From an uncultured Chloroflexia bacterium (GTDB taxonomy: Bacteria > Chloroflexota > Limnocylindria > Limnocylindrales > CSP1-4): DNA of 31,884 nucleotides. How positions within the stretch are numbered: the stretch's first letter is position 1; each line of letters begins with the position of its first letter. Under the pieces are notes generated by a model that was given only the letters and a program-made list of their open reading frames with translations, did no database searches and was not told where the DNA came from. The stretch spans positions 1 to 31,884 of the forward strand of contig CAVVYR010000020.1 of NCBI GenBank assembly GCA_963752475.1. Direction: 5' to 3'. This document shows, piece by piece, positions 1 through 31,884 of this stretch. The position numbers and the translations under genes were made by a program.

Positions 1-1
1 C

Positions 2-406
2 GAGGCCCACGAGTCGCCGCTGGACGAGGTCGTCGCCCGGCGCTGCCGCTTCATCATCGAGGAGAACCAGCGAGTGCTCGACCTGGCCGAGCCCTTGCGC
101 AGCGGAGACCGTGAGGCCCTCGGACGCATCTTCGACGCGTCCTGGCTCGGCGCCATCCGCCTCTTCGAGATCGGGGCGCCCTCGATGGAGGCGATGCACG
201 ACTCGATGACCGATGCTCCAGGTCTCATCGCGAGGCGCCAGGCTGGTGCGGGCTTCGGCGGCTGCCTTGTGGCCATCGTGGACCGCCTGAATTTAGAGGG
301 CTTCGCTGCACACGTGACCGACGAGTACCACGGCAACACGGGCGTCGAACCCAGCGTGTTCGGCGTGGAGGCCTCAGCGGGGGCGCATCTGCTGCAAACC
401 GAGTAG
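2..406 (+). CDS. galK: Galactokinase, C-terminal part (5' end outside window)
   Basis: Frame is open from base 2 (EAHESPLDEVVARRCRFIIEENQRV...). The RRCRFIIEENQRV segment and GAGFGGC motif are typical of the GHMP-kinase/GalK C-terminal domain. Stop TAG at 404-406. Confidence 0.85.
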   Translation, partial: EAHESPLDEVVARRCRFIIEENQRVLDLAEPLRSGDREALGRIFDASWLGAIRLFEIGAPSMEAMHDSMTDAPGLIARRQAGAGFGGCLVAIVDRLNLEGFAAHVTDEYHGNTGVEPSVFGVEASAGAHLLQTE

Positions 407-508
407 GAGACACGGTCACGGCCCGGGCACGCCGACCACGCTGCGAGCCCCACGCCCATCGACTTCGTCGCAGCGGATGTTCTGGGCGACATCACCCCGT
501 GCATCACG

Positions 509-517
509 TGCTACGTT
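509..517 (+). promoter_or_regulatory. Putative extended -10 promoter (TGc-TACGTT) for the cupin-GT2 pair
   Basis: TGCTACGTTG lies in the intergenic gap upstream of RBS AAGGAAGGA and ATG 576. The identical 10-mer occurs at 13669 upstream of the second GT-C gene. Confidence 0.5.
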
Positions 518-575
518 GGGTGGGGTCAACGCGTCTACGGCCGACCGCGACTGACCATGGACCAAGGAAGGACGC

Positions 576-1142
576 ATGACGACGGAACCGATGATGCCCG
601 CTGGGCTCCTGGACCTGACGCTCGACGCCGCCCGACGCGACAAGCAGACGGTCACACCGGAGGGTGCGAGCATCGCGCCTCTGCTGCACGGCATGTCCAT
701 CCACCGCAGCCCGACGCACACCGACGACCGGGGCACCCTGACCGAAATCCTGGACCCCCGGTGGGAATGGCACCCCGACCCCATCACGTACATCTACTAC
801 ATCACTGAGCGGCCCGGACGTGCCAAGGGCTGGGCGCTGCACAAGACGCATGAGGATCGGTACTTCATCGTCCGGGGTGAGGTCGAGTTGGTGCTCTTTG
901 ACGTGCGACCCGACTCACCCACGCTCGGCCAGATCTGTCAGCTCGCGCTCTCCGATCGTGACCACTTCATCGTCAACATCCCGACCCACGTGTGGCACGG
1001 CACCCGCAACCTCGGCCGAGAGGACGCCATCCTCATCAATCTGCCAACGAAGCCGTACGACCACACCGATCCCGACAAGTACCGCCTGCCCCTGGACACG
1101 CCCCTCATCCCCTACTCGTTCGGCGATACTCCCGGCTGGTGA
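576..1142 (+). CDS. RmlC-like cupin, dTDP-4-dehydrorhamnose 3,5-epimerase family
   Basis: Motifs DDRGTLTEI, PGRAKGWALH, LFDVRPDSPTLG, IPTHVWHG, PYDHTDPDKYRLP; RBS AAGGAAGGA upstream. Confidence 0.85.
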   Translation: MTTEPMMPAGLLDLTLDAARRDKQTVTPEGASIAPLLHGMSIHRSPTHTDDRGTLTEILDPRWEWHPDPITYIYYITERPGRAKGWALHKTHEDRYFIVRGEVELVLFDVRPDSPTLGQICQLALSDRDHFIVNIPTHVWHGTRNLGREDAILINLPTKPYDHTDPDKYRLPLDTPLIPYSFGDTPGW

Positions 1143-1178
1143 GCAGCCAGCCCAGCTCGTGAGCCGCTCGGTCTCCTG

Positions 1179-2282
1179 ATGGCTCCGCGATTCAGCGTGC
1201 TGTTGCCCACACACAACCGCTCCGATGTCGTGGGCAACGCGATTGAATCGGCCCTGGCTCAGACGGAGGCAGACTTCGAGCTGCTGGTCGCAGGGGATGG
1301 CTGTACGGATGACACGGCATCGGTGGTCAGCTCGTTCGCCGATGAGCGCATCCGCTGGTTCGACCTGCCCAAGGCTCAAGGTTTCGGCTACGCCAACCGC
1401 AACGTCGCCCTGCGCGAGGCTCGCGGTGAACTCATCGCCTACATCGCGCATGACGATCTGCTGTTGCCCGATCATCTGGAACTCATGGACCGGGCCTTCG
1501 ACCGGTCGGGCGTGGAATGGGCCTATAGTCGAGGGTTGTGGATGGACGATAAGGGCGTCGCGGTCCCCTTAGCTGTCGACCTTCGCCGGCCTGACGATCT
1601 TCGGGAGTTCATGGACATCCGTAACTCCATCACGATGACATCGGTGGTCCACCGTCGTAGCAGCCTCGACCGCTACGGTTACTGGCCCGAGGACCTACCG
1701 AAGGGCGGCGACTGGGTGCTCTGGCGACGGATGGTCGGGCCATCGGAGGGGGCCAACCTCGCCTACCTCCCGACTGTCACATGCATCCACTTCCGGGCCG
1801 ACTGGCGCGACCCGACAGACTGGGGCCCGCCACCATTGCGGGAGTGGCTGGCCGAAGCCGCGACCTCCTGGTGGCCCGAGGGCCTCCAAGTGGGGATCGG
1901 GCCTGACGCGCCACCGCAAACAGAGGTGTGGCGACGACTCGCCGCTGACCCGGTCGGGCTCAGTGGTCTGATGCGTGACGGCGTGGTCGACGTCATCGAC
2001 GGTTTTGCCCGAGGGGCGCCCGAATCGCATCGAGCAAGGGAGCAAGAAGCCAAGCGTGCGGACGCGCTGCAGGTTCGCGCAGACTCGTCGCAGGTTCGCG
2101 CAGACGGACTGGCTCGCGAGCTCGAGAGCCTGGGCCTCCAGGCGCAGCGCCTGCGCCAAGCCCTGGCATCGGTGCGCTCGACGAACAAGACGATCCTGGG
2201 TTCGAGGTCGTGGCGCGCGACAGCCCCGCTGCGCGGGCTGGGGCGCGCGATGCGGCGCGTCCTGGGGAGGAACTGGACGTGA
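1179..2282 (+). CDS. GT2 glycosyltransferase with C-terminal coiled coil and SRSWRATAPLR tail
   Basis: FSVLLPTHNR, DGCTDDT, ANRNVALREARGELIAYIAHDD (GT-A fold); heptad-rich C-terminal helix ending in a basic amphipathic tail. Confidence 0.9.
   Translation: MAPRFSVLLPTHNRSDVVGNAIESALAQTEADFELLVAGDGCTDDTASVVSSFADERIRWFDLPKAQGFGYANRNVALREARGELIAYIAHDDLLLPDHLELMDRAFDRSGVEWAYSRGLWMDDKGVAVPLAVDLRRPDDLREFMDIRNSITMTSVVHRRSSLDRYGYWPEDLPKGGDWVLWRRMVGPSEGANLAYLPTVTCIHFRADWRDPTDWGPPPLREWLAEAATSWWPEGLQVGIGPDAPPQTEVWRRLAADPVGLSGLMRDGVVDVIDGFARGAPESHRAREQEAKRADALQVRADSSQVRADGLARELESLGLQAQRLRQALASVRSTNKTILGSRSWRATAPLRGLGRAMRRVLGRNWT
2069..2105 (+). repeat. 21-bp-period tandem duplication (one heptad) inside the GT2 coiled coil
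   Basis: GCAGGTTCGCGCAGAC at 2069-2084 and 2090-2105; protein reads ADALQVR-ADSSQVR-ADGLARE. Confidence 0.85.
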
Positions 2283-2439
2283 CGTCTGAGTCGACCCGCA
2301 GCTCGCGTGTGCGGCTCGCCCCGACGTACCGGGAAGTCGACCGATCGCCCACGCAGGTCGAGGCCTCGGCGGGTGCGTGTCGGCTGGAGGTCGGCTGAGC
2401 CGAAGGAGCGCGACGCACGAGCCGTTGCCAGTCGGTCGT

Positions 2440-3350
2440 CGAGCTTCAGCGGCTCGTAGCCGTACCGGCTGCAGTCCTCGTGGTAGAGCCGGCCGATCTC
2501 GTCCCGCAGCGCCTCGTCGTAGAAGGCTTCCGTCCTCGGGATGTCGACCCCGGACGTGGCCTGGAACGGCGTGTCGCCGAAGAAGTCCTGCACGTCCGCG
2601 CGCTTGGCGTGGTGACCTGAGCGTCTGGGCAGGGAGAGCTCGGTGGCCGGCAGCCCTAGCTTCGCTTCACCTCCGGCGCCAGCCGCATACTCTCCTCGAT
2701 GGGGATGATGGTGAGGTCGTCGAGTCGACCGAAGCGCTCGCACAGGCTCACCTGCTCTCGCGAGTGTGCGTCCACCGTGGCCAGGTCGCTGGCGCTCAGG
2801 AGGCTCACGAACTCGCGCAAAGTCGACGTCCCGGTGGCGGAGGCGGCCCGCCCCAGGTACACGCCGATCATCTGCAGCGCCGGCGCCTCCCTTCCGACTT
2901 CCGGGTCGTGTTGCGCTTGCTGCCAGTAGAGCGGGTACCCGCTCACCGCACGGTGAACAGGGTTGCGCGCGAACTTGATGATCCAGGGCCCCAGCGTCGG
3001 GATGGCGTCGAGCGACTCCGTGTAGTCCGGGCGCTGGATGAAGACGCGCAGGCGGTACTCATGCACCAGGCGGAGTAGGCCATGGCCTCGTCGAGTACCC
3101 CTTCGGGGTGGAAGAGCCACTTGGACGCCATGGTTCGGCCGGCCTTCGCGCTTCAGAGGACCGGCAGGTCGAGCCGCTCCGAGTACATTGGGACCGGGGA
3201 GCGACGCGCCGCTCCAGGCATGGGTCCGGACGCTGCCGTAGCACGCTCACGCGGAGCGCCTTGTGGATGCCAGGCCCGCGGAAGGGCTCGGTCAGTCGGC
3301 TGGGTATCGCCGAATCGTGGCCCAGAACCCGCCGGGGCTGCGTCGGCCAC
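2440..3350 (-). pseudogene. Sulfotransferase-family pseudogene (one nonsense codon, two frameshifts); boundaries approximate
   Basis: Stitched frames read PMYSERLDLPVL*SAKAGRTMASKWLF...AYSAW/VHEYRL...KFARNPVHRAVSGY...DAHSREQ...LAPEV/EAKLGL...FYDEALRDEIGRLYHEDCSRYGY. In-frame TGA at 3155-3153; -1 shifts near 3065 and 2668. Contains 5'PSB-like (KAGxT) and 3'PB-like (RNP..R.VS.Y) motifs. Confidence 0.8.
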
Positions 3351-3365
3351 TCCGGGCCGCTCAGG

Positions 3366-4136
3366 TCATTCGGATGGGTGCACCTCTCGGTGCAGGTACG
3401 GTAGCCGCAGCAGGTCGAGGTAGGCGACCGCTGCCATCGACAGCCGAATCCGCGATCCCCCGACGTCGTGCCACTCGACCGGAACGACAGCGATGTCGTA
3501 GCCCAGGCGTCGTGCGAGGTAGATGGTCTCCGAGTCGAACGAGAGCCCGTTGGTCCTGAGGCGGGTGAAGATGTCCTGCGCAGCCTCTCGCTGGAAACCC
3601 TTGAACCCGCACTGGGTGTCGGGAATGTCACCGGTCACGAGCAGCCCGGCCAGACGTCGGTACGCTCCCCCGAACGCACGCCGGTAGAGCGGCTGGCTGG
3701 CGCGGAGATCCAACCCGTCGGGGTGGACCCGGCTTCCCAGGGCGACCTCGCTCAGCTGCAGCGCCTCCAACAGCAGGGGGATCTGGCTCGGAGGTGTGGC
3801 CATGTCCGCATCGGCGAAGACCACGTTCTCGCCATCCGCCGCCAGGACGCCGGCGGCGACGGTCGCGCCCTTGCCCAGATGCGGCCTCCGCATCACGCGC
3901 AGCGGCACATCCCCGGCCGTGCGCGTGCTGGCCTCCGGCCAAGCTTCGAGGATGGCTGCGGTCTCGTCGCTGGAGCCATCGTCGACGACGAGCACGTCCC
4001 AGCGTCCGCCCCGGCTCATCTCCCGTCCTGCGCCATCGAGCCACCCGTAGAGCACGCCCAGTGCCGCCTCGACGCGAGCCTGCTCGTTGTAGACAGGCAG
4101 GACCAGGGTCAGCTCAGGGCGTGGCGGGGCGGACAT
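3366..4136 (-). CDS. Polyprenyl/dolichyl-phosphate glycosyltransferase (DPM/DPG-synthase-like GT2)
   Basis: LVLPVYNE, VVDDGSSDET, HLGKGA, FADADMATP, GSR, DTQCGFKGF, FDSE motifs. ATG 4136 sits 6 nt after TACCCT. Confidence 0.92.
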   Translation of the reverse strand: MSAPPRPELTLVLPVYNEQARVEAALGVLYGWLDGAGREMSRGGRWDVLVVDDGSSDETAAILEAWPEASTRTAGDVPLRVMRRPHLGKGATVAAGVLAADGENVVFADADMATPPSQIPLLLEALQLSEVALGSRVHPDGLDLRASQPLYRRAFGGAYRRLAGLLVTGDIPDTQCGFKGFQREAAQDIFTRLRTNGLSFDSETIYLARRLGYDIAVVPVEWHDVGGSRIRLSMAAVAYLDLLRLPYLHREVHPSE

Positions 4137-4142
4137 CGGCAA

Positions 4143-4148
4143 AGGGTA
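4143..4148 (-). promoter_or_regulatory. Putative -10 box of a leaderless transcript (TACCCT-N6-ATG)
   Basis: Minus strand reads TACCCT TTGCCG ATG(4136); no SD sequence. Confidence 0.5.
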
Positions 4149-4252
4149 CCGTCATCGACAGCGGCCAAGCCGAGCCGCCCAGGGGCGCTCGCGCCAGAGT
4201 GGCCGCGAAGCGTCCCCTCGCCGCGCCTGACTGCGCCGCTCGTGACTCACGA

Positions 4253-5593
4253 CTAGGGGACAATCCCGGTGCAGCGAAGCCACTGGTCGGAGAACATCAG
4301 CGTCATGTAGCCGATGGTGAGCACGACGGTGCTGGCGAGCAGCGCCGCCAAGACATAGGCCGCGAACCTCGTAGGGGTCCACCACCGTAGTCCGGTGATC
4401 ACGGCCAGACAGAAGGCCGCGACCAGCCAACCGGTCACGTTGTAGCGGAACTCGGTCACGGTCATGATGAGCGCCGCCTGACTGGCGAGGAAGAACAGGA
4501 CGAGCGAGCCGAGGACGAGCGAGCGTGGGCGCAGGAGCGTCCGGCGCCGGCGCCACAGGATGGCCATGGCGGTGACAGCCGCGGCGAGCGCGAACCCGGA
4601 GAACGCCGTCACGACCAGCCACTTCCGGTCCGCGTACGCGTCCATGTATGTGGGTGACGGCCGTGCGTCCCAGCCGGTGATGATGTGGTTCACCGCCACG
4701 GTCAGGCGCCACTGGGCATTGTCGGGAGCGATCTCGAGAGCGTCGTCGGGTCCGACGTAGCTCTGCTCCAGGGGAGAGAAGAAGAGCGGCTCCGATCCGC
4801 AGCCCGTCACATCGGTGCCGTATCGGAAGTAGAGCTGGCCCCGGTCCTGCTGATCCCGAGCGTTCTCGAACTGGAACAGCTCACCGACTACGAGCTGTGG
4901 CAGCGCCACGAGGCCCACGGCCGCGGCGAAGACGACGGGGAACAGCAGGGCCAGACGGCGGCTTCGCCACGCCACGATGGCGCCCAGACCCAGCACCAGG
5001 AGGCCCGCCACCACGGGAATCCACGCCAGCGCTGGGCGGGCCATCCAGGCCAGGCCGCTGGCGAGACCGAGCGCCGCCACGAGGACCCACGTCACGCGGT
5101 CCGAGCTGGTGCTCGCGCGCATCGTTCGGAAGGCGACGGCCACCACGAGCGCGAGGACGACGAAGAGGACCGGCACCGCGAGGCCTTCGCTCATGGTGTA
5201 GCCGTTCCAGGCCGCCGCCGGAATCAGGGCGACCGCCGCGAGCGGGACCATCGCCACGGCCACCGAGGCATGGGTCGACCGGCTGATGGAGACGGCCGCT
5301 GCCAGGACCGAGAGGTAGAGGAGCGCCGTTTGTACCAGCGCTATCTCGAGGCGTCCTCCGAGCCCCACTATCTGGAGTAGCGCAAGGAAGGCAGCGTAGG
5401 CGTAGTTGTGGACGTAGAGGATGTCCGGATCGCCACGGACGATGCTGTCGGCTTCCAGCTGATAGGCGACGGCATCACAGCACTGGGGCGCACTCGACGT
5501 CGTGGCGGCGAGGACGAAGCCGGCGACGACGAGCACCGCCACGACGGCGCGCGCCAAGTACTCGACGCTGCGCGCCCACCGGTCACTGGACAT
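4253..5593 (-). CDS. Polytopic membrane protein, GT-C-like glycosyltransferase (paralogue 1)
   Basis: About 11 hydrophobic segments; Asp in the first external loop (PQCCDAVAY), then SE.LA.P and WM.RP motifs reminiscent of the ArnT/PMT-like GT-C fold. Colinear paralogue at 13685-15022; next to a polyprenyl-P GT2. Confidence 0.7.
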   Translation of the reverse strand: MSSDRWARSVEYLARAVVAVLVVAGFVLAATTSSAPQCCDAVAYQLEADSIVRGDPDILYVHNYAYAAFLALLQIVGLGGRLEIALVQTALLYLSVLAAAVSISRSTHASVAVAMVPLAAVALIPAAAWNGYTMSEGLAVPVLFVVLALVVAVAFRTMRASTSSDRVTWVLVAALGLASGLAWMARPALAWIPVVAGLLVLGLGAIVAWRSRRLALLFPVVFAAAVGLVALPQLVVGELFQFENARDQQDRGQLYFRYGTDVTGCGSEPLFFSPLEQSYVGPDDALEIAPDNAQWRLTVAVNHIITGWDARPSPTYMDAYADRKWLVVTAFSGFALAAAVTAMAILWRRRRTLLRPRSLVLGSLVLFFLASQAALIMTVTEFRYNVTGWLVAAFCLAVITGLRWWTPTRFAAYVLAALLASTVVLTIGYMTLMFSDQWLRCTGIVP

Positions 5594-5599
5594 CAGAGC

Positions 5600-5608
5600 A
5601 CGTTAACA
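5600..5608 (-). promoter_or_regulatory. Putative extended -10 of a leaderless transcript (TGt-TAACGT-N6-ATG)
   Basis: Minus strand reads TGT TAACGT GCTCTG ATG(5593). Confidence 0.55.
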
Positions 5609-5662
5609 GCGCGGATCGAGCCTCGCGCCGCTACTTCGCCCGCCCGCGTGACCACCGCCTAG

Positions 5663-6823
5663 CTGTAGTTCCCGGGGTTAGTGAGACATCGGGTCGCAGG
5701 GGTATCTAGCGTTGCCGGATGACACGCTCCGACCGGCACCGTCGTCCACTTCGCAACCGATACCAGGAGGGACCCGGGTTCCTCTTCCTCGCCACGAGCG
5801 GCGGACGGCCGCCGGGACCGCCGCAGCGTGAGGACCTCGAGGGCCTCCGGTTCCGCATCCGCTGCGTCCGGACCGCCCTCACCGAGGGCATCGCCGCGGC
5901 CCTCGCGCTCGGGGCCAGCCGAGCCAGCCTCCATCGCTGGCGACGACGCTACGCGGACGGTGGCATCGAGGCCCTGCGCCACGAACGGCGCGGTCCGGTC
6001 CCGGAGCGGCTCCCGGCCCCGATCGAGCGGGCGGTCATCGTGGTGCGCCTCCTGACGTACTGGAACAGCAAGCGCCTCGCCGCCGAGTTCACCCGTCGGG
6101 GCATCTACCCCTTGCGCCACCACGCGGTAGACACGCTGCTCGGCGAGTACGGTGCCGCACGGCCCGGGGTCCACCGCCCACGTGGCCCCGCGTACGAGCG
6201 CTCCCGGCCCGACGAGCTCTGGCACATCGACATCAAGGGTCCCTTCTGGCTCCGACGGTCGGAGCACGAGCGCACGAAGGTCTGGATCGTCGGGCTCGTC
6301 GACGACCACAGCCGCTACCTCATCGGCCTGCGGGTGCTGCCCCGGCCGGCCACCGAGCCCATCCTCGCCTGGTTCGACGAGTGCCTCGAGCTGGTGGGCA
6401 TCCCGCTCGAGGTCATGAGCGACAACGGCAGCCCCTTCGCGACCTGGATGCCGGGGGTATTGACGCTCTTCGGCAAGACCCTCGAGCAGCTGCGCATCCG
6501 CCACGTCCGAACGCAGGTCAACTCGCCCTGGACGAACGGCAAGATCGAGCGCTTCTGGGGCGTGCTCCAGGCGGAGTTGCTCGACCGCGAGCTGTTCCCC
6601 ACGCCCGAGGCCGCGGACGAGGGACTGATGCGCTTCGCGGTCTACTACGACTATCACCGGCTCCACGGCGAACTCGACTGGCAGACTCCCGCTGAGCGCT
6701 ACGACGGCACGCCCTTCACCGATCGTGGCTTCGAGCACGTGCCAGCGCTCGAGCACCTCCAGGACTGGCTGACCGAGTTGATGGCCGCATGACCCGATGT
6801 CTCACTAACCCCGGGAAGGACAG
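5663..6823 (+). mobile_element. IS481-family insertion sequence, 1161 bp, 33-bp terminal inverted repeats, CTAG direct repeats
   Basis: IRL 5663-5695 CTGTAGTTCCCGGGGTTAGTGAGACATCGGGTC; IRR 6791-6823 reverse complement CTGTCCTTCCCGGGGTTAGTGAGACATCGGGTC (2 mismatches). CTAG at 5659-5662 and 6824-6827. Single DDE transposase inside. Confidence 0.95.
5719..6792 (+). CDS. IS481-family DDE transposase (HTH plus integrase core)
   Basis: HTH (GASRASLHRWRRRY), YERSRPDELWHIDIKG, VDDHSRY, SDNGSPF, PWTNGKIERF, YYDYHRLH...TPAERY. Stop overlaps IRR; TAGCGT-N6-ATG upstream. Confidence 0.95.
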   Translation: MTRSDRHRRPLRNRYQEGPGFLFLATSGGRPPGPPQREDLEGLRFRIRCVRTALTEGIAAALALGASRASLHRWRRRYADGGIEALRHERRGPVPERLPAPIERAVIVVRLLTYWNSKRLAAEFTRRGIYPLRHHAVDTLLGEYGAARPGVHRPRGPAYERSRPDELWHIDIKGPFWLRRSEHERTKVWIVGLVDDHSRYLIGLRVLPRPATEPILAWFDECLELVGIPLEVMSDNGSPFATWMPGVLTLFGKTLEQLRIRHVRTQVNSPWTNGKIERFWGVLQAELLDRELFPTPEAADEGLMRFAVYYDYHRLHGELDWQTPAERYDGTPFTDRGFEHVPALEHLQDWLTELMAA

Positions 6824-7759
6824 CTAGGCGATGGTCACCGGACCCGGCGTGCCGAGACCGAGGTGCGCCAGCAACGAGCGGAGCTCGACGGGCGTGACGT
6901 CGTCGAGCGGCGGGTAGGGCCTGCGGGGGACGCCGAGGTCCATCGCGCCACGCATGGTGTAGATGAGCTTACGCAGCGGCAGGTTCAACCCCGGCTGGTT
7001 CTCGTAGCGGATGAGCGGCAAGTAGCGATAGAACGTGTCGCGCGCCTGCTCCTCGTGGCCGCCCCGGAAGTCGCGATAGACGGAGACGAGGATCTCGGGG
7101 AAGCCGAAGCCGGTCATCATGCCGACGACGCCGCGCTCCAGCTCCTCCAGCATGAAGTTGCCGCCGAGCCCACCGAAGATCGCGACGTCGGGGTTCGCTG
7201 CGAGGATGGCCGTGACCTTCTGGGCCGTGGGGTCGTCCTCCAGTTTGAGGTAGCGGCAATTGGGCAGGTCGGCGGCGAGCTGGCCGATGAATGCTGGCGT
7301 CAGGAACACACCAGAGCTCGCCGGGAAATCCTGCACCACGAGAGGCACGTCGACCGCTTCGGCGAGCGCCTCGTAGTGGTGACGCACGCCAGGCTCGCTC
7401 GAGCGGGCCGTGCGCGGAGGGGCCACGAGCAGGCCGGCGGCCCCCCGGTCGACAGCGTCACGCGCGTTGCGCAGGCACGGGTCGAGGGCCGGCGCCGTGG
7501 CGCCGACGACGACGGGTACACGCCCGTTGGTCACGTCCACAGTCACGTCGATGACTTGGGCCCGCTCCGACTCCGATAGCTTGGCAGCCTCGCCGAGAAA
7601 GCCTAGGATCGTCAGCCCATCGACGCCGGTCTCGATGATGAAGTCGATGAGCCGCCGCAGGCTCGGCTCGTCGATGGCACCCGACTCGCGGAAGGGCGTC
7701 GGAACGATGTTGTAGATGCCTTGCATGGGCTCCCCGGTCGTGCTTCTGAGCTCGTTCAC
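6824..7759 (-). CDS. Dihydrodipicolinate synthase (DapA/NanA) family aldolase/dehydratase, probably not a true DapA
   Basis: IVPTPF, GFLGEA..LS..ER, GRVPVVVG, Schiff-base Lys in YLKLED. GTG start overlaps the upstream stop (GTGA). The canonical GTTGE and YN.P are replaced by GFLGE and QDFP. Confidence 0.88.
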   Translation of the reverse strand: MNELRSTTGEPMQGIYNIVPTPFRESGAIDEPSLRRLIDFIIETGVDGLTILGFLGEAAKLSESERAQVIDVTVDVTNGRVPVVVGATAPALDPCLRNARDAVDRGAAGLLVAPPRTARSSEPGVRHHYEALAEAVDVPLVVQDFPASSGVFLTPAFIGQLAADLPNCRYLKLEDDPTAQKVTAILAANPDVAIFGGLGGNFMLEELERGVVGMMTGFGFPEILVSVYRDFRGGHEEQARDTFYRYLPLIRYENQPGLNLPLRKLIYTMRGAMDLGVPRRPYPPLDDVTPVELRSLLAHLGLGTPGPVTIA

Positions 7760-8523
7760 GGGAGCGCGCTCACCAGTCCGCCGTCCACGGGCACGATGGC
7801 GCCGGTGACATAGGACGCTGCTGGCGAGAGCAGGAACGCGGCGACGCGCCCGATCTCGGCCGGGTCGCCGTATCGACCCAGCGGGATGGTCTCTTCGGCC
7901 TGCCGCCGGACATCATCGATGGACTGGCCGGTCGCCTCGGCGCGCGTCGCGTCGAGCTGCCGGACGCGGTCGGTCGAGAACCGTCCGGCCGCGACGCCGT
8001 TGACGCGGATGGGCGCGATCTCGAAGCTGAGGTTCTTGATCAGCCCGGCCAGGCCCGGTCGCAACACGTTGCTCGTGGTCAGGCCAGGTAGCGGCTGGCG
8101 GACCGACGAGCTGAGGTTGATTACCACGGCTGGATCGGTTCCCTCGCGCAGGTGCGGCAGGGCGGAACGGATGAGTCGAAGCGTCGAGTGAAGCGTGCCG
8201 TCGATGGCCTTGGTCCATTCGGCCTCGCCAAGCGACTCGAACGTGCCGGCGGGCGGGCCACCCGAGTTGACCACGAGCAGGTCCAGTCCGCCGAGCTGGT
8301 CGATCGCCGAGGCAACGGACGTGGCCGGACCTTCAGGTGAGGCGAGATCAGCCACGACGATATCGGCGCCAAGCTCGGCGGCACGCGCGTCGAGCGTCTC
8401 GTTCGTGCGACCGACCAGCACGAGACGGGCGCCTTCGGCCGCCAGGGTTCCGGCGATCCCGGCGCCGATGCCACCGGCGCCGCCACCCACGAGCACGCGC
8501 TTGCCGTTGATGCCAAGGTCCAC
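7756..8523 (-). CDS. SDR family oxidoreductase (atypical SxxxR active-site subgroup)
   Basis: VDLGINGKRVLVGGGAGGIG, NSGGPPAG, SNVLRPGL, IPLGRYGDPAE, SYVTG...VDGG; RBS GGGAGG before GTG 8523. Confidence 0.9.
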   Translation of the reverse strand: MDLGINGKRVLVGGGAGGIGAGIAGTLAAEGARLVLVGRTNETLDARAAELGADIVVADLASPEGPATSVASAIDQLGGLDLLVVNSGGPPAGTFESLGEAEWTKAIDGTLHSTLRLIRSALPHLREGTDPAVVINLSSSVRQPLPGLTTSNVLRPGLAGLIKNLSFEIAPIRVNGVAAGRFSTDRVRQLDATRAEATGQSIDDVRRQAEETIPLGRYGDPAEIGRVAAFLLSPAASYVTGAIVPVDGGLVSALP

Positions 8524-8584
8524 GCCTTCCCTCCCAGCCAGTGCCATTACGTCGTCCCAGCCAGCATAGGCGAACGACGCGCGC

Positions 8585-9889
8585 CTACCGACCGCCGTTC
8601 CTCCGGCGGGACGGCCAGATGCTCCGTCCGGTAGCAGCACCGTGGCGCAGGTAGTGCACGAGCGGGTTCATCCCGGCTGCGGCGACGTCGCCATGCTGCA
8701 TCAGGTACATCGTCGTGCTGAACCGCGGACCCGGATCCCGACCTTCGCTGGCGCCGCTCATGAGGTAGTGGATCGCTGGATCGCGGGCCACCGCGACGAC
8801 GTCGGGGTACTGCTCTCGGTACCAGCGGGCGTCGAACAGCGGCGAGGCCGCGAGGAGACGGCGGTCCAGCACGGCGCGCGCCAGCATCACCGTCGCTGCC
8901 GGCAGCCTGAGCGGATTGCGCAGCAAGTGCCGGAACCGCGGGAACCGCGGTTGGGCCGCGACCGCGAGCGAACGCTTCGCACGCTCCGCGATGGCCGACT
9001 GGCGAGCGAGGCTGGAACGCAGCATGGCGACCGACTCCTGGAGCTCGACGACCTCCCGCTCGGCCTGCCGCCTGGCGTGTTCGGCGCCTTCGGCGCCCTG
9101 CCCGGCCTCCTCGGCCGCGCGTCGCCACTGATCACGCTCGATCGCAGCCCCGAGTCGCGCATAGAGACGCTGGATGCTGACCGCCTCCTCGGCATCGTCG
9201 GCGAGCTCGACGAGGGCCGAGATCGCCGACGACGGCGCCTCCCCCACCGCGACGACACCGAGCCCCTGACCATGCGGGAGCTCGAATGCGGCATAGGTCT
9301 GCTGGAGCTCTCGCATGAAGCGACCGGCGCTGAACTCGTCCTCGCGAGCGCTGGTGCCATGGAGGAGCAGCACGCCACTCGACGACAGCTTGGACGCCCA
9401 GCTCTCGAAGTCGTGCATGAGGTCGGCGTAGAAGCGTCGACCATCGAGGTGGAGCAGGTCGACCGAGCCATCCGGGATCGTTGCCGGTGGTTCGCCACCA
9501 GCATCGTGGAGGAGCGTGGAGAACGCGCTGAAGCGTCGATCGTGCAGCTCGGTGAAGGCGTGTCGTGCCGATACCTCGCGCTCCTCGAGCTCTCGCGCGA
9601 CGGCGCAGCAGCGTGTTCCCGTGGCGTGGCGTTGGACCGCCTGGCAGGCGGCCGCGTACGAGAAGCCGATCGCTGCCCCGACTTCGACGTAGGTGCGCGG
9701 CCGCTGCGCACCGATGAGCCAGAAGAGGAAGGGCGCATGGGGCTGCCAGGACGACGCCTCCCAGAACTCCGGCTCCCACAAGGCAGAGGCGTCGACGAGC
9801 CCTGACACCGCCAGCGACTCCGCGAGTGCCGAGATCGGGTCGGTCTGGTTACGGGATCCATCGATGGGGCGTTCACCGGGCGGAAGCAC
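8585..9889 (-). CDS. Class I SAM-methyltransferase-like (Methyltransf_24 type) domain, coiled coil and two C-terminal FD..WY...YPDV/HYL..G repeats; start uncertain
   Basis: W..HAPF.FWL...RPR..VE.G...GFSY...CQAV, DGS.DLLH.DG, HDFESW..KLS; heptad region; LFDARWYREQYPDV...DPAIHYLMSGASEGRDP then FST..YL..H.DV....NPLVHYLRHG. GTG 9889 lies 6 nt after CATACT; the ORF is open to 9988. Confidence 0.8.
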   Translation of the reverse strand: MLPPGERPIDGSRNQTDPISALAESLAVSGLVDASALWEPEFWEASSWQPHAPFLFWLIGAQRPRTYVEVGAAIGFSYAAACQAVQRHATGTRCCAVARELEEREVSARHAFTELHDRRFSAFSTLLHDAGGEPPATIPDGSVDLLHLDGRRFYADLMHDFESWASKLSSSGVLLLHGTSAREDEFSAGRFMRELQQTYAAFELPHGQGLGVVAVGEAPSSAISALVELADDAEEAVSIQRLYARLGAAIERDQWRRAAEEAGQGAEGAEHARRQAEREVVELQESVAMLRSSLARQSAIAERAKRSLAVAAQPRFPRFRHLLRNPLRLPAATVMLARAVLDRRLLAASPLFDARWYREQYPDVVAVARDPAIHYLMSGASEGRDPGPRFSTTMYLMQHGDVAAAGMNPLVHYLRHGAATGRSIWPSRRRNGGR

Positions 9890-10042
9890 CACCACAGTAT
9901 GGCCCGCGGCGACCCACTCGACCCGGACGAGCAAGGCGTCCGGCAAGCGATGGTGCAGTCGCGGTCCTGCTAGCCTCGAGCGAGCCAAGCTTCAACGACA
10001 GGCCCCACCGATGACCGCTCGACGACGGCGAACCAGCGCCGG

Positions 10043-10759
10043 ATGAGGATCCTCTGCTACGTCAACCACTATTACGGTGAGCCCATCGCCTTCAGCGGGC
10101 GATCGACCGATAGTGACGCCGAGGGCCGGCACCGTGCGGTCAGCGCGTGTCTCGAGGGCCTTCGCCGGATCGAAGGTGCCGAGGTCCAGGTCTGCGGCAT
10201 CAGCGGACGATCGCTCGAGCCGGTTGACATCGACTTCCCCGGGCTGCGAAGCACCCCCAGCCTGCTCGTCTATGAGTCACTCGCGCACATGGCCGGACGC
10301 ATCCACGAGGGCTTCGACTACTTCATCAACATCGAGGACGACATCCTACTCCCAGCGGAGACGCTCGCGAACACGGTGGAGTTCGACCGCGAGAGCCTGC
10401 CCAACGAGGTCTTCCTGCCCAACCGCCTGGAGTACGACGAGGCCGGACAGCCGTACTGTCTCGATTGGCGAGCCATGCCGGGCTGGACGAACCAGCGACG
10501 ACGCTTCCGCGGCCGCGAGATCCGCGTGGCCCACAACCCGCACTCGGGTGTGCTCATCCTCTCGCCCGGGAAGTTCCGCTACGCGCTCAGGCATCTCGAC
10601 GCTGGCCACCGTGGTCGTTCCATCGGCGCCGAGATGGCCTCCGCCTACGCCTACTACCACAGCCCGTTCTGCCTCTATCGCTCCTACGACGACCTGTCCT
10701 TCCATAACGTGTTCCACCTGGACCAGTGGGCCGGCCCCAGGTCACCGTCGGTGGCATGA
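10043..10759 (+). CDS. Uncharacterised protein with GT-A-like EDD motif
   Basis: FDYFINIEDDILL, FLPNRLEY, NPHSG.LILS; strong GC3 codon bias; ATGA overlap with the next gene. Confidence 0.7.
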   Translation: MRILCYVNHYYGEPIAFSGRSTDSDAEGRHRAVSACLEGLRRIEGAEVQVCGISGRSLEPVDIDFPGLRSTPSLLVYESLAHMAGRIHEGFDYFINIEDDILLPAETLANTVEFDRESLPNEVFLPNRLEYDEAGQPYCLDWRAMPGWTNQRRRFRGREIRVAHNPHSGVLILSPGKFRYALRHLDAGHRGRSIGAEMASAYAYYHSPFCLYRSYDDLSFHNVFHLDQWAGPRSPSVA

Positions 10760-12612
10760 ACGTCTTCGTCCTGACCGCCGGCCGGACCGGGTCGACGACG
10801 TTCGCCCGGGCCTGCGAGCACATCACCAACTACACCGCCGGACACGAGACGCGCTGGGACGTGCTCGGTCCCGAGCGACTGACCTATCCGGACGACCACA
10901 TCGAGGTCGACAACCGCCTCAGCTGGCTCCTGGGCCGGCTCGATGCGGCCTACGGCGACGACGCCATGTACGTGCGCCTCGTGCGGAACGAGGCCGACGC
11001 CGCGGCCAGCCACGCCATGAGGATCGAACACGGAATCATGCGGGCCTACCGGGAAGCGATCATCTGGCAGGTCCCTGAGCACGTCGACCCGCACGATGTC
11101 GCGACCGACTACCTGGCCACCGTCGAGAGCAACATCGCGCTGTTCCTGCGGGACAAGCACCACGTCCTTCGCTTCCGTCTCGAAGAGGCGGCAACGGACT
11201 TCGAGCGCTTCTGGCGCTTCATCGGCGCCGAGGGTGACTACGAGGCTGCGGTCCGCGAGTTCGGGGTGCGCCACAACGCCTCCACGCGGGCCACCTCGGC
11301 GGCGGACACGCCACGGGTGTCGAAGGTGAACGCCAGCGAGCTGGCGACCAGGCCGGTCATCGAGGTGCCGGAGCCTGACCGCACGGACACCTCGCTCGAG
11401 TTCGCCTGCCTGATGCGCGAGCTTGCCCCGTGGGCGGACGGAGCGCCGGGTGGACCCGTCGTCGAGCGCCCGATCCGGTTCGGCTTCCGGACCCCGAACG
11501 CCCGGGTGCAGCATCACGAAGTCTGGGATGGTTTCTACCCGCTGTACTTCCTGACGCGCAATGGCGGACCCCTCTTCAACTCAGCCTACGATCAGGCACG
11601 CATCCGGTTCGGATTCCCGTTCCCCCGGCTCGTGCGCGACTACTTCGTCCAGCGGGCCGCTGACTTCGGGATCGACATCGAGGTCGAGGCGGAGCTGACC
11701 GAAGTGCGCCTCGACCGGCCGACGACGGGGCACGTGCTCGCCTTCGGGGGCGGCAAGGATAGCCGGCTCGTCCTGGGGACACTGCGCGAACTCGGGATCG
11801 AGCCGACGCTGGTCACGGCCCAGGATGGCCTCGTCGTCCCACCGCCGGGAGCTCTCGTCGTGGAGACGATCGACGGTGCCCTGGCCGATCGCCTCATGCC
11901 CGCCATCATGCAGCTCGGTCGCTTCCTGTACGTCGGGAACGGCCTGGGCGAGGTCCACCGGCGAGATCCGTGGCAGCAGTACTTCGACACGGGCGCGCTC
12001 GTGGCGCGCACGCAGCTCCGACAGCTGCTCGCGCAGCTGGGAGTGGACATGGAGATCGTCGCGCCCGTCTCGGTCCTGCCCCACAACATCATCCAGCGGA
12101 TCCTGCATGACCGCTACCCGGAGCTCTACGCCGGACAGACGAGCACGCACCCAACCGACCGCAACGACAAGAACCTGCGCGTCGCCCTCCTGCGGCTGTA
12201 TCACGGCCTCCCCCACTTGGACGCCATCGAGCCGGGTCTGTTCCCCCAGCTGTTGCGCGAGTTCGTCGCGCGACAGCTGGCCATGCCGCACGAGCACGGC
12301 TACCGCAACGGCAACGAGACCGTCGAGCTCGAGATGCGATCAATCATCTGGCGCACGCGCCACCACCCGGACCTGGCGGATGTCAGCGACGACATCCCCG
12401 CGAGGTGGGAGGGCCCGTGGATCGACTATGTCCATGACTACGTCGACCCGCAGCTCGACCGACGGTTCCTGGACCTCTATCGCCGATTCGCCCCATTGGC
12501 CAGCGAAGCTGATTTCAAGCGTACCGATCCGCCGGATCACCACGTAGCGAACCGCCATGAGCCGATCGGTGGAGGCCCGACCGGTCGATCGAGGCCACGG
12601 AGGCACGCCTGA
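10756..12612 (+). CDS. Two-domain protein: N-terminal sulfotransferase-like P-loop domain and C-terminal PP-loop (adenine nucleotide alpha-hydrolase-like) domain
   Basis: MNVFVLTAGRTGSTTF at the N-terminus (ATG 10756 overlaps the upstream stop); low-complexity linker after RHNAS; HVLAFGGGKDS with GGGKDS at 11746-11763. Confidence 0.75.
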   Translation: MNVFVLTAGRTGSTTFARACEHITNYTAGHETRWDVLGPERLTYPDDHIEVDNRLSWLLGRLDAAYGDDAMYVRLVRNEADAAASHAMRIEHGIMRAYREAIIWQVPEHVDPHDVATDYLATVESNIALFLRDKHHVLRFRLEEAATDFERFWRFIGAEGDYEAAVREFGVRHNASTRATSAADTPRVSKVNASELATRPVIEVPEPDRTDTSLEFACLMRELAPWADGAPGGPVVERPIRFGFRTPNARVQHHEVWDGFYPLYFLTRNGGPLFNSAYDQARIRFGFPFPRLVRDYFVQRAADFGIDIEVEAELTEVRLDRPTTGHVLAFGGGKDSRLVLGTLRELGIEPTLVTAQDGLVVPPPGALVVETIDGALADRLMPAIMQLGRFLYVGNGLGEVHRRDPWQQYFDTGALVARTQLRQLLAQLGVDMEIVAPVSVLPHNIIQRILHDRYPELYAGQTSTHPTDRNDKNLRVALLRLYHGLPHLDAIEPGLFPQLLREFVARQLAMPHEHGYRNGNETVELEMRSIIWRTRHHPDLADVSDDIPARWEGPWIDYVHDYVDPQLDRRFLDLYRRFAPLASEADFKRTDPPDHHVANRHEPIGGGPTGRSRPRRHA

Positions 12613-12654
12613 GGCTGTACCGTCCCTCCACCATCCGCGATCCGGAGACCCAGC

Positions 12655-13629
12655 TTGACCTTCGTCTCGTACGCTCAGAACTTCGAGGACGTGATGCTCC
12701 GCCGTGCGCTGGCGGACGTGCAACCAGGGTTCTACATCGATGTGGGAGCGCACGACCCGGTGGACGACTCCGTGACCAAGTCGTTCTATGACGCTGGCTG
12801 GCGCGGGATCAACATCGAGCCGGTCGAGCAGCGCATCGAAGCCCTGCGACGCGACCGACCAGAGGATCTCAACCTGCAGGTCGTCGCCGGAGACACGCCG
12901 GGTGTCGTGCGCTTCTACGAGGTCATCGGCACCGGATTGTCGACGACCGACGAGGAGACCGCCCGGCGCTACGAACAGGAGGGAACGCACGAAATCCGAG
13001 AGCTGACGGTGGCATCGCGTCCACTCACCGATATCTGTCGTGAACATGAGGTCGGAGACATTCACTTCCTGAAGATTGACGTGGAGGGATCGGAGCATGC
13101 GGTCCTGGCGGGCCTCGATCTCACCGTGTTCCGACCGTGGGTCATCGTAGTGGAGAGCACGCTCCCTCGGACGCAGACGGACAACTCCGACGCCTGGGCG
13201 CCGCTCGTCGAAGCTCACGAATACGAGGAGGTCTGGTTCGACGGACTGAACCGCTTCTACCTCGCGGCTGAGCACTCGACCCTGAAGGCGGCGTTCGCAG
13301 CACCACCGAACTTCTGGGATGACTTCGAGACGGCGCGAGAGCGTCGGGCCACCGAGCTCGAGGCAGAGTGCGCCGAGCTCCATCGACGCCTGACCCGTGC
13401 CCAGCACCACGTCGAGGACCATCTGCGGCGATGGGAGGCTGACGTCGCCAAGCTGCAGGCGTCGCTCCAAGGGGCGCAGGCGTCCCGTGAGGCATGGGAG
13501 AAGCGGGCGTTCGATGCCGAAGCCGAGCTGCAGGTGCTGATGCAGTCGTACTCCTGGCGAACGACGGCACCACTGCGGAGGGCAGGCTCGCTCGTGCGCA
13601 GGCTGGCACATCGGCCCAAGGAGGCGTGA
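12655..13629 (+). CDS. FkbM-family methyltransferase with coiled coil and SYSWRTTAPLR tail
   Basis: SYAQNFEDV.L.RAL, GFYIDVGA.DP..DSVT, GWRGINIEP, IHFLKIDVEG.E, FRPWVIVVE, FDGLNRFY; GGAG upstream of the TTG start. Confidence 0.92.
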   Translation: MTFVSYAQNFEDVMLRRALADVQPGFYIDVGAHDPVDDSVTKSFYDAGWRGINIEPVEQRIEALRRDRPEDLNLQVVAGDTPGVVRFYEVIGTGLSTTDEETARRYEQEGTHEIRELTVASRPLTDICREHEVGDIHFLKIDVEGSEHAVLAGLDLTVFRPWVIVVESTLPRTQTDNSDAWAPLVEAHEYEEVWFDGLNRFYLAAEHSTLKAAFAAPPNFWDDFETARERRATELEAECAELHRRLTRAQHHVEDHLRRWEADVAKLQASLQGAQASREAWEKRAFDAEAELQVLMQSYSWRTTAPLRRAGSLVRRLAHRPKEA

Positions 13630-13668
13630 CGGAGTTGGCAAGCCGGGCCGACGCGGGGTACTCGCCGA

Positions 13669-13677
13669 TGCTACGTT
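13669..13677 (+). promoter_or_regulatory. Putative extended -10 of a leaderless transcript (TGc-TACGTT-N7-ATG)
   Basis: TGC TACGTT GACGCGC ATG(13685). Confidence 0.55.
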
Positions 13678-13684
13678 GACGCGC

Positions 13685-15022
13685 ATGCCTCGCAGCCTTG
13701 ACCTCCGACCAGCGACACTGCTGACGAGCGTCGTTGTCATCGCACTCATCGGGGCCGGGTTCATGCTCGCACTCGAGACCGCTGGCTCGCCTCAGTGTTG
13801 TGACGCCAGCGCATACGCGGCAGCGGCGCATAGCTTCCTCGACGGTGAGCCTAGCCTCAACCCGGCACACAACTATGGATACCCCGCATTCCTTGCGCTC
13901 CTCGACCTCATCGGACTCGACACTCCACGCAGGATCGCCTTCGCGCAGACGTCGTTGCTGTACCTCACCGTGCTCATCACGGCCTATGTCATCGCCCGCT
14001 GCACGAGCTCGGCGTTTGCTGTCGCTGTTGCCTGGCTCGCAGCTGTCACGCTGGTGCCAGCCGCGGCCTGGGGCGGCTTGATCTTCAGCGAGAGCCTAGC
14101 CGTACCGATGCTGCTGTTGGTCCTGGCGTTCGGCATCGCGACAGTGTTCCACTTGCTTCGCGATGCGCCGACCTGGGGCCTGGCAGTGGGTCTGGCCGTT
14201 GGTCTGGGCCTCACCAGCGGCTTCGTCTGGATGGTCCGACCAGGCCTGATCTGGATACCGATCGGAGTGGGCTTGGGAGTGCTGGCCTTGAGCGCCGGCC
14301 TCCTCTGGCGACGCGAGCGTCTCGGCTTGCTCGTGCCGGTGGCATTCGCCGTTTCGGCCATGCTGACGGTCGTACCCCAGCTTCAGCTAGGGGACCCACT
14401 CAAACTCGAGCTCGCCGAACTCCAGCGGGACGCGGGCCCCCAGGTGTTCCGCTATGCCACCGACCTGAGAAGCGAAGCACCGGCCGGGATGATCTTCTCA
14501 CCCCTGCCTGTGGGATCGGGTGCCGACCCGACAGTGGCCGAGCGCACGTCGGGCAGTCGCTCATGGCGCCTGACGGCGATGGCGGCCCACGTTGTGACCG
14601 GCTGGGACGCCCGGCCTTCGCCCAATTATGTCTACAAGCGGACCGGTAATCGCTGGATCGTCGCGACTGCGTTCTCGGGCTTCCTCATCGCTGGCGCGCT
14701 GGCCGCGGCCTGGCTCGTATGGGAGCGCCGCCGACGGTGGCTCGAGCCCGAGACTGCAGCGCCTGCCGCCCTGGTCGTGATGTTTGCGGCGAGCCAAGGG
14801 GTGATGTCCATGACCTCGGCGGAGTTCCGCTTCAACATCGTCGGCTGGCTGGTCGCCGCCTGCTGTCTGGCGATGCTCAGCGCCCTGGGATGGTGGACGC
14901 GTCGCCGAGCAGCAGCCTACATCGCCCTCGCCCTCGGCTTCAGCGCAGCCGTCCTGCTGGTGGGCCACATGACCCTGCTCTACTCGGAGCGGTGGCTCGA
15001 ATACGTGAACCTCCTCGGCTAG
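13685..15022 (+). CDS. Polytopic membrane protein, GT-C-like glycosyltransferase (paralogue 2)
   Basis: Shares PQCCDA..Y, HNY.Y.AFLALL, PAAAW.G...SE.LAVP, WM.RP.L.WIP, FRY.TD, TGWDARPSP.Y, TAFSGF and EFR.N..GWLVAA with 4253-5593. Convergent with the GtrA gene. Confidence 0.72.
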   Translation: MPRSLDLRPATLLTSVVVIALIGAGFMLALETAGSPQCCDASAYAAAAHSFLDGEPSLNPAHNYGYPAFLALLDLIGLDTPRRIAFAQTSLLYLTVLITAYVIARCTSSAFAVAVAWLAAVTLVPAAAWGGLIFSESLAVPMLLLVLAFGIATVFHLLRDAPTWGLAVGLAVGLGLTSGFVWMVRPGLIWIPIGVGLGVLALSAGLLWRRERLGLLVPVAFAVSAMLTVVPQLQLGDPLKLELAELQRDAGPQVFRYATDLRSEAPAGMIFSPLPVGSGADPTVAERTSGSRSWRLTAMAAHVVTGWDARPSPNYVYKRTGNRWIVATAFSGFLIAGALAAAWLVWERRRRWLEPETAAPAALVVMFAASQGVMSMTSAEFRFNIVGWLVAACCLAMLSALGWWTRRRAAAYIALALGFSAAVLLVGHMTLLYSERWLEYVNLLG

Positions 15023-15047
15023 GATGCACCCCCGGCAGGGGACGGCG

Positions 15048-15452
15048 TCAGCGCTCGGAGTCGGCCGTCGGCTGCTGCCCCGAGAACAACAGGCGCGCCA
15101 ATAGGTACGTGAGCGGGATGGTCACGGCGATGGCGGCGAGCGAGGCGAGCGCCTCTGGCAGGCCGAGGACATCGACCCAGGCCGTCACGACCGCCAGGCC
15201 GACCCCGTACTGCACGACGTAGATGAGCGGGAACAAGGCAAGCGTACGCACGCTGGTCGTGGCCCGGAAGACGAAGGTGCTGTTGAGCACATAGGAGATG
15301 CCGATGCCGACGACGAAGACCACGCTGTAGGCCAGGGCGTAGGGCAGGATCTGCAGCAGCAGCAGGTAGAGGCCGAGCGTGATGAACGTGGTAGTCGCGC
15401 CGGCGATGAGGAAGCGGACGCCGGACCCGGTCAGGCGCGGGCCCCGGCTCAC
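15048..15452 (-). CDS. GtrA-family lipid-carrier-sugar flippase
   Basis: 134 aa, 4 TM; VRFLIAG..TT, SYVLN..FVF; GTG start overlaps the upstream stop. Confidence 0.9.
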   Translation of the reverse strand: MSRGPRLTGSGVRFLIAGATTTFITLGLYLLLLQILPYALAYSVVFVVGIGISYVLNSTFVFRATTSVRTLALFPLIYVVQYGVGLAVVTAWVDVLGLPEALASLAAIAVTIPLTYLLARLLFSGQQPTADSER

Positions 15453-16213
15453 CGGTCGCGCGCCTGCTGGACGAGCGAGACGAACTCCCCGTAGTCACGG
15501 ATGTAGTCAGCCGGATCGTAGGGATCGCTCGCCAGCACCAGCAGGACCGCGTCCGATGAGCACTTGTACTGGATCCCCCAGGTCATCGCCGGCAGATGCA
15601 GCCCGTATGACGGGCTGTCCAGCACGAACTCCTGTCGCATCTCACCGTCGTCGGCGACCACAGCCAGCTGGCCCTGCGCCGCCACTAGCAGCTGCTGGCA
15701 CTGGCGGTGGGCGTGAGCACCGCGGGTCTCGGTGGAGGGCACGTCGTAGACCAAGAAGAAACGGGCGGGCTGGAACGGGATATCGGCTCCGGCCTCGGCG
15801 GCCGAGAGGCTGCCGCGGATGTCAGCCACGGTCCGGAAGTGGTGGAAGGTCACGCCGCGCACGAGCGACTCACGCATGTGTGAATCGCCGGGGCGGACCA
15901 CCGGCGAGGCCTCCTCGGCGTGGCTGTCGAGGTAGCCGACGATGCGTGCCGGATTGCCCTCGACAAGGGCGAGCGGCGGGACCGAGGTGGTGACCACGGA
16001 GCCGGGGCCCACGTGTGACCGATGGCCGATCTCGGTACCCGGCAGGATCGTGGCGTTGGCACCGATGACGCAACCCGAATGCAGCGTCGTCTGAGCCTCG
16101 GCGTCGTCCGGTGTCGCGAGGACGGCGGCGTTGGGGCCGATGGAGACGTCTGCCTCGATGATCACGCCATCGGCGACATAGGCACCGGGCAGGAGGGTGG
16201 GGTCAGCGGCCAT
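15449..16213 (-). CDS. wxcM: WxcM-like protein: shortened hexapeptide-repeat acyltransferase domain fused to FdtA/QdtA-type 3,4-ketoisomerase cupin
   Basis: IGANATILPG.EIG....VG.GSVVT..VP....V.GNPARIVGY, then DIRGSLS, IPF.P.RFFLVYDVPS.E.RG.HAH..C.Q, ADDG, W..QY...SDAVLLVLAS.PYD..DYIRDY. Confidence 0.85.
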   Translation of the reverse strand: MAADPTLLPGAYVADGVIIEADVSIGPNAAVLATPDDAEAQTTLHSGCVIGANATILPGTEIGHRSHVGPGSVVTTSVPPLALVEGNPARIVGYLDSHAEEASPVVRPGDSHMRESLVRGVTFHHFRTVADIRGSLSAAEAGADIPFQPARFFLVYDVPSTETRGAHAHRQCQQLLVAAQGQLAVVADDGEMRQEFVLDSPSYGLHLPAMTWGIQYKCSSDAVLLVLASDPYDPADYIRDYGEFVSLVQQARDR

Positions 16214-16215
16214 GG

Positions 16216-17235
16216 CTAGGGTTCAATGCCGTCTTGCGGCTCGTCGTTGTGGCCAGGCGCGACTTCGTCGGTCGGTCCCTCGACGTGGGCACGGACACCG
16301 GTGGGTCCGGACTCGTGATCGACCTGTTGCCAGATGACATGGAGCGGGCGCTGTTTGGTGTTCTCATAGGCTCGCCACGCATACGAGCCCACGATACCCA
16401 ATCCCACCAGATTGGTCGCGCCGACGAAGACGATGAGGACGGCCAGCGCCGTGAAGCCCTGGACCTCGGCGAGGCCCAGGAGCCGGACCACGGCCGCGAG
16501 CAGCCCGAAGGCACCGAACGCGAGTGCGAGAAGGCCACCGACCCGGGTCAGCAAGCGGACCGGCAGGTCGGTCACGGAGAAGACGCTGTCGGTGAGGTAG
16601 TCCATCTTCTTGCCAAAGGTCCAGGCCGAGCGACCATGGACTCGTTCGCGCCGCTCATATGTCACGTAGGCCCGGCGGAAGCCCAGCCAGAACACCTGTG
16701 CCACTAGCGAACTATGGTGCTCCTCGAGCGCCAGTAGCTGCTGGCGGAATGCCTGGTTGCAGGCGAAGACGTCGACGCCACCAGCCGGCATGTCTCGCAC
16801 GATCAACCGCCGGTAGATGCCCCAGAAGATCTGCGCCGGCAGCCGCGTGCTGGCAGGGTCCTGCCGTCCCTCGCGCACGCCAAGCACGACATCGGCAGCA
16901 TCGTCGCGGAGGATCTCGTCCATCTCCAAGATGAGCTCGGGCGGCTCCTGCAGATCGGCTGCCATGATCGCGAACCGGTCCCCAGTGGCGAGCTGTAGCC
17001 CGGCCCGCGCAGCCGGGAAGGCACCGAAGTTGCGCGACAGCACGGCCAGGCGAGAGCGCACGGGCCACGTCGGCAGTGCCTCCTGGAGCACCTCATAGGA
17101 GCGGTCGGGACTGCCGTCGACGACGAATACCGCCTCGAGCTCATCCGGCACCGCCTCGGCCATCCCCTGCACTGCCTCGAGCAAGTCGGGGATGGACTCC
17201 TCGTTGCGGTAGACGGGGATGATCAGCGAAAGCAT
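16216..17235 (-). CDS. GtrB-like undecaprenyl-phosphate glycosyltransferase (GT2, two C-terminal TM helices)
   Basis: LSLIIPVYRNE, VVDGSPDRS, LSRNFG, MAADLQEPPELI, R..G.S.WT, two TM helices, G.YAWR.YENTK.RP. Confidence 0.92.
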   Translation of the reverse strand: MLSLIIPVYRNEESIPDLLEAVQGMAEAVPDELEAVFVVDGSPDRSYEVLQEALPTWPVRSRLAVLSRNFGAFPAARAGLQLATGDRFAIMAADLQEPPELILEMDEILRDDAADVVLGVREGRQDPASTRLPAQIFWGIYRRLIVRDMPAGGVDVFACNQAFRQQLLALEEHHSSLVAQVFWLGFRRAYVTYERRERVHGRSAWTFGKKMDYLTDSVFSVTDLPVRLLTRVGGLLALAFGAFGLLAAVVRLLGLAEVQGFTALAVLIVFVGATNLVGLGIVGSYAWRAYENTKQRPLHVIWQQVDHESGPTGVRAHVEGPTDEVAPGHNDEPQDGIEP

Positions 17236-17237
17236 GG

Positions 17238-18374
17238 TCAGGTTCCCCCCTCGGTGAAGAACGTACCCACGACTTCGGTCACTCGTGCCTGCTCGTTGGG
17301 GCCGAGACCCGGATAGCAGGGCAACGACACGACGCTAGCGCAGGCTGCCTCGGTCACCGGCAGCTTCTTGGTGCGGCCGTGCTCGACGTACGCGGGCTGG
17401 AGGTGATCGGGGATCGGGTAGTGGACATCGCTGCCGATGCCGTTCGCAGCGAGGTGAGTCCTGAAGCGCTCGCGTTCGGAGATACGCGCGACGAACAGGT
17501 GAGCTACGTCCTCCTCGCCACGCACCGGAGTCAGCAGGATAGGCAAGCCCGAAAGGTCGCGGCGATAGGCATGTGCCACGAGGCGGCGCATCTCGTTCCA
17601 CTCGTCGAGGTGAGGCAGCCGATCGTTGAGGACGGCGGCCTGGATCTCATCCATGCGGCTATTCCGGCCGGCGGGCAAGTCCACGCGGTACTTGGCCTCC
17701 CAGCCATACTGCCGCAGCGATCGCACCCGATCCGCCAGCTCGGAATCGTCGGTCACGATGGCTCCGCCGTCGCCGGCCGCACCCAGGTTCTTGGTGGGGT
17801 AGAAGCTGAAGCAGCCGATAGCGGCGAAGCTCCCGGCGCGAGCGCCGCCATGCGTGGCGCCGTGGGCCTGAGCGCAATCCTCGATCACTGGGACGTCGGA
17901 GCGAGCAGCTTCGGCCAGGATGGCCTCGGTGTTGGCCAACTGCCCATATAGGTGCGTCACGATGATCGCCGCGGGCCGGTCCGCTCCCGTGCGGCCAGCG
18001 AGGGCCGCGGACAACGCGACCGGAGACATGTTCATGGAGGCTTCGTCGATCTCGACGTACTCCGGGATGGCCCCGACGGCGCGGACAGCGGTGCTGCCGT
18101 AGTGGCCGGCGTTGGCCACGACGAGGACATGGTCATCGGGACCGACCTCGAGGCTCCGCAGCGCGATCTCCAGGGCGTCTGTCCCGTTCGCGACGGCGAC
18201 ACACCGCTCGACGCCGCAGTACTCGGCAAAGGCCTCCTCGAAGCGTGCGACCTCTGCCCCCAGGACGTAGCGGCCCGACCGCACGACGCGGTCGATGGCT
18301 GCCCTGACATCGACCGCCCCCTCGATGGCGTCCAGGGAGACGAACGGGACGTGCTCCGCTGCCTCGGCGCTCAT
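17238..18374 (-). CDS. DegT/DnrJ/EryC1/StrS PLP aminotransferase (FdtB/QdtB-like)
   Basis: VANGTDALE, THLYGQ, IEDCAQAHGA, SFYPTKNLGA.GDGGA, NSRMDEIQAA, HYPIPDH.QPAY. Confidence 0.95.
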   Translation of the reverse strand: MSAEAAEHVPFVSLDAIEGAVDVRAAIDRVVRSGRYVLGAEVARFEEAFAEYCGVERCVAVANGTDALEIALRSLEVGPDDHVLVVANAGHYGSTAVRAVGAIPEYVEIDEASMNMSPVALSAALAGRTGADRPAAIIVTHLYGQLANTEAILAEAARSDVPVIEDCAQAHGATHGGARAGSFAAIGCFSFYPTKNLGAAGDGGAIVTDDSELADRVRSLRQYGWEAKYRVDLPAGRNSRMDEIQAAVLNDRLPHLDEWNEMRRLVAHAYRRDLSGLPILLTPVRGEEDVAHLFVARISERERFRTHLAANGIGSDVHYPIPDHLQPAYVEHGRTKKLPVTEAACASVVSLPCYPGLGPNEQARVTEVVGTFFTEGGT

Positions 18375-19708
18375 GCTTCGCGCTTCTTCTTCAGCCGAGC
18401 GGAGTAGAAGTCGCTCTCATCGGCGAGGACCACCTTGGTCGGCAGCATGTACGCGGCCAGTTGGTCCGCGCAGGCGTGGCGGATACGCTTCTTGAGGGAG
18501 GCTACCGACTCAGGCTCGACCGACGCGACCTTGGCCACCACGACCTGACCCAGGAGGGGATGCGACTCGCCGTAGACGGCGACGTCCTTGATGTTGGGGA
18601 GTTGGAGGATGGCCTGCTCGACCTCCGCCGGGTACACCTTCTGCCCCGCGACGTTGATGAGGTCGCTGTCACGGCCGAGGATGCGCAGCCAGTCGCCGTC
18701 GACCTCCACCAGGTCTTCCGTGTTGAACCATCCGCCCGCATCAAACGGGCTCGGCGCGTTCAGGTAGCCGACCATGGCGTAGTCCGACTTGATCCAAAGC
18801 ACACCGTCCACGACCTTGGTCTGGAAGCCCTCGCCGCCGACCTTGACCCAGAGCGAGCCGTCCTCGCGGGACTTGGAGCGCAGCACCCCCAGTTCCGACA
18901 GGCCGTAGGTCTGCTGAAGCAGGACGCCTGGGAAGGCCCGGCCCACGCGGTCGAGCGTCTCTTGGGGCATGACCTCCGTGCCGTAGGTGATGCGCTTGAG
19001 CGAACTGAGATCGTACTGTTCGACGGCGCCGGAGCGGATCAGCATGTTGAGGAACGACGGGGTGGTCGGGAGGATCTCGACGCGGTGCTGCTGGATGGCC
19101 GAGCAGATGGCCACGACCGATCGGTCGGGGACCGTGACCACCGTGCCCAGCCCGCTCAGGATGGCCAGGATGGTGTTGACGCCGCCGAAGTGGTCGAGCA
19201 TGAGGAAGGCGATAGCCACGCGGCTAGGGCCCTGCTTGCGGAACTTCTCGGCGACCAGCCGCATGTCGTGGAGGATGGCCTTGGGCGTCCCGGTCGACCC
19301 CGACGAGAAGAGGATCATGCCGGCATCGCGGCTCGATCGAAGACCGGCCACGAGCTCGTTCGTCGAGGTCCTATCCGTGCTCGAGAATGCCGGTTCACCA
19401 CTGGTGTAGTCGATGACCCACTGCGCCTCCGCCAGGTCGATGACGGTGTCGAGGTCGACGATGGCCTCCTGCGTGAACGGCACCACGATGCAGCTTGAAC
19501 GCATCAGCGCAAAGAGCAGGCACACGACCTCCGGCGAGTAGTCGCCCATGACCACCACGACGTCGCCGTCGGCCACGCCGTTCTCGCGCAACTGCTCACC
19601 GTACTGCTCGGTCAGCCTGTTCAGCTGCCTGTACGAGAACGCCCGCCCCTTGTCGATGAAGGCATTCCCATCGGGGGCGGTCTCGAAGCGTTCGAAGAGG
19701 AACTCCAT
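18371..19708 (-). CDS. AMP-dependent acyl ligase (ANL superfamily)
   Basis: LFSSGSTGTPK, YGLSE, WFNTEDL, GR.SDLINVAGQKVYPAEVE; RBS GAGGT. Confidence 0.93.
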   Translation of the reverse strand: MEFLFERFETAPDGNAFIDKGRAFSYRQLNRLTEQYGEQLRENGVADGDVVVVMGDYSPEVVCLLFALMRSSCIVVPFTQEAIVDLDTVIDLAEAQWVIDYTSGEPAFSSTDRTSTNELVAGLRSSRDAGMILFSSGSTGTPKAILHDMRLVAEKFRKQGPSRVAIAFLMLDHFGGVNTILAILSGLGTVVTVPDRSVVAICSAIQQHRVEILPTTPSFLNMLIRSGAVEQYDLSSLKRITYGTEVMPQETLDRVGRAFPGVLLQQTYGLSELGVLRSKSREDGSLWVKVGGEGFQTKVVDGVLWIKSDYAMVGYLNAPSPFDAGGWFNTEDLVEVDGDWLRILGRDSDLINVAGQKVYPAEVEQAILQLPNIKDVAVYGESHPLLGQVVVAKVASVEPESVASLKKRIRHACADQLAAYMLPTKVVLADESDFYSARLKKKREA

Positions 19709-19731
19709 GGCGCTACCTCACTTGCCGGACG

Positions 19732-20745
19732 TCACGTCCGAAGGATGCCGGTGGCCCAGGACATCCCGACGCCGAAACCACTGACGAGCACGAGCCCTCC
19801 CGGCTGCAGACAGCCCTGGTCCGTCGCGTCCTTGAGGGCGATGGGAATCGAGGCGGACACCGTGTTGCCGATGTCGCGGATGTTGGTGAACGCCTTCTCG
19901 GATGGGATCCCGAGTGACCGATTCAGCGCGTCCAGCGTGACCTTGCTCGCCTGGTGCATCACGACCAGGTCGATGTCATCGATGGTCAGGTCGTTACGTT
20001 CGAGCACCTCCCGGATCTGCGGCGGCACCCTGGCCTCGACGAACGCGAGGATGCCGGAGCCGTCCATGTAGATGTTGTCCTGTGACCGGACGCTGCCACC
20101 CAGATCGGCCCTGGGCTCGGCCGTCTCCGCCGATCGTGGCAGCCTGCAGCCTCCAGCCGGAACGATGAACATCTGGTGGTCCTTCCCGGCCGTGGCGCAC
20201 TGCACGTCGACGAGACCTCGGTCCGACTCCGAGACCGAGATCCACGTGGCCGCGGCCCCGTCACCGAAGAGGGTGCGGGCGGCCCGATCCCGTGGATGGA
20301 TGTACTTCGAGTAGGTATCGGCCGTGACGAGCAGGATGTCGCGGGCGATGCCGCCGGCGATGAGCGACTGTGCCAGCGCGAGGCCGTACACGAAGCCGGA
20401 GCAGGCGAGGTTGAAGTCGAGGGCGAAGACGTCGTCATCGAGCCCCAGGTGGCCATGCAGGAGCGTCGAGTCGGGTGGGAGCAGGTAGTCCCCGCTTTGA
20501 GTGCAGAACAGGATGGCGCCGATGCGCTCGCGCGCCTCAGGATGCTCGGCCAGCAGGCGGTCGCAGGCGTCGCGGGCCAGGTCGTAGGCGGTCTCGTCCG
20601 GCCGGGCGATGTGTCGCGACTCCACGCCCGTCCGCGTGACCACGCGCCGCATGTCCCAAGTCGGGTTCTCGTCGACCAGCATCTCGTTCGTGACGACCTG
20701 GTCGGGCAAGGCGTAGGCGATGGCTTGGATCTCAGCGTGCAGCAC
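19732..20745 (-). CDS. 3-oxoacyl-ACP synthase III (FabH-like)
   Basis: Cys-His-Asn triad in LACSGF, HQAS and GNTVSASIP; also LFGDGAAA and GFGVGMSW. Confidence 0.93.
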   Translation of the reverse strand: MLHAEIQAIAYALPDQVVTNEMLVDENPTWDMRRVVTRTGVESRHIARPDETAYDLARDACDRLLAEHPEARERIGAILFCTQSGDYLLPPDSTLLHGHLGLDDDVFALDFNLACSGFVYGLALAQSLIAGGIARDILLVTADTYSKYIHPRDRAARTLFGDGAAATWISVSESDRGLVDVQCATAGKDHQMFIVPAGGCRLPRSAETAEPRADLGGSVRSQDNIYMDGSGILAFVEARVPPQIREVLERNDLTIDDIDLVVMHQASKVTLDALNRSLGIPSEKAFTNIRDIGNTVSASIPIALKDATDQGCLQPGGLVLVSGFGVGMSWATGILRT

Positions 20746-21419
20746 TAGCTTGCGGCTCCGGAAGTTGCGGGCAGGCCGAGCAGTTCGCGAAGGGGCTCGT
20801 TGGCACGCTGGATCTCCCCGAAGACGGCCGGCCTCCCGTGGCCGGGATGGACCTCAGTGTCCGCCGGGAGCAACTCCCACAGCCGCTGCAATGAGGTCCT
20901 CAGTCCATCGCTGTCGGACTCCGGCATCGACCCGAGGAAGATGCCTTGTCGGTACAGGGTATCGCCCGTGAAGGCGTGTCCGTCGATCATCAGCACGACG
21001 CTGCCGGGCGTATGCCCAGGAACGTGCAGGACCTGCACCGTGATCTCACCCTCGGACAAGGACATGCCTTCGTCCAGGGTCACGGTCTCCGACGGTGCCT
21101 CTATACGCCAGGGCATCTTGAGAGCCATCATGGTGAAGTTGCTCGCGCGTGCCACGCGGCGGTCGGCGTCATGCAGGTACACGTCCACCTCGTACCGCTG
21201 GCGCAGGTGCTCCACCGACCCCACGTGGTCGAAGTGACCGTGGGTGCAAATGATGACCCGTGGCCTGAGTCCTGATCGCCCCAGAGCCGCTTCGATGGAC
21301 TCGCGATCGAGGCCCGGATCGATGAGGAGACAGCCACCCGAACCAGTGGGAACGATGTAGGTATTGGCCTGGACTTCGCGGTTCACCACCCGGATGATCT
21401 CCGGCCCGACCGCGCTCAT
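20745..21419 (-). CDS. Metallo-beta-lactamase-fold hydrolase (glyoxalase II-like)
   Basis: NTYIV, LIDPG, THGHFDH, PGHTPGS, FTGDTL, PGHG. Confidence 0.93.
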   Translation of the reverse strand: MSAVGPEIIRVVNREVQANTYIVPTGSGGCLLIDPGLDRESIEAALGRSGLRPRVIICTHGHFDHVGSVEHLRQRYEVDVYLHDADRRVARASNFTMMALKMPWRIEAPSETVTLDEGMSLSEGEITVQVLHVPGHTPGSVVLMIDGHAFTGDTLYRQGIFLGSMPESDSDGLRTSLQRLWELLPADTEVHPGHGRPAVFGEIQRANEPLRELLGLPATSGAAS

Positions 21420-22132
21420 CGATGGATGCCGCCAAGGAAGACGGTCTGACCGGTGACGTAGCCGCTGGCGGGCGAGGCGAAGAAGTCGATGACGTTGATG
21501 ACGTCCTCGGGCGTCGCAAGGCGGGAGATGGGCAGGCTGGCCAGCAGGTTCTCGACGGTCTCCGGCGGGAGCTGTTCGAGCATGTCAGTCTCGAGCGCGG
21601 TCACGCCAACGGCATTGACCGTGACGCCGTAACCCGCGAATTCCTTGGCCAGGACGGACGTCAGCGTCGAGGTGGCCGACTTCGTCGCGGCGTAGATCGC
21701 CTCGCCCACGGGTGAGAGGACTGAAGCGATCGAGCCGATGTTGATGATGCGTCCCATCGGGCGCTTGCGCATCAGTTTGGCCGCTTCGCGGGACACATAG
21801 AAGCCACCGAGCAGGTTCGTGCGCACCATCTCCTCGGCTTGCGAAGACGGGGTTAGCATGGCGTGTCGGACGGCTACGACCGCAGCGTTGTTGACGGCGA
21901 TGTCTACGGCTCCGTGTGACCGCGCGAGCTGCTGGAAGACCGCGCGGACGGCCGAGTCGTCTCCGATGTCGGCTTGGTGATGCTCGTAGGCCGCGTGTGC
22001 GATGCTGCTTGGGCCTCGACTGATGCCGACCACCGAGGCGCCCTCGACCAGGAAGTGCTCGGCGAGGATACGGCCCAGGCCCTTGCGCGTCCCAGTGATG
22101 ACGGCGACGTGGTCTCGGTAGCGCAGCGTCAC
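21416..22132 (-). CDS. SDR ketoreductase (FabG-like)
   Basis: ITGTRKGLG, NNAA, GRIINIGS, YAATK, TGQTVFLGG. Confidence 0.92.
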   Translation of the reverse strand: MTLRYRDHVAVITGTRKGLGRILAEHFLVEGASVVGISRGPSSIAHAAYEHHQADIGDDSAVRAVFQQLARSHGAVDIAVNNAAVVAVRHAMLTPSSQAEEMVRTNLLGGFYVSREAAKLMRKRPMGRIINIGSIASVLSPVGEAIYAATKSATSTLTSVLAKEFAGYGVTVNAVGVTALETDMLEQLPPETVENLLASLPISRLATPEDVINVIDFFASPASGYVTGQTVFLGGIHR

Positions 22133-22428
22133 TTCTCCGCGGCGAGCTCGAGGATGTAGTCGCGCAGGGTCGTGACCGTCGAGTACGGAGACACCGGGCG
22201 GGACATGGCTCGATCGTCAGCAAGGCTGATACCCAGCTCGTTCTCGACATTCATGGTCGTTTCGACGTCCGTGATCAGCGAGACGAACTCGAGCGAGTCG
22301 AGTGCCGCGTCCATCCCGAACAAGGTCGTCTCGGTGGAAATGGCGACCTGATCGTCGGGCTCTCGCTCCGAGTTGATGGCTTCCAGAGCTCGGAAGATGG
22401 CGGCGTCGATGGAGTCGGCAGTGATCAT
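22129..22428 (-). CDS. Acyl carrier protein
   Basis: 99 aa, acidic, LFG....LDSLEFVSLI phosphopantetheine-Ser motif; RBS AGAAAGGA; TGATG overlap with the upstream stop. Confidence 0.88.
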   Translation of the reverse strand: MITADSIDAAIFRALEAINSEREPDDQVAISTETTLFGMDAALDSLEFVSLITDVETTMNVENELGISLADDRAMSRPVSPYSTVTTLRDYILELAAEK

Positions 22429-23033
22429 CAGGTCCTTTCTGCGGGTGGTGTCGAGTTGATGAGGGCGTTCATGCGCGGCAGGGCGGTCTCGCGGAACTCT
22501 TGCTCCATCATGCCGACGCACACGATGTCGTGGAAGCGGTCGCCGATGAATTGGTGCTCGCGCAACCGGCCCTCCTCCTTCATGCCCAGGTAGAGGTGCC
22601 ACTTCAGCATCTGGTGGTTCTCGGCCACAACCGCACCGTGCAGCCGATGGAGCCCTAGGCGGTCGAAGGCCAGCTCATAGAGCAGCTTCAGCGCCTCGAC
22701 AGCGGCCGGCACACCCTTCACGGAATCGGGCTCCCCGATGAGGAACCTCGCGGGTTCCGCTCGCTGCTGGACACGGTCGACGTTCACGAGAGAGAGCATC
22801 CCCACGGACTGACCGTCCTTCAGCTCGATGATGAAGTTGTACTCGGTGTCGGGCCGTGCGCCGATCCAGGCGGCTTGCTCGGCCACGGTCGTGGCTCCAC
22901 GGTTGAGCAGCTCGGCGCGGTCACCCAGCCGCCATCCCAGTGTCGTCCCCGCATCCGCGGCTCGAAGCGGGCGCAACAGGACGTGCTCACCCGTCAGCTC
23001 GATATCCTCGATTGTCTGCACCACATCGCTCAC
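22428..23033 (-). CDS. GNAT N-acyltransferase (RimJ/PseH-like)
   Basis: VLLRPL...D, FIIE...GQ.VG, AFDRLGLHRL...V..EN, GMKEEGRLREH; GTG 23033 with GAGGG upstream. Confidence 0.88.
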   Translation of the reverse strand: MSDVVQTIEDIELTGEHVLLRPLRAADAGTTLGWRLGDRAELLNRGATTVAEQAAWIGARPDTEYNFIIELKDGQSVGMLSLVNVDRVQQRAEPARFLIGEPDSVKGVPAAVEALKLLYELAFDRLGLHRLHGAVVAENHQMLKWHLYLGMKEEGRLREHQFIGDRFHDIVCVGMMEQEFRETALPRMNALINSTPPAERT

Positions 23034-23086
23034 CCTGCGTCCCTCTGCTGCCGGTGGCCGCCCCGCTGGACCGCACCGATCCCTCC

Positions 23087-23112
23087 GTGACCGGGTCACC
23101 GGGTCCAGCATA
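23087..23112 (-). promoter_or_regulatory. Putative -10 (TATGCT) and operator-like palindrome for the 10-gene operon
   Basis: TATGCT at 23112-23107; GTGACC-G-GGTCAC at 23087-23099, just downstream of the predicted start site. Confidence 0.4.
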
Positions 23113-23145
23113 AAGCAGACCTCGGAGCCACCGGAATGCAAGGGC

Positions 23146-25317
23146 TCACGGTCCCTTGTGGGACTGTAGATCCAGCACTCGCTCCGGCGCGGAACCCACG
23201 TGCAGCGAGACAAAGAACGCTCTTGGGTCACCAGCGACGGCACAGCCAGGCGAGGTCACCTCGATCTCGACAGTGGCCTCGCCAGCTTCATCTAGCTCGA
23301 CCGGGACCGCGACAGACTGGCGCCCCCCATCGACCGAGGCCAGCTCCCCGTTCGCCAGCAGGCTCGCAGGCCCACACGGTGAAGGGCCGAACTCGAGCTC
23401 GACGTGGCTGCTGCCGGCGGGCAGGCCCGAGACGGCCACGACCGCCAAATCCTCGACCTGCCACCAGAACGGGTCCGTCGGAGTCCCTTCGGATCCGCTG
23501 AAGCCGCCGAGCGGGGTGACCACCGGGATTTGCGCCTCGTCGAGCCACTCGAAGTAGATCCAACGCTCCCTCGCGCTGGCCAGGTCCGGCACGCCCAGGA
23601 CGCTTGTATAGCGCTGCAGGTCGGCGGGGACCTCGAAGGAGGTCGTGTCCACGACGACGCCGCAGAAGCCCGCCTGTCGGCCGGCCTCGGCCAGCCTCTC
23701 GATGTCGTCGCGCATGTCGAGGCCCCACGTGCCCTCCGCCGTCCCCTTCATGCCACCATAGCTCCAGCGCAGGTCGTCGCTGACGAGGTAGGGGATCATC
23801 AGGGAGTAGGCCCAGAGCCCGTTGATCGAGCCGGCCTCCGGGAACTCCAGCAGCGGGAGCTGCAGGATCGGGCAGCCCTCAGGCAGCTCCGCCTCGAGCT
23901 CGTTCACGAAAGGCCTAACCTCGCGATCGAGAGCGTCGCTGTCGCCATAGTTCGCGAACCCGAGCGTGAGCGTCTCAAAGGCCAGGACTAGCGCCGCTAC
24001 AGCGGCAAGTCCGTTGCGGAGCCAACGCCGCCGCCGCAGCAGCTCGGTGGCGAGGATGCCCGCGGCCGCGGCCGCGAGGATAGCGATGAACACCGAGAAG
24101 CGACCCCAGGCCCTGATCTCGGGCGTCACGAGGTAGGCGAAGAGCACCCCGCCGCCAACGGACGCGAACATGATGAGGACCACAAGCAGGAGGCCCTGCA
24201 GGTAGCCGATCCGGCGCTGAGCACGAAGCCAGCTGCTGAGCCAGCCACCGGCAGCGGCAGGCCGGAAGAGTGCCACGACCAGCACCACGACCACGAGGAA
24301 GAGGGCGGCGATGATGACCACATTGAAGGCTGCGGTGCCCTCGTCGTAGACAAGCAGCCGGTTGAACTCTGGCCGCAGCTTGGTCAGGGCCGTGGCGAAC
24401 ATCGACCTCGTGTCCGGCAGGAACAGCGATGCCACCGTCCCGCCGTAGAGGGTCGAGTCGTGCGCGGTCCGATGCCAGCCGGTACCGTACGTGTGCTGGG
24501 CGGCGCTGTTCAGCACCACCGTCACTCCCATCACAGCCGGGACCGCGACCGCGATGACCACGCTGGGCCACCTGATGGGTCGTGCTCGCCAGGAGAGCAG
24601 CCGACGGACGAGCACGACGGCCATCAGGAGCGAGGTCATGAAGGCGTAGTAGATGCCACCGAGACCGGCCAACAGCACGAGCGCCAGCCCGCCGACCAGC
24701 CGCAGCGGACGCCCGCGGTCGAAGTAGCCTCGCCAAACGGCGACGACCAGGCCGACGCCGACGATCGCAGGAGCGTAGCTGGCGAGGAAGAGGTGACCGA
24801 CCGCGCGGGCGAAGTGCCACGGCAGCAACGCCAACGCGGCCGCAAGTACGATGGCACCGAAGCGATAGACACCCAGCAGGCGCAGCAACAGGTAGGCGCT
24901 GAGCCCGATCTGGAAGAAGCCGACGATGATGTACGAGTTGATCGCGGTCACAGCGTCGCCGAACACTCGGGCCAGAGGCACGAGATGCGCCCAGTGATAG
25001 GTGTCGGTCAGGATCGGGACCTGCATGATGTCCTGGAACCCCGGGTAGCCGAGGTTCGGGTTGCGCGTAAGGTCGCCGCCTTCGAGCGTGCCCTTCAGGA
25101 ACCCGGTCAGAGGTGTGAGGTCACCACCCGCACCCAGGAGCACATCGAGATCGGCTGGATTCAGGCGATAGACGACCACGGCCACCGCGACGCAGAGCAG
25201 TCCGACGAGAGCGCCGATGACTGACTCATGCATCCAGTCCCGGGTCGCCCATGGGGCCCGCTCGCTGGGGCTCACGTAGGCATTGCTCCCAGGCTCCCTG
25301 ACCGGACCCTCCGTCAA
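23146..25317 (-). CDS. Large polytopic membrane protein, probable GT-C-fold glycosyltransferase with C-terminal extracytoplasmic domain; start uncertain
   Basis: GGD after TM1, NPNLGYPG, LPWHFAR..GHLFLASY, GIYYAF, EIRAWGRFS, ILQLP...FPE, LRWSYG.MKG; many TM segments. TTG 25317 overlaps the rmd stop (TTGA). Confidence 0.72.
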   Translation of the reverse strand: MTEGPVREPGSNAYVSPSERAPWATRDWMHESVIGALVGLLCVAVAVVVYRLNPADLDVLLGAGGDLTPLTGFLKGTLEGGDLTRNPNLGYPGFQDIMQVPILTDTYHWAHLVPLARVFGDAVTAINSYIIVGFFQIGLSAYLLLRLLGVYRFGAIVLAAALALLPWHFARAVGHLFLASYAPAIVGVGLVVAVWRGYFDRGRPLRLVGGLALVLLAGLGGIYYAFMTSLLMAVVLVRRLLSWRARPIRWPSVVIAVAVPAVMGVTVVLNSAAQHTYGTGWHRTAHDSTLYGGTVASLFLPDTRSMFATALTKLRPEFNRLLVYDEGTAAFNVVIIAALFLVVVVLVVALFRPAAAGGWLSSWLRAQRRIGYLQGLLLVVLIMFASVGGGVLFAYLVTPEIRAWGRFSVFIAILAAAAAGILATELLRRRRWLRNGLAAVAALVLAFETLTLGFANYGDSDALDREVRPFVNELEAELPEGCPILQLPLLEFPEAGSINGLWAYSLMIPYLVSDDLRWSYGGMKGTAEGTWGLDMRDDIERLAEAGRQAGFCGVVVDTTSFEVPADLQRYTSVLGVPDLASARERWIYFEWLDEAQIPVVTPLGGFSGSEGTPTDPFWWQVEDLAVVAVSGLPAGSSHVELEFGPSPCGPASLLANGELASVDGGRQSVAVPVELDEAGEATVEIEVTSPGCAVAGDPRAFFVSLHVGSAPERVLDLQSHKGP

Positions 25318-26221
25318 GCCTTGGTCACCTCCTGCAGCACGTCGGACAGGGTCGTCTCGAACGGAATCGCTGGCGACCAACCCACCCAATCGTGCAGGCG
25401 CTGCGCGTCACCCACGATCAGCTCAGGATCGCTGGCTCGCAGCAGCGACGGGTCCAGGTCGAACTCGACCGGCCAGTCGACCGACCGGCTGAAGTGGTCG
25501 ATGATGTCGCGCACCTTGACCGGGTGACCGGTGGCCACGTTGAAGACCGGCGGCTGGGGGATCTCTTCATCAGCGGCCGCGTGCTCCAGCATCAGGCGAT
25601 AGGCCCGTACGGTGTCCCGCACGTCACCGATATCCCGGGCCACGTCCACGTTCCCGACACGGATCGAGTCGCGGCCATCCCTCTTGGCGGCCGCGATCCG
25701 CCCGGCCATGGCCGGGACCACGAAGTCGTGACGCTGCCCTGGCCCGGTGTGGTTGAAGGACCGGGCCACGACGGCCCGCAGCCCCTGCATCGCACCCCAC
25801 AGTGTTACGCCTTCGGCCCCCAGCTTGGAGTGCCCGTAGACGTTGCGCGGCCCCAGCCGGCTGGACTCGGTCAGGGGCTGGCCACACTCGGGGTGGGCGT
25901 AGACATCAGCTGAACCGACGACCAGCAGCGCGGGACGCGGCTCGAGCATGCGGCCAGCCTCGACGACCGAGAGTGTCCCTCCGACGTTCGTGCGCAGGGC
26001 CAGCCCGGGATCCTCCTCCGCGTCGGGCGCGAACGCGACACCCGCCAAGTGCGCGACGCCGTCAGGCAGCTCACTGCGCAACAGCGCCTCGACCGCCTTG
26101 GCGTCGGCGACATCAAGCTGATCGATCGGCGGAGCCGGGATCGGCACATGACCGGCCTGCTCAAGCTCCTTCAAGAGCCAGCGCCCGACGAAGCCATCGG
26201 CGCCGGTCACAAGGATGCGCA

Positions 26222-26222
<1 letters not shown>
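25314..26222 (-). CDS. rmd: GDP-4-keto-6-deoxy-D-mannose reductase (Rmd-like; GDP-D-rhamnose or its 4-epimer)
   Basis: MRILVTGADGFVG, HLAG, VGSADVY, YGHSK, RSFNHTGPGQ, VGN.D..RD..DVRD.V.AY; TGATG-coupled to gmd. Confidence 0.8.
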
Positions 26223-27298
<1,076 letters not shown>

Positions 27299-27401
27299 TC
27301 ATCGGATGCTCAGGCCACGGTGGTGGCCTGAGGCGGTGTGCTCAGCACCGGGCGCCGCACTCGAAACCCATTCCGTTCACAGAGTGAGGAGGAGCGCGGC
27401 T

Positions 27402-30149
27402 TTGGCCAGAGTGAAGGCTGTCGGCAAACGAGTCGCTGTCACGGCCCGCCGCTGGGTCGTATCGGCCCTCTCGAACCGCACCCGAGCCAGCTCATCCGTG
27501 CGCCGCGGCCTTAGCCTGGTCGAACAGCTCGAGCGGCGGCTCACGGACGCCCTCGAGGCCATCGCCCCCGGACGGTGGCGCAAGCTGGAGACACGGCCGG
27601 TGACATCGGCCCTGACCAAGCCCGTGGGCCACATCGACAAGTGGACGGATGACACCATCGGCGGCTGGGCCTGGGTCCCGGTCCTGCCGGAGCACCGGGT
27701 GACGCTCATCGTGACAGCCGGTGGCAAGCCCATCGCCACGGCGACCGCCAACCAGCTCCGGAAGGATGTTCGCGATGCCGGTTTCGGGGATGGCCGCTAC
27801 GGGTTCCGGATCGCCGTGAACCTCAAGGAGCTGGCCCGGAGCGCCGGCGATGATGTCGATCACGTCGAGGTGCAGGCACTCGACCCACAGGGCCATGCCG
27901 TGTCCATCGGGACCGTGCCACTCCTCGCCAACCTCCGCATCGACGGTCTGTTCGACCGGCTCTCGCCGAGTTTCATGCGCCATCACATCCTGCCCTGGCT
28001 GGGCGCCCTAGCCTGCCCGCCCCGGACCGGTCGCGAGCGTGCCTCCAGACCCGCGCGTGACGAGGGCCATGCCCCCGCCTATCAGCACCTGTTCATCGAG
28101 TCCCGCCCTTCGACGCAGCTCCAAAGCGCCGACGACTTCCAGCCCCGACCCACGCTCTCCCCCTATGTGCGCTACGCCTCGGCGCGCGTGCTTGCGAACC
28201 AGCCCATCGACCGCAGCCCACAGGCGGCCGACGCCCAGCTGCGCTGGTACCTCGACGTCTACCAAGATGTCCGCTCGGGGTACAGGGCGCCACTCTCGCC
28301 CGAAGAGGTCAGGTACCTCAACGCACCGTTCGGTCACATCGCGGGCATGACCACGCCCACGGTTTCGCGCGTGTCGCTGAGCTACTACTTGGAGGAGGAC
28401 GGGCTGCGCGGTCAGCTCAACCTGACCGAGGAGGATGAGTACCAGGAGTTCGTCTACTGGTGGTCCATCGAGAAAGCGGCCGCGCTCGGCGTCGAGGACT
28501 GTCTCGTGCCCGAGTACTATCGGGAGACCCTGCTCGAACTGGTGGACCGAGAGTTCACTGTCGGCCTGCCCACCTCGGCCTTCGTCCGGACCTATGTCAA
28601 GCGCTCTGGCATGGAGGGTGTGAACCTCCGCAATGTCGATCACGCGCTGGGGGTCTATCTGCACCTGCTGCTCAAGGCGATCCAGCGACCCGACCTTCTG
28701 CGGTATGTGCCGGACACCGTGCTTAACCTTCTGCTCAAGGAGGACGCTGACGGCGAGTGCCGGTTCGACGACCTCGCCGCCGCCGCGATGGCCTGGGCCG
28801 ATACCGATAGCGGTTCGACCCTGGCGTCTAGCGGTTCGACCCTGGCGTCGGACAGCGGGCCGCGACCGTGCGAGACGCTGGAGCAGAACCTCAACGCGGC
28901 CGGCTTCGATCTCGCCAGCCGCACGTTCAGGTCGGTCGACAGCGACGGCTACCGGCTTCATGCGGCCATGTTGCCAGGGCCACCACGCGACGGGCCGGTC
29001 TCTGATGTCCAGATCATCGGGCCGTTCCGCAAGGCCTCCGGCTTGGGGCAGGCCTGCCGTCTCGCTGCCGATATCACCAAGGAGACGGGCTACTCGGTGA
29101 ACCTCGTCGACTTCGGCATGGACAATCCGGCTCCCGAGGGCTTCAGCACGACGATCGAGGTAGACGAGCCGGCCCGGGCCCGGGTGAACCTGATTCACCT
29201 CAACGCGGAGTCGATCCCGCTCGCCTACGCCTATCTGCCTGACCTCTACGCCGACAGCTACAACATCGGGTTCTTCTACTGGGAGCTCGACTCACCGGCC
29301 GCCTGCCACGAACTCGCGCTCGACCTGCTCGACGAGATCTGGGTCGCGACCGAGTACGGGGTCTCGCAGTATCAGCCCCACACGGGAGCTCCCGTCAGCA
29401 ACGTCGGGACCGCCTTCGAGGACATCCCCGACATCGAGCGGGAGGACGCTCGCACGATGGTTCGCGAACGCTATGGCATCGGCGAAGAGACCTTCGTCTT
29501 CCTAGCCACGTTCGACTCGTTCTCCTTCGTCACGCGAAAGAACCCTGTGGGCACGATCAGGGCCTTCCAAGCCGCCTTCCCCGAAGGCACCGAGGACGTG
29601 GCCCTGCTGCTCAAGACGCAGAACCGACGGCGCGTCAAGGACGCGCGGCAGATCTCCGAGATGCAGGCGGTCCAGGAGCTATCAGCCATGGACCCGCGAG
29701 TGACAGTCATCGACGAGACCCTCGCCTACCGCGACATCCTGCGCATGAAGAAGGGCAGTGACGCCTACGTCTCGCTGCACCGATCGGAAGGCTGGGGTTT
29801 CGGCCCGATCGAGGCCATGGCGCTGGGTGTGCCGGTCATCGCCACCGCGTACTCTGGGAACATGGAGTTCTGTAGACCGGAGACAGCCTGGCTCGTGGAC
29901 TACGAGCTCGTAGCTGTGCAGGAGAAGGACTACATCTTCGTCAAGCCCGGCCAACGCTGGGCCGACCCCTCAGTCGACGATGCGGCTACCCAGATGCGTA
30001 GCTGCTACGAGGATGAGGGGCTACGTGCCAAACGCGCTGAAGCGGGCCGCGAGCTCGTGGCCTCCGAGTTCTCGGTCGCCGCTATCGCACGGCGGTACAA
30101 GGCGCGCCTCGAGGCCATCTTCGCCGAGCTCGACGAGCGAGTGTCGTAG
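27402..30149 (+). CDS. Multidomain glycosyltransferase with C-terminal GT4 (GT-B) domain; start uncertain (ORF open from 27306)
   Basis: SGLGQACR, YNIGFFYWEL, DEIWVATEY, RKNP.G.I.AFQ.AFP, YVSLHRSEGWG.GPIEAMALGVPVIATAYSGNMEF; N-terminal GHID....IGGWAW...A...R.DV..AG.GDG.YGF module. GAGGAGGAG lies 7 nt before TTG 27402. Confidence 0.88.
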   Translation: MARVKAVGKRVAVTARRWVVSALSNRTRASSSVRRGLSLVEQLERRLTDALEAIAPGRWRKLETRPVTSALTKPVGHIDKWTDDTIGGWAWVPVLPEHRVTLIVTAGGKPIATATANQLRKDVRDAGFGDGRYGFRIAVNLKELARSAGDDVDHVEVQALDPQGHAVSIGTVPLLANLRIDGLFDRLSPSFMRHHILPWLGALACPPRTGRERASRPARDEGHAPAYQHLFIESRPSTQLQSADDFQPRPTLSPYVRYASARVLANQPIDRSPQAADAQLRWYLDVYQDVRSGYRAPLSPEEVRYLNAPFGHIAGMTTPTVSRVSLSYYLEEDGLRGQLNLTEEDEYQEFVYWWSIEKAAALGVEDCLVPEYYRETLLELVDREFTVGLPTSAFVRTYVKRSGMEGVNLRNVDHALGVYLHLLLKAIQRPDLLRYVPDTVLNLLLKEDADGECRFDDLAAAAMAWADTDSGSTLASSGSTLASDSGPRPCETLEQNLNAAGFDLASRTFRSVDSDGYRLHAAMLPGPPRDGPVSDVQIIGPFRKASGLGQACRLAADITKETGYSVNLVDFGMDNPAPEGFSTTIEVDEPARARVNLIHLNAESIPLAYAYLPDLYADSYNIGFFYWELDSPAACHELALDLLDEIWVATEYGVSQYQPHTGAPVSNVGTAFEDIPDIEREDARTMVRERYGIGEETFVFLATFDSFSFVTRKNPVGTIRAFQAAFPEGTEDVALLLKTQNRRRVKDARQISEMQAVQELSAMDPRVTVIDETLAYRDILRMKKGSDAYVSLHRSEGWGFGPIEAMALGVPVIATAYSGNMEFCRPETAWLVDYELVAVQEKDYIFVKPGQRWADPSVDDAATQMRSCYEDEGLRAKRAEAGRELVASEFSVAAIARRYKARLEAIFAELDERVS
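28808..28849 (+). repeat. Perfect 21-bp tandem duplication (SGSTLAS twice) in an inter-domain linker
   Basis: TAGCGGTTCGACCCTGGCGTC at 28808-28828 and 28829-28849. Confidence 0.95.
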
Positions 30150-30151
30150 GC

Positions 30152-30895
30152 TCACGAGCCCAATCGCGCGAGCGCTATCTGATGGAGTCGCTCGTCGAAC
30201 CTGTTCAGCTCACGAATCCGCTGTAGGACCGATGCGTCGATCGCCTGGGTGGCGGGTCGCTTGGGGTTCGTGTTCTCGGATCCGACGAGCGGTAGCTCAC
30301 GCCCGACGACCCGACCCATGGCCAGCGCGTTCTCAGGCATACGCTCCGTCGCCAAGAGCGCGGCGAAGTCACGGTCGATGTTGGCCATCGCTTCGTCAAA
30401 TAGTGTATCCGTGCAGCCACCAAACGGGATGTCACGACGGCCTGTGAGATTCCGGACCGCGAGATTGTCTGCGGGCAAGCGAGATTCCCCGAAGATCCAG
30501 TCTTCAAGCGAGGTGCGCCGCAATCGCAACCGCAGCCGCTCCCGGTATCCCTTGCTGCCGAACCGGACGCCAGGCAAGTTGAGGAAGTGGTAGTAGAGCG
30601 AAACCACTCGCTCTACTGGGTCACGCAGCAGGGTGGCGTAGCGGCAAGGCCGCTCGACCTGGCGGTGGATGCCATAGCTGAAGTGGCCCATGACGAGCCT
30701 GAGGCCACTCCTGACCTCCGCCGGCAGTTGGTTGAACTCCTGCCGCGTCATGGCGCCGTCGAGGTCTGAGGCGGCATAGACGAGGGCTGTGACGGGGGGA
30801 TCGAAGGCCCGAAGAAGCGAGGTCCGCAATGCCGTGCCACCGGTCTTCGGCAAGTGAATGAAGACAAGCGTGTCGTCCCCCAACGTCCCGCTCAT
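30152..30895 (-). CDS. Sulfotransferase family 2 protein
   Basis: FIHLPKTGGT (5'PSB), GHFSYG.H, LRDPVERVVSLY (3'PB), LNRFD.RL; ATGA overlap with the upstream paralogue. Confidence 0.88.
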   Translation of the reverse strand: MSGTLGDDTLVFIHLPKTGGTALRTSLLRAFDPPVTALVYAASDLDGAMTRQEFNQLPAEVRSGLRLVMGHFSYGIHRQVERPCRYATLLRDPVERVVSLYYHFLNLPGVRFGSKGYRERLRLRLRRTSLEDWIFGESRLPADNLAVRNLTGRRDIPFGGCTDTLFDEAMANIDRDFAALLATERMPENALAMGRVVGRELPLVGSENTNPKRPATQAIDASVLQRIRELNRFDERLHQIALARLGS

Positions 30896-31659
30896 CGCAG
30901 CCGCTCGGTCATCGCCTCGTAGAAGGCGTGATCCAAGTGGTTCAGCTCGCGCAGGCGACCGACCGTGGTTGGGTCCAACGAGCTGACCGGAATGCGCTCA
31001 CGGTTGACATTCAGGTAATCGAGCTCCGGGATCGAGGTCCTAAGGTCCTTCTCCAGCAGCCGCGCTGACTCCGCCAGCCGCTCCTGGACGAGGACCCGCA
31101 CGAAATGCTCGTCGACATGCTTGATGGCCTCCTCCAGCATGTCGTCGGTGCAGTGGCCGAACGGGACAGTCGTCCGGCCGGCGATACGGCGCACGATCTC
31201 ATTGTCGGCCTCGAGCCGTTGGAGGCCGAAGCCCCAGTCCTCTAGCGTCATCTGCTGGTCGATGATGGCTCGTCCCTCCGCGCCGGCCCGAGTGTCCGGC
31301 CGTAGCCCCGCGACGCGCCGGTAGTGATCGTAGTGGGACGCGATCCGGTCGATCGGATCGCGGATGATCGTCACGTAGCGCGAGGGCCGCGGGACATCGG
31401 CGTGCAGACCGTAGTGGAAGTGACCCGCGATGAAGCGCAGTCGCTGCCGATCGGCAGTGGGAAGCCCGGCGAAGTCCTCGATGTGGATCGATGGCGCTGG
31501 ACCTTGCCCTTCGTAGAGGAAGACTTGCTCTGACGGGGGATAGATCTGTGACAGCGAGGCCCGCAGGGCGGAACCAGCGGTCTTGGGGACGTGCAGAAAG
31601 AGCAGGGTCCAGTTGTGCCGGGGCCGGCGCCGGAACCGTCGCCGCATGAACTGCATCAT
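30892..31659 (-). CDS. Sulfotransferase family 2 protein (tandem paralogue)
   Basis: FLHVPKTAGS, GHFHYGLH, IRDPIDRIASHY, LNHLD..FY. Start at GTG 31662 or ATG 31659, just after TATCCT (31673-31668). Confidence 0.88.
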   Translation of the reverse strand: MMQFMRRRFRRRPRHNWTLLFLHVPKTAGSALRASLSQIYPPSEQVFLYEGQGPAPSIHIEDFAGLPTADRQRLRFIAGHFHYGLHADVPRPSRYVTIIRDPIDRIASHYDHYRRVAGLRPDTRAGAEGRAIIDQQMTLEDWGFGLQRLEADNEIVRRIAGRTTVPFGHCTDDMLEEAIKHVDEHFVRVLVQERLAESARLLEKDLRTSIPELDYLNVNRERIPVSSLDPTTVGRLRELNHLDHAFYEAMTERLR

Positions 31660-31884
31660 CACTGAACAGGATACGGAGGCCACGCCGAGAACGCTGACGG
31701 GCTATGCTCTGGTCGATGTCAGGACAGGCCCTGAGCGGGCGATCGGACAATTCGAGGGTGCCTTGGGCCCCACGCTGGCAGGCCTTGCTGTCAGTCACTG
31801 ACCCGCGCTGACCGCTGCCCGGGATGTCCTCCGCTCAGCCTGAGCTACCCGTCACTGCCATCGAGCCTGCGGATCGCTGGCCAG

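Follow-up and report, generated by a model that had tools for sequence, protein, structure and literature searches.

The reading frame under study belongs to a cluster of sugar-coat genes in an uncultured bacterium of the Chloroflexota and was analyzed within a window of 31,884 nucleotides, that is, the whole stretch of DNA considered here, which also carries GT2, DegT, FdtA, and methyltransferase genes, plus two further sulfotransferases. Translation from the ATG at 10756 proceeds without a stop codon for 618 residues (listed as ORF 10726..12612 on the forward strand), and both motifs that the earlier note had ascribed to this frame, a sulfotransferase loop and a PP-loop, are present in it. 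The protein opens with MNVFVLTAGRTGSTTF, a start common to its stand-alone homologues, and its start codon overlaps the stop codon of the upstream ORF (ATGA), the 238-aa product of which matched no Pfam family and no NCBIfam family. The features of the locus are as follows.

10043..10759, + strand: upstream gene, 238 aa, with its stop overlapping the start of the fusion (ORF list)
10756..12612, + strand: whole fused ORF, 618 aa, protein P0001 (open translation from the ATG at 10756)
10756..11286, + strand: N module, residues 1-177, minimal sulfotransferase-fold domain (model, Foldseek, homologues, hhalign)
10780..10797, + strand: 5'-phosphosulfate-binding loop G9-R10-T11-G12-S13-T14, GRTGST (conservation, alignment)
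10984..11010, + strand: predicted 3'-phosphate-binding motif R77-x7-S85 (conservation, Pfam signal)
11287..11355, + strand: linker, residues 178-200 (about), rich in S/T/A/P and absent from homologues
11356..12513, + strand: C module, residues ~201-586, QatC-like PP-loop ATP pyrophosphatase (model, structure matches, family search)
11746..11763, + strand: PP-loop G331-G-G-K-D-S336, a variant of SGGxDS (52-sequence alignment)
12511..12513, + strand: TTT run, one base shorter in a contig from run X2; the frame after it sets the C-terminus
12655..13629, + strand: FkbM-family methyltransferase, same strand, 43 nt past the fusion stop

Searched entire, P0001 matched no Pfam family at an E value of ≤10 and no meaningful NCBIfam family; a sequence search of the PDB with the whole protein gave nothing useful, and PDB profile searches gave matches limited to fragments around the PP-loop and the 3' motif. 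BLASTP divided the protein into two modules, with 21 of the 52 near-length hits covering only residues 1 to ~210, the other 31 covering only residues ~185 to 594, and none covering both.

The N module was modeled with a pLDDT of 94.9, and the model confirmed the sulfotransferase fold proposed in the earlier note, with both PAPS-binding motifs in place. All 24 Foldseek matches in the PDB at an E value of ≤0.001 were sulfotransferases; 4gbm was matched with an E value of 7.7e-5 and a TM score of 0.67 (query-normalised), and 8y9p with a TM score of 0.53 (target-normalised). In a set of 50 sequences, G9 and R10 of the 5' loop were invariant, while G12 and S13, as well as R77 and S85, were conserved in at least 90%. 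The R-x7-S spacing is typical of sulfotransferases, and R77 and S85 are presumed, from knowledge of this motif, to bind the 3'-phosphate. Both residues sit inside the stretch that gave the sole Pfam signal in the window protein, namely, Sulfotransfer_3 (E value of 0.19, residues 63-102 versus model positions 119-157). The window copy stays under the Pfam cut-off of that family (12.4 versus 27 bits), and sub-threshold matches to it occurred in 18 of 50 members of the N family. Moreover, hhalign of the N part against a Pfam-positive Sulfotransfer_3 protein gave a probability of 96%, with its 5' loop aligning to the start of the Sulfotransfer_3 domain in L032:5064-5954. Conserved residues H48, E50, and E31 are candidates for a catalytic base. 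Within one length class, 904 stand-alone homologues of 99 to 315 aa were found. The family shares the fold and both PAPS-binding motifs with Sulfotransfer_3-type and small sulfotransferases (such as the CurM ST domain and SgdX2) but differs from them in being only ~178 aa long, in falling below the Pfam cut-off in the window copy, and in being unusually conserved (45 to 68% identity across phyla); its members frequently occur in fusions with GT2, methyltransferase, or further sulfotransferase domains. Judging from the model and motifs, we confidently assign the N part as a minimal PAPS-type sulfotransferase belonging to a large stand-alone family that Pfam misses.

The C module was modeled with a pLDDT of 94.8. 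The earlier note had staked its PP-loop assignment beforehand on this region adopting an adenine nucleotide alpha-hydrolase/PP-loop fold, and the model does so. QatC was the leading structural match (Z score of 15.4, 295 residues aligned), followed by Cap9 and QueC (both 8.8) and then by TtuA, TilS, and NAD synthetase; the core alone, residues 131-297 of the model, was matched with Z scores of 8.8 to 5 by Cap9, QueC, TtuA, TilS, NAD synthetase, ThiI, LarE, and argininosuccinate synthetase. The signature VLAFGGGKDS occupies residues 327-336, and this segment could be aligned with the PP-loops of MJ0690 and TtuA. Across 52 sequences of the C family, G333, K334, and S336 were invariant, the first Ser of SGGxDS was replaced by Gly in most members, and the Asp was replaced by Glu in some. 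Outside the loop, H253, W257, D258, K472, W551, and H560 are likewise invariant. We confidently predict from the model that the C part is a PP-loop ATP pyrophosphatase. It founds a rare, previously undescribed stand-alone family of ~400 aa, of which none of the 52 members had a Pfam match at a meaningful E value.

Comparison with characterized enzymes places the C part closest to QatC of the QatABCD anti-phage system (PDB 9y01 and 9y02), the alignment of model positions 9-356 with chain positions 2-457 having an rmsd of 4.7. The two share a three-part build, composed of a PP-loop core, an N-terminal alpha/beta extension, and C-terminal helices; the ATP site of QatC is described in the available text of two reports as an SGGxDS loop plus a downstream lysine (PMC13376578; PMC13279940). 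Identity is only 12%, however, and the C part has neither zinc-binding cysteines nor a PF06508 or PADLOC match. With QueC and CBASS Cap9 (PF06508), it shares the Rossmann-like PP-loop core (Z score of 8.8 for both 9nto_B and 3bl5). The chemistry of these enzymes is given, in the portions available, as carboxylate adenylation, after which ammonia or an amine attacks (PMC13279940, PMC13329287), and the QueC family is defined there by a C(x)8CxxCxxC zinc motif (PMC13329287), a four-cysteine zinc site also being described in PMC13279940. The C part differs in having neither this motif nor a Pfam match (none of the 52 relatives matched PF06508 at an E value of ≤1) and in carrying ~130 extra residues before the core and ~120 after it.

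The prominence of QatC raises a very unlikely alternative, namely, that the C part acts like QatC or Cap9 on the N-terminus of a partner protein in a defense or regulatory system and that its glycan neighborhood is incidental. QatC outscores every other structural match by a wide margin, its alignment taking in the N-terminal extension, the core, and some of the C-terminal helices, and the C family is rare and patchy, with a GC3 often below that of neighboring genes, as in mobile accessory genes. Nevertheless, PADLOC models matched neither P0001 nor three relatives at an E value of ≤1; the cysteines that bind zinc in QueC and QatC are absent, with a single cysteine in the C part and no conserved cysteine column in the 52-sequence alignment; and neighbor clustering revealed no conserved small partner gene. 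The recurrent neighbors are instead sulfotransferases and glycan genes, and no Qat partners were seen among them (qatA, qatB, and qatD were not queried by name).

WbpG, PseA, and LfnA are PP-loop N-acetyl sugar amidotransferases of glycan clusters, and the C part resembles this type in being a PP-loop enzyme encoded in a surface-glycan cluster. No NCBIfam model of that kind matched P0001 at an E value of ≤10, a distinction drawn by family models alone. MurL, which the earlier note had listed among enzymes with this PP-loop, is described as having no known conserved domains in the available text of PMC8788868.

The joining of the two modules was not found elsewhere, in keeping with the earlier note, which had called the architecture unfamiliar. 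No second fusion of an N and a C part occurred among the 52 near-length hits or the best 150 of 903 representatives, and a search of longer proteins for fused forms of the C part likewise found none, although this last search is weak evidence. In the closest relative (G021, locus L011), the N part ends at a TAG and the C part begins 22 nt further on at a GTG, so that the two are adjacent, separate genes. The fusion could accordingly be an assembly or indel artifact, with the organism really having two adjacent genes as in G021, which we consider quite unlikely. In its favor, the linker contains a GTGA at about 11326-11329, with GTG in frame and TGA in the +1 frame; with the upstream frame displaced by one, a stop and a start codon would overlap in this tetranucleotide, which may be a relic of such overlapping codons. 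Moreover, the same gene contains a probable one-base indel at 12513. Without base 12513, as in the X2 contig, the protein terminates in ...PIRRITT at residue 596, the usual C-terminus of the C family, and the alternative frame past this position is that of ORF 11825..12547, ending at 12547. The 3' tail (residues 587-618) is thus probably a one-base indel artifact or variant.

Contigs of sequencing runs speak against such an artifact at the junction. Those from run X1 were identical (100%) to pieces of the gene, including 11136-11307, and a 151-nt contig from run X3, which belongs to another study, aligned colinearly with positions 11198-11348, which run from the end of the N part across the linker, showing five mismatches and no gaps; the single internal substitution listed for it (11315 G>C, R187 to P) creates no stop. 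These contigs cover the gene in partial pieces, none of which spans it whole, and 11509-11817 and some other stretches are uncovered. Because the assembled gene probably carries one indel or more, the evidence for the fusion consists of the window, the partial contigs at 100% identity, and the single 151-nt contig. Thus, of the earlier concern that the fusion might be an assembly or lost-stop artifact absent from reads and relatives, the part about relatives stood, while the part about reads was countered at the junction by the identical X1 contig and the colinear X3 contig. We put even odds on the gene having arisen naturally and recently by the fusion of two enzymes whose functional pairing recurs in the tailoring of sulfated glycans.

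The recurrence of this pair was evident from the genomic context of C-family genes. N-type sulfotransferase genes lie beside or near them in six loci, which fall on four or more distinct branches of the C tree; an N and a C gene form a convergent pair in L016/L037, the N gene lies 1.9 kb upstream of the C gene in L035, and a 296-aa Sulfotransfer_3 gene homologous to the N part directly adjoins the C gene in L032/L046 and L033. An N-type gene was present in 6 of 13 C-carrying genomes and was found in none of the other seven, including G049, which has just a 49-residue C fragment. Neither family was detected in 400 other genomes sampled from the phylum, and C genes occurred in 2 of 301 genomes of one Acidobacteriota order (one of them, G183, being new, with uninformative neighbors); since both families are rare, their association is meaningful. 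Locus L020 comes from an isolate genome, which makes it a cultured carrier of the C family. Glycosyltransferase, flippase, and methyltransferase genes are common neighbors of C genes: genes for GT4, Wzx, Wzy, YdjC, and methyltransferases are found in L032 and L033, the C gene of L032, like the fusion, has an FkbM-type methyltransferase close by, and relatives of the window GT2 gene (1179-2282) occur near C genes in seven other loci. For the remaining window genes, no close relative adjoined any C gene of L002-L022, and the few tblastn matches of window genes fell on the outer flanks of L011, L018, and L019. In several Alphaproteobacteria and in the relatives G017 and G018, the C gene stands alone amid unrelated housekeeping or amino-acid genes, indicating that neither a glycan cluster nor a sulfotransferase neighbor is always required. 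Two other neighbors were considered as relatives of the N part and rejected by profile comparison, namely, a DUF6395 protein beside the C gene in L038 (no literature on DUF6395 was found) and an AAA_33 protein in L034, which is also not recognizably an APS kinase.

As the earlier note had stated, the window has no cysDNC genes: tblastn with the CysD, CysN, and CysC of this genome found no match there. The cysD-cysN pair and cysC are nevertheless present elsewhere in the genome. This bears on the suggestion that the fusion activates its own donor, under which the C part would be a sulfate-activating PP-loop ATP sulfurylase without a GTPase partner, converting ATP and sulfate to APS as a dedicated donor supply for glycan sulfation. 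NodPQ is a precedent for such a dedicated supply, serving NodH, and CysD demonstrates that a PP-loop enzyme can adenylate sulfate; the CysD of this genome carries an SGGKDS PP-loop, and chain 1zun_A of an ATP sulfurylase heterodimer entry, which we take to be CysD, is among the fold matches. Furthermore, all partners that recur specifically with the C family are PAPS-pathway components, namely, the N-type sulfotransferases in six loci and an APS kinase gene, whose end lies 3 nt short of the C start in L036 and of which L017 has a degraded copy at the same place. The APS kinase link is confined to one lineage, however, and tblastn detected no APS kinase either in the window or at those loci that have a sulfotransferase neighbor. 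The fold is far closer to QatC and to QueC/Cap9 than to CysD (Z score of 4.8), and the C part, although of the same superfamily as CysD and likewise linked to sulfate metabolism, has no PF01507 match and no adjacent CysN. Canonical sulfate activation (cysDN/cysC or sat, in each case accompanied by an APS kinase) was already present in all six C-bearing genomes tested, namely, this genome and five others. In addition, APS alone would not serve the N part, because the latter keeps the 3'-phosphate motif of PAPS binding; APS made by a fused partner would thus be no direct supply for it. The own-donor idea is therefore weakened by the canonical pathway and the retained motif and keeps the APS kinase directly upstream of C in one lineage in its favor; we regard it as unlikely.

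With moderate confidence, we favor the view that P0001 is a bifunctional tailoring enzyme for a sulfated glycan, in which a minimal PAPS-dependent sulfotransferase is joined to a PP-loop ATP pyrophosphatase; the folds, motifs, module borders, genomic association, and glycan context are shown by the analysis, and PAPS use, ATP cleavage, the acceptor, and the action of both parts on one substrate are what we infer here. In the N part, the GRTGST loop would hold the 5'-phosphosulfate and R77 and S85 the 3'-phosphate of PAPS, supplied by the cysDN and cysC products encoded elsewhere in the genome. In the C part, with its QatC-like three-part build, ATP would be bound at GGGKDS and split to AMP and PPi, the AMP being placed on an oxyanion of the substrate, from which a nucleophile could then displace it. 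As substrate we favor a carboxylate carried by whichever glycan or lipid-linked intermediate is sulfated by the N part; its conversion would yield an amide, following the chemistry of QueC and Cap9. By analogy, adenylation of a glycan carboxylate fits these nearest characterized folds and the glycan context, but we hold the carboxylate-to-amide step only tentatively and rate the general statement of paired tailoring enzymes above it. Counting against it, no gene for making a carboxylate-bearing sugar was recognized next to the fusion, and carboxylate amidation leaves the APS kinase upstream of C in L036 and L017 unexplained. The solitary C genes and the seven C-bearing genomes in which no N-type gene was found also speak against the favored view.

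A highly improbable variant is that the C part acts after the sulfotransferase, adenylating the sulfate ester itself, with ammonia, an amine, or a hydroxyl displacing AMP to yield a sulfamate or a sulfate diester. That the two genes stay close through changes in gene order, and even fuse, suggests successive steps on one group, and such a reaction would parallel the carboxylate-to-amide conversion by PP-loop enzymes. To our knowledge, though, no enzyme adenylates a sulfate ester in this way; full-text literature joining PP-loop, sulfotransferase, and polysaccharide yielded nothing related; and the lone C genes argue against strict dependence on a sulfotransferase. Taken broadly, it is doubtful but conceivable that the C family represents a third kind of sulfate-handling adenylyltransferase, either making APS without a GTPase or adenylating sulfate esters toward sulfamates or diesters, which together with the N-type sulfotransferase would constitute a portable, self-contained sulfation module moving between phyla.

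Returning to the favored pairing of tailoring enzymes, unrelated bacteria also have N and C as neighboring but separate genes, which points to a two-step chemistry, as yet unstudied, in the making of sulfated surface sugars. Two conserved families that have no description and are invisible to domain libraries are brought to light, namely, a minimal sulfotransferase of ~178 aa and a rare PP-loop enzyme of ~400 aa built like QatC, and their fusion here, together with their repeated neighborhood elsewhere, provides a Rosetta-stone style link of an ATP-dependent step to glycan sulfation. If true, the sulfate-activation reading would add a new route to activated sulfate. According to the available text of PMC13279940, the reaction of QatC itself is still unsolved, and the C family, as a relative of the QatC scaffold now placed in a metabolic setting, could therefore help to tell which chemistry this scaffold supports.

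The fusion, in which a sulfotransferase-like N part (residues 1-177) is joined by a linker (~178-200) to a PP-loop C part (~201-586), lies in an open frame of the window's ORF list (10726..12612, + strand). Translation from the ATG at 10756, the point where stand-alone homologues start in the alignment, yielded 618 residues; the stop codon of the upstream ORF (10043-10759) shares bases with this start (ATGA). Both motifs that the earlier note had quoted for 10756-12612 were recovered in this frame, VFVLTAGRTGSTTF at residues 3-16 and VLAFGGGKDS at residues 327-336. Searched as a whole, the protein had no Pfam match at E ≤10 and no meaningful one in NCBIfam. The upstream ORF (+) encodes 238 aa with no Pfam or NCBIfam family and no relative near the C genes of the searched loci L002-L022; its EDD stretch might be a glycosyltransferase-type metal site.

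A word-indexed search with the fusion found 52 further proteins, which BLASTP divided into 31 covering residues ~185-594 alone (391-422 aa) and 21 covering residues 1-~210 alone, with none covering both parts. Exhaustive HMMER searching of 1.84 billion representatives gave 903 matches, the best 150 of which each matched one part only; the search for the same fusion elsewhere that had been proposed thus found no second one among the 52 or among the best 150. The N part alone matched 904 proteins (99-315 aa), and the best 120, from Proteobacteria and other phyla, showed 56-68% identity over nearly its full length. Word-indexed searching also revealed the N part fused to GT2, GT4, methyltransferase, Rhamnan_synth_F, and Sulfotransfer_1/3 domains, while a search of longer forms, which is weak evidence, found no C part in longer fused proteins.

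The AlphaFold model of the N part (pLDDT 94.9, alignment of 50 sequences) had 24 Foldseek matches at E ≤0.001, all sulfotransferases, including the CurM ST domain, tyrosylprotein sulfotransferases, heparan sulfate 3-O-sulfotransferases, and SgdX2 (195 aa). Across the 50 aligned sequences, G9 and R10 were invariant and G12, S13, R77, and S85 were ≥90% conserved, residues that we take to be the 5'-phosphosulfate loop and 3'-phosphate motif of PAPS-dependent sulfotransferases. Sub-threshold Sulfotransfer_3 matches occurred in 18 of the 50 members (E 0.19 for the window's N part), and the family profile aligned (probability 96%) with a Sulfotransfer_3 protein that Pfam recognizes. Considering these fold matches, motifs, and profile results, the N part is predicted to be a minimal, divergent sulfotransferase, as the earlier note had supposed.

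The C part modeled well (pLDDT 94.8, pTM 0.93, alignment of 52 sequences) around a Rossmann-like PP-loop domain, the fold anticipated from the motif. Its core resembled Cap9, QueC, TtuA, TilS, NAD synthetase, ThiI, LarE, and argininosuccinate synthetase (Z 8.8 to 5), with only Z 4.4-4.8 against PAPS or APS reductases and 1zun_A, an ATP sulfurylase chain and presumably CysD. After the Foldseek candidates were re-aligned, QatC was far ahead (Z 15.4, 295 residues, model 9-356), and therefore the two proteins have in common not only the core but also the N-terminal extension and some of the C-terminal helices. Two reports describe QatC as a member of the QueC family that is extended at both termini and has a four-cysteine zinc site, its own reaction being unresolved (PMC13279940; PMC13376578). 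The C part, in contrast, has a single cysteine; the 52-sequence alignment contained no conserved cysteine column, no meaningful Pfam match was found in any of the 52 relatives, and no PADLOC model matched. Because these features are missing, QueC-family membership was ruled out despite the shared PP-loop core, and the C part is assigned, on model and alignment, to a new PP-loop family built like QatC.

Whether the fusion is natural was considered. In the same genus, the C part occurred in 4 and the N part in 6 of 25 genomes. In G021, the two are adjacent separate genes on one strand, the N part stopping at TAG and the C part starting at a GTG 22 nt further on; this copy (locus L011, 6579-8312) is readable only with three +1 frame changes in the N gene and carries an in-frame TGA in the C gene, and therefore reflects decay or indel errors of long-read assembly. 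G017 and G018 carry the parts on separate contigs. The linker in the window contains GTGA, as where a stop and a start codon overlap, which suggests that the fusion arose from a neighboring gene pair. The separate genes in G021, this GTGA, and an X2 contig with one T fewer in 12511-12513 (base 12513) of the same gene could indicate an artefact; against this, contigs from sequencing run X1 were 100% identical to the window over 11136-11307, and a 151-nt contig from X3, another study, ran ungapped across 11198-11348 with five mismatches. Contigs support part of the junction region, no fused relative was found, and an artefact seems improbable. After the X2 deletion, the shifted frame stops at 12547; the last residue is then 596, and the tail agrees with the family consensus. 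Hence, an indel artefact or a variant among strains probably explains the final 32 residues that the window encodes.

To describe the genomic company of the C family, 34 loci (ten <3 kb) were fetched from genomes and metagenomes. An N-type sulfotransferase lay within the flank in seven, and merging near-identical pairs and adding the window left six independent loci (window, L011, L016/L037, L035, L032/L046, and L033), with gene order varying among fusion, tandem, convergent, or methyltransferase in between. In the C tree, where the L011 row lacks its label, these loci are spread over four or more separate branches. Both families are rare (each 0/400 other genomes sampled from the phylum; C family, 2/301 in another order), and the N type was present in 6 of 13 C-bearing genomes. 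In one lineage of the C tree, an APS kinase gene ends 3 nt upstream of the C start (L036) or persists there as a degraded copy (L017). Ahead of the L017 pair (7382-9300), the first ~20 codons of the following polyphosphate kinase gene are present in an extra copy, as if a two-gene cassette had been inserted into the start of ppk with duplication. Seven other loci had GT2 relatives in the vicinity of C and five had GT4, and L032 and L033 contained Wzx, Wzy, YdjC, and methyltransferase genes; elsewhere the C gene was isolated amid housekeeping genes and often had a lower GC3 than they did. On a low-GC marine contig (L038, 1-762), a DUF6395 protein, of which the literature searched made no mention, ends 4 nt into the C gene.

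The window holds two further sulfotransferase genes:
30152-30895, - strand, sulfotransferase gene of a Sulfotransfer_2 / Gal-3-O-sulfotransferase-like pair
30892-31683, - strand, sulfotransferase gene of the same Sulfotransfer_2 / Gal-3-O-sulfotransferase-like tandem pair
G021 carries at least three tandem copies of this kind (L011, 14454-16311). Searching with the genome's own sequences found no cysDNC in the window, as previously noted, but cysD-cysN lie on contig 26 and cysC on contig 1 of the source genome, in which (89% complete) no Sat-type sulfurylase was found. All five other C-bearing genomes had PF01507 and APS kinase matches, with Sat in two. Given these genes, the C family does not appear to fill a gap in sulfate activation.

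The methyltransferases flanking the fusion (Methyltransf_24, 8585-9988, -; FkbM, 12655-13629, +) have long, charged, coiled-coil-like C-terminal tails, a feature reminiscent of chain-terminating enzymes of O-antigen pathways. The sub-cluster 15449-22132 (-), comprising FdtA/WxcM with hexapeptide acyltransferase, GT2, DegT aminotransferase, AMP-binding enzyme, KAS III, metallo-beta-lactamase fold, and SDR, is annotated as putative genes for an acylated amino sugar.

By analogy, the nearest characterized folds favor carboxylate activation and amide formation by the C part; sulfate-centered chemistry, to which the APS kinase neighbor and the exclusive link of the C part to sulfotransferases point, is a less probable alternative. 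The best-supported reading of models and sequences is that the fusion would be a bifunctional enzyme that tailors a sulfated surface glycan, a sulfotransferase that uses PAPS being paired with an adenylating enzyme that depends on ATP, and its N and C parts appear coupled closely enough to stay together across phyla.

Follow-up and report, generated by a model that had tools for sequence, protein, structure and literature searches.

A putative side-branch operon for decorating a cell-envelope glycan with an N-acylated aminosugar in an uncultured Chloroflexia bacterium

The ten-gene block at positions 15048-23033 of the window (the whole stretch of DNA analysed, 31,884 nt) is, with modest probability in our judgement, a side-branch operon that decorates a cell-envelope glycan with an N-acylated aminosugar, using an acyl, a sugar and a delivery module in the pathway proposed below. 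The six acyl genes recur together with 3-amino sugar genes across many phyla, and their coupling to lipid-carrier glycosylation genes is rare and recurs in a few separate lineages.

Layout of the block

The block is filled by ten co-directional open reading frames on the minus strand and extends upstream to a co-oriented gene for a 747-aa protein with a predicted GT-C fold, 112 nt from the GNAT gene. The features are as follows:

23146-25389, minus strand: predicted GT-C-fold membrane glycosyltransferase with a C-terminal CBM35-like beta-sandwich, 747 aa
22428-23033, minus strand: GNAT protein, 201 aa
22129-22428, minus strand: ACP-like protein, divergent ACP candidate with an invariant DSL serine, 99 aa
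21416-22132, minus strand: SDR, FabG-type ketoreductase, 238 aa
20745-21419, minus strand: MBL-fold hydrolase, glyoxalase-II-like, 224 aa
19732-20745, minus strand: KAS III (FabH-type) condensing enzyme, 337 aa
18371-19708, minus strand: ANL (adenylate-forming) ligase, 445 aa
17238-18374, minus strand: DegT-family PLP aminotransferase, C3 (FdtB/QdtB/DesV-like) type
16216-17235, minus strand: GtrB/ArnC-type GT2 with C-terminal membrane helices
15449-16213, minus strand: LbH-FdtA fusion (WxcM-like; shortened hexapeptide domain and 3,4-ketoisomerase cupin), 254 aa
15048-15452, minus strand: GtrA-family small membrane protein, 134 aa
13676-15022, plus strand: multi-helix membrane protein, convergent to the block, 448 aa

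The frame coordinates confirm the ten co-oriented genes and tight junctions of the preliminary description, in which the 747-aa gene had been overlooked. Neighbouring genes overlap by 1 nt (GNAT/ACP, MBL/KAS III) or 4 nt (ACP/SDR, SDR/MBL, ligase/DegT, LbH-FdtA/GtrA) or are separated by 2 nt (DegT/GT2, GT2/LbH-FdtA), and KAS III and the ligase are divided by the single 23-nt gap of the block. The frames carry a coding-type GC3 bias of 0.73-0.90, the 99-aa ACP frame being too short for this measure. A search for promoter or terminator patterns found none. The family calls first given to the genes hold strongly in Pfam for nine of the ten; the ACP match is weak, and the gene called WxcM-like proved to be a fusion with a shortened LbH domain. 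The window also encodes Gmd, of a GDP-sugar route, and several further GT2 and GT4 genes.

Families of the encoded proteins

The DegT protein (DegT_DnrJ_EryC1, 1.4e-99) has its best PDB matches in 2oga (5.9e-81) and QdtB (3frk, 1.9e-73), while 4-aminotransferases match it at 1e-43 to 1e-34 only; by sequence, it is nearest to the solved C3 aminotransferases. The LbH-FdtA fusion contains FdtA (2.6e-49) and Hexapep (1.4e-15) Pfam domains and aligns with the WxcM-like protein 4mzu at 1.9e-66, starting at residue 53 of the chain. Its FdtA domain matches FdtA 2pa7 (2.1e-29), and its LbH half the NeuD/PglB/VioB model (1e-13). This LbH domain is about 50 N-terminal residues shorter than that of 4mzu and lacks about 60 residues of a 316-aa fusion homologue in a related locus (L076). 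Another contig of the genome (C1) encodes a dTDP-glucose 4,6-dehydratase (408 bits, above cut-off) and an RmlA-like protein (215 bits, under cut-off).

Among the acyl genes, the GNAT protein (Acetyltransf_3, 7.3e-13) matches the PseH model at 2.4e-9, under the model cut-off, and SpeG (4.8e-11), AAC(6') (3.5e-8) and FdhC (5kta, 4.4e-4) in the PDB; its sequence thus resembles amine and, weakly in the case of FdhC, nucleotide-sugar N-acyltransferases. The SDR (adh_short_C2, 1.8e-40) matches FabG models at 3.7e-47, under their cut-offs, and carries the TGxxxGxG and YxxxK motifs. The MBL protein (Lactamase_B, 1.5e-27), with an HGHFDH motif, matches GloB (3.8e-24) and SolJ (1.1e-22), both under cut-off, and 2zwr (1.8e-31) and hydroxyacylglutathione hydrolases in the PDB; it is probably a thioester hydrolase. 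KAS III has the Pfam domains ACP_syn_III and ACP_syn_III_C (the latter at 1.4e-28) and scores above the cut-off of NF006829 (254.9 against 249 bits); its ACSG, HQAS and GNT motifs fit what we take to be a Cys-His-Asn triad.

The 99-aa protein is a weak candidate for an ACP. It has no Pfam match at E<=0.001 (PP-binding, E 0.074), and NCBIfam ACP models match it at E 0.008-0.009. Its best PDB matches are ACPs, at E 0.07 with the single sequence and 0.03 with a profile, and hhalign places it against AcpP of the same genome at E 0.0059 and a probability of 6%, with the DSL serine in register. D-S-L is kept in all 21 of 21 aligned homologues.

The ANL ligase (AMP-binding, 3.5e-40) has acyl-CoA ligases as its best family matches. 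Over 100 homologues share 59-88% identity with it and are about 445 aa long; across phyla, identity is 54-72%, and no other gene of the cassette is as well conserved. The preliminary description had the ligase loading the ACP, and the predicted complex weakly supports docking of the two: the median co-fold score was 0.46 against 0.00 for the best control, the runs agreed in at least 90% of contacts, and the partner had a pLDDT of at least 85 (85-86 for the ACP-like chain). Of 80 solved complexes, 58 attained the mark applied, as did 2 of 110 mismatched pairs; only 7 of those 80, but both of the mismatches, did so with a score of at most 0.60. Since solved adenylation-carrier complexes exist, the pass may reflect likeness only.

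Of the delivery genes, the GT2 (7.7e-20 in Pfam) matches PgfS (1.2e-40) and ArnC (1.3e-38) over its full length, under the cut-offs, and GtrB (sll0501, 3.7e-40) and ArnC (4.4e-34) in the PDB over residues 2-301/317. It is a likely polyprenyl-phosphate glycosyltransferase, nearest to GtrB (sll0501) and ArnC over its whole length. GtrA (GtrA_DPMS_TM, 2e-19) is its presumed flippase partner.

The 747-aa protein has no Pfam match; its AF2 model (mean pLDDT 86.9, pTM 0.83) predicts a GT-C fold. Foldseek placed AglB, STT3, AftD, Emb and ArnT at the top, with E down to 3.1e-6. In structure comparison, Pmt4 came out at Z 20.2, with 370 aligned positions and an rmsd of 4.3 A, and ArnT at Z 14.8; CBM35 compares with residues 618-734 at Z 8.3. 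D90, in the loop after TM1, is nearly invariant, and 4014 representatives match the protein at E<=0.001. It is a candidate extracytoplasmic transferase. This role had been given to the convergent 448-aa protein, an assignment that did not find support: that protein has no Pfam match even at E<=5, no PDB sequence match and an unusable AF2 model (pLDDT 39.2), and the better-documented GT-C lies upstream on the strand of the block. Among its look-alikes by language model are RgtA/B/C/D-like and PMT_2 clusters, and hhalign against the 747-aa family gave a probability of 25.6% (E 7.5e-4) over 141 N-terminal columns, so a GT-C identity is possible but unproven. A paralogue with 47% identity is encoded at 4256-5593 on the minus strand.

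Conservation in relatives and comparison with known systems

Gene presence (tblastn, E<=1e-4, at least 40% query coverage) was scored in 160 related loci, among which 73 were taken as full, their sequence reaching at least 7 kb upstream of the ligase and at least 5 kb downstream. GNAT was found in 67 of these, ACP in 70, SDR in 71, MBL in 69, KAS III in 71 and LbH in 3, with GNAT the sole acyltransferase-type gene travelling with the cassette. All six acyl genes occur in 65 of the 73, and FdtA and DegT also in 47 of those 65; the ligase directly adjoins FdtA and DegT in many loci. Most of the 160 loci show synteny of the acyl genes, far beyond what chance would give, and the six-gene cassette recurs in many phyla. 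The proposed tie between acyl and 3-amino sugar genes is therefore borne out.

The same expectation for the Gtr genes was upheld in part. Among the 160 loci, GT2 is present in 6 and GtrA in 2; homologues of the 747-aa protein were found in 1 and of the 448-aa protein in none. Coupling of the Gtr type is so exceptional that GT2 and GtrA could serve another sugar. A few unrelated lineages nevertheless share it. The Polaromonas locus (L023) holds a 747-aa-family homologue, two genes of unknown kind, then GNAT, ACP, SDR, MBL, KAS III, ligase, FdtA, DegT, GT2 and GtrA. L095 has the cassette with GT2 and GtrA; in L003, L101 and L103 it is followed by GT2, with PMT_2 GT-C genes also alongside in L101.

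The genes of the Xanthomonas wxcK-N region have the same composition as the GT2/GtrA/DegT/FdtA neighbourhood described here. In Xanthomonas, wxcK and wxcN mutants are reported to lose branches of FucNAc, a 3-amino sugar, with polar effects possible (PMC4878081); the support for a dTDP-sugar as donor of a GtrB-type GT2 is genetic and comes from this genus only. Precedents for the acyl cassette are the viosamine island of P. syringae, with vioA, vioS, vioB, vioR and acp (PMC3927599), and Flavobacterium wfpC-G (PMC6519341). Both cassettes are reported to use LbH transferases. Neither includes a ligase or an MBL hydrolase, which leaves the roles proposed here for these two enzymes without precedent. 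Such cassettes, in which ACP, KAS III and KR serve N-acyl aminosugars, weaken the high novelty first claimed, and wxcK-N does likewise: all components belong to known kinds, and what is unusual is their combination alone.

FdhC, the sole characterised GNAT of such chemistry, takes its acyl group from acyl-CoA and matches the present GNAT at 4.4e-4 only, so transfer straight from ACP is unproven. It is described as a 3-hydroxybutanoyltransferase (PMC4869667). The acyl-transfer role first given to GNAT is supported by its travel with the cassette and its likeness to PseH and FdhC.

Proposed pathway and alternative readings

In the proposed pathway, dTDP-4-keto-6-deoxyglucose, supplied by enzymes encoded elsewhere in the genome, would be converted by the FdtA domain to the 3-keto sugar, which DegT would aminate to a dTDP-3-amino-3,6-dideoxyhexose. 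On the dedicated ACP, KAS III would join a malonyl unit to a short primer by condensation, and the FabG-type reductase would yield a 3-hydroxyacyl thioester, in the simplest case 3-hydroxybutanoyl, because a dehydratase and an enoyl reductase are absent. The ligase most likely loads the ACP with an acid, and the MBL hydrolase may remove wrong or stalled thioesters. GNAT is proposed as the N-acyltransferase acting on the 3-amino group at the nucleotide-sugar stage; GT2 would then place the N-acyl sugar on polyprenyl phosphate, GtrA would help its flipping, and the sugar would be linked to a wall glycan outside the membrane by an enzyme of GT-C fold, for which the 747-aa protein is the likeliest candidate and the 448-aa protein or its paralogue an alternative. 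Gene order, junctions, families, folds and the joint conservation of the acyl genes with FdtA and DegT come from the analysis itself, whereas we infer all substrates, the step order, the use of ACP and not CoA as the donor, the ligase and MBL roles, the GT-C used and the acceptor.

An unlikely alternative is that the 3-hydroxyacyl chain is assembled on ACP by KAS III and the reductase, freed as an acid by the MBL hydrolase and converted by the ligase to acyl-CoA, which GNAT would use as FdhC does. This relay gives all six conserved genes a role and suits a glyoxalase-II-like thioester hydrolase, a ligase whose best matches are acyl-CoA ligases and a GNAT resembling CoA-using acetyltransferases and, weakly, FdhC. 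The ligase-ACP co-fold argues mildly against it, hydrolysis followed by re-activation would waste ATP, and we know of no relay of this kind. Direct coupling of an adenylated free acid to the aminosugar by the ligase itself is highly improbable: it would suit the strong conservation of the ligase and its adjacency to FdtA and DegT, but would leave the conserved GNAT without a role, and it too sits poorly with the weakly supported docking to the ACP.

It is also quite unlikely that N-acylation of the sugar falls to the LbH domain, as it does in VioB and FdtD, with GNAT used otherwise, for example in priming or loading the ACP or in acetylating another group. The NeuD/PglB/VioB and 4mzu matches and the LbH transferases of the published cassettes (PMC3927599, PMC6519341) favour such a role, and the rarity of LbH beside GNAT in the full loci and the missing N-terminal residues speak against it. 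Similarly improbable are two unrelated modules, in which a cytoplasmic glycosyltransferase uses the N-acyl aminosugar while GT2, GtrA and GT-C add a different, ordinary sugar. Most cassette loci indeed lack GT2 or GtrA, and several more GT2 and GT4 genes lie in the window; against this, GT2 and GtrA alternate with DegT and FdtA through the 2-nt gaps and a 4-nt overlap, the neighbourhood repeats in L023, L095 and L101/L103, wxcK-N is composed alike, and loss of the 3-amino sugar branch is reported for the wxcK mutant as well as the wxcN mutant, with polar effects possible (PMC4878081).

The N-acyl aminosugar pathway remains the preferred reading. The presence of an acyl toolkit together with 3-amino-6-deoxy sugar enzymes and lipid-carrier glycosylation suggests that the block most likely serves to decorate a cell-wall glycan with an N-acyl aminosugar.

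Gene block and its sugar and acyl enzymes

All ten genes of the block lie on the minus strand, where the preliminary description had placed them, and their junctions are also as it gave them: overlaps of 1 nt or 4 nt, two gaps of 2 nt and one gap of 23 nt. Its family calls stand on strong Pfam and NCBIfam matches for nine of the ten genes, but the HMM scores for the ACP are weak.

Genes of the block and membrane proteins considered with it
23146-25389 (-), 747-aa protein, upstream of GNAT across a 112-nt gap
23033-22428 (-), GNAT, 201 aa
22428-22129 (-), ACP-like protein, 99 aa
22132-21416 (-), SDR ketoreductase, 238 aa
21419-20745 (-), MBL hydrolase, 224 aa
20745-19732 (-), KAS III, 337 aa
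19708-18371 (-), ANL ligase, 445 aa
18374-17238 (-), DegT aminotransferase, 378 aa
17235-16216 (-), GT2, 339 aa
16213-15449 (-), LbH+FdtA fusion, 254 aa
15452-15048 (-), GtrA, 134 aa
13676-15022 (+), convergent 448-aa protein
4256-5593 (-), 446-aa paralogue of the 448-aa protein

A promoter and terminator scan of 14500-26500 returned no promoter-like and one terminator-like site, not above shuffles. In the 112-nt spacer between the 747-aa protein and GNAT (23034-23145, minus strand) lie an inverted repeat, short and GC-rich, and, 8 nt ahead of the GTG start, the Shine-Dalgarno-like element GAGGGA.

The FdtA domain of the fusion protein (PF05523, 2.6e-49) has an RGAHAH motif that aligns with the template. 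The best solved relative of the fusion is a 312-residue WxcM-like protein (4mzu, 1.9e-66), and FdtA (2pa7, 2.1e-29) outscores QdtA (1.7e-19). The full-length N-terminal LbH acetyltransferase domain, a feature of WxcM/FdtD, is absent from the fusion in the window. The alignment with 4mzu starts at chain residue 53, the frame cannot be extended (258 codons, stop to stop), and a cassette-linked homologue (locus L076) is 316 aa long against 254 aa here; the LbH half is therefore shortened and may be non-catalytic. Among solved structures, the DegT aminotransferase is nearest to 2oga (5.9e-81), the C3 aminotransferase DesV, followed by QdtB (1.9e-73); the C4 enzymes score 1e-43 or weaker, with perosamine synthases and ArnB behind these two. 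By similarity, we infer that the enzyme would aminate at C3. RmlB (dTDP-glucose 4,6-dehydratase; 408 bits, above the cut-off) and an RmlA-like match (only 215 bits; cut-off 360) are both encoded outside the window on another contig, RmlB being on contig C1.

Of the acyl enzymes, KAS III exceeds the NCBIfam cut-off (NF006829, 254.9 bits vs 249), and the SDR is FabG-type (3.7e-47, under the NCBIfam cut-off); the condensing enzyme and the 3-ketoacyl reductase are thus both present, with catalytic motifs seen in their translations. The MBL hydrolase is glyoxalase-II-like. The ACP-like protein has no Pfam match at E<=0.001 (PP-binding, E 0.074) and reaches NCBIfam ACP models at E 0.008-0.009, while its best matches in the PDB are ACPs, weak both from the single sequence (E 0.07) and from a 21-row profile (E 0.03). 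Aligned by hhalign with the genome's own AcpP (E 0.0059, probability 6%), it has the DSL serine in register; D-S-L is invariant in 21/21 homologues, and the gene holds a fixed position within the cassette.

Proposed delivery arm and GT-C candidates

The GT2 (Pfam GT2, 7.7e-20) is of the GtrB/ArnC/DPMS type and has C-terminal membrane helices, a feature of three-component systems. It matches the PgfS (1e-40) and ArnC (1e-38) models over their full length, under their equivalog cut-offs, and aligns end to end in the PDB (residues 2-301/317) with Synechocystis GtrB (sll0501, 3.7e-40) and ArnC (4.4e-34). GtrA is a clear match to its family (PF04138, 2e-19; 70.4 bits, cut-off 26.1).

The 747-aa protein gave an AF2 model with a pLDDT of 86.9 and a pTM of 0.83, for which all 22 Foldseek matches at E <= 0.001 are GT-C enzymes (best E 3.1e-6), among them AglB, STT3, AftD, EmbA/B/C, DPY19 and PglB. 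VIA-align superposed the model on Pmt4 with Z 20.2 (rmsd 4.3 A, 370 aligned), on STT3 with Z 18.8, on AftA/AftD with 17.5 and on ArnT with 14.8, and the C-terminal ~115 residues match CBM35 modules (Z 8.3, rmsd 3.1 A, 104 aligned). By its predicted fold, the protein is a GT-C-type transferase, encoded together with the GT2/GtrA pair. This assignment comes solely from the fold search, the sequence searches being uninformative: the profile had no match among PDB sequences below E 0.66, and Pfam on 31 members of the family (4014 representatives at E<=0.001) returned only stray DUFs in one or two members each.

The preliminary description had instead named the convergent 448-aa protein as the GT-C enzyme, a status that could not be confirmed. 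Pfam was empty for it at E<=0.001 and at E<=5, its profile had a single chance-level match among PDB sequences (E 0.12), and its AF2 model from a four-row alignment is unusable (pLDDT 39.2). A language-model lead points to RgtA-like and PMT_2 clusters, and comparison with the 747-aa family profile aligned 141 N-terminal columns (probability 25.6%, E 7.5e-4). The protein (448 aa at 13676-15022, or 445 aa if read as 13685-15019) and its paralogue at 4256-5593 share 47% identity, and both are multi-helix membrane proteins with no Pfam family. Together with the 747-aa protein, this pair makes three candidate GT-C enzymes for one GT2/GtrA pair.

Distribution of the acyl cassette

More than 100 homologues of the ligase, about 445 aa long, share 59-88% identity with it. 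Among species-representative genomes, a scan turned up 354 candidate stretches, and 331 of them encode a relative; the best 80 of these (L001-L080) come from Chloroflexota, Binatia, Acidobacteriota, Actinomycetota (Modestobacter, Blastococcus and a Mycobacterium), Alpha- and Betaproteobacteria, and others. A metagenome scan produced 170 relatives in 222 stretches, and 80 were kept (L089-L168). The window's proteins were compared with these 160 loci, and a full-flank subset comprises the 73 loci with at least 7 kb upstream and at least 5 kb downstream of the ligase.

Co-occurrence of the window's proteins with ligase relatives (tblastn, E<=1e-4, at least 40% query coverage); counts over all 160 loci are lowered, as contig ends cut many loci short
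Protein; all loci; full-flank loci
GNAT; 99/160; 67/73
ACP; 108/160; 70/73
SDR; 128/160; 71/73
MBL; 118/160; 69/73
KAS; 125/160; 71/73
FdtA; 99/160; 53/73
DegT; 94/160; 53/73
LbH; 6/160; 3/73
GT2; 6/160; 3/73
GtrA; 2/160; 1/73
747-aa protein; 1/160; 1/73
448-aa protein; 0/160; 0/73

The complete six-gene acyl cassette is present in 65 of the 73 full-flank loci, 47 of which also have FdtA and DegT, the usual order being GNAT-ACP-SDR-MBL-KAS-(...)-ligase-FdtA-DegT. Given these co-occurrence counts, the tie of the acyl genes to the 3-amino sugar genes is robust. Of acyltransferase-type genes, the GNAT alone accompanies the cassette, and the ligase is its best-conserved member (54-72% identity vs 26-63% for KAS).

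The cassette occurs in two forms among the 71 full-flank loci with a KAS match. The short form, which is the type of the window, was found in 12 loci, with a KAS of at least 40% identity that mostly adjoins the ligase, whereas the commoner long form (59 loci) has a KAS below 40% identity, separated from the ligase by about 4 kb on the upstream side. In a long-form locus from Caulobacter sp. Root655 (L051, 3766-7770), the genes between the MBL hydrolase and the ligase encode a distant KAS III, a MaoC-dehydratase/SDR fusion (398 aa) and a 597-aa protein for which Pfam gave no family; this insert implies a longer or dehydrated acyl chain. The same cassette is flanked by genes for an RTX-repeat protein and a TPR+GT41 protein (78-1229, 9401-11140), and for this reason its sugar may be destined for a protein. 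In a Mycobacterium locus (L079, 9412-17301), a long-form cassette stands beside genes for a sulfotransferase, two GT2, an ABC-2 transporter and MmpL, and FdtA and DegT are both absent within the 17-kb locus.

The union of the acyl cassette with the delivery arm is rare yet recurrent. A Polaromonas locus (L023) has the same layout, with a relative of the 747-aa protein (25% identity), two further genes, GNAT, ACP, SDR, MBL, KAS, ligase, FdtA, DegT, GT2 and GtrA. In L095, DegT and FdtA are adjoined by GT2 and GtrA, and in L003, L101 and L103 a GT2 follows DegT. PMT_2-family GT-C genes lie on the flanks of the block in L101; a 138-aa ORF after its GT2 was weighed as a stand-in for GtrA and dismissed, since Pfam gave no match and the translation is Arg-rich and not of membrane type. 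Homologues of both membrane proteins and close ligase homologues were found, in each case, on contigs of 17,602 and 57,848 bases, which suggests that they share contigs.

Proposed pathway, genomic setting and precedents

In the proposed pathway, FdtA and the DegT enzyme would most likely make a dTDP-3-amino-3,6-dideoxyhexose (galacto or gluco), and KAS III and the reductase would build a 3-hydroxyacyl chain on the ACP; the simplest product would be 3-hydroxybutanoyl, since the short variant has no dehydratase or enoyl reductase. The GNAT would N-acylate the sugar at the nucleotide-sugar stage, after which GT2 would place the N-acyl sugar onto polyprenyl phosphate, GtrA would aid membrane crossing and the GT-C enzyme would attach the sugar outside the membrane. 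The MBL hydrolase is predicted to hydrolyse thioesters.

The ligase is placed differently by the main rival, a carrier swap in which the MBL hydrolase would free the acid, the ligase would make a CoA ester and the GNAT would use this ester as FdhC does, the donor of FdhC being a CoA thioester. The GNAT matches FdhC (5kta) weakly (E 4.4e-4, 23.1 bits, residues 27-153), and spermidine acetyltransferases outscore it. The ligase was co-folded with the ACP: the median of three runs was 0.46 against 0.00 for the best control, graded by the tool as weak support. Of 80 solved complexes, 58 reached the mark, as did 2 of 110 mismatched pairs, but only 7 of the 80 reached it with a score <=0.60, whereas both mismatched pairs did. 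The runs share at least 90% of contacts with a partner pLDDT of at least 85, and the pass could be explained by likeness to solved adenylation-carrier complexes. In the main reading, the ligase probably charges the ACP.

The window, an entire contig of 31.9 kb, belongs to an assembly that is 88.8% complete and 5.8% contaminated. Mis-binning was considered and is unsupported, as GC (0.671) and tetranucleotide correlation (0.992) are as in similar-sized contigs. Neither lpxC nor a WhiB gene was found in this 88.8%-complete genome, and the acceptor is therefore probably not LPS. At E<=1e-60, the ligase was found in none of 24 same-genus and none of 16 same-order genomes. Of 301 genomes sampled across the phylum, 14 have it (its own included), with only 48-52% identity. 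The block therefore looks like an acquired, variable surface-glycan module. Elsewhere, the contig encodes more GT2 and GT4 enzymes, FkbM-type methyltransferases and the following.

Other features of the contig
555-1142 (+), small cupin protein, weak dTDP_sugar_isom (1e-7) and FdtA (1.1e-4) matches
5710-6792 (+), IS-type integrase/transposase inside the glycan locus (rve_3 4.5e-15, HTH_32)
6824-7912 (-), 7756-8667 (-) and 8585-9991 (-), co-oriented run of a DHDPS-family lyase/synthase, an SDR and a Methyltransf_24 protein
25314-26444 (-), second NDP-sugar epimerase/reductase (GDP_Man_Dehyd 1.3e-39, RmlD_sub_bind 3e-16)
26222-27298 (-), Gmd-type GDP-mannose 4,6-dehydratase (1.4e-129)
30152-30997 (-) and 30892-31701 (-), sulfotransferase-like pair (Gal-3-O_sulfotr 3.1e-12; Sulfotransfer_2 1e-4), stop-to-stop frames overlapping by about 100 nt

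The adjoining Gmd and epimerase/reductase genes suggest a GDP-6-deoxyhexose backbone sugar, as in the Xanthomonas wxc cluster. The cupin protein may, from its matches, be a second sugar isomerase or epimerase of the locus, and the sulfotransferase-like pair hints at a sulfated glycan.

Region 3 of the Xanthomonas campestris wxc cluster (wxcK to wxcN, with wxcL as the GT2) resembles the window in its aminotransferase, WxcM-type LbH+FdtA fusion, GT2, small GtrA-like membrane protein and adjoining GDP-sugar genes. It differs in that its sugar is N-acetylated and that it has no ACP, KAS III, ligase or MBL cassette and no GNAT. Xanthomonas also has LPS, while a search of the window's genome, 88.8% complete, did not find lpxC. 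The wxcK to wxcN genes make Fuc3NAc branches on a rhamnan O-antigen, and the branch sugar is missing in wxcK and wxcN mutants (PMC4878081). The Pseudomonas syringae viosamine island (vioA, vioS, vioB, vioR and acp) shares with the window a dedicated ACP (a candidate here), KAS III and a ketoreductase, and its product is 3-hydroxybutanoyl for a dTDP-aminosugar; a vioR mutant has no modified sugar (PMC3927599). The island acts on a 4-amino sugar, has an LbH transferase (VioB) where the window's cassette has a GNAT, includes neither the ANL ligase nor the MBL hydrolase that the window has, and uses a cytoplasmic transferase to add the sugar to the flagellin glycan with no lipid carrier.

The FdtA/FdtB/FdhC pathway is described from E. 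coli O103, Salmonella O55 and Hafnia, where a GNAT N-acylates dTDP-Fuc3N with 3-hydroxybutanoyl and QdhC is a related 3-hydroxybutanoyltransferase (PMC4869667). The window likewise has an FdtA-type isomerase, a putative C3 aminotransferase and, for the step after them, a GNAT, but the enteric clusters have no ACP cassette. In Flavobacterium psychrophilum, wfpC-wfpG encode an ACP, two KAS, a ketoreductase and an acyltransferase, with 3,5-dihydroxyhexanoyl predicted on an aminosugar (PMC6519341). This system has a UDP-linked 4-amino sugar and a PglD-type LbH transferase, with no ligase, MBL hydrolase or Gtr system. Where the viosamine and wfp cassettes have an LbH (VioB/PglD-type) transferase, the window has a shortened LbH domain fused to FdtA, and the transferase linked to its cassette is a GNAT.

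Three-component systems are known to carry Glc, GlcNAc, Gal, Ara4N and pentofuranoses via UDP or PRPP routes, whereas the cargo proposed for the window would be a dTDP-derived N-(hydroxyacyl) 3-amino-3,6-dideoxyhexose. As in such systems (GtrA/GtrB/GT-C; CsbB/GtcA/YfhO; ArnC/ArnE-F/ArnT; reviews, PMC8035078 and PMC11127046), all three parts are encoded in the window, the third as a GT-C-fold protein.

Each component idea already has a published precedent (wxcK-N, the viosamine island, wfpC-G, FdhC/QdhC). The six-gene set with GNAT, ANL ligase and MBL hydrolase, its union with the GT2/GtrA/GT-C arm and the 747-aa GT-C family were not found in the papers that the searches reached, though supplementary gene lists may hold more, and the published aminosugar pathways found assign no role to a ligase or MBL hydrolase of the cassette type. 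Searches on the cassette, the V. cholerae tetronate genes and Mycobacterium glycopeptidolipid clusters gave nothing usable, and a WxcM match in a Sphingomonas paper was set aside as an unrelated acetyltransferase entry. It is possible, though somewhat less likely than not, that this is the first GT2/GtrA/GT-C system to carry a dTDP-derived 3-amino-3,6-dideoxyhexose with a short 3-hydroxyacyl chain. A private ACP/KAS III/KR line would make that chain, its ACP charged by a dedicated ANL ligase and its product proofread by an MBL-fold thioesterase, in a bacterium whose genome yielded no lpxC.

Surface antigenicity and phage recognition are determined in large part by the N-acyl groups that rare aminosugars carry; the genetic basis of these groups is known for only a few simple cases. 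If the reading is true, the six acyl genes would form a standard part, as yet undescribed and spread across phyla, for the N-acylation of aminosugars. An acylated dTDP-sugar may here pass through a polyprenyl-phosphate/GT-C side-branch system, which would broaden the known cargo range of such systems, and the 747-aa GT-C family has nearly no Pfam coverage despite its many representative relatives. Understanding the cassette would make N-acyl aminosugars predictable from genomes in many phyla.

Follow-up and report, generated by a model that had tools for sequence, protein, structure and literature searches.

A ten-gene operon that may build an N-acylated 3-amino-3,6-dideoxy sugar and export it on a lipid carrier

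Organization of the locus and its gene products

The window, i.e. the whole analyzed stretch of 31,884 nt, contains ten co-oriented and tightly coupled genes on its minus strand (15048-23033), as determined by ORF calls and by Pfam and NCBIfam searches. The ten genes, the families given for them, and junctions consisting of overlaps or 2-nt spacers with a single 23-nt gap had all been described in the first-pass annotation, and the searches and coordinates bore this out. The GNAT and ACP genes overlap by 1 nt, with the ACP ATG lying over the GNAT stop codon, followed by overlaps of 4 nt (ACP/SDR), 4 nt (SDR/MBL), and 1 nt (MBL/KAS III). The sole larger gap in the row, 23 nt, separates the KAS III and ligase genes. 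The ligase and aminotransferase genes overlap by 4 nt, gaps of 2 nt each precede the GT2 gene and the FdtA fusion gene, and the latter overlaps the GtrA gene by 4 nt. However, the co-directional array continues upstream to 27268 with genes for a 747-aa membrane protein, an epimerase/reductase, and gmd, which had been missed.

The first six genes form an acyl block. The GNAT (22428-23033; 201 aa; GTG start) belongs to Acetyltransf_3 (Pfam, 7.3e-13) and is the proposed N-acyltransferase for a dTDP-3-amino sugar. The dedicated ACP (22129-22428; 99 aa) gave a weak PP-binding match (E 0.07) and an NCBIfam ACP match below the cut-off (2.6e-4), but Ser45 of the LDSL motif, the DSL serine, is invariant in 31/31 aligned homologues. 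The FabG-like ketoreductase (21416-22132; 238 aa; adh_short 4.2e-38) matches FabG models at about 1e-47, below their equivalog cut-offs (NCBIfam), and its translation shows the motifs TGxxxGxG and YxxxK. The MBL-fold protein (20745-21419; 224 aa; Lactamase_B 1.5e-27) is of the glyoxalase II/YcbL type and a proposed thioester hydrolase. It contains the metal motif THGHFDH and matches GloB (3.8e-24) and SolJ (1.1e-22), both below the NCBIfam cut-off, as well as PDB 2zwr (1.8e-31) and 2xf4 (5e-21). The FabH-like KAS III (19732-20745; 337 aa; ACP_syn_III_C 1.4e-28) exceeded the cut-off of NCBIfam PRK09352 (254.9 versus 249 bits), and the alignment with PDB 3gwa (9.6e-78) showed that the triad of Cys (LACSGF), His (VMHQAS), and Asn (IGNTVS) is kept. 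The sixth gene (18371-19708) encodes a short class I adenylate-forming ligase of 445 aa with AMP-binding (3.5e-40) and AMP-binding_C domains. No other gene of the block is as conserved; its homologues share 53-88% identity and nearly all have a length of about 445-450 aa. Its best PDB match is FadD13 (9e-28), and it also matches CoA-ligase models of NCBIfam. A FabD above the cut-off is encoded elsewhere in the same genome.

The sugar genes follow. The DegT-family PLP aminotransferase (17238-18374; 378 aa; DegT_DnrJ_EryC1 1.4e-99) had its best PDB matches to 2oga (5.9e-81), QdtB (3frk, 1.9e-73), 5u1z, and WbpE, whereas perosamine synthase was matched at only 6.5e-43. Judged by these scores, it is closest to C3 enzymes of the FdtB/QdtB/DesV type. 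The protein previously labeled WxcM-like (15449-16213) is a fusion of a truncated hexapeptide (LbH) domain at residues of about 1-105 (Hexapep 1.4e-15) and an FdtA 3,4-ketoisomerase domain at residues 120-248 (FdtA 2.6e-49, Pfam). The label holds for the isomerase domain, but it left the N-terminally truncated LbH remnant unmentioned. The FdtA domain retains the HxH motif (RGAHAHRQ) and scores better against FdtD (1.3e-45) and FdtA (2.1e-29) than against QdtA (1.7e-19). RmlB (above the cut-off) and an RmlA-like gene are present elsewhere in the same genome. At the family level, the evidence points to a dTDP-3-amino-3,6-dideoxyhexose as the sugar product, more FdtA-like than QdtA-like.

Recurrence of the acyl block with sugar genes

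The ligase was used to fetch 80 genome loci and 80 metagenome loci, many of the metagenome contigs being short. All six genes of the acyl block were present in 62/80 genome loci, mostly in the same order, and the record titles of the cassette loci name about 11 phyla. Because of this recurrence, the grouping of the genes is not chance, and the block is a conserved, mobile, and widespread cassette. The ACP was found in 66/80 genome loci and GNAT homologues in 62/80, directly before the ACP gene. No published study of the six-gene block was found.

An FdtA gene lay no more than 10 kb from the ligase gene in 61/80 genome loci, and the same number applied to a C3-type aminotransferase. Both accompany the complete block in 49 of its 62 genome loci. 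The respective numbers for the metagenome loci were 41/80 and 37/80. The earlier proposal that the acyl half and the sugar half belong together is thus supported.

Proposed pathway and transfer of the acyl group

We consider it reasonably, if not strongly, probable that the whole of the following explanation applies: the operon is a horizontally acquired, glycan-tailoring unit that makes an N-acylated 3-amino-3,6-dideoxy sugar and exports it on a lipid carrier, in a host that probably lacks LPS. RmlA and RmlB would make dTDP-4-keto-6-deoxyglucose, the FdtA domain would form the 3-keto sugar from it, and the DegT enzyme would aminate C3, as judged from the protein families. KAS III would catalyze one condensation on the dedicated ACP, and reduction by the FabG-like enzyme would yield a 3-hydroxyacyl thioester, the simplest product being 3-hydroxybutanoyl. 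The GNAT would then move the acyl group to the amino group of the sugar. The least certain steps are those of the ligase, which might supply or re-activate the acid, and of the MBL-fold enzyme, which might hydrolyze the thioester. The GtrB-like GT2 would transfer the N-acyl sugar to polyprenyl phosphate, GtrA would aid its membrane crossing, and a GT-C-like protein, of either 448 or 747 aa, would attach it to a polymer or protein at the surface. The parts are of known kinds and precedents have been described for every step; the operon is akin to FdtA/B plus FdhC, the viosamine island, and wxcK-N. The enzymes FdhC and QdhC transfer 3-hydroxybutanoyl groups to Fuc3N and Qui3N (PMC4869667), and vioS/vioR/acp/vioB lead to N-(3-hydroxybutanoyl)viosamine (PMC3927599).

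Two domains encoded by the operon could transfer the acyl group. An LbH domain was found beside the cassette in only 3/80 genome and 3/80 metagenome loci, and the GNAT is therefore the likely N-acyltransferase, as had been claimed before. This assignment is based on the co-conservation of the GNAT and on the precedent of FdhC, a solved GNAT sugar N-acyltransferase that was reached by the family profile of the window GNAT (5kta, 5.2e-10). The same profile scored better against SpeG-like GNATs, i.e. spermidine acetyltransferases (1e-16), than against FdhC, which counts against an acyl-transfer role.

That the N-acyltransferase is instead the LbH domain, as it is in FdtD, WxcM, and VioB, and that the GNAT performs, e.g., a second acylation or acts on another substrate, seems very improbable to us. 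It is true that, among solved structures, the bifunctional protein 4mzu is nearest (1.9e-66) and that full-length LbH-FdtA fusions lie beside the cassette in four loci (L038, L075, L168, and L172). In addition, the P. syringae viosamine island uses the LbH protein VioB for acyl transfer (PMC3927599). However, residues 5-249 of the fusion match chain residues 53-303 of 4mzu, and the protein lacks about 56 N-terminal residues found both in 4mzu and in two full-length fusions; a remnant was sought upstream of the fusion gene and none was found. Furthermore, only 6/160 loci have an LbH domain beside the cassette, compared with the 62/80 genome loci for the GNAT. The truncated LbH domain of the fusion is probably vestigial.

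In the first-pass annotation, the ligase was assigned to loading of the ACP and the MBL-fold enzyme to possible editing of thioesters, roles that are less secure than was stated there. The roles of the ligase and the MBL-fold enzyme allow a second route to the acylated sugar. Close relatives of the ligase (65-75% identity) are found on contigs where no ACP, KAS III, or MBL genes are nearby. In two loci, a relative lies beside a methyltransferase gene and a GT2 or PMT_2 gene (L104, L113), and in a third (L017), the ligase occurs with FdtA and the aminotransferase and no cassette within 10 kb. Therefore, the ligase may not serve the ACP. The chain could be built on the ACP and released by the MBL enzyme as a 3-hydroxy acid, the ligase could convert it to an acyl-CoA or acyl-AMP, and the GNAT could use the CoA thioester, all other steps remaining unchanged. 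Such a relay would give both enzymes a plain catalytic role. The MBL enzyme is nearest to hydroxyacyl-thioester hydrolases (GloB and PDB 2xf4/7l0b), and the ligase most resembles acyl-CoA synthetases. CoA donors are usual for GNATs, and the donor reported for the related FdhC is 3-hydroxybutanoyl-CoA and not an ACP thioester. Nevertheless, building on an ACP followed by hydrolysis and re-activation would cost ATP, and in loci with both a GNAT and an ACP gene the two are neighbors, overlapping in the window. Loading of private ACPs by ANL ligases is, moreover, well known, e.g. from the ACP/ACS pair that acts in the sphingolipid synthesis of bacteria (PMC9386255). We regard this relay as possible but rather unlikely.

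Proposed lipid carrier and candidate extracytoplasmic transferases

The favored pathway requires export of the N-acyl sugar on a lipid carrier, and a polyprenyl-phosphate route had been proposed for the operon. The proposed polyprenyl-phosphate sugar synthase is a GtrB/ArnC/PgfS-like GT2 of 339 aa (16216-17235; Glycos_transf_2 7.7e-20) that matches PgfS (1.2e-40) and ArnC (1.3e-38) over about 300 residues, both below the NCBIfam cut-off. Two C-terminal membrane helices are visible as hydrophobic stretches in its translation. The small membrane protein (15048-15452; 134 aa) clearly exceeds the Pfam cut-off for GtrA_DPMS_TM (2e-19; 70.4 versus 26.1 bits) and is proposed to help the lipid-linked sugar across the membrane. 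The route is therefore plausible.

Co-conservation, which holds for the acyl and sugar genes, did not generally extend to the Gtr genes. The GT2 accompanied the cassette in only 3/80 genome and 4/80 metagenome loci (one of the four weak, 26% identity), and GtrA in 2/80 and 1/80, respectively. Therefore, the full system is a minority arrangement. The GT2 is absent from 77/80 genome and 76/80 metagenome cassette loci, and the dTDP-sugar would thus normally be used by other transferases. Two independent modules might be mere neighbors in the window, with a cytoplasmic (Leloir) glycosyltransferase using the dTDP-N-acyl sugar and GT2/GtrA carrying a different one. The additional GT2/GT4 genes and the GDP-6-deoxyhexose pathway of the window would fit this arrangement, but we judge it improbable. 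The GT2 gene is inserted between the aminotransferase and isomerase genes with 2-nt gaps, and the GtrA gene overlaps the isomerase gene. Six further loci, belonging to several phyla, likewise have the GT2 directly next to FdtA or the aminotransferase (L004, L005, L021, L109, L112, and L117), and GtrA is found together with it in three of them (L004, L021, and L109). Downstream of the GT2, L112 has a small ORF and two PMT_2-like (GT-C) proteins, of which one exceeds the cut-off (37.8 bits) and the other scores 21 bits. The same pairing of a GT2 with sugar genes is found in wxcK-L-M-N of Xanthomonas, where the FucNAc branches are lost upon mutation of wxcK or wxcN (PMC4878081).

For the last step of the lipid-carrier pathway, a polytopic membrane protein of 448 aa, encoded convergently to the operon (13676-15022, plus strand), had been named as the GT-C. 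Sequence searches of Pfam, NCBIfam, and the PDB gave no match for it. The comparison with PMT_2 proteins of the same genome by hhalign yielded a probability of 51.7% (E 1.5e-4), and its Atlas (language-model) features resemble PMT_2/RgtA-like clusters, which lends modest support to a GT-C assignment. The AF2 model was unusable (pLDDT 42.6). Only four relatives were found, one of which is a paralogue in the window (4253-5593) that adjoins a polyprenyl-phosphate-type GT2 gene (3366-4142).

This protein is not the single candidate, as the 747-aa membrane protein encoded co-directionally upstream of the operon had been overlooked (23146-25389, minus strand; translation may in fact start at 25317). 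It had no Pfam match, and for neither candidate was a Pfam GT-C model reached even at E 10. The Atlas features of the 747-aa protein resemble clusters named DUF6311/YfhO. It has 4014 relatives, and 90 that were scanned gave sub-threshold hits only, to DUF6056 (7), DUF6541 (2), and PMT (1). Near the cassette, homologues of the 448-aa protein occurred in 0/160 loci and of the 747-aa protein in 1/160, namely in L021, upstream of the cassette (26% identity over 507 aa, E 8e-14). The window also contains a GDP-mannose dehydratase pathway to GDP-6-deoxyhexose and further GT2 and GT4 genes, and these other sugar genes could instead feed the GT2 or the GT-C candidates.

The ten-gene row and its setting

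The assembly comprises 4.25 Mb on 38 contigs and is 88.8% complete, and the window is the entire contig C20. Pfam, NCBIfam and the coordinates bore out the first-pass annotation in its description of ten tightly joined minus-strand open reading frames of stated families at 15048-23033. In the direction of transcription, these encode a GNAT (22428-23033), an ACP (22129-22428), a FabG-like SDR (21416-22132), an MBL hydrolase (20745-21419), a KAS III (19732-20745), an AMP-ligase (18371-19708), a DegT aminotransferase (17238-18374), a GT2 (16216-17235), a WxcM-like protein (15449-16213) and GtrA (15048-15452). The successive junctions are overlaps of 1, 4, 4 and 1 nt, a gap of 23 nt, an overlap of 4 nt, two gaps of 2 nt and a final overlap of 4 nt. 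Three amendments were necessary: the ACP matches PP-binding only weakly, the WxcM-like protein joins a hexapeptide (LbH) domain to an FdtA domain (both by Pfam), and the co-directional array extends upstream. There, 112 nt separate the GNAT gene from the gene for a 747-aa membrane protein (23146-25389, minus strand), which is directly preceded by co-directional genes for a GDP-mannose 4,6-dehydratase and an epimerase/reductase (25314-27268, minus strand). The dehydratase scored 419.5 bits against an NCBIfam cut-off of 415 bits, so that a GDP-6-deoxyhexose would be made beside the row. A scan of 14500-27500 revealed no promoter-like site and one terminator-like site, which lies within the GtrA gene and did not exceed shuffled sequences.

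A mis-binned foreign contig was considered and dropped, as the GC content (0.671) and the tetranucleotide distance (0.0079) lie within the range of the assembly's other contigs of 20-30 kb. Searches of 40 relatives of the host genome, which represent 24 species of the same genus, detected neither the ligase (at E 1e-40) nor FdtA. As the genes were not detected in congeners and the contig composition is normal for the assembly, the block has the appearance of a surface-glycan module that was acquired and is specific to the species.

Occurrence of the acyl cassette beside sugar genes

The distribution of the six acyl genes, from GNAT to ligase, was analyzed at loci retrieved with the ligase. The genome scan covered one genome per species (185,579 species) and yielded 195 ligase relatives, from which 80 loci, each including 10-kb flanks, were retained and compared with the window proteins by tblastn. 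The many close relatives of the ligase have a nearly fixed length of about 445-450 aa and 59-88% identity, and their source annotation describes them only as adenylate-forming enzymes. The SDR and the KAS III were each found at 73 of the 80 loci, the MBL hydrolase at 69, the ACP at 66 and the GNAT at 62, and all six genes were present together at 62 loci. The FdtA domain and the aminotransferase were each detected at 61 of the 80 loci, and both accompanied 49 of the 62 complete cassettes. A metagenome scan yielded 170 ligase relatives and 80 loci, many of these loci spanning only 2-10 kb, and the same pattern was observed (FdtA 41, aminotransferase 37, GNAT 35). Among the remaining window genes, none co-occurred with the cassette beyond generic matches to SDR, GT2 and gmd.

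The most common gene order was GNAT-ACP-SDR-MBL-KAS III-(extra genes)-ligase-FdtA-aminotransferase. At 16 of the 80 genome loci, the KAS III (43-64% identity) abuts the ligase, as it does in the window, whereas in a long variant (53 loci) about 3 kb separate the ligase from a more distant KAS III (27-31% identity); the remaining 11 loci have another or an unassigned spacing. In a long variant from a Mycobacterium rhizamassiliense record (L077:6759-9733), the DNA between KAS III and ligase encodes a MaoC-dehydratase/SDR fusion of 400 aa and a 591-aa protein for which no Pfam family was found. This gene content suggests that the product of the long variant would be an acyl group that is dehydrated, reduced or longer.

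According to the record titles, the carriers belong to about 11 phyla, i.e., Chloroflexota, Actinomycetota, Pseudomonadota (alpha, beta and gamma), Acidobacteriota, Gemmatimonadota, Bacteroidota, Myxococcota, Planctomycetota, Binatia, Bdellovibrionota and one candidate-phylum MAG, and they include the culturable genera Duganella, Polynucleobacter, Sphingomonas, Methylobacterium and Modestobacter. Judged by gene neighborhood, the acyl genes are a conserved mobile cassette that is tied to FdtA and FdtB. A description of the cassette was not found in the literature searched, outside which most subscription journals lie, and within these bounds the conserved six-gene set with ligase and MBL, as well as the long variant, appears to be undescribed.

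Predicted sugar, acyl group and N-acyltransferase

The FdtA domain of the fusion protein (residues 120-248) matched PF05523 with 166.8 bits against a cut-off of 23 bits, and this was the sole match in the genome. The closest solved relative of the fusion is 4mzu (1.9e-66), the bifunctional ketoisomerase/N-acetyltransferase FdtD of Shewanella denitrificans, with which it shares the catalytic HxH pair (RGAHAHRQ aligned to RGEHAHKE). The pair, His49/His51 in FdtA numbering, is invariant among the three fusions compared. The domain scored best with FdtD (1.3e-45), followed by FdtA (2.1e-29) and QdtA (1.7e-19), a ranking by sequence score that does not fix the galacto or gluco stereochemistry. The aminotransferase matched PF01041 (DegT, 1.4e-99), and its best PDB matches were 2oga, 7b0d, 7n63, QdtB (3frk), 5u1z and WbpE (5.9e-81 to 9e-67 for 2oga, QdtB, 5u1z and WbpE). 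Among these, 2oga, 5u1z and WbpE act at C3. C4 enzymes scored at least 30 orders of magnitude weaker, with perosamine synthases at 6.5e-43, and by its closest relatives the aminotransferase is predicted to be of the C3 type (FdtB/QdtB/DesV). The substrate dTDP-4-keto-6-deoxyglucose would be available, because RmlB (over cut-off) and an RmlA-like protein are encoded on another contig of the genome.

The sugar genes of the row resemble region 3 of the Xanthomonas campestris wxc cluster, which contains wxcK (aminotransferase), wxcL (GT2), wxcM (LbH-FdtA fusion), wxcN (small membrane protein) and wxcO. Both regions have the aminotransferase, GT2, fusion and small membrane protein genes in one block. 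In contrast to the window, region 3 has no ACP cassette and uses acetyl as the acyl group, the LbH part of the window fusion is shortened, and the Xanthomonas host is a diderm whose target is the LPS O-antigen. PMC4878081 describes the loss of FucNAc side branches in wxcK and wxcN mutants, and the roles of the wxc genes are discussed in PMC13133917.

In the acyl half, the ACP stayed below the cut-offs of both PP-binding (13.8 versus 20.8 bits, E 0.07) and NCBIfam (20.8 versus 70 bits); its LDSL serine (Ser45), the putative phosphopantetheine attachment site, is invariant in 31 of 31 homologues. For the KAS III, both PF08541 and PF08545 were present, PRK09352 was over its cut-off, and the positions of the Cys-His-Asn triad align with 3gwa. 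The SDR motifs and the HxHxDH motif can be read in the translations of the reductase and the MBL hydrolase, respectively, and FabD is encoded elsewhere in the genome. One condensation and one reduction would give a 3-hydroxyacyl thioester, in the simplest case 3-hydroxybutanoyl.

A genetic precedent for such an acyl supply is the viosamine island of Pseudomonas syringae (vioA, vioS, vioR, acp, vioB, vioM, vioT), which is related to the flagellin glycosylation island of P. aeruginosa PAK. According to PMC3927599, a private ACP, the FabH-like VioS, the FabG-like VioR and the LbH transferase VioB lead to N-(3-hydroxybutanoyl)viosamine, and a vioR mutant lost the viosamine sugar from its glycan. 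The window likewise places an ACP of its own next to a FabH-like condensing enzyme, a FabG-like reductase and an aminosugar aminotransferase. However, the sugar of the island is a 4-amino sugar made without FdtA, whereas that of the window is predicted to be a 3-amino sugar; the transferase is the LbH protein VioB instead of a candidate GNAT; and the sugar is transferred to flagellin by a soluble enzyme and not via polyprenyl phosphate.

The fusion protein of the window also contains an LbH domain, which raises the question of which enzyme acylates the sugar. The start of its LbH part aligns with 4mzu at about residue 53, so that part of the acyltransferase beta-helix is absent. About 56 N-terminal residues are missing that are present in 4mzu and in the full-length LbH-FdtA fusions of two other cassette loci (L075 and L038), and a search upstream of the fusion gene revealed no N-terminal LbH remnant in any frame. 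The left-handed beta-helix domain is thus incomplete. An LbH domain was found beside the cassette at only 6 of the 160 loci (3 of 80 in each scan), whereas the GNAT is a constant cassette member, and therefore the GNAT is the better candidate for the N-acyltransferase.

Compared with FdhC (5kta), the single GNAT sequence gave 4.4e-4 and a profile built from 32 cassette GNATs gave 5.2e-10, and SpeG-type enzymes ranked higher (1e-16). The GNAT is thus only distantly related to FdhC and nearer to SpeG-like GNATs. The FdhC acyl donor is a CoA thioester. The FdtA/FdtB and FdhC (QdhC) pathway gives dTDP-Fuc3N or dTDP-Qui3N with (R)-3-hydroxybutanoyl in E. coli O103, Salmonella O55, Hafnia alvei and Acinetobacter, and its products go to cytoplasmic glycosyltransferases, whereas the window row has a GtrB-like enzyme. 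PMC4869667 cites FdhC and QdhC as the enzymes that transfer 3-hydroxybutanoyl to Fuc3N and Qui3N in the O-antigens of enterobacteria and of Acinetobacter. The window has in common with this pathway a 3,4-ketoisomerase, a predicted C3 aminotransferase and a GNAT-fold protein as the candidate N-acyltransferase for a dTDP-3-amino-3,6-dideoxyhexose. In the passages of that paper considered here, the FdhC clusters are not said to include an ACP, a KAS III, a reductase, a ligase or an MBL hydrolase, all five of which are present in the window row.

The ligase and the MBL hydrolase, which are in the window cassette, are also absent from the viosamine island. The first-pass annotation proposed that the ligase loads the ACP and that the MBL hydrolase may edit thioesters, which is coherent. 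Also coherent is a relay in which the MBL hydrolase would free the acid and the ligase would activate it again, so that a GNAT that depends on CoA could use it. Some weight is added to the relay by two contigs (L104:38-5038 and L113:59-5292), which encode a protein of 289-346 aa, a Methyltransf_12 protein and a close ligase relative (65-75% identity), followed by a GT2 in L104 and by a PMT_2 protein in L113, and on which an ACP, a KAS III and an MBL hydrolase were not found. It gains further weight from a genome locus (L017) at which the ligase is accompanied by FdtA and the aminotransferase only. A system similar in principle is that of the tetronate genes wbeK-N of Vibrio cholerae O1, which are dedicated genes of an O-antigen locus that provide an unusual N-acyl group for the 6-deoxy aminosugar perosamine. 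An ACP and an acyl ligase belong to this set. It differs from the window in using GDP-perosamine and in lacking a KAS III, an MBL hydrolase and Gtr-type export. Tetronate requires wbeL, which has an ATP-binding motif (PMC3441752).

Each element of the window system has a described precedent, namely FdtA/B with FdhC, the viosamine island, wxcK-N and the Gtr systems. Beyond these precedents, we put forward a single joint proposal, tentatively and with more doubt than confidence: the six-gene block would be an uncharacterized, horizontally mobile mini fatty-acid/polyketide line dedicated solely to the production of a tailor-made N-acyl cap for 3-amino-3,6-dideoxy sugars; its product would be other than plain 3-hydroxybutanoyl from the CoA pool; the ligase and the MBL hydrolase would perform chemistry undescribed in glycan tailoring (an ACP-to-acid-to-CoA/AMP relay or direct amide formation); and, here and in a few genomes, the sugar would be added outside the membrane in a Gtr-like manner.

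Where rare aminosugars bear N-acyl caps, these shape the antigenicity of the bacterial surface and its recognition by phages. To our knowledge, the acyl source of most such caps is either unknown or assumed to be the CoA pool. The cassette would represent a compact, transferable six-gene acyl supply line linked to the FdtA/FdtB sugar pathway, and its value lies in an annotation rule and a modest enzymology lead rather than in a new principle. As culturable carriers exist, the acyl group made and its uptake by the GNAT from the ACP are testable questions.

Proposed export and candidate extracytoplasmic transferases

The GT2 of the row matched PF00535 (7.7e-20), and over about 300 residues PgfS (139.6 bits, 1.2e-40) and ArnC (132.8 bits, 1.3e-38), both far below the equivalog cut-offs of 500 and 529. 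Inspection of the translation by eye revealed two hydrophobic helices at its end. GtrA matched PF04138 with 70.4 bits against a cut-off of 26.1. A GT2 with apparent C-terminal membrane helices that is most like PgfS and ArnC, a GtrA-family protein and neighboring polytopic membrane proteins are shared with the three-component systems (GtrA/GtrB/Gtr-type GT-C, CsbB-GtcA-YfhO, ArnC-ArnT, PgfS). However, their donors are UDP-Glc, UDP-GlcNAc and UDP-Ara4FN, whereas the donor in the window would be a dTDP-N-acyl-3-amino sugar, and neither of the two candidate membrane proteins of 448 and 747 aa matches a GT-C family model.

Near the cassette, the GT2 was found at 3 of the 80 genome loci (L004, L005, L021) and at 4 of the 80 metagenome loci (L109, L112, L117 and, weakly with 26% identity, L107), and GtrA at 2 and 1, respectively. 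Where present, the GT2 directly adjoins FdtA or the aminotransferase (Limnocylindrales, Binatia and Polaromonas records and three metagenome contigs). A metagenome scan with the GT2 protein itself yielded no relative. The system proposed in the first-pass annotation is reasonable as a whole, and its acyl-sugar half has become better grounded; the export half is plausible but a minority arrangement. LpxC and BamA models found no match in the assembly at its 88.8% completeness, which favors a wall polymer, a lipoglycan or a glycoprotein over an O-antigen as the acceptor.

In the metagenome locus L112 (15004-21260), the row of cassette, FdtA, aminotransferase and GT2 is followed on its 3' side by a 138-aa ORF and then by a pair of large PMT_2-like membrane proteins. 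One of them gave a sub-threshold match (21 bits), and the other exceeded the cut-off (37.8 bits) and has a C-terminal NPCBM domain. A separate protein with PA14 and NPCBM domains follows this pair.

In the window, a convergent 448-aa polytopic membrane protein (13676-15022, plus strand) adjoins GtrA. Its designation as the GT-C partner could not be confirmed: searches of Pfam, NCBIfam and the PDB gave no match, and a comparison with five PMT_2 proteins of the same genome gave an hhalign probability of 51.7% (E 1.5e-4). Its language-model features resemble PMT_2/RgtA clusters, and a fold model from a 4-sequence alignment (mean pLDDT 42.6) was too poor for use. Only three relatives besides itself were found, one of which is a paralogue within the window (4253-5593, minus strand; 446 aa, 47% identity). 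This paralogue lies directly upstream of a gene for a 258-aa GT2 (3366-4142, minus strand), whose weak NCBIfam matches are polyprenyl/dolichyl-phosphate sugar synthases (ArnC, PgfS, DPM-like, PpgS), and the two look like a second lipid-carrier glycosylation pair on the contig.

The 747-aa protein belongs to a family of 4014 relatives for which no Pfam model was found. In its features it is similar to clusters that bear the names DUF6311 or YfhO, and a homologue lies upstream of the cassette in the Polaromonas locus L021. Among 90 scanned relatives, 10 have sub-threshold matches to DUF6056, DUF6541 or PMT, and 2 have a C-terminal DUF7024. The hhalign probability was 14% in the GT-C test and 2% between the 747-aa and the 448-aa families. 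Neither protein was matched when the genome was searched with the DUF6311, YfhO and PMT_2 Pfam models at E values up to 10, and neither family profile matched a PDB sequence. One of these two proteins may be the extracytoplasmic transferase, or both may have this role. The 448-aa protein is slightly favored, because it adjoins GtrA, because its paralogue is paired with a GT2, and because of the gene arrangement in L112.

Additional genes were observed in the window. An IS-type transposase (HTH and rve integrase core; 5719-6792, plus strand) lies within the polysaccharide region, flanked by the paralogue pair on one side and by a group of DHDPS-family, SDR and methyltransferase genes on the other. 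Between the two glycosylation groups, 10043-12612 (plus strand) and 8585-9988 (minus strand) contain putative ORFs of 238, 628 and 467 aa; Pfam and NCBIfam revealed no family for the first two and only a Methyltransf_24 domain for the third. Two sulfotransferase-family genes are present at 30152-31683 (minus strand), and sulfotransferase-like genes also occur close to the cassette in the M. rhizamassiliense locus (L077:11412-12431) and, fused to Wzt_C, in the Polaromonas locus (L021:659-2329); the glycan may be sulfated.

Follow-up and report, generated by a model that had tools for sequence, protein, structure and literature searches.

In Xanthomonas, region 3 of the wxc locus puts Fuc3NAc branches on a D-rhamnan, and mutants in wxcK and wxcN lose the FucNAc branches of this rhamnan, according to the sections of the reports that deal with this region (PMC4878081; PMC13133917). 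N-acyl sugars built by an acyl carrier protein (ACP), a KAS III condensing enzyme, and a ketoreductase (KR) are also in print already as genetic or genomic proposals, ACP-built N-acyl sugars having been proposed for the viosamine island of P. syringae and for wfp of F. psychrophilum. Here, we analyzed a 31,884-nucleotide stretch of DNA (the window) from an uncultured Chloroflexota bacterium, where, in the sugar and Gtr half of a gene block, the domains and their order match those of wxc region 3 (wxcK-L-M-N, with gmd/rmd adjoining). The Xanthomonas genes make FucNAc branches without an acyl cassette; such a cassette is present here. Since the sugar and Gtr half follows the wxcK-L-M-N/gmd/rmd layout and ACP-built N-acyl sugars have been published as proposals, the novelty of the locus is lower.

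Extent and organization of the gene block

The first-pass annotation described ten co-oriented minus-strand genes at 15048 to 23033, all of which we found. They are translationally coupled, and the coordinates agree exactly with the junctions reported: overlaps of 1 nt at GNAT/ACP and MBL/KAS and of 4 nt at ACP/KR, KR/MBL, ligase/aminotransferase, and WxcM/GtrA, gaps of 2 nt at aminotransferase/GT2 and GT2/WxcM, and a single 23-nt gap at KAS/ligase. The unit had, however, been drawn too short, since the GT-C, Rmd, and Gmd genes lying upstream on the same strand were overlooked; the co-oriented block comprises at least 13 genes, from 27268 down to 15048 (Table 1). The Rmd ATG overlaps the Gmd stop codon (TGATG). 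Pfam matches were obtained for nine of the ten genes at 15048 to 23033, the exception being the 99-aa ACP. The arrangement of these genes is more than chance, since the order GNAT-ACP-KR-MBL recurs, tightly spaced, in 29 loci of other phyla.

TABLE 1 Features of the co-oriented block and related membrane proteins in the window
Feature	Coordinates	Strand	Basis
Gmd, GDP-mannose 4,6-dehydratase, first gene of block	26222..27268	-	NCBIfam, Pfam
Rmd-like GDP-4-keto-6-deoxy-D-mannose reductase	25314..26222	-	Solved relatives
GT-C-fold membrane glycosyltransferase (predicted), C-terminal CBM35-like domain	23146..25389, probable start 25233	-	Fold model
GNAT-family N-acyltransferase	22428..23033	-	PF13302
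Divergent ~100-aa (99-aa) ACP	22129..22428	-	Weak profile matches, DSL serine
FabG-like 3-oxoacyl reductase (SDR, KR)	21416..22132	-	adh_short
Glyoxalase-II-like MBL-fold hydrolase, putative thioesterase	20745..21419	-	Lactamase_B
KAS III, FabH-family condensing enzyme	19732..20745	-	ACP_syn_III and its C-terminal domain
445-aa adenylate-forming ligase, proposed acid:ACP ligase	18371..19708	-	AMP-binding, AMP-binding_C
DegT-family sugar aminotransferase, probably C-3 (WxcK/FdtB/QdtB-like)	17238..18374	-	PF01041
GT2, ArnC/GtrB/PgfS-like polyprenyl-phosphate glycosyltransferase-like, WxcL position	16216..17235	-	PF00535
WxcM/FdtD-like fusion: truncated LbH and FdtA 3,4-ketoisomerase domain	15449..16213	-	Hexapep, FdtA
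GtrA-family small membrane protein, WxcN position	15048..15452	-	PF04138
Convergent 448-aa polytopic membrane protein, possible small GT-C	13676..15022 (13685 start: database gene calls)	+	hhalign
Paralogue of the 448-aa membrane protein, 46-47% identity	4253..5593	-	

The acyl cassette and its recurrence in other genomes

Evidence that the product of 22129 to 22428 is an ACP is weak but consistent. It has no Pfam match at an E value of 0.01 (PP-binding, 13.8 bits; 4 of 34 family members match at E ≤ 1), and its NCBIfam ACP match (E = 2.6e-4; 20.8 bits) lies under the cut-off of 70; the serine of its DSL motif (S45) hardly varies among 34 homologues, and six of the seven weak matches of the family profile in the PDB are ACPs (E, 0.03 to 0.85). 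The KR (adh_short_C2, 139.5 bits) carries the TGxxxGxG and YxxxK motifs, with FabG as its best NCBIfam match (160.9 bits, under the cut-off of 296). The MBL hydrolase (Lactamase_B, 97.3 bits) has an HxHxDH motif, NCBIfam matches under cut-off to GloB (85.4 bits) and SolJ (80.3 bits), and 2zwr and the glyoxalase-II-like YcbL as its closest PDB relatives. KAS III exceeds the cut-off of NF006829 (254.9 versus 249 bits), has 3gwa as its top PDB match (265 bits), and shows the Cys/His/Asn motif contexts at positions that we take from E. coli FabH. The solved relatives of the ligase are all distant (FadD13, 100 bits), and identity within its family is 59 to 88% among the 120 matches listed.

We compared 160 loci, 80 from genomes, anchored on the ligase, and 80 from metagenomes. 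The genome loci contain the ACP in 72 cases, the KR in 74, the MBL hydrolase in 35, KAS III in 38, and a GNAT orthologue in 29. Among these 29 GNAT-bearing loci, 27 have FdtA, 25 the aminotransferase, and 28 both MBL and KAS. The metagenome set shows a like pattern (GNAT, 35; FdtA, 41; aminotransferase, 38). GNAT-to-ACP spacing is -14 to +89 nt in 29/29 loci, ACP-to-KR spacing is at most 127 nt in 27/29, and KR-to-MBL spacing is at most 70 nt in 25/25. An Acidovorax locus (L016) has the identical gene order together with RmlA/RmlD and Wzx, and in "long-form" loci the ligase adjoins a second ACP. GNAT-ACP-KR-MBL-KAS-ligase is thus a conserved cassette, widespread beside FdtA and the aminotransferase in many phyla. 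The acyl genes are strongly co-conserved with FdtA and the aminotransferase (27/29 loci with FdtA). Only about 6 of the 160 loci couple the cassette to GT2 and GtrA, although many of these contigs are too short for a verdict. Most cassette loci are ordinary Wzx- or ABC-type glycan clusters. The set GNAT-ACP-KR-MBL-KAS-ligase-FdtA-aminotransferase-GT2-GtrA, with an orthologue of the upstream GT-C, was found in Polaromonas (L017), and five further loci (L004, L005, L105, L108, and L113) combine the cassette with GT2 and/or GtrA and, in places, a PMT_2-type GT-C.

Probable acylation and identity of the amino sugar

The GNAT lies directly upstream of the ACP in 29/29 loci. Their predicted complex has an ipSAE of 0.68, versus 0.11 for the best control. 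Solved complexes attain that mark in 116 of 157 cases and mismatched pairs in 2 of 215, in a roughly calibrated comparison run on alignments that we built ourselves. The runs share at least 97% of contacts, with partner pLDDT of at least 87, and ACP residues 37 to 54, including Ser45, face GNAT residues 99 to 112, which brings the ACP serine to the site where the GNAT binds its cofactor. Both this adjacency and the complex prediction, which passes its controls, support the earlier suggestion that the GNAT takes its acyl group from the ACP. Alternatively, with the same sugar pathway, the GNAT could use an acyl-CoA (e.g., 3-hydroxybutanoyl-CoA), as FdhC does, the ACP, KAS, KR, ligase, and MBL proteins indirectly supplying or recycling the CoA thioester or serving another acceptor. 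To our knowledge, the characterized GNAT sugar N-acyltransferases (PseH, FdhC, and WecD) all use CoA thioesters, and the nearest solved relatives of this GNAT (PF13302, 49.8 bits; cut-off, 25.4) are CoA-using SpeG-type enzymes, which its family profile detects at 63.8 bits, with FdhC at 41.8 bits; moreover, an acid could in principle be released by the MBL-fold thioesterase and activated anew by the adenylating ligase. We nevertheless consider a CoA donor unlikely in view of the invariable GNAT-ACP adjacency, with a 1-nt overlap here, the position of the ACP serine in the model, and a cassette without a CoA-transferase.

As for the sugar, the closest PDB relatives of the aminotransferase (PF01041, 334 bits) are DesV (2oga, 275 bits) and QdtB (3frk, 251 bits), followed by WlaRG and WbpE, all C-3 aminotransferases, against only 150 bits for perosamine synthase. 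The pair formed with FdtA points to a 3-amino-3,6-dideoxyhexose, in support of the earlier assignment. The WxcM-like fusion matches FdtA (166.8 bits) and Hexapep (56.6 bits) and aligns to residues 53 to 303 of FdtD (4mzu; E = 2e-66), with the HAH motif of its isomerase domain conserved. Its isomerase identity had been recognized, but not the truncated hexapeptide acetyltransferase (LbH) domain within it, which, compared with FdtD and two full-length homologues, is missing some 52 N-terminal residues and a loop of 6 to 7 residues. Most probably, this acetyltransferase domain has decayed and the GNAT has assumed its role. However, two metagenome loci (L164 and L168) hold the GNAT cassette together with a full-length LbH-FdtA fusion, and therefore LbH and GNAT are not strictly alternatives, and LbH here could still acetylate. 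It would then yield Fuc3NAc or Qui3NAc, as in Xanthomonas, where the sections cited above describe FucNAc branches made without any acyl cassette, and the cassette would modify another amine or molecule of the same glycan. The C-terminal coils of LbH, which are well conserved, would agree with such a division of labor. Against it, FdtA stands alone in 27/29 GNAT loci and LbH was not detected in any of the 29 GNAT-bearing genome loci, leaving the GNAT as their sole linked acyltransferase; adding the N-terminal and loop losses and a block without a second aminotransferase, we find this reading improbable.

Because Gmd adjoins the cluster while RmlB is encoded elsewhere, a GDP-linked substrate is conceivable, the GDP-4-keto-6-deoxymannose made by Gmd being turned by the FdtA-like domain and the aminotransferase into a mycosamine-like GDP-3-amino-3,6-dideoxyhexose and then acylated. 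The block contains both Gmd, which is over cut-off (TIGR01472, 419.5 versus 415 bits; PF16363, 432.9 bits), and an SDR; RmlB lies on another contig (C1; 408.3 versus 365.1 bits), and RmlA is under cut-off (215.5 versus 360.65 bits). This is, however, very improbable, since solved FdtA, QdtA, and FdtD enzymes act on dTDP-sugars, in place of Gmd, related cassette loci (L016 and L033) encode RmlA/RmlD or a different nucleotidyltransferase, Gmd homologues are confined to 4 of the 80 genome loci (23 to 27% identity), and the neighboring SDR is Rmd-like, as in the described part of the Xanthomonas wxc cluster, so that Gmd is explained as a GDP-D-rhamnose supply. The best solved relatives of this SDR are Rmd enzymes (6x3b, 170.8 bits; 2pk3, 133.9 bits), and it would make GDP-D-rhamnose.

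Proposed lipid-linked transfer and pathway

GT2 (PF00535, 71.9 bits), with two hydrophobic helices at its C-terminal end, matches PgfS (139.6 bits) and ArnC (132.8 bits) under cut-off, and GtrA (PF04138, 70.4 bits; cut-off, 26.1) is the sole GtrA-family match in the genome. Together with a GT-C, they fit the three-component, polyprenyl-phosphate route put forward in the first-pass annotation, which had assigned the final transfer to the convergent 448-aa protein. The better candidate is the upstream protein of 695 to 747 aa (695 aa from the probable ATG at 25233), for which a Pfam search returned no match. According to its AF2 model (pLDDT, 87.9; pTM, 0.87), it is a GT-C-fold transferase: the top Foldseek matches are all GT-C enzymes (E down to 4e-6), and VIA-align gave Z scores of 19.5 for Pmt4 (rmsd, 4.5; 373 aligned), 17 to 18 for STT3, AftD, and AftA, and 14.6 for ArnT, as well as a CBM35 match for residues 618 to 735 (Z = 7.7). 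Its D90 is shared by all 40 aligned homologues, and it is the genome's only member of its family. We deem it the likelier final extracytoplasmic transferase because it is co-oriented with the block, reaches fold Z scores of up to 19.5, and has an orthologue in Polaromonas L017 (hhalign, 100%; E = 1e-42).

The 448-aa protein, whose convergent ORF is genuine, is possibly a small GT-C and an alternative final transferase. Pfam and NCBIfam searches found no family match for it; hhalign relates it to the upstream GT-C family (84%; E = 7.5e-6; 212 columns), aligning its "CCD" to the invariant Asp. Its AF2 model has a pLDDT of 39, and its Atlas feature neighbors include PMT_2/RgtA-like clusters, as a lead only. 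A 69% homologue is found on a 17,602-base contig, as is, likewise on a 17,602-base contig, an 88% homologue of the ligase. The window also holds a paralogue of the 448-aa protein, previously overlooked.

Taken together, we consider it fairly probable that, in six steps, the block adds an N-acylated 3-amino-3,6-dideoxyhexose as a decoration to an envelope glycan based on D-rhamnose. The dTDP-4-keto-6-deoxyglucose from RmlB would be converted by the FdtA domain, going by its family, to the 3-keto sugar (step 1) and by the aminotransferase, going by its closest solved relatives, to dTDP-Fuc3N or dTDP-Qui3N (step 2). We infer that a dedicated mini-FAS supplies the acyl group (step 3): the ligase would adenylate a small acid and load the divergent ACP, one KAS III condensation followed by the FabG-like reduction would give a 3-hydroxyacyl-ACP, the simplest choice of acyl group being 3-hydroxybutanoyl or one of its short homologues, and the MBL hydrolase may serve in thioester proofreading or release. 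Strict adjacency and the complex model suggest that the GNAT then N-acylates the sugar directly from the ACP (step 4). Judging from the analogous wxcL/wxcN, Gtr, and Arn systems, GT2 would put the acyl-sugar on polyprenyl phosphate and GtrA would aid its membrane crossing (step 5). Finally, a GT-C, most likely the co-oriented upstream one with its CBM35-like domain, would join it, on the outer side of the membrane, to a rhamnan whose precursor, GDP-D-rhamnose, would come from Gmd and Rmd (step 6). This retains the sugar, the GNAT-ACP hand-off, and the three-component route of the original mechanism and revises its final transferase. Since LpxC and Omp85 were not found in the 88.8%-complete genome, the acceptor glycan is probably not an LPS O-antigen. 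Evolutionarily, the locus fuses a side-branch module of the wxcK-L-M-N type to the widespread "acyl-Fuc3N/Qui3N" cassette.

Gene block and nucleotide-sugar genes

The window is the whole of contig C20 (31,884 bp), which belongs to a genome of 4.25 Mb in 38 contigs that is 88.8% complete. The ten minus-strand open reading frames (ORFs) described in the first-pass annotation were all recovered, and Pfam names nine of them, namely GNAT, SDR, MBL-fold hydrolase, KAS III, AMP-binding ligase, DegT aminotransferase, GT2, a Hexapep plus FdtA fusion, and GtrA. Their tight packing was also borne out, with neighbouring genes overlapping by 1 or 4 nt at six junctions and lying 2 nt apart at two others and 23 nt apart at one. 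The unit is larger than had been proposed, as three more genes on the same strand lie upstream of the GNAT gene; they encode a GT-C-fold membrane protein, an Rmd-like reductase and Gmd, the last two overlapping in the sequence TGATG. A scan of the window for promoters and terminators returned no promoter-like and two terminator-like sites, fewer than expected from shuffled sequence.

Positions of features in the window and in loci found with the ligase as anchor
Feature	Locus	Position	Strand	Remark
Polytopic membrane protein, ~446 aa	Window	4253-5593	-	46-47% identity to its convergent paralogue; no family match
rve/HTH integrase-type transposase	Window	5719-6792	+	Part of the glycan locus; flanked by the paralogous membrane protein and the DHDPS-family gene
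DHDPS-family gene, SDR, 467-aa Methyltransf_24 protein	Window	6824-9988	-	In a row; may form a further sugar-modification pathway
FkbM-family methyltransferase	Window	12655-13629	+	Just upstream of the 448-aa protein
448-aa polytopic membrane protein	Window	13676-15022	+	Convergent paralogue of the protein in the first row; no family match
Ten-gene block, GNAT to GtrA	Window	15048-23033	-	
Upstream GT-C	Window	23146-25389	-	747-aa ORF, probable ATG at 25233; end lies 112 nt before the GNAT start
Rmd-like reductase	Window	25314-26222	-	Best solved relatives Rmd 6x3b and 2pk3
Gmd	Window	26222-27268	-	TIGR01472 419.5, cut-off 415
947-aa protein	Window	27306-30149	+	Divergent from Gmd; only a C-terminal GT4 domain matched; may be a multidomain backbone glycosyltransferase
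Sulfotransferase-like gene	Window	30152-30895	-	Sulfotransfer_2 and Gal-3-O-sulfotransferase models, as for the next row
Sulfotransferase-like gene	Window	30892-31683	-	Adjacent to the preceding gene
Long-form inserts	L008	6673-9993		
Long-form inserts	L028	6784-9770		
Long-form inserts	L033	7952-9754		
Full-length LbH-FdtA fusion	L164	6966-7916		312-316 aa; alongside GNAT/ACP cassette
Full-length LbH-FdtA fusion	L168	4108-5046		312-316 aa; alongside GNAT/ACP cassette

Among the NCBIfam models, KAS III scores above the cut-off (NF006829, 254.9 against 249), and both of its Pfam domains were found. The remaining genes are nearest to the FabG, GloB, PseC/ArnB, and PgfS/ArnC models, all under cut-off; for the ketoreductase (KR), a FabG-like SDR in which the cofactor and YxxxK motifs are seen, the best FabG score is 160.9 against a cut-off of 296.

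The nearest solved relatives of the aminotransferase are C-3 enzymes, led by DesV (275 bits) and QdtB (251 bits) and followed by WlaRG and WbpE (range, 226 to 275 bits), whereas C-4 aminotransferases fall below these values (perosamine synthase, 150 bits). The cupin 3,4-ketoisomerase domain of the LbH-FdtA fusion matches PF05523 with 166.8 bits and keeps the HAH motif when aligned with FdtD (4mzu), the solved protein to which the fusion as a whole is closest (227.5 bits). The alignment covers FdtD residues 53 to 303 only and skips a 7-residue loop; compared with two full-length metagenome homologues of 312 to 316 aa, the fusion is missing about 52 N-terminal residues and a 6-residue loop, and its ORF leaves no room for extension, the stop codon of GT2 being only 2 nt away on the upstream side. 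From these alignments and the fixed start of the ORF, the isomerase half looks intact and the acetyltransferase half eroded, and a complete N-terminal LbH acetyltransferase domain of the kind found in WxcM and FdtD was not found in the window's fusion. At two other loci (L164 and L168) full-length fusions accompany the GNAT/ACP cassette, so two candidate N-acyltransferases can co-occur. As to the supply of nucleotide sugars, RmlB is encoded elsewhere in the genome, on contig C1 (408.3 against a cut-off of 365.1), and the best RmlA-like match in the genome scores 215.5, under the cut-off of 360.65.

The putative acyl cassette and the GNAT-ACP pair

Conservation is tight in the family of the 445-aa AMP-ligase, where identity is 59 to 88% among the 120 matches listed. 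With this protein as anchor, at least 592 related places were detected when one genome of each species was scanned, in carriers that include Pseudomonadota, Actinomycetota, Bacteroidota, Gemmatimonadota, Chloroflexota, and Binatia, and the best 80 of these places were examined for the other genes by tblastn. Within these 80, the ACP is present in 72 loci and the KR in 74, the KAS in 38, the glyoxalase-II-like hydrolase (MBL) in 35, the aminotransferase in 35, FdtA in 34, and an orthologue of the GNAT in 29; the genes for GNAT, ACP, KR, and MBL form an uninterrupted run in almost every case. The linkage between acyl genes and sugar genes assumed in the first-pass annotation recurs in the same set, since FdtA accompanies the GNAT in 27 of the 29 GNAT-bearing loci and the aminotransferase in 25, as do MBL plus KAS in 28. 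Seven of the best 80 loci have FdtA without the GNAT, some of them on short or truncated contigs. The same pattern was obtained with 80 metagenome loci (GNAT in 35, FdtA in 41, aminotransferase in 38), the closest of which (75 to 76% ligase identity, e.g., L101) have the short form described below together with FdtA and the aminotransferase. This co-occurrence in both genome and metagenome loci leads us to regard the cassette as a putative module dedicated to N-acylating a 3-amino-3,6-dideoxyhexose (Fuc3N or Qui3N).

The cassette occurs in three forms. In the short form, found in 8 of the best 80 of at least 592 loci, the KAS III is orthologous to that of the window (44 to 54% identity); the Acidovorax representative, L016, has the identical gene order plus a stand-alone FdtA, the aminotransferase, RmlA/RmlD, and Wzx. 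The long form (L008, L028, and L033) is commoner, has a different KAS, and carries three inserted genes between KAS and ligase, which encode a MaoC-dehydratase/SDR fusion, a protein of about 600 aa that matches HAD models weakly and that we take to be possibly FkbH-like, and a second ACP of 80 aa. These three additions imply that long-form cassettes would build a different, more elaborate acyl group. A minimal triad of ACP, KR, and ligase, present at loci L040 to L077 in Chloroflexota and others, is devoid of GNAT, MBL, and KAS; at nine of these loci, where there is no GNAT, an LbH acyltransferase-like gene lies close by.

In the proposed scheme the GNAT would take its acyl group from the ACP. 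The 99-aa ACP is divergent, with no Pfam match at E 0.01 and 20.8 bits against an ACP-model cut-off of 70. The serine of its DSL motif is near-invariant in 34 homologues, and six of the seven weak matches of its family profile in the PDB are ACPs; hhalign gave no support (0.6%) for a relationship with the single Pfam-positive ACP of L008, although the DSL motifs were nonetheless aligned. The GNAT domain is clear (PF13302, 49.8 against a cut-off of 25.4), and the GNAT and ACP genes, which overlap in the window, are adjacent in all 29 GNAT loci among the best 80 of at least 592. In complex prediction with family alignments, the pair scored 0.68 against 0.11 for the best control, a mark that 116 of 157 solved complexes attain, as do 2 of 215 mismatched pairs, this calibration being a rough one here given the custom alignments. 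The runs agreed in at least 97% of contacts with a partner pLDDT of at least 87, and the predicted interface places ACP residues 37 to 54, including Ser45, opposite GNAT residues 99 to 112, 141 to 149, and 186 to 196, the first of which presumably corresponds to the strand-helix element with which GNATs bind the pantetheine arm. Gene adjacency and the model support a predicted docking of the ACP on the GNAT and, indirectly, acyl-ACP as the putative donor. Against the use of acyl-ACP stands the fact that the nearest solved relatives of the GNAT are CoA-dependent enzymes of the SpeG type, while the sugar N-acyltransferase FdhC is farther away.

Candidate membrane glycosyltransferases and the proposed polyprenyl-phosphate route

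The proposed continuation, in which the acylated sugar would be loaded on polyprenyl phosphate by GT2, helped across the membrane by GtrA, and transferred by a GT-C, is represented in the window by several membrane proteins. GtrA (PF04138, 70.4 against a cut-off of 26.1) is the sole copy in the genome. The GT2 scores 71.9 bits in Pfam and shows C-terminal hydrophobic helices in its sequence, and its best NCBIfam models, PgfS (139.6) and ArnC (132.8), remain far under their cut-offs of 500 and 529. The first-pass annotation also expected the acyl cassette to travel with Gtr genes, and this was upheld in part, since the combination recurs in L017 and others but is rare: an ArnC-like GT2 and/or GtrA stands beside the cassette in about 6 of the 160 genome and metagenome loci, many of which are on short contigs. 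In a Limnocylindrales MAG (L004) the order is GT2-GtrA-FdtA-AT-GNAT through to the ligase (AT being the aminotransferase), followed by a PMT_2 GT-C; L005, L113, and L108 have a Binatia-type order with GT2 and/or GtrA, L108 adding a PMT_2 GT-C that bears an NPCBM domain; in L105 GT2-GtrA-FdtA-AT converges on the ligase; and in Polaromonas (L017) GNAT-ACP-KR-MBL-KAS-ligase-FdtA-AT-GT2-GtrA is found with Wzt. The small ORF 3' of the L108 GT2 had no likeness to GtrA by BLASTP.

On fold evidence, the upstream GT-C provides the linked GT-C of a putative three-component system. The 747-aa ORF (695 aa from the probable ATG) has no match in Pfam even at E ≤ 5, as is also the case for the 448-aa protein and several unknown neighbours, and when 40 proteins of its family were scanned with Pfam the outcome was four stray single-member matches and no Pfam family common to the others; one database fragment of the family carries a precomputed DUF6311 label. 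The AF2 model obtained from a 40-row alignment (pLDDT 87.9, pTM 0.87) has strong structural matches exclusively to GT-C glycosyltransferases, with Foldseek E values down to 4e-6 and VIA-align Z scores of 19.5 for Pmt4 (rmsd 4.5 over 373 residues), 17 to 18 for STT3, AftD, and AftA, and 14.6 for ArnT. Residues 618 to 735 of the model resemble CBM35 (Z 7.7), and the family alignment has an invariant Asp, D90, close to where the membrane domain starts. The family, which comprises 4014 representative clusters at E ≤ 1e-3, is present in single copy in this genome, in this locus. A clear orthologue of the upstream GT-C exists in L017 (hhalign 100%, E 1.2e-42, 511 columns), while hhalign gave no support for relating the family to the 504-aa protein of L017, the 606-aa protein of L004, or the 817-aa protein of L108. 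A homologue with 65% identity and a ligase homologue with 81% each come from a contig of 57,848 bases, from which we infer that the two share one contig.

The first-pass annotation had named the convergent 448-aa protein as the final GT-C. Its relationship to GT-C enzymes found some support, since hhalign of its family against that of the upstream GT-C gave 84% (E 7.5e-6), with its CCD motif aligned to the invariant Asp, but this is weaker than the support for the upstream GT-C and is accompanied by no family match. Its Atlas neighbours include PMT_2-like clusters, which we treat as a lead only; the AF2 model from a four-row alignment had a pLDDT of 39 and no usable fold, and hhalign against the PMT_2-positive GT-C of L004 gave no support (4%). 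A homologue of the 448-aa protein (69%) and one of the ligase (88%) each come from a 17,602-base contig. We rank the upstream GT-C first as the final transferase, and it, the 448-aa protein, or both could act.

At E ≤ 1e-30 the ligase was detected in none of 24 genomes of the same genus and 16 of the same order, and at E ≤ 1e-8 the 448-aa protein and its paralogue were detected in none of 300 other genomes of the class, both being samples in which many genomes are incomplete. The absence of the ligase from the 40 relatives and of the 448-aa protein from the 300 fits a strain-variable surface-glycan island. That the contig is a binning contaminant finds no sign in its composition, as the tetranucleotide correlation with the rest of the genome is 0.9915, compared with a mean of 0.9939 (sd 0.0028) for 40 chunks of 30 kb, 22.5% of which were lower. 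Neither LpxC nor Omp85 was found in the genome at its 88.8% completeness, with control genomes behaving as expected, which points to an envelope polysaccharide or glycoprotein, and not LPS, as the probable acceptor. Judging from the adjacent sulfotransferase-like genes, the glycan may be sulfated.

Related systems and significance

The Gtr-like half of the locus follows an already known design, that of wxc region 3 of Xanthomonas campestris. There, wxcK and wxcN mutants are without FucNAc side branches on D-rhamnan (PMC4878081, PMC13133917), wxcM is a bifunctional acetyltransferase/isomerase, and wxcO is a variable protein that possibly acts on undecaprenol-linked sugars (PMC13133917). The aminotransferase, GT2, LbH-FdtA, and GtrA genes of the window, beside gmd/rmd, reproduce the wxcK-L-M-N order at the level of domains. 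Because of this layout we read Gmd and Rmd as the presumptive suppliers of GDP-D-rhamnose for a D-rhamnan backbone and not as a source of the aminosugar. The Xanthomonas region differs in making an N-acetylated sugar without any ACP/KAS/KR/ligase/MBL/GNAT cassette, which the window has; the LbH domain of the window's fusion is truncated, unlike that of the bifunctional wxcM product, and its host, unlike Xanthomonas, yielded no LpxC or Omp85.

The assembly of N-acyl aminosugars by ACP, KAS III, and KR is likewise in print, for the viosamine island of P. syringae and, as a prediction, for the wfp genes of F. psychrophilum (PMC3927599, PMC6519341). The island (vioA, vioS, vioB, vioR, and acp) resembles the gene set predicted for the window in bringing together an acyltransferase, an aminotransferase, and a dedicated ACP with KAS III and a 3-oxoacyl reductase; a vioR mutant is without N-(3-hydroxybutanoyl)viosamine, and VioB is annotated there as dTDP-viosamine acetyltransferase (PMC3927599). 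Genes wfpC to wfpG, predicted to transfer 3,5-dihydroxyhexanoyl from ACP to an aminosugar, share with the gene set predicted for the window the ACP, reductase, acyltransferase, and condensing enzymes, two ketoacyl-ACP synthases in this case (PMC6519341). Both differ from the window. The island puts 3-hydroxybutanoyl on a dTDP-linked 4-amino sugar, viosamine, with flagellin as target, has no AMP-ligase or MBL, and relies on cytoplasmic transfer by VioT instead of the polyprenyl phosphate and GT-C proposed here, whereas the wfp prediction involves UDP-Qui2NAc4N, a PglD (LbH) homologue as acyltransferase, and a Wzy-dependent pathway, with no ligase, MBL, or GNAT. VioB is, we presume, an LbH-type enzyme and not a GNAT.

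Other relatives are single enzymes or general schemes. FdhC of Acinetobacter nosocomialis (5kta) has a GNAT fold and is related to the window's GNAT family (41.8 bits, below SpeG-type enzymes); we take it to N-acylate dTDP-3-amino-3,6-dideoxygalactose with 3-hydroxybutanoyl, presumably from a CoA thioester, and it is without a linked ACP cassette, unlike the window's GNAT. FdtD of Shewanella denitrificans, a bifunctional N-acetyltransferase/3,4-ketoisomerase, shares the LbH-then-cupin architecture of the window's fusion. In the Arn/Gtr-YfhO logic, an aminotransferase and cytoplasmic N-acylation are followed by loading of undecaprenyl phosphate by a GT2, passage by way of a small membrane 'flippase', and the action of a GT-C outside. 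The logic proposed for the window is the same, and the ArnB and ArnC models match its aminotransferase and GT2 under cut-off; its predicted sugar, nucleotide (dTDP), and acyl group differ, and its GT-C has no Pfam match and carries a CBM35-like domain. In the literature searched, which did not extend to subscription articles or supplements, we found neither a cassette of GNAT, AMP-ligase, and MBL tied to FdtA nor any text in which 'FdtA' and 'acyl carrier protein' occur together.

As for the acyl group itself, we think it improbable that the ligase loads a medium- or long-chain fatty acid instead of a C2-C4 acid, with KAS III and the reductase producing a 3-hydroxy fatty acyl-ACP from which the GNAT would form an N-(3-hydroxyacyl)-3-aminosugar, a hydrophobic anchor or cap for the rhamnan. 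Were this so, an acyl-aminosugar chemically reminiscent of lipid A would be delivered via polyprenyl phosphate and a GT-C, and an envelope rhamnan would bear a lipidated sugar in a bacterium apparently without LPS.

Acyl groups other than acetyl on the amino function of 6-deoxy-aminosugars commonly act as serological or phage-receptor determinants, and to our knowledge few of their biosynthetic routes are understood. Our analysis defines a compact, widespread cassette of GNAT, ACP, KR, MBL hydrolase, KAS III, and AMP-ligase, tied to FdtA and an aminotransferase, which can be tested directly since its culturable carriers include Duganella (L009), Caulobacter (L028), Modestobacter (L008), and Acidovorax (L016). 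A large unannotated family of membrane proteins is given a GT-C fold and a probable, predicted role, and the window illustrates a possible recombination of a wxc-type side-branch module with an acyl cassette. The most interesting element of this cassette, if the reading is true, is its putative ACP-dependent GNAT aminosugar N-acyltransferase: a GNAT drawing its acyl group from the ACP would represent a new donor class for sugar-modifying GNATs and, whether the chain is short or long, the first GNAT-type, acyl-ACP-dependent system for aminosugar N-acylation, spread across many phyla.
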